DNA of 20,379 nucleotides from Sumerlaeia bacterium (GTDB lineage: Bacteria > Sumerlaeota > Sumerlaeia > SLMS01 > JAHLLQ01): contig JAVJSW010000082.1 of assembly GCA_040219255.1 (NCBI GenBank), positions 1 to 20,379 on the forward strand. The letters run 5' to 3'. The notes under the pieces are model-generated. The model worked only from the letters and a program-made list of their open reading frames with translations. It was not told the DNA's origin and did no database searches. The position numbers and the translations under genes are program-made. Position 1 is the first letter of the stretch. The number at the start of each line of letters is the position of its first letter. Shown one piece after another: positions 1 through 20,379 of this stretch.

Positions 1-1
1 G

Positions 2-350
2 AACGAGCACCTGGCCCGCTGGCTGGGACGGTGGAGCGCCCGCCGAGAGGTCGCCGCGATCGATGGCAAGGCGTTGCGCGGCCAGGGCGGCTACGTCCTC
101 TCGGTTTACTCGCCCGCCAGCGGCCACGTCCTCTGGCAGGAGAATGTCGGCGAAAAAGAAAACGAACTCAGCGCCTTGCTGCGCGCCCTGCCCGCCCTGT
201 GCGAGCGCCTCGGAAAAGTGCGGGTTTTCACTGGCGACGCGGGCTTTTGCCATAAGGAGGTGGCCCGCCTTCTGACCGAGCGGCGCCGCGATTACCTGCT
301 GCAGCTGAGGAGAAAACCGGGGAGATTACTTTGAGAAAGTCCTGGCTTGA
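2..350 (+). pseudogene. ISAs1-family DDE transposase remnant, entering from the left edge, frameshifted and truncated
   Basis: Frame 2 reads ...EVAAIDGKALRG...VLWQENVGEKENELSA...VFTGDAGFCHKEVARLL...DYLLQL. This matches the ISAs1 pattern IAIDGK-LRG / Q-V-EKSNE / T-DA-CQK / DYVLALK-NQ. The frame stops at 332-334. Skipping one base at about 311 gives LRENRGDYFEKVLA followed by TGA at 348-350. The C-terminal catalytic half is not recognisable downstream. Confidence 0.85.
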
Positions 351-414
351 GAGGGGATGGCGTCCGATCCTCCTTGCGTCAGGCCTGAATTAATGCGTTG
401 CTTCCCCAGACTCC

Positions 415-428
415 GGAAATCGATTTCC
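415..428. promoter_or_regulatory. Perfect 14-bp palindrome GGAAATCGATTTCC, candidate operator
   Basis: Exact dyad in an AT-richer intergenic stretch, ending 16 bp upstream of a predicted -35 box. Confidence 0.4.
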
Positions 429-444
429 CGGGGGAATCTCGCAA

Positions 445-473
445 TTGACGGTTGCGGTCGTGGCCTGTATTCT
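445..473 (+). promoter_or_regulatory. sigma70-type promoter for the 530 gene and possibly the cluster
   Basis: TTGACG (445-450), 17-bp spacer, TATTCT (468-473). An AAGGAG ribosome-binding site at 518-523 precedes ATG 530. Confidence 0.7.
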
Positions 474-529
474 CCTTACAAGAGGGTGAATGGCGCCGAA
501 GATTCGCCGCCGTGCCAAGGAGAGCCGCA

Positions 530-1630
530 ATGATTCGAAGCATGATTCGTCCCCTGTCCGGTCTCGCGATCGCCGCTGTGTTGGCGGCGGGCGCGGTGTC
601 GGAGGTGAGGGCCCAAGGTGGATTCGCTGCGGGGGGGCTGGCTCCGCCGAGCGCGATGGACACGCTGAACGAGGGCGGCACGGGGCCGTCCGGAGGATTT
701 GGTATCGACCGGGCGCGTGGCGCGGTGGATCAGGCGAACGCGCGCGATCCTTTTGGCGGAGGCGGCGGTGCCGCTGCTGACCCGTTTGGTGTCGGTGGCG
801 GGGCGGCGGCCGATCCCTTTGGCGGTGGCGGGGGGGCGGATCCCTTCGGCGGCGGCGGGGGAGATTTCGCGGCGTCCGGTCCGGCGTTCGTGGATCCGGG
901 TCAGGTGCCCGGGGCGGCGACGCCGGGGGTGAATGTGCCGCGGATTCAGGTGATCTGGGGCGAGCGCATCATCGACGCGAACACGGGAGAGATCCTGCAG
1001 GACGCGCGTAAGCTGCGCGTGCCGTCGCTGGTGCAGAACGAGTATTACAACGACGGCGAGCAGGGGATGGATTTCGAGGCGGACGACCGGGTCTGGACGA
1101 ACGTGACGTTGCGCGACGATGTGGTGTCGCCGGAGACGCACTTTATCAAGACGAAGCTGCTGCGGGCGCTGGAAGTGGCGGAGAACACGGACCCGATGCG
1201 GTTCGCCGGGGTGCGGGTGGCGACGTCGGAGCAGCTTTCGACGGTGCCGAAGATTCTGGATTTGGAAGCGGAGCGCGACGAGAAGCTGAAGCAGTGGGCG
1301 CAGCGGTTCCTGCGCGATTTCCGCACCGATCCGGACAACGACGATCCGGCGAGTTTTTCGTTCGTGGAGACTTACATGCCGGCGCCTCCGCGGGTGCCGG
1401 ACGTGAATATCCCAGCGAGTTTCGCTCCGCCGCAGGCGAGTGCGGGCGGCGCGGGAGCGGGCGGCCTGGGGCCGACGGGCGGTAATATCGGCGCGGGGAC
1501 CCGCGGCGGTGTGCGGAACGCTTTCAGTGTGGATACGATTCAGGACAGCCCGGGAGCTTCGAGTTCGTACTTCGGTGGCGGCAACGCGAGCGGGGTCTCG
1601 GTGGTCGACAGCCAGGTCGGCGGGTTTTGA
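530..1630 (+). CDS. Exported Gly/Pro-rich hypothetical protein with DPF repeats and a choice-of-anchor-X-like acidic motif
   Basis: Start moved from 452 to ATG 530 because of the RBS and promoter. Sec signal MIRSMIRPLSGLAIAAVLAAGAVSEVRA|Q. Contains four DPF-Gly repeats, a central folded region with YNDGEQGMDFEADDRVWT, and a low-complexity C-tail. Confidence 0.85.
   Translation: MIRSMIRPLSGLAIAAVLAAGAVSEVRAQGGFAAGGLAPPSAMDTLNEGGTGPSGGFGIDRARGAVDQANARDPFGGGGGAAADPFGVGGGAAADPFGGGGGADPFGGGGGDFAASGPAFVDPGQVPGAATPGVNVPRIQVIWGERIIDANTGEILQDARKLRVPSLVQNEYYNDGEQGMDFEADDRVWTNVTLRDDVVSPETHFIKTKLLRALEVAENTDPMRFAGVRVATSEQLSTVPKILDLEAERDEKLKQWAQRFLRDFRTDPDNDDPASFSFVETYMPAPPRVPDVNIPASFAPPQASAGGAGAGGLGPTGGNIGAGTRGGVRNAFSVDTIQDSPGASSSYFGGGNASGVSVVDSQVGGF
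746..868 (+). repeat. Intragenic imperfect tandem repeat encoding (A)DPFGGGGG x4 plus a final DF
   Basis: DPFGGGGGAAA-DPFGVGGGAAA-DPFGGGGGA-DPFGGGGG-DF. Codons differ synonymously between copies (gatcctttt, gacccgttt, gatcccttt, gatcccttc). Confidence 0.9.
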
Positions 1631-1737
1631 TCGCGGGATATGAACTTGAGAAAAGGCGATTTGACGTTGCGCCCGCGGGCGGGGCGGGTCCAAGTGGCGA
1701 CTGAACCCCCGGAAGCAAGGCGGAACGCATCCTGACC

Positions 1738-2244
1738 ATGAAGACGCAGCAGGTGGACGAAGCCCTGGCGGTAGCTCAGCAGACACTGGAGCAGTGGCTG
1801 AGTTTCCGAAAGTTCATGCTCAAGGCTTTCTCCGACGATCCTCTGGCGGCGGAGGAGGAGACGAATTTCCTGGACGTGAAGAGCGCGATGACGCGCAACA
1901 CGCGGGCGCTGGACGAGTGTACCCGGGCAGCCGGCAAGCTCGATTACGGCAGCAAGGAAATCCAGGAGTTGCGCAACAAGTGCGTGTCGATGCAGCACCT
2001 GCGGGGTCTGCCTCAGAACGACCGGCTAGGTTTGTATCAGGAATGGCACAAGGTGTTCGTGCGGCTGAGCCGTACGGTGGGTGCCTTTAAGTTTATGTCC
2101 GAGGGTTTTGTGCCCGCGGATCCGAAGAAGAAGAAAAAGGGAGGCAAAGGCGGTGGTGGCGGCAAAGGCGCCATGATCGGTGTGGTGGTTGCCGTCGTCG
2201 TGTTGGGCGGGGCGGCCGCCGTGTACTTCCTTTTCCTTGCCTGA
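1738..2244 (+). CDS. Tail-anchored helical hypothetical protein (paralogue A)
   Basis: 168 aa with no N-terminal signal. Soluble helical domain, then a KKKKKGGKGGGGGKG linker, then one C-terminal hydrophobic helix (AMIGVVVAVVVLGGAAAVYFLFLA). Aligns by eye with 5778..6194. Confidence 0.85.
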   Translation: MKTQQVDEALAVAQQTLEQWLSFRKFMLKAFSDDPLAAEEETNFLDVKSAMTRNTRALDECTRAAGKLDYGSKEIQELRNKCVSMQHLRGLPQNDRLGLYQEWHKVFVRLSRTVGAFKFMSEGFVPADPKKKKKGGKGGGGGKGAMIGVVVAVVVLGGAAAVYFLFLA

Positions 2245-2376
2245 CGTCATTTTTTATGGCGGCGGGGGGTTGACGATTCCGCTTGTCTTTGCTTGCGCCT
2301 CTCTGCGCGGCATTCGTGAATGCGGTGAATCGACTCTCTGTCCGCAGCCCTGACCTGTCCCTGGAGGCTCTCATCC

Positions 2377-5300
2377 ATGAAGTTCCGCCGGAGCGCGCCC
2401 CTTCGCAAGACATTGCTTATCGCACTGGTGATCTCGACCGGCATCGGTTTGAGCGGCTGTCAGGGTGTGCGCGCGAATAACGCCATCAAACGCACGCAGA
2501 CCTTGCTCGAGGAGATGGCCAGTCTGGACGGCGAAGAGCACGCGCCCGATCAGATCACGCAAATCCGAGAGCTGGTCAACAACGCGACCCAGCAGCTGTC
2601 CGCCGATAACGCGGGTCAGGCTCTTCAGCAGGCTCAGCAGGCGAAAGACCTGGCCGAGCGGACTCTGATCGAAGTGGAAGCGGCGGAAGCCCGCGACCTC
2701 TGGGAAGAATCCCAGCGCGAGATCGAAGTCGCCGACATCAACCAGCTCAACCGCCTCGACACGAATCTCTACCAGCAGATCATCCTTCTGCAGGAAGAGG
2801 GCCGCGAAGCCCGCAACAATAACGAATACGCCACGATGATCAACGTCTCGCGCGAGATCATCGACAAAGTGACGACTGGTCTGGCGGATGTGAAGGCCAG
2901 CGCCGAGAAGGCGCAGGACGAGGCGCAGGCCCAGTTGCAGCGCCTGCGCACGGAAGGCGGCCAGGAATACACACCGGAAACGGTGATCTCGGTGACCGAC
3001 TCGCTCGAGCGCGGGACACAGACGCTCGAAGAGAAGCGCGACTACATTTTGGCCGAGAACATCTTCAACGACGCCGCGTCCGACGCCACCCAGGGCATCG
3101 AGAACGTGCGGCGCCTGAAGGCGAGCGAGGAAATCGAGCGCATCGAAAACCTGCTGGCCGTGGCCAGCCAGGAAGGCGCGCGGGAGTTCCTGCCGAACGA
3201 ATTCGAGAGCGTGGTCAAGACCCTCGAGTCGCTGCTGGCGAACTTCGCCGACAACCGCTACAATTCGGTCATGGTCGGTGCCCGCGAGCTTCGTCCCCGC
3301 GTGGAGGCGTTGGTGATCGACACCAAACGCGCCGCCGCGGATTCCCGCATCGAAACGATCCGCCGCGACATCTCCGACCTGGTCGAGGGCGGCGCCCGCG
3401 AGTACCTGCCGGAGCAGTTGGCGGAATTGGAAGAGTACCTGGTGGCGGCGCAGGAAGTGCGCCGCAGGGACACGGAAGAAGCGTTCGACGAAATCAAAGA
3501 GATCGCCCGCGAAGCCGCCGACGAAGCGGACAAGATCAACCGTGCCTTCGACGATCTGGCGGCGGAAGCGATCCGGTTGGCCAATAATCGTCTGGATACG
3601 GTGCAGGAAGTTTATCGCCAGGTGCCTCAGATTTTCGAGCCCATCGAAGGCATCGAAGGCATGTCGTCCTTCGATCAGGCGAAGGAAGCCCGCACGGTGC
3701 AGTTGGGCGAAGAGATCGAGCAGTCCCGCCAGAACCTGCGCGTGGCGGCTCAGCGCCAGCGCAGCGGGCGGTTCAAGAGCGCGATCGAACTGAGCGAGCA
3801 GCAGGCCCGCATCGCCGACCGGCTGCTGGGCGAGGTTTACCGCCTTGTGGCTCAGAACGCCGCGATGGAGTTGGCGAACCTGATCAGCCGCTACGAGCGT
3901 GATGGCGCCCGCCAGTACGCCGAGGAAGAATTGGAGCGCAGCAAGCGGGACTTGCAGCGTGTGAAAGACGCGATCAACCGCGGCGATTTCCTGCTGGCGA
4001 CAGAGTTGGCTTCAGCCGCCCGCGCCAATGTGGAATTGACGGCTCAGCGCATTTCCGGCCGCGCCGTGGAAAGCATTCAGCAGGCCCGCGCCGCGGCGCA
4101 GGGCGCACGCAACGCCAAGACCGAGCGCTTCAGCCAGTCGCAGCTCAACCAGGTCGCCGACCTGATCGCCCAGGCGGAGCGCGACTTGAAGGACAATCGT
4201 CTCAAGAGCGCGGTGGAAACCGCCAATCAGGCCACCCAGTTGGCCCGCCAGGCCGAGGCGACTGCCAACCGGCTGGCGGCGGAAGAAGCCATCGAGGAAG
4301 CCGGATCGAAGATCGCCCGGGCGGAAGCCGCCGGAGCGGCCCTCTACGCCGGTCCGCAGATCGAAGCCGCCCGTAACCTGCTGAGTTCGGCCCAGCGCCT
4401 GAGTTCGGCGGGTGAATTCCTCCAGGCGGAAGAGCAGGCCAGCGCCAGCGCCGAACGCGCCGACCAGGGCTTCTACCGTCTCGTGGACGAAGCGGACGCC
4501 TTTATCGCCGACGCGAAAGCGGTCGGTGGCTGGGACTACAAGACCGATCAGTTGGCCCAGGCCAGCGCTCTGACGCGCCAATCGCGCGAGCAGTTGCAGG
4601 CCGGGCAGTTCGAGGAAGCCATCTCCAAAGCGCGCAAGGCCCAATCGCTGGCCCGCGATGTGGCTGGGAGCACGAAGAACTACAACTTCGAAGAGGCCGT
4701 GGAGCGCATCCGCAAGAACCTCGACGAGGGCGAGGATCAAGGCATCAATTACTTCCAGGTGGGCGAGTCGATCGACGTGCGTCAGCGCCTGGTGGAATTG
4801 CAGAACCGCTACGACCTTGAGGTTTACGAGGAAGTGATGGCGGCGATGCAGGAACTGGAAGCGGATCTGCGGCGCACTCTCGACTCGACCGACCAAGTGG
4901 TGGAGACGGTGGCGACGCAGCAGGGTCAGCGGCTGGACTTCCTGATCGAGCGGGGAGCCCGCAATTTCGCCGACGATCTGGCCCGCGCGGCGCGCCGGAA
5001 CCTGCGCCTCGCGCGTGAAGATTACGCCAAGGGTCTCTACAAGCCGGCCCACAGCGCCCTGGACCTGGCCATCGATCAGATCAACGAAATCGAAGCGCGA
5101 TTCCTGCAGGAAATGTATTCCCGCCGGATGAACGAGCTTTACCGCGAGTACGCCCAGGCCCAGGCCGGTTTCAAGAACGTCTTGCAACTCGGTCCGACGG
5201 AAATGAAGGAACTGGCCTTTGGCAGCTACGCCCGGGGCAACGCGGTGGCCATCGCCAGCCAACTGACGCCGAACGAGTTCCGCGCCCAGGTGGAGTTGAT

Positions 5301-5580
5301 CTACTCGAAGGCGGCACAGATCGAGCCGCCGGCCGGGCTGGAGACCTTCCACGAGGAGTCGGTGCGCGCCCTGAACCTCGGCCGTATCGCCGCCATTCAC
5401 TTCGAGAAGCTGATTATTCTCGATGTGGCCTCCGGACGCGAGGCGGAGCGCTTGATCGATGTGGCGTACGCCCGCATCAACGAGTCGAACGCGATTATCG
5501 CCGACCTGAAGCGCGACTTCTTCGACGACGAAGTGCGCTTCCGGCTGGTGACGGCGGATCTCGGCGGCGTGTCACGCTAA
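2377..5580 (+). CDS. Large alpha-helical lipoprotein with tandem ~72-aa DUF4398-like repeats
   Basis: 1067 aa with a GGAGG RBS. Signal peptide with lipobox LSG|C. Ala/Glu/Arg/Gln-rich. Recurrent G-A-x-x-[YF]-x-P-x-x motif (GGQEYTPE, GAREFLPNE, GAREYLPEQ, GARQYAEEE, GAALYAGPQ, GARNFADD). Confidence 0.9.
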   Translation: MKFRRSAPLRKTLLIALVISTGIGLSGCQGVRANNAIKRTQTLLEEMASLDGEEHAPDQITQIRELVNNATQQLSADNAGQALQQAQQAKDLAERTLIEVEAAEARDLWEESQREIEVADINQLNRLDTNLYQQIILLQEEGREARNNNEYATMINVSREIIDKVTTGLADVKASAEKAQDEAQAQLQRLRTEGGQEYTPETVISVTDSLERGTQTLEEKRDYILAENIFNDAASDATQGIENVRRLKASEEIERIENLLAVASQEGAREFLPNEFESVVKTLESLLANFADNRYNSVMVGARELRPRVEALVIDTKRAAADSRIETIRRDISDLVEGGAREYLPEQLAELEEYLVAAQEVRRRDTEEAFDEIKEIAREAADEADKINRAFDDLAAEAIRLANNRLDTVQEVYRQVPQIFEPIEGIEGMSSFDQAKEARTVQLGEEIEQSRQNLRVAAQRQRSGRFKSAIELSEQQARIADRLLGEVYRLVAQNAAMELANLISRYERDGARQYAEEELERSKRDLQRVKDAINRGDFLLATELASAARANVELTAQRISGRAVESIQQARAAAQGARNAKTERFSQSQLNQVADLIAQAERDLKDNRLKSAVETANQATQLARQAEATANRLAAEEAIEEAGSKIARAEAAGAALYAGPQIEAARNLLSSAQRLSSAGEFLQAEEQASASAERADQGFYRLVDEADAFIADAKAVGGWDYKTDQLAQASALTRQSREQLQAGQFEEAISKARKAQSLARDVAGSTKNYNFEEAVERIRKNLDEGEDQGINYFQVGESIDVRQRLVELQNRYDLEVYEEVMAAMQELEADLRRTLDSTDQVVETVATQQGQRLDFLIERGARNFADDLARAARRNLRLAREDYAKGLYKPAHSALDLAIDQINEIEARFLQEMYSRRMNELYREYAQAQAGFKNVLQLGPTEMKELAFGSYARGNAVAIASQLTPNEFRAQVELIYSKAAQIEPPAGLETFHEESVRALNLGRIAAIHFEKLIILDVASGREAERLIDVAYARINESNAIIADLKRDFFDDEVRFRLVTADLGGVSR

Positions 5581-5625
5581 CCCGAAACCCCCGCGGAGAG
5601 TTTTTTCGAGCAGGACCGGACACCG

Positions 5626-5745
5626 ATGGATTTCTTCAACAAGATCAACTACGTCTACAAAGTCGAGATGTTGGCGATCCTCGGGATTGTCCTGCTGTTG
5701 CTGTACGTCTTCTGGGCGTTGAAAATCTTCGAGAAGAAGGAATAG
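5626..5745 (+). CDS. 39-aa single-pass membrane peptide (not in the ORF track)
   Basis: ATG 5626 to TAG 5743-5745 encodes MDFFNKINYVYKVEMLAILGIVLLLLYVFWALKIFEKKE. AGGA/GGA lies upstream, codons are C/G-ending like the neighbours, and there is one TM helix with a basic tail. It fills the gap between two co-oriented genes. Confidence 0.8.
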   Translation: MDFFNKINYVYKVEMLAILGIVLLLLYVFWALKIFEKKE

Positions 5746-5777
5746 CGCGGCGCAAGCGCGGCTGAGAGGGATCACCG

Positions 5778-6194
5778 ATGGCAGCAAAAGCGAAGGACAT
5801 CTTGTCGACGGAGAACCGCATCCTGGTGGTGCGGGAGTACGCGAACCTGTGGCAGCAGTTTTTCACGTTTTTCTCGGAAGATCTGCGCGACCGCCAGATC
5901 ACCCAGCAGGAAGAGCAGGAATTCCAGCAGATCGTGTCCGTTCTGGCTCTGAACCACTACAAGTTCGAAGTGCTGTCGGCCGATGTGTTCAAGGACGCCG
6001 GCAAAATCACGGATGTCCTCAGCCAAACGGTGAACCTCAATCATATCAAGAATCTGCCGGACGCCACCTTCAGCAAAATCCAGGTCGATTGGCACACGCT
6101 CTTTCTCGGCATGCACAAAGCACTCGGCAAACTGCTCAACGAATTGCCGCCAAAGCGACTGGCGGAGTTGCAACAGCAGGGCGTCGTCGGATAA
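5778..6194 (+). CDS. Soluble helical hypothetical protein (paralogue B)
   Basis: 138 aa with a GAGGG RBS. Shares W-x2-F-x2-F...EE-x2-F-x4-S and H-x3-LP-x10-WH-x2-F-x7-G with 1738..2244. No TM segment. Confidence 0.88.
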   Translation: MAAKAKDILSTENRILVVREYANLWQQFFTFFSEDLRDRQITQQEEQEFQQIVSVLALNHYKFEVLSADVFKDAGKITDVLSQTVNLNHIKNLPDATFSKIQVDWHTLFLGMHKALGKLLNELPPKRLAELQQQGVVG

Positions 6195-6237
6195 GCTCCT
6201 TTTCAGCTTCGGCCCAACGGGGAGCACACCACCGCTC

Positions 6238-7395
6238 TTGACCTCCTTTGCGGATATTGACCCACAAGACATCAAGCTCGACTGCCGGTTTTACTCGGGT
6301 TACAAGCCGTGCCATCGCCACGATGGATGCCCCGGCTGCCCGGTCTACGAACCGCGCGGCACGGAGATTCTCATCGTCAAGCTCGGCGCCATGGGCGATG
6401 TGCTGCGTACGAAATCGCTGCTGCCCGGGCTCAAGGCGCTCCACCCCCAGTCCTGGATCACTTGGATCACGGCACCGGGCAGCGAGCCGATCGTGCGCGA
6501 CCCGCGGGTGTCTGAAATTCGGACCTTTACGCCCGCCGGTCTGGCGGCCCTGGAGGGGCGCCGCTTCGATCTCATGCTGTGCCTGGACAAAGACGCCCAC
6601 GCCGTTGCCCTCGCCCGCGGGGTGGATGCCACGCGCAAGCTTGGCTTCGCGCCAACGCCCTTCAATACGATCACGGTGTGGAACGAAGCGAGCGCCTACG
6701 CGCTGCGCCTGGGCCTGAGCGACGATCTGAAGTACCGCATCAACCGCAAGACGGTGCCGGAAATCCTCTACGAAATGGCGGAACTGCCTTACGGGGGACA
6801 GGCTTACGAGCTGACTCTTTCGCAGGAAGCGCGCGACCGGGCCGGCGAGCGACTCGCCGGGGTCGGCCTTCCACAAGGCCGGCCGATCGTCGGGCTCAAT
6901 ACTGGGTGCGGACCGGTGTTCGCGACGAAGGCGTGGACGGCGGCCGGTTTCGCGGACTTGATCGCGCGCCTCGCGAGCGACCCGGAGGGCCCCAGCGTGC
7001 TTCTCCTCGGCGGGCCGAGGGAGCGGGAGCTGAACGCGGAAATCGCCCAGGCGGTGTCCGGGAAGGCCGGCGTGGGCGGCCGGCTTTTCGATGCCGGAAC
7101 CGACAATGACCTGGAAACTTTCTTCGCGCTGATCGAGCGGTGCGCCGCCGTGGTCTCCGCCGACTCGCTGGCGATGCACGTGGCGGTGGCGCTGCGGGTG
7201 CCGGTGGTGGCGTTTTTCGGTCCGACCTCGGCCCAGGAAATCGACCTGTTCGGGCGGGGTGAGAAAATCGTCACGGACTATGCCTGCGCGCCCTGCTATT
7301 TGAAGAGCTGTAATGTCAAGCCTCGCTGCCTGACGGTGATGGAGGCGGCGGAGGTCGAGGCGGCGTTGCGGCGCGTGATGGCGGGGGTCGGCTGA
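6238..7395 (+). CDS. Glycosyltransferase family 9 (ADP-heptose:LPS heptosyltransferase-like)
   Basis: Motifs ILIVKLGAMGDVL, K-x-W (TKAW), ADSLAMHVAVALRVPVVAFFGPT and C-terminal CAPC are typical of GT9. There is an extra N-terminal Cys cluster. The TTG start is uncertain. Confidence 0.9.
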   Translation: MTSFADIDPQDIKLDCRFYSGYKPCHRHDGCPGCPVYEPRGTEILIVKLGAMGDVLRTKSLLPGLKALHPQSWITWITAPGSEPIVRDPRVSEIRTFTPAGLAALEGRRFDLMLCLDKDAHAVALARGVDATRKLGFAPTPFNTITVWNEASAYALRLGLSDDLKYRINRKTVPEILYEMAELPYGGQAYELTLSQEARDRAGERLAGVGLPQGRPIVGLNTGCGPVFATKAWTAAGFADLIARLASDPEGPSVLLLGGPRERELNAEIAQAVSGKAGVGGRLFDAGTDNDLETFFALIERCAAVVSADSLAMHVAVALRVPVVAFFGPTSAQEIDLFGRGEKIVTDYACAPCYLKSCNVKPRCLTVMEAAEVEAALRRVMAGVG

Positions 7396-9107
7396 TGGAG
7401 TCCCCCGCAATGGCGACCGGCACGGAAAGCCGCCCTTCCCAGCCCGCTGCGCGTCGCGGCGTTCCGCTTTGGCGGCGCCCATCGTTTTGGCTCCAGGTGG
7501 CTCTGCTTCCGGCGTTGATTCTCTGCGTTCTGCTGGCGTTCCGCACGATCGGACGCTCGTCATCGAGCCTGGAGTACCCCTTCCAACTCGATCGCGAGGA
7601 AGCGTTCTTGCTGGATCAGGCGCTGCATCTGTCGCGCGGCGAGACGATTTACCCCTCGCTGGACGATTACCCATACACCGTGGGCAACTACCCGCCGGTG
7701 TATCCGATGATCTACGGGGCGGCGATTCGATGGCTTCCGGCGCTTCAACCCTCGCTTCCGGCGGGGCGTTTGCTGGTACTGGTGGCGGGCCTGATCGCGA
7801 TTTCGGTGATCGTGAACGCGATCTTGCGCGACGCGCGGTCGATCGCTCCGGCGCTCCTGGCCGGAGCTCTGGTGTTCATGACCTGGGATGCGTGGAACTG
7901 GATCGCCTTTGCGCGGGTCGATTGGCCGGCTCTGGCGTTGGGGTTGTTGGGCTTGGCCGTCTCCACCAGCCAACGGCGGCGGCCGGCGGCGATCTTTGGC
8001 AGCCTGCTTTTCGCCCTCGCGTTCTTCACGAAGCAGACACAGATTTTGGCGCCCATGGCGGTTTTCGGGGCGTACCTTTGGCGCCGCGAATTCCGCGTCG
8101 CGGCAGAGTTCGCCTTCCTCATGACGGTGTGGGTCGGCGGCGGCCTGGCGTTTCTGACGATCCTGACGGGGGGGCAATTTTTTCGCCACACCGTCCTCTA
8201 TAATGTGAACGCGTTCGATCCCGGTCAGATCGTGTTTTACCTGAAGCACCTCTGGCTATTCGAGCGCTGGCGCCTCGTGGCGACTCTTCTGGCGTTTCTG
8301 TTCGTTCCGCTGGCGGTTTGGCTGTGGCCGGAGCGCGGCGGCGCATCGGAAGAGACCCCCGAGGACAGCGCCCGCAAGAGTCCCGAGCCAACAGTTCTCT
8401 TTCCCGCCGCGGGGATTTACCTGGTGCTGGCGGTGGCCTCCATCGCCAGCACGGGCAAGGCCGGAGCGGCGGTCAATTATCTGCTCGAATTCCACGCGGC
8501 GGCGGCGCTGTTCCTGGGGCTTTGGCTGGCGCGGTGGACGCGTGAAGCGGACGCGGCGGACCCCGCCGTGCGCGCGTCCCGCCTGACGATGGTGGGCCTT
8601 CTGATCCTCTTTCTCAGCGCCCACGCCGTCTGGCACGGCTACGGCCGCGTGCGTCAGGCTTTCCAGGCGGGGGACCTGGACGCCCTGATGCTGGTGTACG
8701 ACGGTGTGCTGCGGCGCGTGGTGATGACGGATGGGCCGGTGCTGTCGGAGGAGCCGATTTTCGTTTTGCTCGCCGAAAAGGACGTCCTGTTCCAGCCCTT
8801 TATCATGAGCCGGCTGGCCGCGGAAGGGGCCTGGGACCAGGCTCCCTTCCTCGAGGACTTAGAATCGGCGAAGTTCGGCCTGATCGTGACAACGCAGGAC
8901 CTTCGCGTGGAAGATCAGTTCTTTCAGGGATTCACGCCGGAGATGCGGCAAGCCATCGTGGACGCCTACGAGTTCGACCGGCAGATCGGCAGCTACTATT
9001 TGTATGTGCCGAAGACGCTGGAGGACACGCCGGACGGCCTGCCGCGCGACCGCTTCATCGTGGGCTGGGGTCCGGTGCCGCCGGGTCGCGGCCTGCCCGC
9101 GGCCTAA
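7395..9107 (+). CDS. Polytopic membrane glycosyltransferase, GT-C fold (ArnT/PMT/GT39-like)
   Basis: About 11-13 hydrophobic segments, with an acidic first loop (DREE) and the motifs YPPVY, ARVD and AFFTKQT. Has a C-terminal soluble domain. The start overlaps the GT9 stop (TGATG). Confidence 0.75.
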   Translation: MESPAMATGTESRPSQPAARRGVPLWRRPSFWLQVALLPALILCVLLAFRTIGRSSSSLEYPFQLDREEAFLLDQALHLSRGETIYPSLDDYPYTVGNYPPVYPMIYGAAIRWLPALQPSLPAGRLLVLVAGLIAISVIVNAILRDARSIAPALLAGALVFMTWDAWNWIAFARVDWPALALGLLGLAVSTSQRRRPAAIFGSLLFALAFFTKQTQILAPMAVFGAYLWRREFRVAAEFAFLMTVWVGGGLAFLTILTGGQFFRHTVLYNVNAFDPGQIVFYLKHLWLFERWRLVATLLAFLFVPLAVWLWPERGGASEETPEDSARKSPEPTVLFPAAGIYLVLAVASIASTGKAGAAVNYLLEFHAAAALFLGLWLARWTREADAADPAVRASRLTMVGLLILFLSAHAVWHGYGRVRQAFQAGDLDALMLVYDGVLRRVVMTDGPVLSEEPIFVLLAEKDVLFQPFIMSRLAAEGAWDQAPFLEDLESAKFGLIVTTQDLRVEDQFFQGFTPEMRQAIVDAYEFDRQIGSYYLYVPKTLEDTPDGLPRDRFIVGWGPVPPGRGLPAA

Positions 9108-9865
9108 CCCCGTCCGCCGACCATCGACATTCCGCCGTCCACCGGCAAACGCACGCCGGTGATGAAGTTCGACTCGATCAGGAAACGGGCGGCATGGGCG
9201 ATGTCTTCGCCGCTGCCCCAGTGCTTGACCAATGTGTTCTCAGCGACTTTGGCCTTTTCCTCGTCACTCGTGCCGGGGGGCGGGATCATGGGGCCGGGGG
9301 CGATGGAATTGACCATGATGTGCGGGGCCAGCTCCTTGGCCAGGGCGCGGGTCAGCGTGTCCAAACCGCCCTTGGCGGCGTGATAGGCGCTGTGGAAACG
9401 ATAGGGCCGAATCACCGCCCAGTCCACGATGTTCACGATGTGGGCGGGGCCGGGGCTGGATCTCCGCAGGAGCGGCAGGGCGAGCTGGGCGCAAAGGAAC
9501 GGACCGTGGAGATTGACTGAGAGGGCCTGGAAGAACGCCTCGTCGGCGATGTCTTCGAAATGGCCTTTGTCAAAGGTGGAAGCGCTGTTGACCAGCGCGT
9601 CCAGGCGGCCGAACTCGGCGTCGATTTCCGAGACGATTCGTGTCACGTCGGTGCGGCGGGTGTGATCGCCCTGAACGACGAGGGCTCGGCGCCCAAGCCG
9701 GTGGATTTCCCCGGCGGTGGCGTCCGCTTCCTCGCGCGAGCTACGGCAGTGGACGACGATGTGGGCGCCGTGGCGGGCGAGTTCGAGAGCGATGGCGCGC
9801 CCGACGCGCTTGGCGCTGCCGGTGATCCAGACGACTTTATCTTCGACGGTGTAGTGTTCGCTCAT
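9104..9865 (-). CDS. Short-chain dehydrogenase/reductase, pteridine reductase (FolM/PTR1)-like
   Basis: True start is ATG 9865 (MSEHYTVEDK), not 10744. Motifs TGSAKRVG, HCRSS, LVNSAS, NIVD (Asp in place of Ser), YHAAK, VNSIAPG and ITGVRLPVDGG. Confidence 0.9.
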   Translation of the reverse strand: MSEHYTVEDKVVWITGSAKRVGRAIALELARHGAHIVVHCRSSREEADATAGEIHRLGRRALVVQGDHTRRTDVTRIVSEIDAEFGRLDALVNSASTFDKGHFEDIADEAFFQALSVNLHGPFLCAQLALPLLRRSSPGPAHIVNIVDWAVIRPYRFHSAYHAAKGGLDTLTRALAKELAPHIMVNSIAPGPMIPPPGTSDEEKAKVAENTLVKHWGSGEDIAHAARFLIESNFITGVRLPVDGGMSMVGGRG

Positions 9866-9936
9866 AATCGTTTCGCAATATGATGGTATGGTGATACGGC
9901 CATGGGCTGCTGCTTTCTGGGCGGCCCGGGCACGGT

Positions 9937-11256
9937 CTATCGCCAGGGCAGCAAGGATCGTCCCGCCGAGGGCAGGGTCACGCCGGCGGTTTGATCTTCC
10001 ACGCCTTCGGGAATCTTGCCGGAGGCCAGGGCGTTGAGAACGGCCTGAGGGCCGCCGCCCTGGGCTTCGATCTGAGCGACGACGCGATAGGCGACGCCGT
10101 AGAAATCGGAGCGGCGGCGGAGTCGGTCGAGGCCCGAGCGTCGGCCGTGGCGATAGCAAAGCTCCTCGGCCATCCATTGGGCGAAGCCTTCGGAGAGGAA
10201 GGGATCGGAGAGGCGGGGGTAGTGCTGATGCTGCCAGGCGTGGGCCATTTCGTGAGCGATCGTTTCCCAGGCGCTGTCTTCCGTCAAGCGATCGACGATC
10301 AGGATTTCGCGCTGGCCAAAGGTGCGGACCCGGAAGAGGCCCATATTGTGGACGGTGCGATCGGGGTCGTCGTTGGCGAGGCCGGTCATGGAGGGATCGG
10401 CGCCGGCCATGGCGGCGTCCAGTTCCTGCTGGCTGACGGCGCGGATTTGGGGGAGGCTGAGGGGTTTGCCGAGGAGGGACTGGAAGTCCTGGGCGAGGGA
10501 CTTGGCGATTTCGCCGTACATGGTCTCGCCGGCGAGGGCGTTGCCGCTGCATCGGGCGCAGTGAAGGCGGCCGTCCGGCAGGGTGGTGGCGGCTGTGCTG
10601 TCCATCGGAACCAAGCAGGAGTCGCAGCGGGGCATGGCGGTGAAACAGGTTTCGCACCATTCGCCGGGGATGTTCTGGAAGCCGTGGATCGAGCCGCTGA
10701 TGGGTTGAGTGCAGAGATCGCAGAAATGGGTCAGGGCGAGGCACTGGCCGCAGAAGGCTTTGCCGGAGCGCAGGGTCAGGTCATCGGCATTGTGTGGTAT
10801 TCCACAGGAAGCACAGGCCGGTTTCGACGTTTTGCAATCGGAGCAAACTTGCGTCTCCTGGCCGGTGGCCGAGCGATAGTTGGTGTACTTGCCCGAGATG
10901 ACGTTGCGGCAGAGGTCGCACCATTGAGCGTCGCGGCGGCATTGATGGCAAAGGACGGCGCCGTTACGGGGGGCGGTGCCTCGGACGGGGATGGTGCAGA
11001 GCGCGCATCGGGCCGAACGCTGGGCGCAAGTTTGACACACATCGACGCCGGGCGCGCCTTGGCGATCGAAGTGTAGGTAGTTGCCGGAAATCCTGGCGCG
11101 GCACATGTCGCAGTCCAGGGCCAGCGCCGGGAAGGAGGGCAAGACGAGGAGGATGGAGAAGAGGGCGGTGAGGAGAAAGGGAAAGCGACGGTGTGGAATG
11201 GCCGGGGCTCCGGAGAGGGATTCTACGGGGCGCAGGCTATGCGAAGAGGACGCCAA
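9937..11256 (-). CDS. Exported Cys-rich (12 CxxC, LIM-like) zinc metallopeptidase, DA1-like
   Basis: Signal peptide RRFPFLLTALFSILLVLPSFPALA|L followed by twelve CxxC motifs. C-terminal TIAHEMAHAW, then SEGFAQW and DFYGVAY. The TTG start is uncertain. Confidence 0.8.
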   Translation of the reverse strand: MASSSHSLRPVESLSGAPAIPHRRFPFLLTALFSILLVLPSFPALALDCDMCRARISGNYLHFDRQGAPGVDVCQTCAQRSARCALCTIPVRGTAPRNGAVLCHQCRRDAQWCDLCRNVISGKYTNYRSATGQETQVCSDCKTSKPACASCGIPHNADDLTLRSGKAFCGQCLALTHFCDLCTQPISGSIHGFQNIPGEWCETCFTAMPRCDSCLVPMDSTAATTLPDGRLHCARCSGNALAGETMYGEIAKSLAQDFQSLLGKPLSLPQIRAVSQQELDAAMAGADPSMTGLANDDPDRTVHNMGLFRVRTFGQREILIVDRLTEDSAWETIAHEMAHAWQHQHYPRLSDPFLSEGFAQWMAEELCYRHGRRSGLDRLRRRSDFYGVAYRVVAQIEAQGGGPQAVLNALASGKIPEGVEDQTAGVTLPSAGRSLLPWR

Positions 11257-11270
11257 AGCTCAACGGAACT

Positions 11271-11777
11271 CTATTGGGCTTCGTCGATGCGGAAGAGAGC
11301 CCACTGGGCGACCCATTGAACCCAGCCGGCTTTGTCGTTTTCCATGCCGGAGAGGGTGGCGACGGCGTCGCGGGCCATGGGGCCGATTTCGCCGAGGGCG
11401 CGGGCGGCGCCCCACCGGACGTTGTCCTCGGGATCGGAGAGGGCGTCGATGAGGCGGGGGACGACGCGGCCGGGGGAGGCGCGGCCGAGGTCGCGGAGGG
11501 CGTGGGCGGCGGCCCACTGGATTGGCTGGTAGGGATCGCGCAGGAGCGCCTTGAGTTGATCGTAGGCGGGAATGGCGGCGTCGCCGGCCATGCCGAGGGC
11601 GCGGGCGGCTGCCCAGCGAATGTTGCGTTCTTTGTCTTCGAGGGCCTCGCGGAGGAACTGCAATCCCCCGGGGGATTGGGCGTGCTCCGCCAGATCCCGC
11701 AGGGCACGATAACTGCGGGCGGGGTTCGGCCCCGAGGCCAAGCGCAGAAGGTCGTTCAGTGTAGTCTGATCGGACAC
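11271..11777 (-). CDS. HEAT/PBS-lyase repeat protein
   Basis: Repeats IRWAAARALG, IQWAAAHALR, VRWGAARALG and VQWVAQWAL. The probable start is GTG 11777 (MSDQTTLNDL), because the 11852 start overlaps the divergent gene. Confidence 0.88.
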   Translation of the reverse strand: MSDQTTLNDLLRLASGPNPARSYRALRDLAEHAQSPGGLQFLREALEDKERNIRWAAARALGMAGDAAIPAYDQLKALLRDPYQPIQWAAAHALRDLGRASPGRVVPRLIDALSDPEDNVRWGAARALGEIGPMARDAVATLSGMENDKAGWVQWVAQWALFRIDEAQ

Positions 11778-11811
11778 GGAAGTCGGCCAGCTCTCATGCA
11801 GGAGTCCAGGA

Positions 11812-12813
11812 ATGCTCAGGAATTGGATACGTAGAGGCCAGCGAGGCGTCAACAGGCTGCTGAGGGTTTGGCTGCCGGTTATGGCGTTGAGCCTGGCGGG
11901 CGCGCCGGCGGTCTTTGGCGAGGACTTTGAGCGGCTGGTGATTCTGGGCGACAGCCTGAGCGATTACGGCAACGCCACGGCGGCGGTGGACGCGGCGGGT
12001 ATCCGGACGGAGTTTCCCCCTTCGCCGCCCTACGCGGAGGGCCGGCTCAGCAACGGGCCGTTGTGGATCGAGCAGTTCGCCGATCAGTGGCCTTTCGCCT
12101 CCGGCGAGCGGGTCAGCTATGCGTTCATCGGCGCCGCGACGGGCCGGGACAACGTGCTCGACAGCACCGGTCAGGTGGACCTGCCGGGCCTGAGGGACGA
12201 GTTGGAGCTTCTGGTGGCGGACTTCCCGGCGAGCGACTCGTTGCGCGGGGCTCTCGTCTCGCTGTGGATCGGGGCCAACGATTACGATTTCACGGAGGAG
12301 GCTCTGGAACTGGTGCCGGGGGTTATCGCCGAGACGCGGGCCGGACTCGAGCTGCTGATCGCCCACGGGGCCGAAACCATCGTGGTGCCGAACTTGCCAA
12401 ACCTGGGGCTGACGCCAAGGGGCGCGATGGCGGCGGACGTGGCGACGGCTATCGCGGTGTCGCACAACCTCGCGCTGGAGATGATGCTGGACGATTTGGC
12501 GCGGACGACGGGAGCGCTCTTGATTTCGGTGGATGTCTTTGATCTGACGCAGCGCATCGCCGCGGACCCCGGCGCCTACGGCTTCACCGATGTCAGCGTG
12601 CCGTGCGTGATCTTCGTGCCGCTCTCGATCTGCGGCGACGCCAGCGGCAAGGTCTTCTTCGATGACCTGCATCCCACAACGAAGGCTCACGGCTTCATCG
12701 CCGAGGAAGCGCTGCGGACGGTGCGCGAGGCGCTGGGCGGTCCGCGAAGCCCGTCGGGGTGGATGCTTTACGGCGTGGCCGTGGGATCGGTGGCGGGGAA
12801 AGCTTCTTCGTAG
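11812..12813 (+). CDS. Exported SGNH/GDSL esterase/lipase
   Basis: AGGAG RBS and a signal peptide. Blocks GDSLSDYG, GRLSNG, YAFIGA, WIGANDY and FFDDLHPT. Confidence 0.93.
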   Translation: MLRNWIRRGQRGVNRLLRVWLPVMALSLAGAPAVFGEDFERLVILGDSLSDYGNATAAVDAAGIRTEFPPSPPYAEGRLSNGPLWIEQFADQWPFASGERVSYAFIGAATGRDNVLDSTGQVDLPGLRDELELLVADFPASDSLRGALVSLWIGANDYDFTEEALELVPGVIAETRAGLELLIAHGAETIVVPNLPNLGLTPRGAMAADVATAIAVSHNLALEMMLDDLARTTGALLISVDVFDLTQRIAADPGAYGFTDVSVPCVIFVPLSICGDASGKVFFDDLHPTTKAHGFIAEEALRTVREALGGPRSPSGWMLYGVAVGSVAGKASS

Positions 12814-13643
12814 GGACGGGGCTCGGCGCCCTGGATCTCGCCGCCGATGCTGGCGGAGGGGTGGACGAAGAGTTCCACGGGGCGTTCGAATTTCAGGCCG
12901 CCTTCGATCTCGACGTCCGGGCCGATCAGGATGCGGGGCGGGCCGGGGGGACTCTGGGGCAGGCGGTCATTGCGGTAGATCGACACGCCCTCCTCGACCT
13001 TTGCGCCATCGGCCAGGGTGATGTCGCCAAAGGCGGACTTCACGCCGCCCTTGACCTTGCCGCCACGGATCGTGATGGCGCCGCTGACGGTGTCGACTTT
13101 GTCCGAGACGCGAACGCCATCCAGGGTCACGGTGCCGGAGATGGATTCGACGCGGCCGCCGACCTTGCTCTCCGGACCAAAGGCGATGTTGCCGGAAAGG
13201 ACCTCGACATTGCGGCTGACGGAAACGTTTTCGCCGCCGGTCACGTTGCCGGAAACGCTTTCGATGGAGCCTTCGACGAAGTTCGATCCGGCGAGGGTCA
13301 CATTGCCGCTGGTCATTTCGATGGGGCCGGTGGAGCCGCCTTCGCCGATTGTCAGATTGCCGCTGACGATGCCGATGCGCCCGACGACGGCGAAGTTGCC
13401 GACTTCCACATTGCCGCTGCCGCTGTCGATGCTGGCGAGGATGGCTCCGTCGGCGATCACGAGGTTGCCCGAGCGGGAGGTGACGCGCTGCTGGGGGTCG
13501 CCTCCGGCGGGAATGAGGAAGGCCTCGGTGGTGACTTGTGTCAGGCCGGGGGGCTGGGAAGGACCGTGGTTGCAGCCGACCACGGCGAGTAGGGCGCACG
13601 CGGCGAGGAGGGTGGGGGCGGAGATGGAAAAAGGCGGCTTCAT
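12768..13643 (-). CDS. Lipoprotein with beta-strand repeats (DUF4097/adhesin-like beta-helix)
   Basis: Start ATG 13643 (MKPPF...LLAVVG|C lipobox). About ten [VI]-x-x-x-SG-[NTA]-[VIL] repeats. C-terminal PPRILIGPDVEIEGGLKFERPVELFVHPSA. Confidence 0.85.
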   Translation of the reverse strand: MKPPFSISAPTLLAACALLAVVGCNHGPSQPPGLTQVTTEAFLIPAGGDPQQRVTSRSGNLVIADGAILASIDSGSGNVEVGNFAVVGRIGIVSGNLTIGEGGSTGPIEMTSGNVTLAGSNFVEGSIESVSGNVTGGENVSVSRNVEVLSGNIAFGPESKVGGRVESISGTVTLDGVRVSDKVDTVSGAITIRGGKVKGGVKSAFGDITLADGAKVEEGVSIYRNDRLPQSPPGPPRILIGPDVEIEGGLKFERPVELFVHPSASIGGEIQGAEPRPYEEAFPATDPTATP

Positions 13644-13677
13644 AGCGCCCGAATGAGAAGCGAGACCCGGGCCGCCG

Positions 13678-14169
13678 TCAATGCCACTGCTCGTCGCCGA
13701 TGATGAGGCCGACGACGGCGGGGCGGCCGTATTCTTCGGCGTACTGTTTGGCAAGGCGGACGGCGCTTTCCTGGTCGGGACAGAGGGCGACGAGGTCGCT
13801 GGTGGGATGCTCGCGGTGGGGCTCCTGGAGAACCATGTGGACGCGGTGGAGCCAATTGCCGCGGGAGGGGACGCCGGGCAGTTCGCGGGCTTTGAGGTCC
13901 TGGGCGCTGCGCTCCCGGTTGTGGGAGGGATGGGCGCAATGGATCATCTGGAAGGTCCAGAGTTGAGCGTAGCCCATGGGGATGATGCTGGTGAGTTCAT
14001 ATCCGTGGTCGATGCGGCTGAGGAGCAGGGACCAGCGGTGGACGGTGCGATTGGTCAAGTAGAAGAAATAGAGGGTTTGGCTGCAATCGCCCTGGATTTC
14101 AAAGGGAGTGCGTCCCGGGAAGGCTTCTCCGGGGATGCCTTCGAAGAAGAAGCGGCTGAGTTGCACCAT
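13678..14169 (-). CDS. Hypothetical cytoplasmic protein, 163 aa
   Basis: Globular-looking composition. Sits 10 nt after the upstream stop and 34 nt before the next start on the same strand. No family recognised. Confidence 0.75.
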   Translation of the reverse strand: MVQLSRFFFEGIPGEAFPGRTPFEIQGDCSQTLYFFYLTNRTVHRWSLLLSRIDHGYELTSIIPMGYAQLWTFQMIHCAHPSHNRERSAQDLKARELPGVPSRGNWLHRVHMVLQEPHREHPTSDLVALCPDQESAVRLAKQYAEEYGRPAVVGLIIGDEQWH

Positions 14170-14179
14170 GGTCCGTGTG

Positions 14180-15814
14180 TCAGTTGCCGTGGCTGGCGGC
14201 GGCGGCGGTTTCGATCAGTTCCTCTGGGTCGACGCTTTCGCCGTAGCGGGCGTAGAGGAGCCACTGGTTGTAGAGGTCGAATTCCTGGTCCGAGGAGAAT
14301 TTCTGGGGCTTGTAGGTGCGGCCGGTGAAGAAATTTTCGACGGTGTGGGAAATATGGGCTTCGGGGCAGCGGTCTCGCAGGCAGATGAGGAGGCGCTTCC
14401 AGGCTTCGAGCGGATCGGCTTTCACGCCGTCGCGGTTCATTTCGATTTCCTGCTCGACGCTGCGGAAGCTGAACTGGCCGGCGCGCAGGCGGTAGTGCTT
14501 GCTGGGCAGGTTGCAGTACAGATCGATGACCGGTTGGCGGTCGAGGCGGCCGGTGGAGAGCAGGCGGACGTGCTCCCAGCGGGCTTTCTTGACGCCGCGC
14601 AGAGTGCTGAGCTTCATGCCCGGTTCGAGGAAATCGAGCTTCAGGACGTCGAAGCGTTTGTGGGGGCGCAGGGCGCGATCGACGGCCACGAAGTAGAGGG
14701 GCTGGGGGATGTCGCGGATTTTGGGGAACATCTCCAGCACGTCGTCGAGGCTGAGGCGGTCGAGAAGAAGTCCCTTACGTTCGACGACGGCAGTCTTGGC
14801 TTCGCCTTCGGTCATGCCGCGGACGCGCTTGAGGGCCTCGGCGACATCGTCGAGGCGTATGCGCTGGCCCGGGGGCAGGAGCAGGGCGAAGCGGGCGCCC
14901 TGAAGGCGGTAGAAGCGCTCCATGGGGGTTTCGTCCTCGCCCCAGCCCTGGTCTTCCACATGGTGGAAGTCTTCGTCGTCGCCCTCGTTGGAGATGACTT
15001 CCGACGGGGGGACGGGGGGGCGCGGGGCGGCGGGCGGCCGGGCGGGGGGATTGGCGCGGCGGTTCGGGGGCGAGGCCATGGTTTCCGCTTCCGAGCCGGG
15101 CTGGCTGAGCATGGCGCCGGGAGTTGGGCCGCCGAAGAGGTCGGGAGGAGGGGGGGCGCCTTGGTCGATGGGGGCGGAAAAATCCCCGGGGCTGGGGGCG
15201 ATGGTGTGCTCGTGGACGTCTTCGATGACGAGGGGGCTGCTGGCGGCGCCGGGGACGTCGCTGGGCGAGAGGGTTTCTTCGGCTCCCAGGATGTAGAGGT
15301 TGTCGGAGTCGAGGGCCTCCATTTCCGGATCGTCTTCTTCGACGTCGGTATCGAGGAGGCTGCGGGGGCCCATGGAGACGGATTGGGGGTTGAGACCGCC
15401 GCGGCGGGGGTCGCGCAAGCCATGGCCATCGGGGAGGGCCTTGAGGATTTCTTCGGCGTCGCGGCGGTCGTTGGCGTTGGGGTCGGTCTTGAGGAATTCC
15501 TCGAGGAAGCGGCGGCAGTCGTGGTTGCGCTTGAGGCGCTGGCAGAGGTGGCCGGCGCTGCGAAGGGCGACATTCCAGGAGGGATGATCGTTCATGTGAA
15601 CGATGAGCTTCTCGTAGGCGTTGAGGGCGAGATCGGGTTCGTTGCCAAGCTCGAGGAGGCGTGCGAGGTCGAATTGCAGGGAAGGCTTGAGGAGTTCGCC
15701 GGGCGCGATGTCCAGCAACTCCTGATAGGCGCGGGCGGCGCCCTGGCTCTCGCGCATAAAGACCGAACGGCTCAGGCGGGCGAGGATGTCATCGCGGCGC
15801 GGATCGTCGCTCAT
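14180..15814 (-). CDS. Hypothetical protein: N-terminal TPR region, acidic/Pro-rich linker, C-terminal folded domains
   Basis: Start ATG 15814 with GGAGG upstream. TPR-like helices (AARAYQELL, ALNAYEKLI, CRRFLEEFL), a long P/D/E-rich linker, then a ribosomal L7/L12-CTD-like segment and a beta-rich domain. Confidence 0.85.
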   Translation of the reverse strand: MSDDPRRDDILARLSRSVFMRESQGAARAYQELLDIAPGELLKPSLQFDLARLLELGNEPDLALNAYEKLIVHMNDHPSWNVALRSAGHLCQRLKRNHDCRRFLEEFLKTDPNANDRRDAEEILKALPDGHGLRDPRRGGLNPQSVSMGPRSLLDTDVEEDDPEMEALDSDNLYILGAEETLSPSDVPGAASSPLVIEDVHEHTIAPSPGDFSAPIDQGAPPPPDLFGGPTPGAMLSQPGSEAETMASPPNRRANPPARPPAAPRPPVPPSEVISNEGDDEDFHHVEDQGWGEDETPMERFYRLQGARFALLLPPGQRIRLDDVAEALKRVRGMTEGEAKTAVVERKGLLLDRLSLDDVLEMFPKIRDIPQPLYFVAVDRALRPHKRFDVLKLDFLEPGMKLSTLRGVKKARWEHVRLLSTGRLDRQPVIDLYCNLPSKHYRLRAGQFSFRSVEQEIEMNRDGVKADPLEAWKRLLICLRDRCPEAHISHTVENFFTGRTYKPQKFSSDQEFDLYNQWLLYARYGESVDPEELIETAAAASHGN

Positions 15815-16056
15815 GGTGCGGCTTCGTCCCTCCAACTTGGCGGTTTCCCATCGGTGGGTGGTGACTCCGGGGGAAAAGCGTCTCGACTTCCACAGGGGAA
15901 GAATAAGAGGAATTTTCCGGTTCCTGGAGTGAAATCAAGGGAAAGGCGGAGCCGATGGTCCGATTTTTCCCCTCACCAGTTCTTCCTCAGGTGTACAGGA
16001 AGAGATGGGAATCCTTCAATATGAATCGAAATTTCTAGGGCGCGAAAGCGGGCGGG

Positions 16057-17547
16057 TCAATCCCACACCACGGCGGCGGCGGCAGGTTTCTTTGTGGCCG
16101 GGGAGGGAGCGGGCTTGGCGGCGGCGAGTTCGATGGTGAAGCGGGCGCCGCCCTCGGGCCGGGTGGCGGCGTGGATCGTGCCGCCGTGGTCTTCGATCAT
16201 GCGGCGGGCGATGGCGAGCCCGAAGCCCGATCCGCCTTTGCGGTGCGAGACGAAGACCTGGAAGATTTCTTCTTCCTTGCCTGAGGGCAGGCCCGGGCCG
16301 GTGTCTTCAATGTGGATGCGCCATCGCCGGCCGCCGTGGGCCGATTCGGCGCGCACCGTCAGATCGCGCTGGTGGCACTCGGCGCAGGCTTCCATGGCCT
16401 GGGCGCCATTGAGAAGAATGTTGAGGAGGATCTGGCGAATGGCGGTGGGGTCGGCCTCGATCCAGGTGTCGGGGGGAATGTCGCGCTTGAGGGCCACGCC
16501 GCGGGATTCGAACTCGGGTTCGAGGAAGGCGGCGACGTCGGACAGCATGGCGCAGAGGCGCAGGGGTTCTTTCTCGATTCTGCCCGGCAAGGCATAGTTC
16601 ATGAAGTTCGAGACGATGGCGTTGAGGTTGAGAATCTGCTTCTGAACGCGGCCCACGATCAGGGCGGTTTCCTTCTGAGTGCCGGAGCCGCAGGGCATTT
16701 CCAGTTCCTCGCGGGCGGCGTCGAGGTGCAGGTTCATGGCGTGGAGCGGGTTGCGGATTTCGTGGGCGAGGCTGCTGGCCAGGGTGCCGATTTCCGCCAT
16801 GCGCTCGGCTTCCTGATGGCGCTCTTGCAGGCGCAGATGGCGGCAGTTGGCCCGCAGCAGCAGGAGCACCGCAGCGCCGAGGCAGAGGAGCACAAGGGTA
16901 ACCATGAGGAACAGGCTGTGGCTGATGGCGCTGCTGATGGGGTCGAGGCGGCCGAGGGCGAGGCGGGGGCTGTGGCCGTATTCCAGGTAACCGGCGATTT
17001 CTCCGCCGTGGCGAATGGGGACCTTGATGGATTCGGTGCCTTCGGGCATGTCGCGCACTTCCAGCTCCCACCGGAAGCCTTCCGTGCCGTGGACGTTGCC
17101 TTCCGCTTCCTGGCCGGGGCGGACGGGGCACATCTCCATCATCTGGCGGTCGCTGAATTGCTGATAAAGGACGTCGCCATTGGCGTTGAGGACCGCGGCG
17201 AGGACGACGCCTCCCTCGCGCGAGAGGATTTTCAGGTGGGCCACCACTTCCGGGTCCCTCACCACATCGGGCAGGCCCTGGGCGTGGCGGGTTTCCATGA
17301 CGCGCTGGACGTCGCGGGCGACCTCTTCGCTGAGAAGTTTGGCTTCTTCGCGGGCCACTTCGACCAGGTGGTTTTTCATCTGCTGCACCAGAATCGCCCC
17401 CACCACGACGACGACGAGGCCGGTGACGATAAAGGTCACGGCGCCGATCATCATGGTCTTGATGCGGAAATTCATCCGTTGCGTCGCCTCGCGGGCCTTG
17501 CGAAACGGATTGAGGGACTTGGATTTGGGCGGCGTATCCTGGGTCAA
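16057..17547 (-). CDS. Membrane sensor histidine kinase (HisKA + HATPase_c)
   Basis: Two TM helices flank a periplasmic domain. H-box LAHEIRNPL, N-box LLNILLNGAQAM, G1 DTGPG, F-box IFQVF, G2 GSGFGL. Start is either TTG 17547 or ATG 17475. Confidence 0.93.
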   Translation of the reverse strand: MTQDTPPKSKSLNPFRKAREATQRMNFRIKTMMIGAVTFIVTGLVVVVVGAILVQQMKNHLVEVAREEAKLLSEEVARDVQRVMETRHAQGLPDVVRDPEVVAHLKILSREGGVVLAAVLNANGDVLYQQFSDRQMMEMCPVRPGQEAEGNVHGTEGFRWELEVRDMPEGTESIKVPIRHGGEIAGYLEYGHSPRLALGRLDPISSAISHSLFLMVTLVLLCLGAAVLLLLRANCRHLRLQERHQEAERMAEIGTLASSLAHEIRNPLHAMNLHLDAAREELEMPCGSGTQKETALIVGRVQKQILNLNAIVSNFMNYALPGRIEKEPLRLCAMLSDVAAFLEPEFESRGVALKRDIPPDTWIEADPTAIRQILLNILLNGAQAMEACAECHQRDLTVRAESAHGGRRWRIHIEDTGPGLPSGKEEEIFQVFVSHRKGGSGFGLAIARRMIEDHGGTIHAATRPEGGARFTIELAAAKPAPSPATKKPAAAAVVWD

Positions 17548-17574
17548 AGGGGTTCGGTCTCCGTCGAGGGTCCT

Positions 17575-17604
17575 TTCCGGTATGTCGCTCCGTCAGGCTA
17601 CAAT
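17575..17604 (+). promoter_or_regulatory. Possible promoter for the GT operon
   Basis: TACAAT at 17599-17604 with a weak TTCCGG 18 bp upstream, in the divergent AT-richer gap. Confidence 0.35.
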
Positions 17605-17655
17605 CTTTATGCCCGCTGAAGTTCAAGTCAATTCTGGCCTCGGGGTTGGCCGAGA

Positions 17656-18897
17656 ATGAGCCGTGGCGTGGTTTTCGGCCGGTGGATGGCGCTGCACGGG
17701 GCGCTGGTGCGTCAGGTTGTCCGGGGCCTTGCGCCGGATGGAGTCATCGAGTCTTGGCGCGGGGCGGCGGCGGAAAGCGCCCGGCGCGGCACGCTGCCGC
17801 TGGTTCTATACTCTCAAGTCGCATGGGACGATGTGTGGCAGCGGCCCCAGGAACTGGCGCGGGGTCTGGCGGCGCGGCGGCCGGTGCTGTATGTGTCTCC
17901 GGTGCAGGTGCACCGGGCGGCGGGGCCTCAGCGCGGGCGGTGGACGCCGGTGCGGGCCGAGGCGCAGGGACGGCTGCTGGTGCTGGCGCCGCTGCGGCTC
18001 TCGGGCGAGTACAAGGCGGGTGCGGCGCGGCGGCTGAACCGGGCGATCGTCGAGCGAGCACTCGGGCCGGTGGTCGCTGGCATCCCGCACTTGTTCCTGA
18101 CCAATTCTCCGTTCAGCGGCCATCTAGCCCGAGCCGCCCAGCCCGAGGTCACGGGCTACGATTTGATCGATGACTTCTGCGCGTTCGACTGGGCCCATCC
18201 GGACGGTCGCGCGCAGGAGCGGTGGCTGCTGGAAAATTGCCGGTTCGCTTTTGCCGGGACGGAGTCGTTGCGCGAGGCTTACGCTGACAAGTTCGCTCGC
18301 TTGACGGCGCCGCTGGAATACCTGCCGAGCGGCGTCGCCTTCGAGCGGCTGACGGCCCCACAGCCGGAACCGCCGGAGCTGCGAGGCCTGCCCCGGCCCC
18401 GGCTGCTGTACGTCGGCAGCCTGAACGACCGCATGGACGGCGCCCTGATCGCCCGGGTGGCGGAGGCTTTTCCCGAGGGGAGCCTGATCCTGGTGGGGCC
18501 GAAGGGCCGCACGTTTTCCGCCCCGCCGTTTCCGGGAAATGTGCGCGAGCTGGGTCTGAGGCCTCATGCGGATTTGCCGGGGTTTTATCAGCACTGCGAC
18601 GCCGGGCTGATGCCCTTTGCCGACAACGAAGCGGCCCGCGCCATCAATCCGATCAAAACGCTGGAGTACCTGGCTTGCGGGTTGCCGACGCTCTCGACGC
18701 CGATCCCGGACGTCGAGCGCTTCTATCGCCCCCACGTGGATATCGCCCGGCCCGCGGACTGGCCCGAGCGGCTGCGACGGATGCTGGCGGAGGAGTCGGA
18801 GAAGAAACGCTCGGCGCGCCGCGAGTTCGCCCGCGGCCGAAGCTGGGAGGCGCTTTGCGAACGGGTCGAGGCGATGCTGCGGGAGGTGGAGCGGTGA
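17656..18897 (+). CDS. GT-B glycosyltransferase, GT4-like (TuaH-type)
   Basis: Motifs W...WQRPQELA, YDLIDD, LPSGV, LLYVGSL, GLMPF and INPIKTLEYLACGLPTLST. Exact start uncertain. Confidence 0.9.
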   Translation: MSRGVVFGRWMALHGALVRQVVRGLAPDGVIESWRGAAAESARRGTLPLVLYSQVAWDDVWQRPQELARGLAARRPVLYVSPVQVHRAAGPQRGRWTPVRAEAQGRLLVLAPLRLSGEYKAGAARRLNRAIVERALGPVVAGIPHLFLTNSPFSGHLARAAQPEVTGYDLIDDFCAFDWAHPDGRAQERWLLENCRFAFAGTESLREAYADKFARLTAPLEYLPSGVAFERLTAPQPEPPELRGLPRPRLLYVGSLNDRMDGALIARVAEAFPEGSLILVGPKGRTFSAPPFPGNVRELGLRPHADLPGFYQHCDAGLMPFADNEAARAINPIKTLEYLACGLPTLSTPIPDVERFYRPHVDIARPADWPERLRRMLAEESEKKRSARREFARGRSWEALCERVEAMLREVER

Positions 18898-20379
18898 AGT
18901 TCCTCTTCGTTTGTCACCGCTGGGGAGGCGATCTCGTCGGCGGGGCCGAGATTCATCACCGGCGGCTTGTCCGTGACCTGATGGATTTGGGGCACGAGGT
19001 GGAGGTCTGGACGACGACGGGCCGCGAGATCGAACCGGTGGCGCATTGGGCGGTGCAGTGGCACGAGGGCTACGCGCGGGGCGAGGCCGTGGAGGATGGT
19101 GTGCGGGTGCGGCGGTGGCCGCTGAAGCCAGTGCGGCGCGAACTGTTGGGGCTGGGGGCGAAGTGGCTCCAGCGGCGGATGGAGGAGAGCTTTGTCTCCC
19201 TGATGTCGGCGGAAGCACAGGATTTCGTGGCGCGGGCAAAGGCATCGCTGGAGCCGTGCCTGCTGTCGGGCTGGCATCTGCCGGAGTTGGAAAATGGGCG
19301 GGCGGTGCGATGGACGGGAAGGCGGTCGAGCTTGGTGCTGCCGGCGCTACGGGATCGGCGGGTGGAGCTGACGGTGAGCGGATTCGCGCCCAAGCGCACG
19401 CGGCTGATCGCGCACACGGGGGCGGGCAAGCGGGTGGCGAGCGGGCCGTTGAAGGGCTGGTTCACGGCGCGGCTGGCGCTCGAACCCTGGCAGCCCTTGG
19501 TGGAACTGGAGACGACGCGCTGCTTTCGGCCGCTGAAGGATCACCGGACGCTGGGGGTGCGGGTGACGGAGGTGTGCTGGCGGTTGGAGGTGGGGCCGGA
19601 AGAGCGGTTGGATTTGTGGGACGACATGCGGGCGCTGGGGCGGCGGCATTTTCGGGAGTGGTCGGCGGTGCTATGGCGCCATGGTCAGGACTGTCCCGAG
19701 CGGGCGGGGCGGGTGTTCGATTGGCTGCGGGGGCCGCGATGCCCGGGTTTGGCGAGGGCGCTGCGGAACCCGCCGGCGGATTGCGACGCGGTCATCGCGG
19801 GGAATTTACCGTGGTCGATTTTGCCCATGGTGGCGCGCAATCTGCCGAGGGAGGCGAAGCTGCTGGCGATGCCGCTGTGGCATGTGGAGGACGACTACTA
19901 CTATTGGCCGCAGTACGCGGAGGCGCTGCGGCGGGCGGACCTGATATTGGCGAACACGCAGTTCAGCGCGCGCGAGTTTTTCGGCCGGTTCCTGCCCGGG
20001 AACCCGGCGGCTTTTGTAGGACCGGGGGTGCCGGAACCGCCGCGCGAGACTCCGGCGGGGCTGGAGGCGGCGGCCTGGAAGGAAGCGCACGGCATCGGGC
20101 GGGGGGAGTTCCTGGTGCTGTCCGTGTCGCGAAAGAGTCCGGAAAAGCGCTACGAAGTGATCGGCGACGCGGTGGCGATGTTGCGCGTGAAGGGGAAAGC
20201 GGCGCGGTTCGCGCTCGTGGGGCCGGACGCCGATGGGCGGCCGGTGGACGACGGGGTGCGGTTGCTGGGCAGGCTGGACGATGCGGAGTTGGATGCGGCT
20301 TACCGGGTTTGCGACGCGTTCGCCCTGATGAGCGACAGCGAGTCCTTCGGGATGGTGCTGGCGGAGGCGATGATGCGCG
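18894..20379 (+). CDS. GT4 glycosyltransferase with an inserted beta-sandwich-like domain (partial, runs off the window; not in the ORF track)
   Basis: GTG 18894 overlaps the previous TGA, with a GGAGG RBS. Reads MKFLFVCHRWGGDLVGGAEIH...GHEVEVWTT...VSRKSPEKR...ESFGMVLAEAM and stays open to the window end. Confidence 0.9.
   Translation, partial: MKFLFVCHRWGGDLVGGAEIHHRRLVRDLMDLGHEVEVWTTTGREIEPVAHWAVQWHEGYARGEAVEDGVRVRRWPLKPVRRELLGLGAKWLQRRMEESFVSLMSAEAQDFVARAKASLEPCLLSGWHLPELENGRAVRWTGRRSSLVLPALRDRRVELTVSGFAPKRTRLIAHTGAGKRVASGPLKGWFTARLALEPWQPLVELETTRCFRPLKDHRTLGVRVTEVCWRLEVGPEERLDLWDDMRALGRRHFREWSAVLWRHGQDCPERAGRVFDWLRGPRCPGLARALRNPPADCDAVIAGNLPWSILPMVARNLPREAKLLAMPLWHVEDDYYYWPQYAEALRRADLILANTQFSAREFFGRFLPGNPAAFVGPGVPEPPRETPAGLEAAAWKEAHGIGRGEFLVLSVSRKSPEKRYEVIGDAVAMLRVKGKAARFALVGPDADGRPVDDGVRLLGRLDDAELDAAYRVCDAFALMSDSESFGMVLAEAMMR

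Follow-up and report, generated by a model that had tools for sequence, protein, structure and literature searches.

A five-gene module conserved across Candidatus Sumerlaeota probably encodes an undescribed envelope assembly

Five co-oriented genes (g1 to g5) in a Sumerlaeia genome form one operon-like module that is conserved across Ca. Sumerlaeota, and their products probably make up an undescribed envelope assembly on the inner membrane and beyond its outer face. Sumerlaeota (BRC1) occurs worldwide, and for this phylum we know of no studied isolate and no account of its envelope biology. As the best explanation of the whole, we tentatively favour, with the balance still somewhat against it, an operon-like module whose inner-membrane and periplasmic assembly is an accessory of the pilus or DNA-uptake machinery, and next to which glycosyltransferase genes lie by chance.

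The five-gene module and its neighbours

The window, that is, the whole stretch of 20,379 nucleotides that was analysed, contains five open reading frames on the + strand between positions 530 and 6194. They are, in order, g1 (530–1630), g2 (1738–2244), g3 (2377–5580), g4 (5626–5745) and g5 (5778–6194). All were as described in the sequence-only reading of this DNA, with the product types given there. That reading also placed the genes behind a good sigma-70-like promoter, which did not withstand comparison with shuffled sequence. The candidate TTGACG-17-TATTCT at 445–473 on the + strand matches 9 of 12 positions, and a scan of 9.5 kb found two such sites against 1.0 ± 1.3 in shuffles. Since the count lies within the shuffle expectation, the candidate is not beyond chance and constitutes weak evidence. 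In relatives, another gene, either g0 or comEA, is found immediately 5' of g1 on the same strand.

Homologues in other genomes proved to be syntenic. The order g1-g2-g3-g5 was identical in all 20 fetched loci, and the complete five-gene order was present in 31 of 35 loci selected by the g5 pattern alone (two of the four incomplete loci were truncated by contig ends) and in both of two genomes from other classes of the phylum; these three sets share some genomes, every locus comes from a single phylum, and the counts are not independent. Hence the five genes are a conserved unit; being kept phylum-wide, their arrangement goes far beyond chance. Among relatives, g3 was present in 40 of 41, and the g5 profile matched 74 of 75 phylum genomes, including 43 of 43 of high quality, with typically three matches per genome. 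At least three classes keep the five-gene order, its 39-aa gene included, between flanks that vary, a pattern typical of genes whose products interact physically.

A GT9 gene was said to follow directly, and it indeed starts 43 nt after g5 (Pfam Glyco_transf_9, E 4.5e-20) with no predicted terminator between the two. The label GT-C given to 7395–9107 fared less well, as it found no Pfam match and agreed only with a weak NCBIfam match (E 0.0019). The short gap without a predicted terminator, and the recurrence of the adjacency in the closest relative, would fit a module that is glycosylated by, or functionally coupled to, these genes in LPS or glycopolymer synthesis, as had been proposed. However, that relative provides the only such adjacency among 20 loci; in another locus the glycosyltransferase genes lie ~3.5 kb from the module on the opposite strand, and in 37 further loci GT9 was found in none and a GT-C-like fragment in one, ~8 kb away on the other strand. 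Because the adjacency is not conserved, the coupling is largely refuted and we regard it as highly improbable. In this genus, it is by chance that GT9 and GT-C lie beside the module.

Predicted products at the membrane and in the periplasm

The module products had been assigned to complementary cellular locations, which the predictions reproduced, and the sorting signals are kept in orthologues (n = 21). The 168-aa g2 ends in a hydrophobic helix, its most hydrophobic 19-residue window being residues 149–167 of 168. The architecture predicted from its alignment (A2) comprises a cytoplasmic four-helix-bundle domain that a basic linker joins to a C-terminal membrane helix, and this tail anchor is kept in 18 of 21 orthologues. 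With no part of g2 in the periplasm, it is the membrane helices of g2 and g4 or the lipid anchor of g3 that would have to carry any link from cytoplasm to periplasm. The 39-aa g4 is a membrane peptide with a single membrane helix; a conserved NYVYxVE motif marks its N-terminus, and its C-terminus is basic. An HMM search recovered g4 in the g3–g5 interval of 34 of 35 loci, failing only in L061, with E values down to 2.7e-23; the two genomes from other classes carry it as well.

The soluble 138-aa g5 lacks a hydrophobic segment and is a paralogue of the g2 domain, a relationship claimed earlier and borne out both by BLASTP (E 1e-5) and by hhalign of the g5 alignment A1 against A2 (98.7%, E 3.6e-16, 109 columns). 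Its structure predicted from A1 is a four-helix bundle (pLDDT 92.6, pTM 0.83), and by modelling both g2 and g5 appear to be generic bundles of this kind. A Foldseek search with the g5 fold returned nothing at E ≤ 0.001. The best VIA match of g5 was QseG (9m08_D; Z 10.2, rmsd 4.6, 120 residues), and no family is named for g5 because this score is below the value of about 13 that helical bundles reach by chance. The g2/g5 family is small, with 329 matches in 1.84 billion representatives, and the ESM Atlas returned only unnamed clusters for g5, mostly labelled Verrucomicrobiota. Homologues outside the phylum include a triple-repeat protein in Limisphaerales and three g5-like proteins. In some g5 orthologues, fusions to TM2 domains or to N-terminal membrane helices suggest that g5 itself acts close to the membrane.

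The exported proteins are larger. The secreted, Gly- and Pro-rich g1 (366 aa) starts at an ATG with an AAGGAGA Shine-Dalgarno sequence 6 nt upstream, and its alignment (A4) shows a signal peptide, a conserved N-terminal motif, a DPFG region, a core and a Pro-rich tail. Four DPFG repeats sit inside a disordered Gly-rich region, and a C-terminal motif, [ST]SxY[FYI], was found in 15 of 21 orthologues. In the predicted structure, an alpha/beta core at about residues 131–300 reaches a pLDDT of about 88–95, with the rest below 50. Foldseek found nothing for this core at E ≤ 0.001 among solved structures, and the ESM Atlas, whose own model was poor (pLDDT 0.36), gave no usable match for g1. The modelled core thus appears to be a novel, well-folded domain without a match among solved structures, as judged with a VIA search whose best hit (Z 5.2) covered just two helices (199–284) and barely tested the beta part (138–199).

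The lipoprotein g3 (1067 aa) carries an LSGC lipobox with the Cys at residue 28. Of 21 orthologues, 19 carry a lipobox, defined as [LVI][ASTVI][GAS]C closing a signal peptide, whose Cys falls at residues 23–32, and the other two (L027 and L028) have the near-matches SSGC and GFGC. Three stretches of g3 match PF14346 (DUF4398; E 9.7e-09, 36 bits, cut-off 27.9), further copies occur as 140-aa pieces at 26.4–27.5 bits, just under the cut-off, and a GA(R)x[YF] motif is present at six places; precomputed Pfam labels assign PF14346 to g3 and two relatives. We read g3 as an all-helical lipoprotein built of several DUF4398-like units. A word-based homologue search with g3 was swamped by low-complexity candidates and returned three proteins, one of them labelled Ca. 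Poribacteria.

The earlier statement that the genes belong to no named system stands in Pfam, NCBIfam and PADLOC. Scans of g1–g5 with Pfam and NCBIfam recovered DUF4398 as the sole family, g1–g4 and g0 had no match in PADLOC, and g5 had there a single weak match to PDC-S67 (E 0.0014, 16 bits). Sequence searches of solved structures, using profiles of g5, g2, g1 and the paralogue described below and the single sequence of g3, gave nothing below E 0.2. An outer-membrane component was not identified among the module products.

Complex modelling had been suggested for the module, and for the pair g2-g5 it supported one subunit contact, with a score of 0.88 against 0.00 for the best of three controls. 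Among solved complexes, 116 of 157 scored this high, as did 2 of 215 mismatched pairs; these counts hold only roughly for g2-g5, whose alignments were made by us. Agreement between the model runs was 96% of contacts or more, with a partner pLDDT of at least 87. According to the model, the soluble g5 bundle would dock onto the last helix of the g2 bundle, and the g2 tail anchor would hold g5 at the cytoplasmic face. Around this contact, the g2 anchor and g4 would form the membrane part of the assembly, and the periplasmic part may consist of the short conserved outer motif of g4, the helical-repeat lipoprotein g3 of ~1070 aa, and g1, which would contribute flexible Gly- and Pro-rich arms.

The genes might instead be co-regulated without forming one assembly, with only g2 and g5 binding each other and g1, g3 and g4 acting separately. 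The sole contact tested, by model, is g2-g5; g2 has no periplasmic segment able to touch g1 or g3; and the module is split in one genome, where g4-g5 lie ~11 kb away from g3, which also counts against a single module. We nevertheless judge separate action unlikely, given that the order of all five genes, even the 39-aa one, persists in at least three classes while the flanks change.

A third paralogue and the pilus and DNA-uptake genes

A third protein with the g2/g5 domain is encoded in a pilB-pilC-X-dprA cluster and consists of the N-domain, a membrane helix and a periplasmic domain. Its N-domain aligns with that of g2 (hhalign A5 against A2, 99.3%, E 4.4e-20). The gene order in this genome is pilB (TIGR02538, 660.7 bits), pilC, the paralogue and dprA (TIGR00732, above cut-off), and in metagenome loci T2SSF lies immediately 5' of the paralogue in 33 of 43 cases and DprA immediately 3' in 26 of 36. 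A relationship of its periplasmic domain to g1 was considered and rejected (hhalign probability 0.3%). It is the paralogue, not the module, that dprA adjoins, and HMMs of g1, g3 and g4 had no match in the 55 metagenome loci holding the paralogue. The gene for the periplasmic DNA receptor, comEA (TIGR00426, above cut-off), reads in the same direction as g1 and lies immediately 5' of it in 5 of 35 loci and in the two genomes from other classes; the adjacency occurs in deep-branching lineages.

On this evidence the most likely role of the module, though a doubtful one, may be that of an accessory scaffold of the type IV pilus or DNA-uptake apparatus. The argument would rest on the third copy of the g2/g5 domain, which forms the cytoplasmic head of a bitopic protein whose gene lies between pilC and dprA, and on comEA directly before g1 in the deepest-branching lineages. 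Several observations weigh against it. No module protein matches a PilM/N/O/P/Q, Gsp or Com family in Pfam or NCBIfam; the families PilM_2, PilN, PilO, PilP, GspL and GspM were absent from g1–g5 in these scans at E up to 1, and PilM/N/O/P and Gsp families were likewise absent from 10 PilC-adjacent paralogues. The module was never beside pilB/pilC in the loci examined, and among 57 flanking proteins no T2SSE, T2SSF or secretin was found, save an MshEN-domain protein in one locus (L029). In the window's own order, comEA lies elsewhere (contig C65) and the unrelated g0 precedes g1. The comEA adjacency could be an inherited accident. A plain four-helix bundle could also be a general dimerisation module. 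Moreover, since canonical pilM and secretin genes are present in the genome away from the module, nothing is visibly missing from its pilus systems.

Some of the flanking genes (PBP2, FtsK, SMC and OmpA) hint at other roles. One is an envelope scaffold or tether of a general kind, with no connection to pili, in which g3 and g1 would organise the periplasm or the peptidoglycan layer (spacing, outer-membrane tethering, stress buffering) and be anchored and regulated from the cytoplasm by g2-g5. Such a role is possible, though on balance not likely. DUF4398 is a domain associated with lipoproteins, one locus (L025) has an OmpA-family gene ahead of g1, and near-universal presence in the phylum fits a housekeeping envelope function; yet the peptidoglycan-binding domains OmpA, LysM and SPOR are absent from all five proteins in the Pfam and NCBIfam scans, and neither the paralogue inside pilB-pilC-X-dprA nor the retained comEA adjacency would be explained. 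A cell-division or cell-shape scaffold specific to Sumerlaeota appears improbable. Genes for PBP2-type transpeptidases lie 5' on the opposite strand in two of the loci scanned (L020 and L029; 57 flanking proteins), FtsK and SMC genes lie 3' in one locus each (L024 and L032), and a D-Ala-D-Ala carboxypeptidase gene lies near the split copy in L047. But none of these neighbours is found in more than two loci, they are often in the opposite orientation, the rest of the flanks varies, and no divisome or elongasome family matched g1–g5 in Pfam or NCBIfam.

If the pilus or DNA-uptake role is developed further, the module and the PilC-adjacent paralogue would be new, Sumerlaeota-specific parts of a type IV filament or DNA-uptake system, with bundle adaptors docking on PilB/PilC from the cytoplasm. 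On the periplasmic side, g3 and g1 would cooperate with ComEA, for instance by providing a track or reservoir for DNA as it enters, or a scaffold at the base of the pilus. These parts would have no homologue in model competence systems. We offer this elaboration as speculative and rather unlikely in its full form.

Relation to known systems and implications

Parts of PilMNOP(Q) and GspL/GspM lie in the cytoplasm, in the inner membrane as bitopic or anchored proteins, and in the periplasm as a lipoprotein, and are often encoded after pilB-pilC. By this layout, the module resembles them as a five-gene unit with products in the same three places, and the paralogue resembles their parts in linking a cytoplasmic head through a membrane helix to a periplasmic domain and in being encoded directly after pilB-pilC. 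The module differs from them in that, among the Pfam and NCBIfam families compared, it has no match to PilM, PilN, PilO, PilP, a secretin or Gsp. Its cytoplasmic domain is predicted to be a four-helix bundle, whereas that of the type IVa pilus/T2SS comparison system is actin-like, and, unlike PilMNOP(Q), it is located away from pilB/pilC in a genome with its own pilM and secretin elsewhere.

Known DUF4398 lipoproteins share with g3 the lipoprotein character and a PF14346 match above the family cut-off (36 against 27.9 bits). DUF4398 is listed together with a LysM peptidoglycan-binding domain in Leptospira LipL71 (PMC5406399) and in the 13-kDa protein PA2901 of P. aeruginosa (PMC12893005). These listed members are small (PA2901) or have one copy beside LysM (LipL71), whereas g3 has 1067 aa with many diverged copies; unlike LipL71, it has no peptidoglycan-binding domain and sits within a fixed five-gene module. 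A literature search on DUF4398 found no functional study. For the phylum, PMC8092238 reports type IV pilus genes in all its MAGs, and searches for Sumerlaeota pili, Sumerlaea and BRC1 returned nothing on the five-gene module.

A near-universal five-gene unit of this kind marks a core cell-biological structure that current annotation has wholly missed. Four of the five products fall into no family, and one of these has a predicted well-folded domain unmatched among solved structures. The paralogue in pilB-pilC-X-dprA and the comEA adjacency provide the first concrete experimental handles, namely PilB, PilC and ComEA. Should the pilus link be true, the module would add new parts to the type IV pilus and transformation machinery, which was thought to be well catalogued; should it be false, the module would still be a clean target for structural genomics and cryo-ET.

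A conserved five-gene unit in Candidatus Sumerlaeota

All five co-oriented genes described in the sequence-only reading were present as ORFs on the + strand of the window (530-6194). They encode a secreted protein with a signal peptide, DPFG repeats, a core and a Pro-rich tail (g1, 530-1630, 366 aa), a tail-anchored protein whose helical domain is joined through a basic linker to a membrane helix (g2, 1738-2244, 168 aa), a lipoprotein with an LSGC lipobox (g3, 2377-5580, 1067 aa), a micro-membrane peptide with one membrane helix (g4, 5626-5745, 39 aa) and a soluble protein without a hydrophobic segment (g5, 5778-6194, 138 aa). The successive intergenic gaps were 107, 132, 45 and 32 nt, and AAGGAGA was located 6 nt upstream of the g1 ATG. 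The good sigma70-like promoter claimed earlier found no support: the promoter-like site at 445-473 showed 9/12 matches, and the scanned region contained two such sites vs 1.0 +/- 1.3 in shuffles, which is chance level. Farther along, the window (9104-20378) carried an SDR gene (9104-9940, -), a GDSL lipase gene (11812-12813, +), a histidine kinase gene (16057-17547, -), two GT4-type glycosyltransferase genes (17656-18897 and 18675-20378, +) and several family-less ORFs.

The five genes form a conserved unit. Of 41 related genomes, 40 had a g3 match, including all 26 of high quality; the sole genome without a match (G035) is 82% complete. Gene order was examined in two locus sets, which share genomes, so that their counts are not independent. 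Among 20 loci taken around g3 matches and searched by tblastn, g1, g2, g3 and g5 had identical order and strand in every one, and g4 was detected in 12. A further 35 loci, picked solely by a g5 peptide pattern and scanned with HMMs of the five proteins, yielded the complete ordered set in 31. The incomplete loci comprised two cut by contig ends (L041 and L057), one with g3 split over two ORFs and g4 undetected (L061), and one containing g4-g5 only, with g3 ~11 kb downstream on the same contig and strand (L047, G075:C55); in the latter, g4-g5 were preceded by tryptophan-synthesis and CoA-binding genes. All five genes also stood in order in both genomes, G041 and G074, that represent other classes of Sumerlaeota. 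The synteny that had been set as a check on the module was thus observed, while the flanks varied widely between loci. The g5 profile matched 74/75 phylum genomes (43/43 of high quality), usually three times per genome.

The sequence-only reading also linked the module to LPS or glycosylation through GT9 and GT-C genes directly behind it. The GT9 gene stood (6238-7395, 43 nt after g5; PF01075, E 4.5e-20). The following gene, overlapping the GT9 stop, encodes a 570-aa multi-pass protein that gave no match in a Pfam scan, and a weak NCBIfam match (E 0.0019) was all that backed the GT-C label. Among the 20 loci, that of the closest relative (L013) was the sole one in which the two genes adjoined the module; the L014 copies lay ~3.5 kb away on the opposite strand, and GT9 was found around the module in 0/37 further loci. 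The proposed link is therefore not supported.

Predicted products of g1, g3 and g4

The module products carry complementary sorting signals. Behind the g1 signal peptide, which ends in VRA before QGG, a Gly-rich stretch carries four DPFG repeats; the conserved core comes next, then the Pro-rich tail, and SSSYF stands at the C-terminus. Confident modelling was confined to the core (about residues 131-300; pLDDT about 88-95), predicted as a beta sheet against two long helices, with the Gly-rich and Pro-rich arms disordered. Neither Foldseek nor VIA returned a match for the core, the beta part being barely covered. Of 21 g1 orthologues, 15 carried a [ST]SxY[FYI] motif within their last 35 residues, in many cases right at the C-terminus. 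For g4, the conserved features were an N-terminal NYVYxVE motif, the single membrane helix and a basic C-terminal end; the positive-inside rule would place the motif on the periplasmic side.

The g3 protein matched DUF4398 at 36 bits (cut-off 27.9). When it was scanned in 140-aa pieces, four more matches scored 26.4-27.5 bits and others were weaker, and six positions along the sequence carry a GA(R)x[YF] motif. The protein is an extended series of diverged, DUF4398-like helical repeats. Of 21 orthologues, 19 retained the lipobox and two had a near-match. In one family g3 was longer (1179-1228 aa; L030:8391-11930 and L031:8456-12142), and the tblastn match broke at about query residues 565-612, suggesting an insertion between repeats. 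A partial g3 relative with 51% identity (P0172, 804 aa) is labelled 'Candidatus Poribacteria bacterium' at its source, and may represent a mis-binned contig or a true occurrence outside the phylum. DUF4398 was the sole known family in the module, which matched no named system; its remaining parts fall under no known type of system. The accessible portions of the literature on Sumerlaeota/BRC1 and DUF4398, including PMC8092238, contained no description of the module.

Paralogy of g2 and g5 and a third paralogue beside pilC

Judged by BLASTP (E 1e-5) and profile-profile comparison (98.7%, E 3.6e-16), g2 and g5 are paralogues. The predicted g5 structure is an up-down helical bundle (pLDDT 92.6, pTM 0.83) for which Foldseek gave no match at E <= 0.001, and the best VIA match (Z 10.2) was within noise for helical bundles. 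The domain family is small, since a g5-profile search of 1.84 billion representatives retrieved just 329 proteins with E <= 0.001, of which 145 passed 1e-10 and 36 passed 1e-30. Some g5 orthologues (P0022, P0025, P0029) are fused to a TM2 domain at the N- or C-terminus or to N-terminal membrane helices, which is consistent with a position of g5 on the membrane's cytoplasmic side. The membrane helix of g2 fills residues 149-167; this tail anchor was kept in 18 of 21 orthologues, the remaining three ending in basic tails.

Modelling of g2 residues 1-130 with g5 supported a complex of this pair, scoring 0.88 in three runs vs 0.00 for the best of three controls. The score mark was attained by 116/157 solved complexes vs 2/215 mismatched pairs, counts that hold only roughly here because our own alignments were used. 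Contact agreement between runs was at least 96% and partner pLDDT at least 87. The modelled interface joins the last g2 helix (residues 97-126), which holds the conserved WH..F and GA.KF..EG motifs, with g5 residues 53-62 and 78-89. These models support a predicted docking of g5 on g2, although homodimer-forming paralogues could yield the same picture.

Many g5-profile matches were larger proteins of ~340 aa, with the g2/g5 domain at the N-terminus followed by a membrane helix and a family-less C-terminal domain (hhalign vs g2, 99.3%, E 4.4e-20). The window's genome encodes one such paralogue (333 aa) between pilC and dprA, with pilB before pilC (contig C39; L133:5093-10588, -). The pilB product contains T2SSE and MshEN domains (TIGR02538 660.7 bits, just under the cut-off of 675.65), that of pilC a T2SSF domain, and that of dprA exceeds the TIGR00732 cut-off. 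This pilB also carries an MshE-type c-di-GMP motif, and large family-less proteins (463, 279, 1592 and 1027 aa) flank the cluster. In 55 metagenome loci holding the paralogue, counted by our own HMMs with families confirmed by Pfam in 18 long loci, T2SSF was directly upstream of the paralogue in 33/43 loci with enough flank, T2SSE upstream in 15/28 and DprA directly downstream in 26/36. These contigs may all derive from Sumerlaeota. A 366-aa protein from a Verrucomicrobiota MAG (Limisphaerales bacterium; P0047/P0164) consists of three tandem domain copies, the only clear sign of the g2/g5 family outside Sumerlaeota.

Genes upstream of g1 and the possible role of the module

A comEA gene, whose product has a tandem HHH_3 domain (above the TIGR00426 cut-off; 92-150 bits vs the TIGR01259 cut-off of 152), immediately preceded g1, co-oriented with it, in 3/20 loci of the first set, 5/35 of the second and both other-class genomes. 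Such a distribution suggests an ancient arrangement that several deep lineages have retained even as the rest of the flanks changed. In the order to which the window's organism belongs, comEA is away from g1 (contig C65), and g1 is directly preceded in 9/35 loci of the second set by g0, encoding a family-less, membrane-anchored protein of ~400 aa that includes a Pro-rich stretch (L033:835-2004, -; L013:14293-15612, -; and relatives, alignment A3). This gene may be an additional, sixth component of the module that is specific to the order. Aconitase-family large and small subunit genes enclose g0 in the window's genome, as in the closest relative; contig C20 (1-3507) starts with the small subunit gene, followed by g0 and the large subunit gene, the order found upstream of g1 in that relative. 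Together with a DDE transposase fragment at the very start of the window, which is the whole of contig C82 (fragment at 2-334, +; PF01609, E 2.3e-06), this start suggests that an IS element broke the assembly between g1 and the gene for the small subunit.

Two separate genomic associations, the paralogue in the pilB-pilC-X-dprA cluster and comEA upstream of g1, favour an accessory role in the type IV pilus/DNA-uptake apparatus, which we tentatively rate the likeliest. Against it, the module never adjoined pilB/pilC in the loci examined, canonical pilM and eight secretin genes are encoded elsewhere in the window's genome, and all evidence comes from one phylum; neither the module proteins nor the paralogues showed a sequence link to known pilus parts. 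This genome is unusually rich in type IV filament genes; 8 secretin, 20 T2SSE and 16 T2SSF domain matches were spread over no fewer than 7 contigs. Nearly as likely is a pilus-independent envelope scaffold, in keeping with LipL71, in which DUF4398 is listed together with a LysM domain (PMC5406399); such a scaffold would not account for the two pilus-related associations. The g2 anchor and g4 would form the membrane part of the module, coupling the cytoplasmic g2-g5 pair to g3 and g1 in the periplasm.
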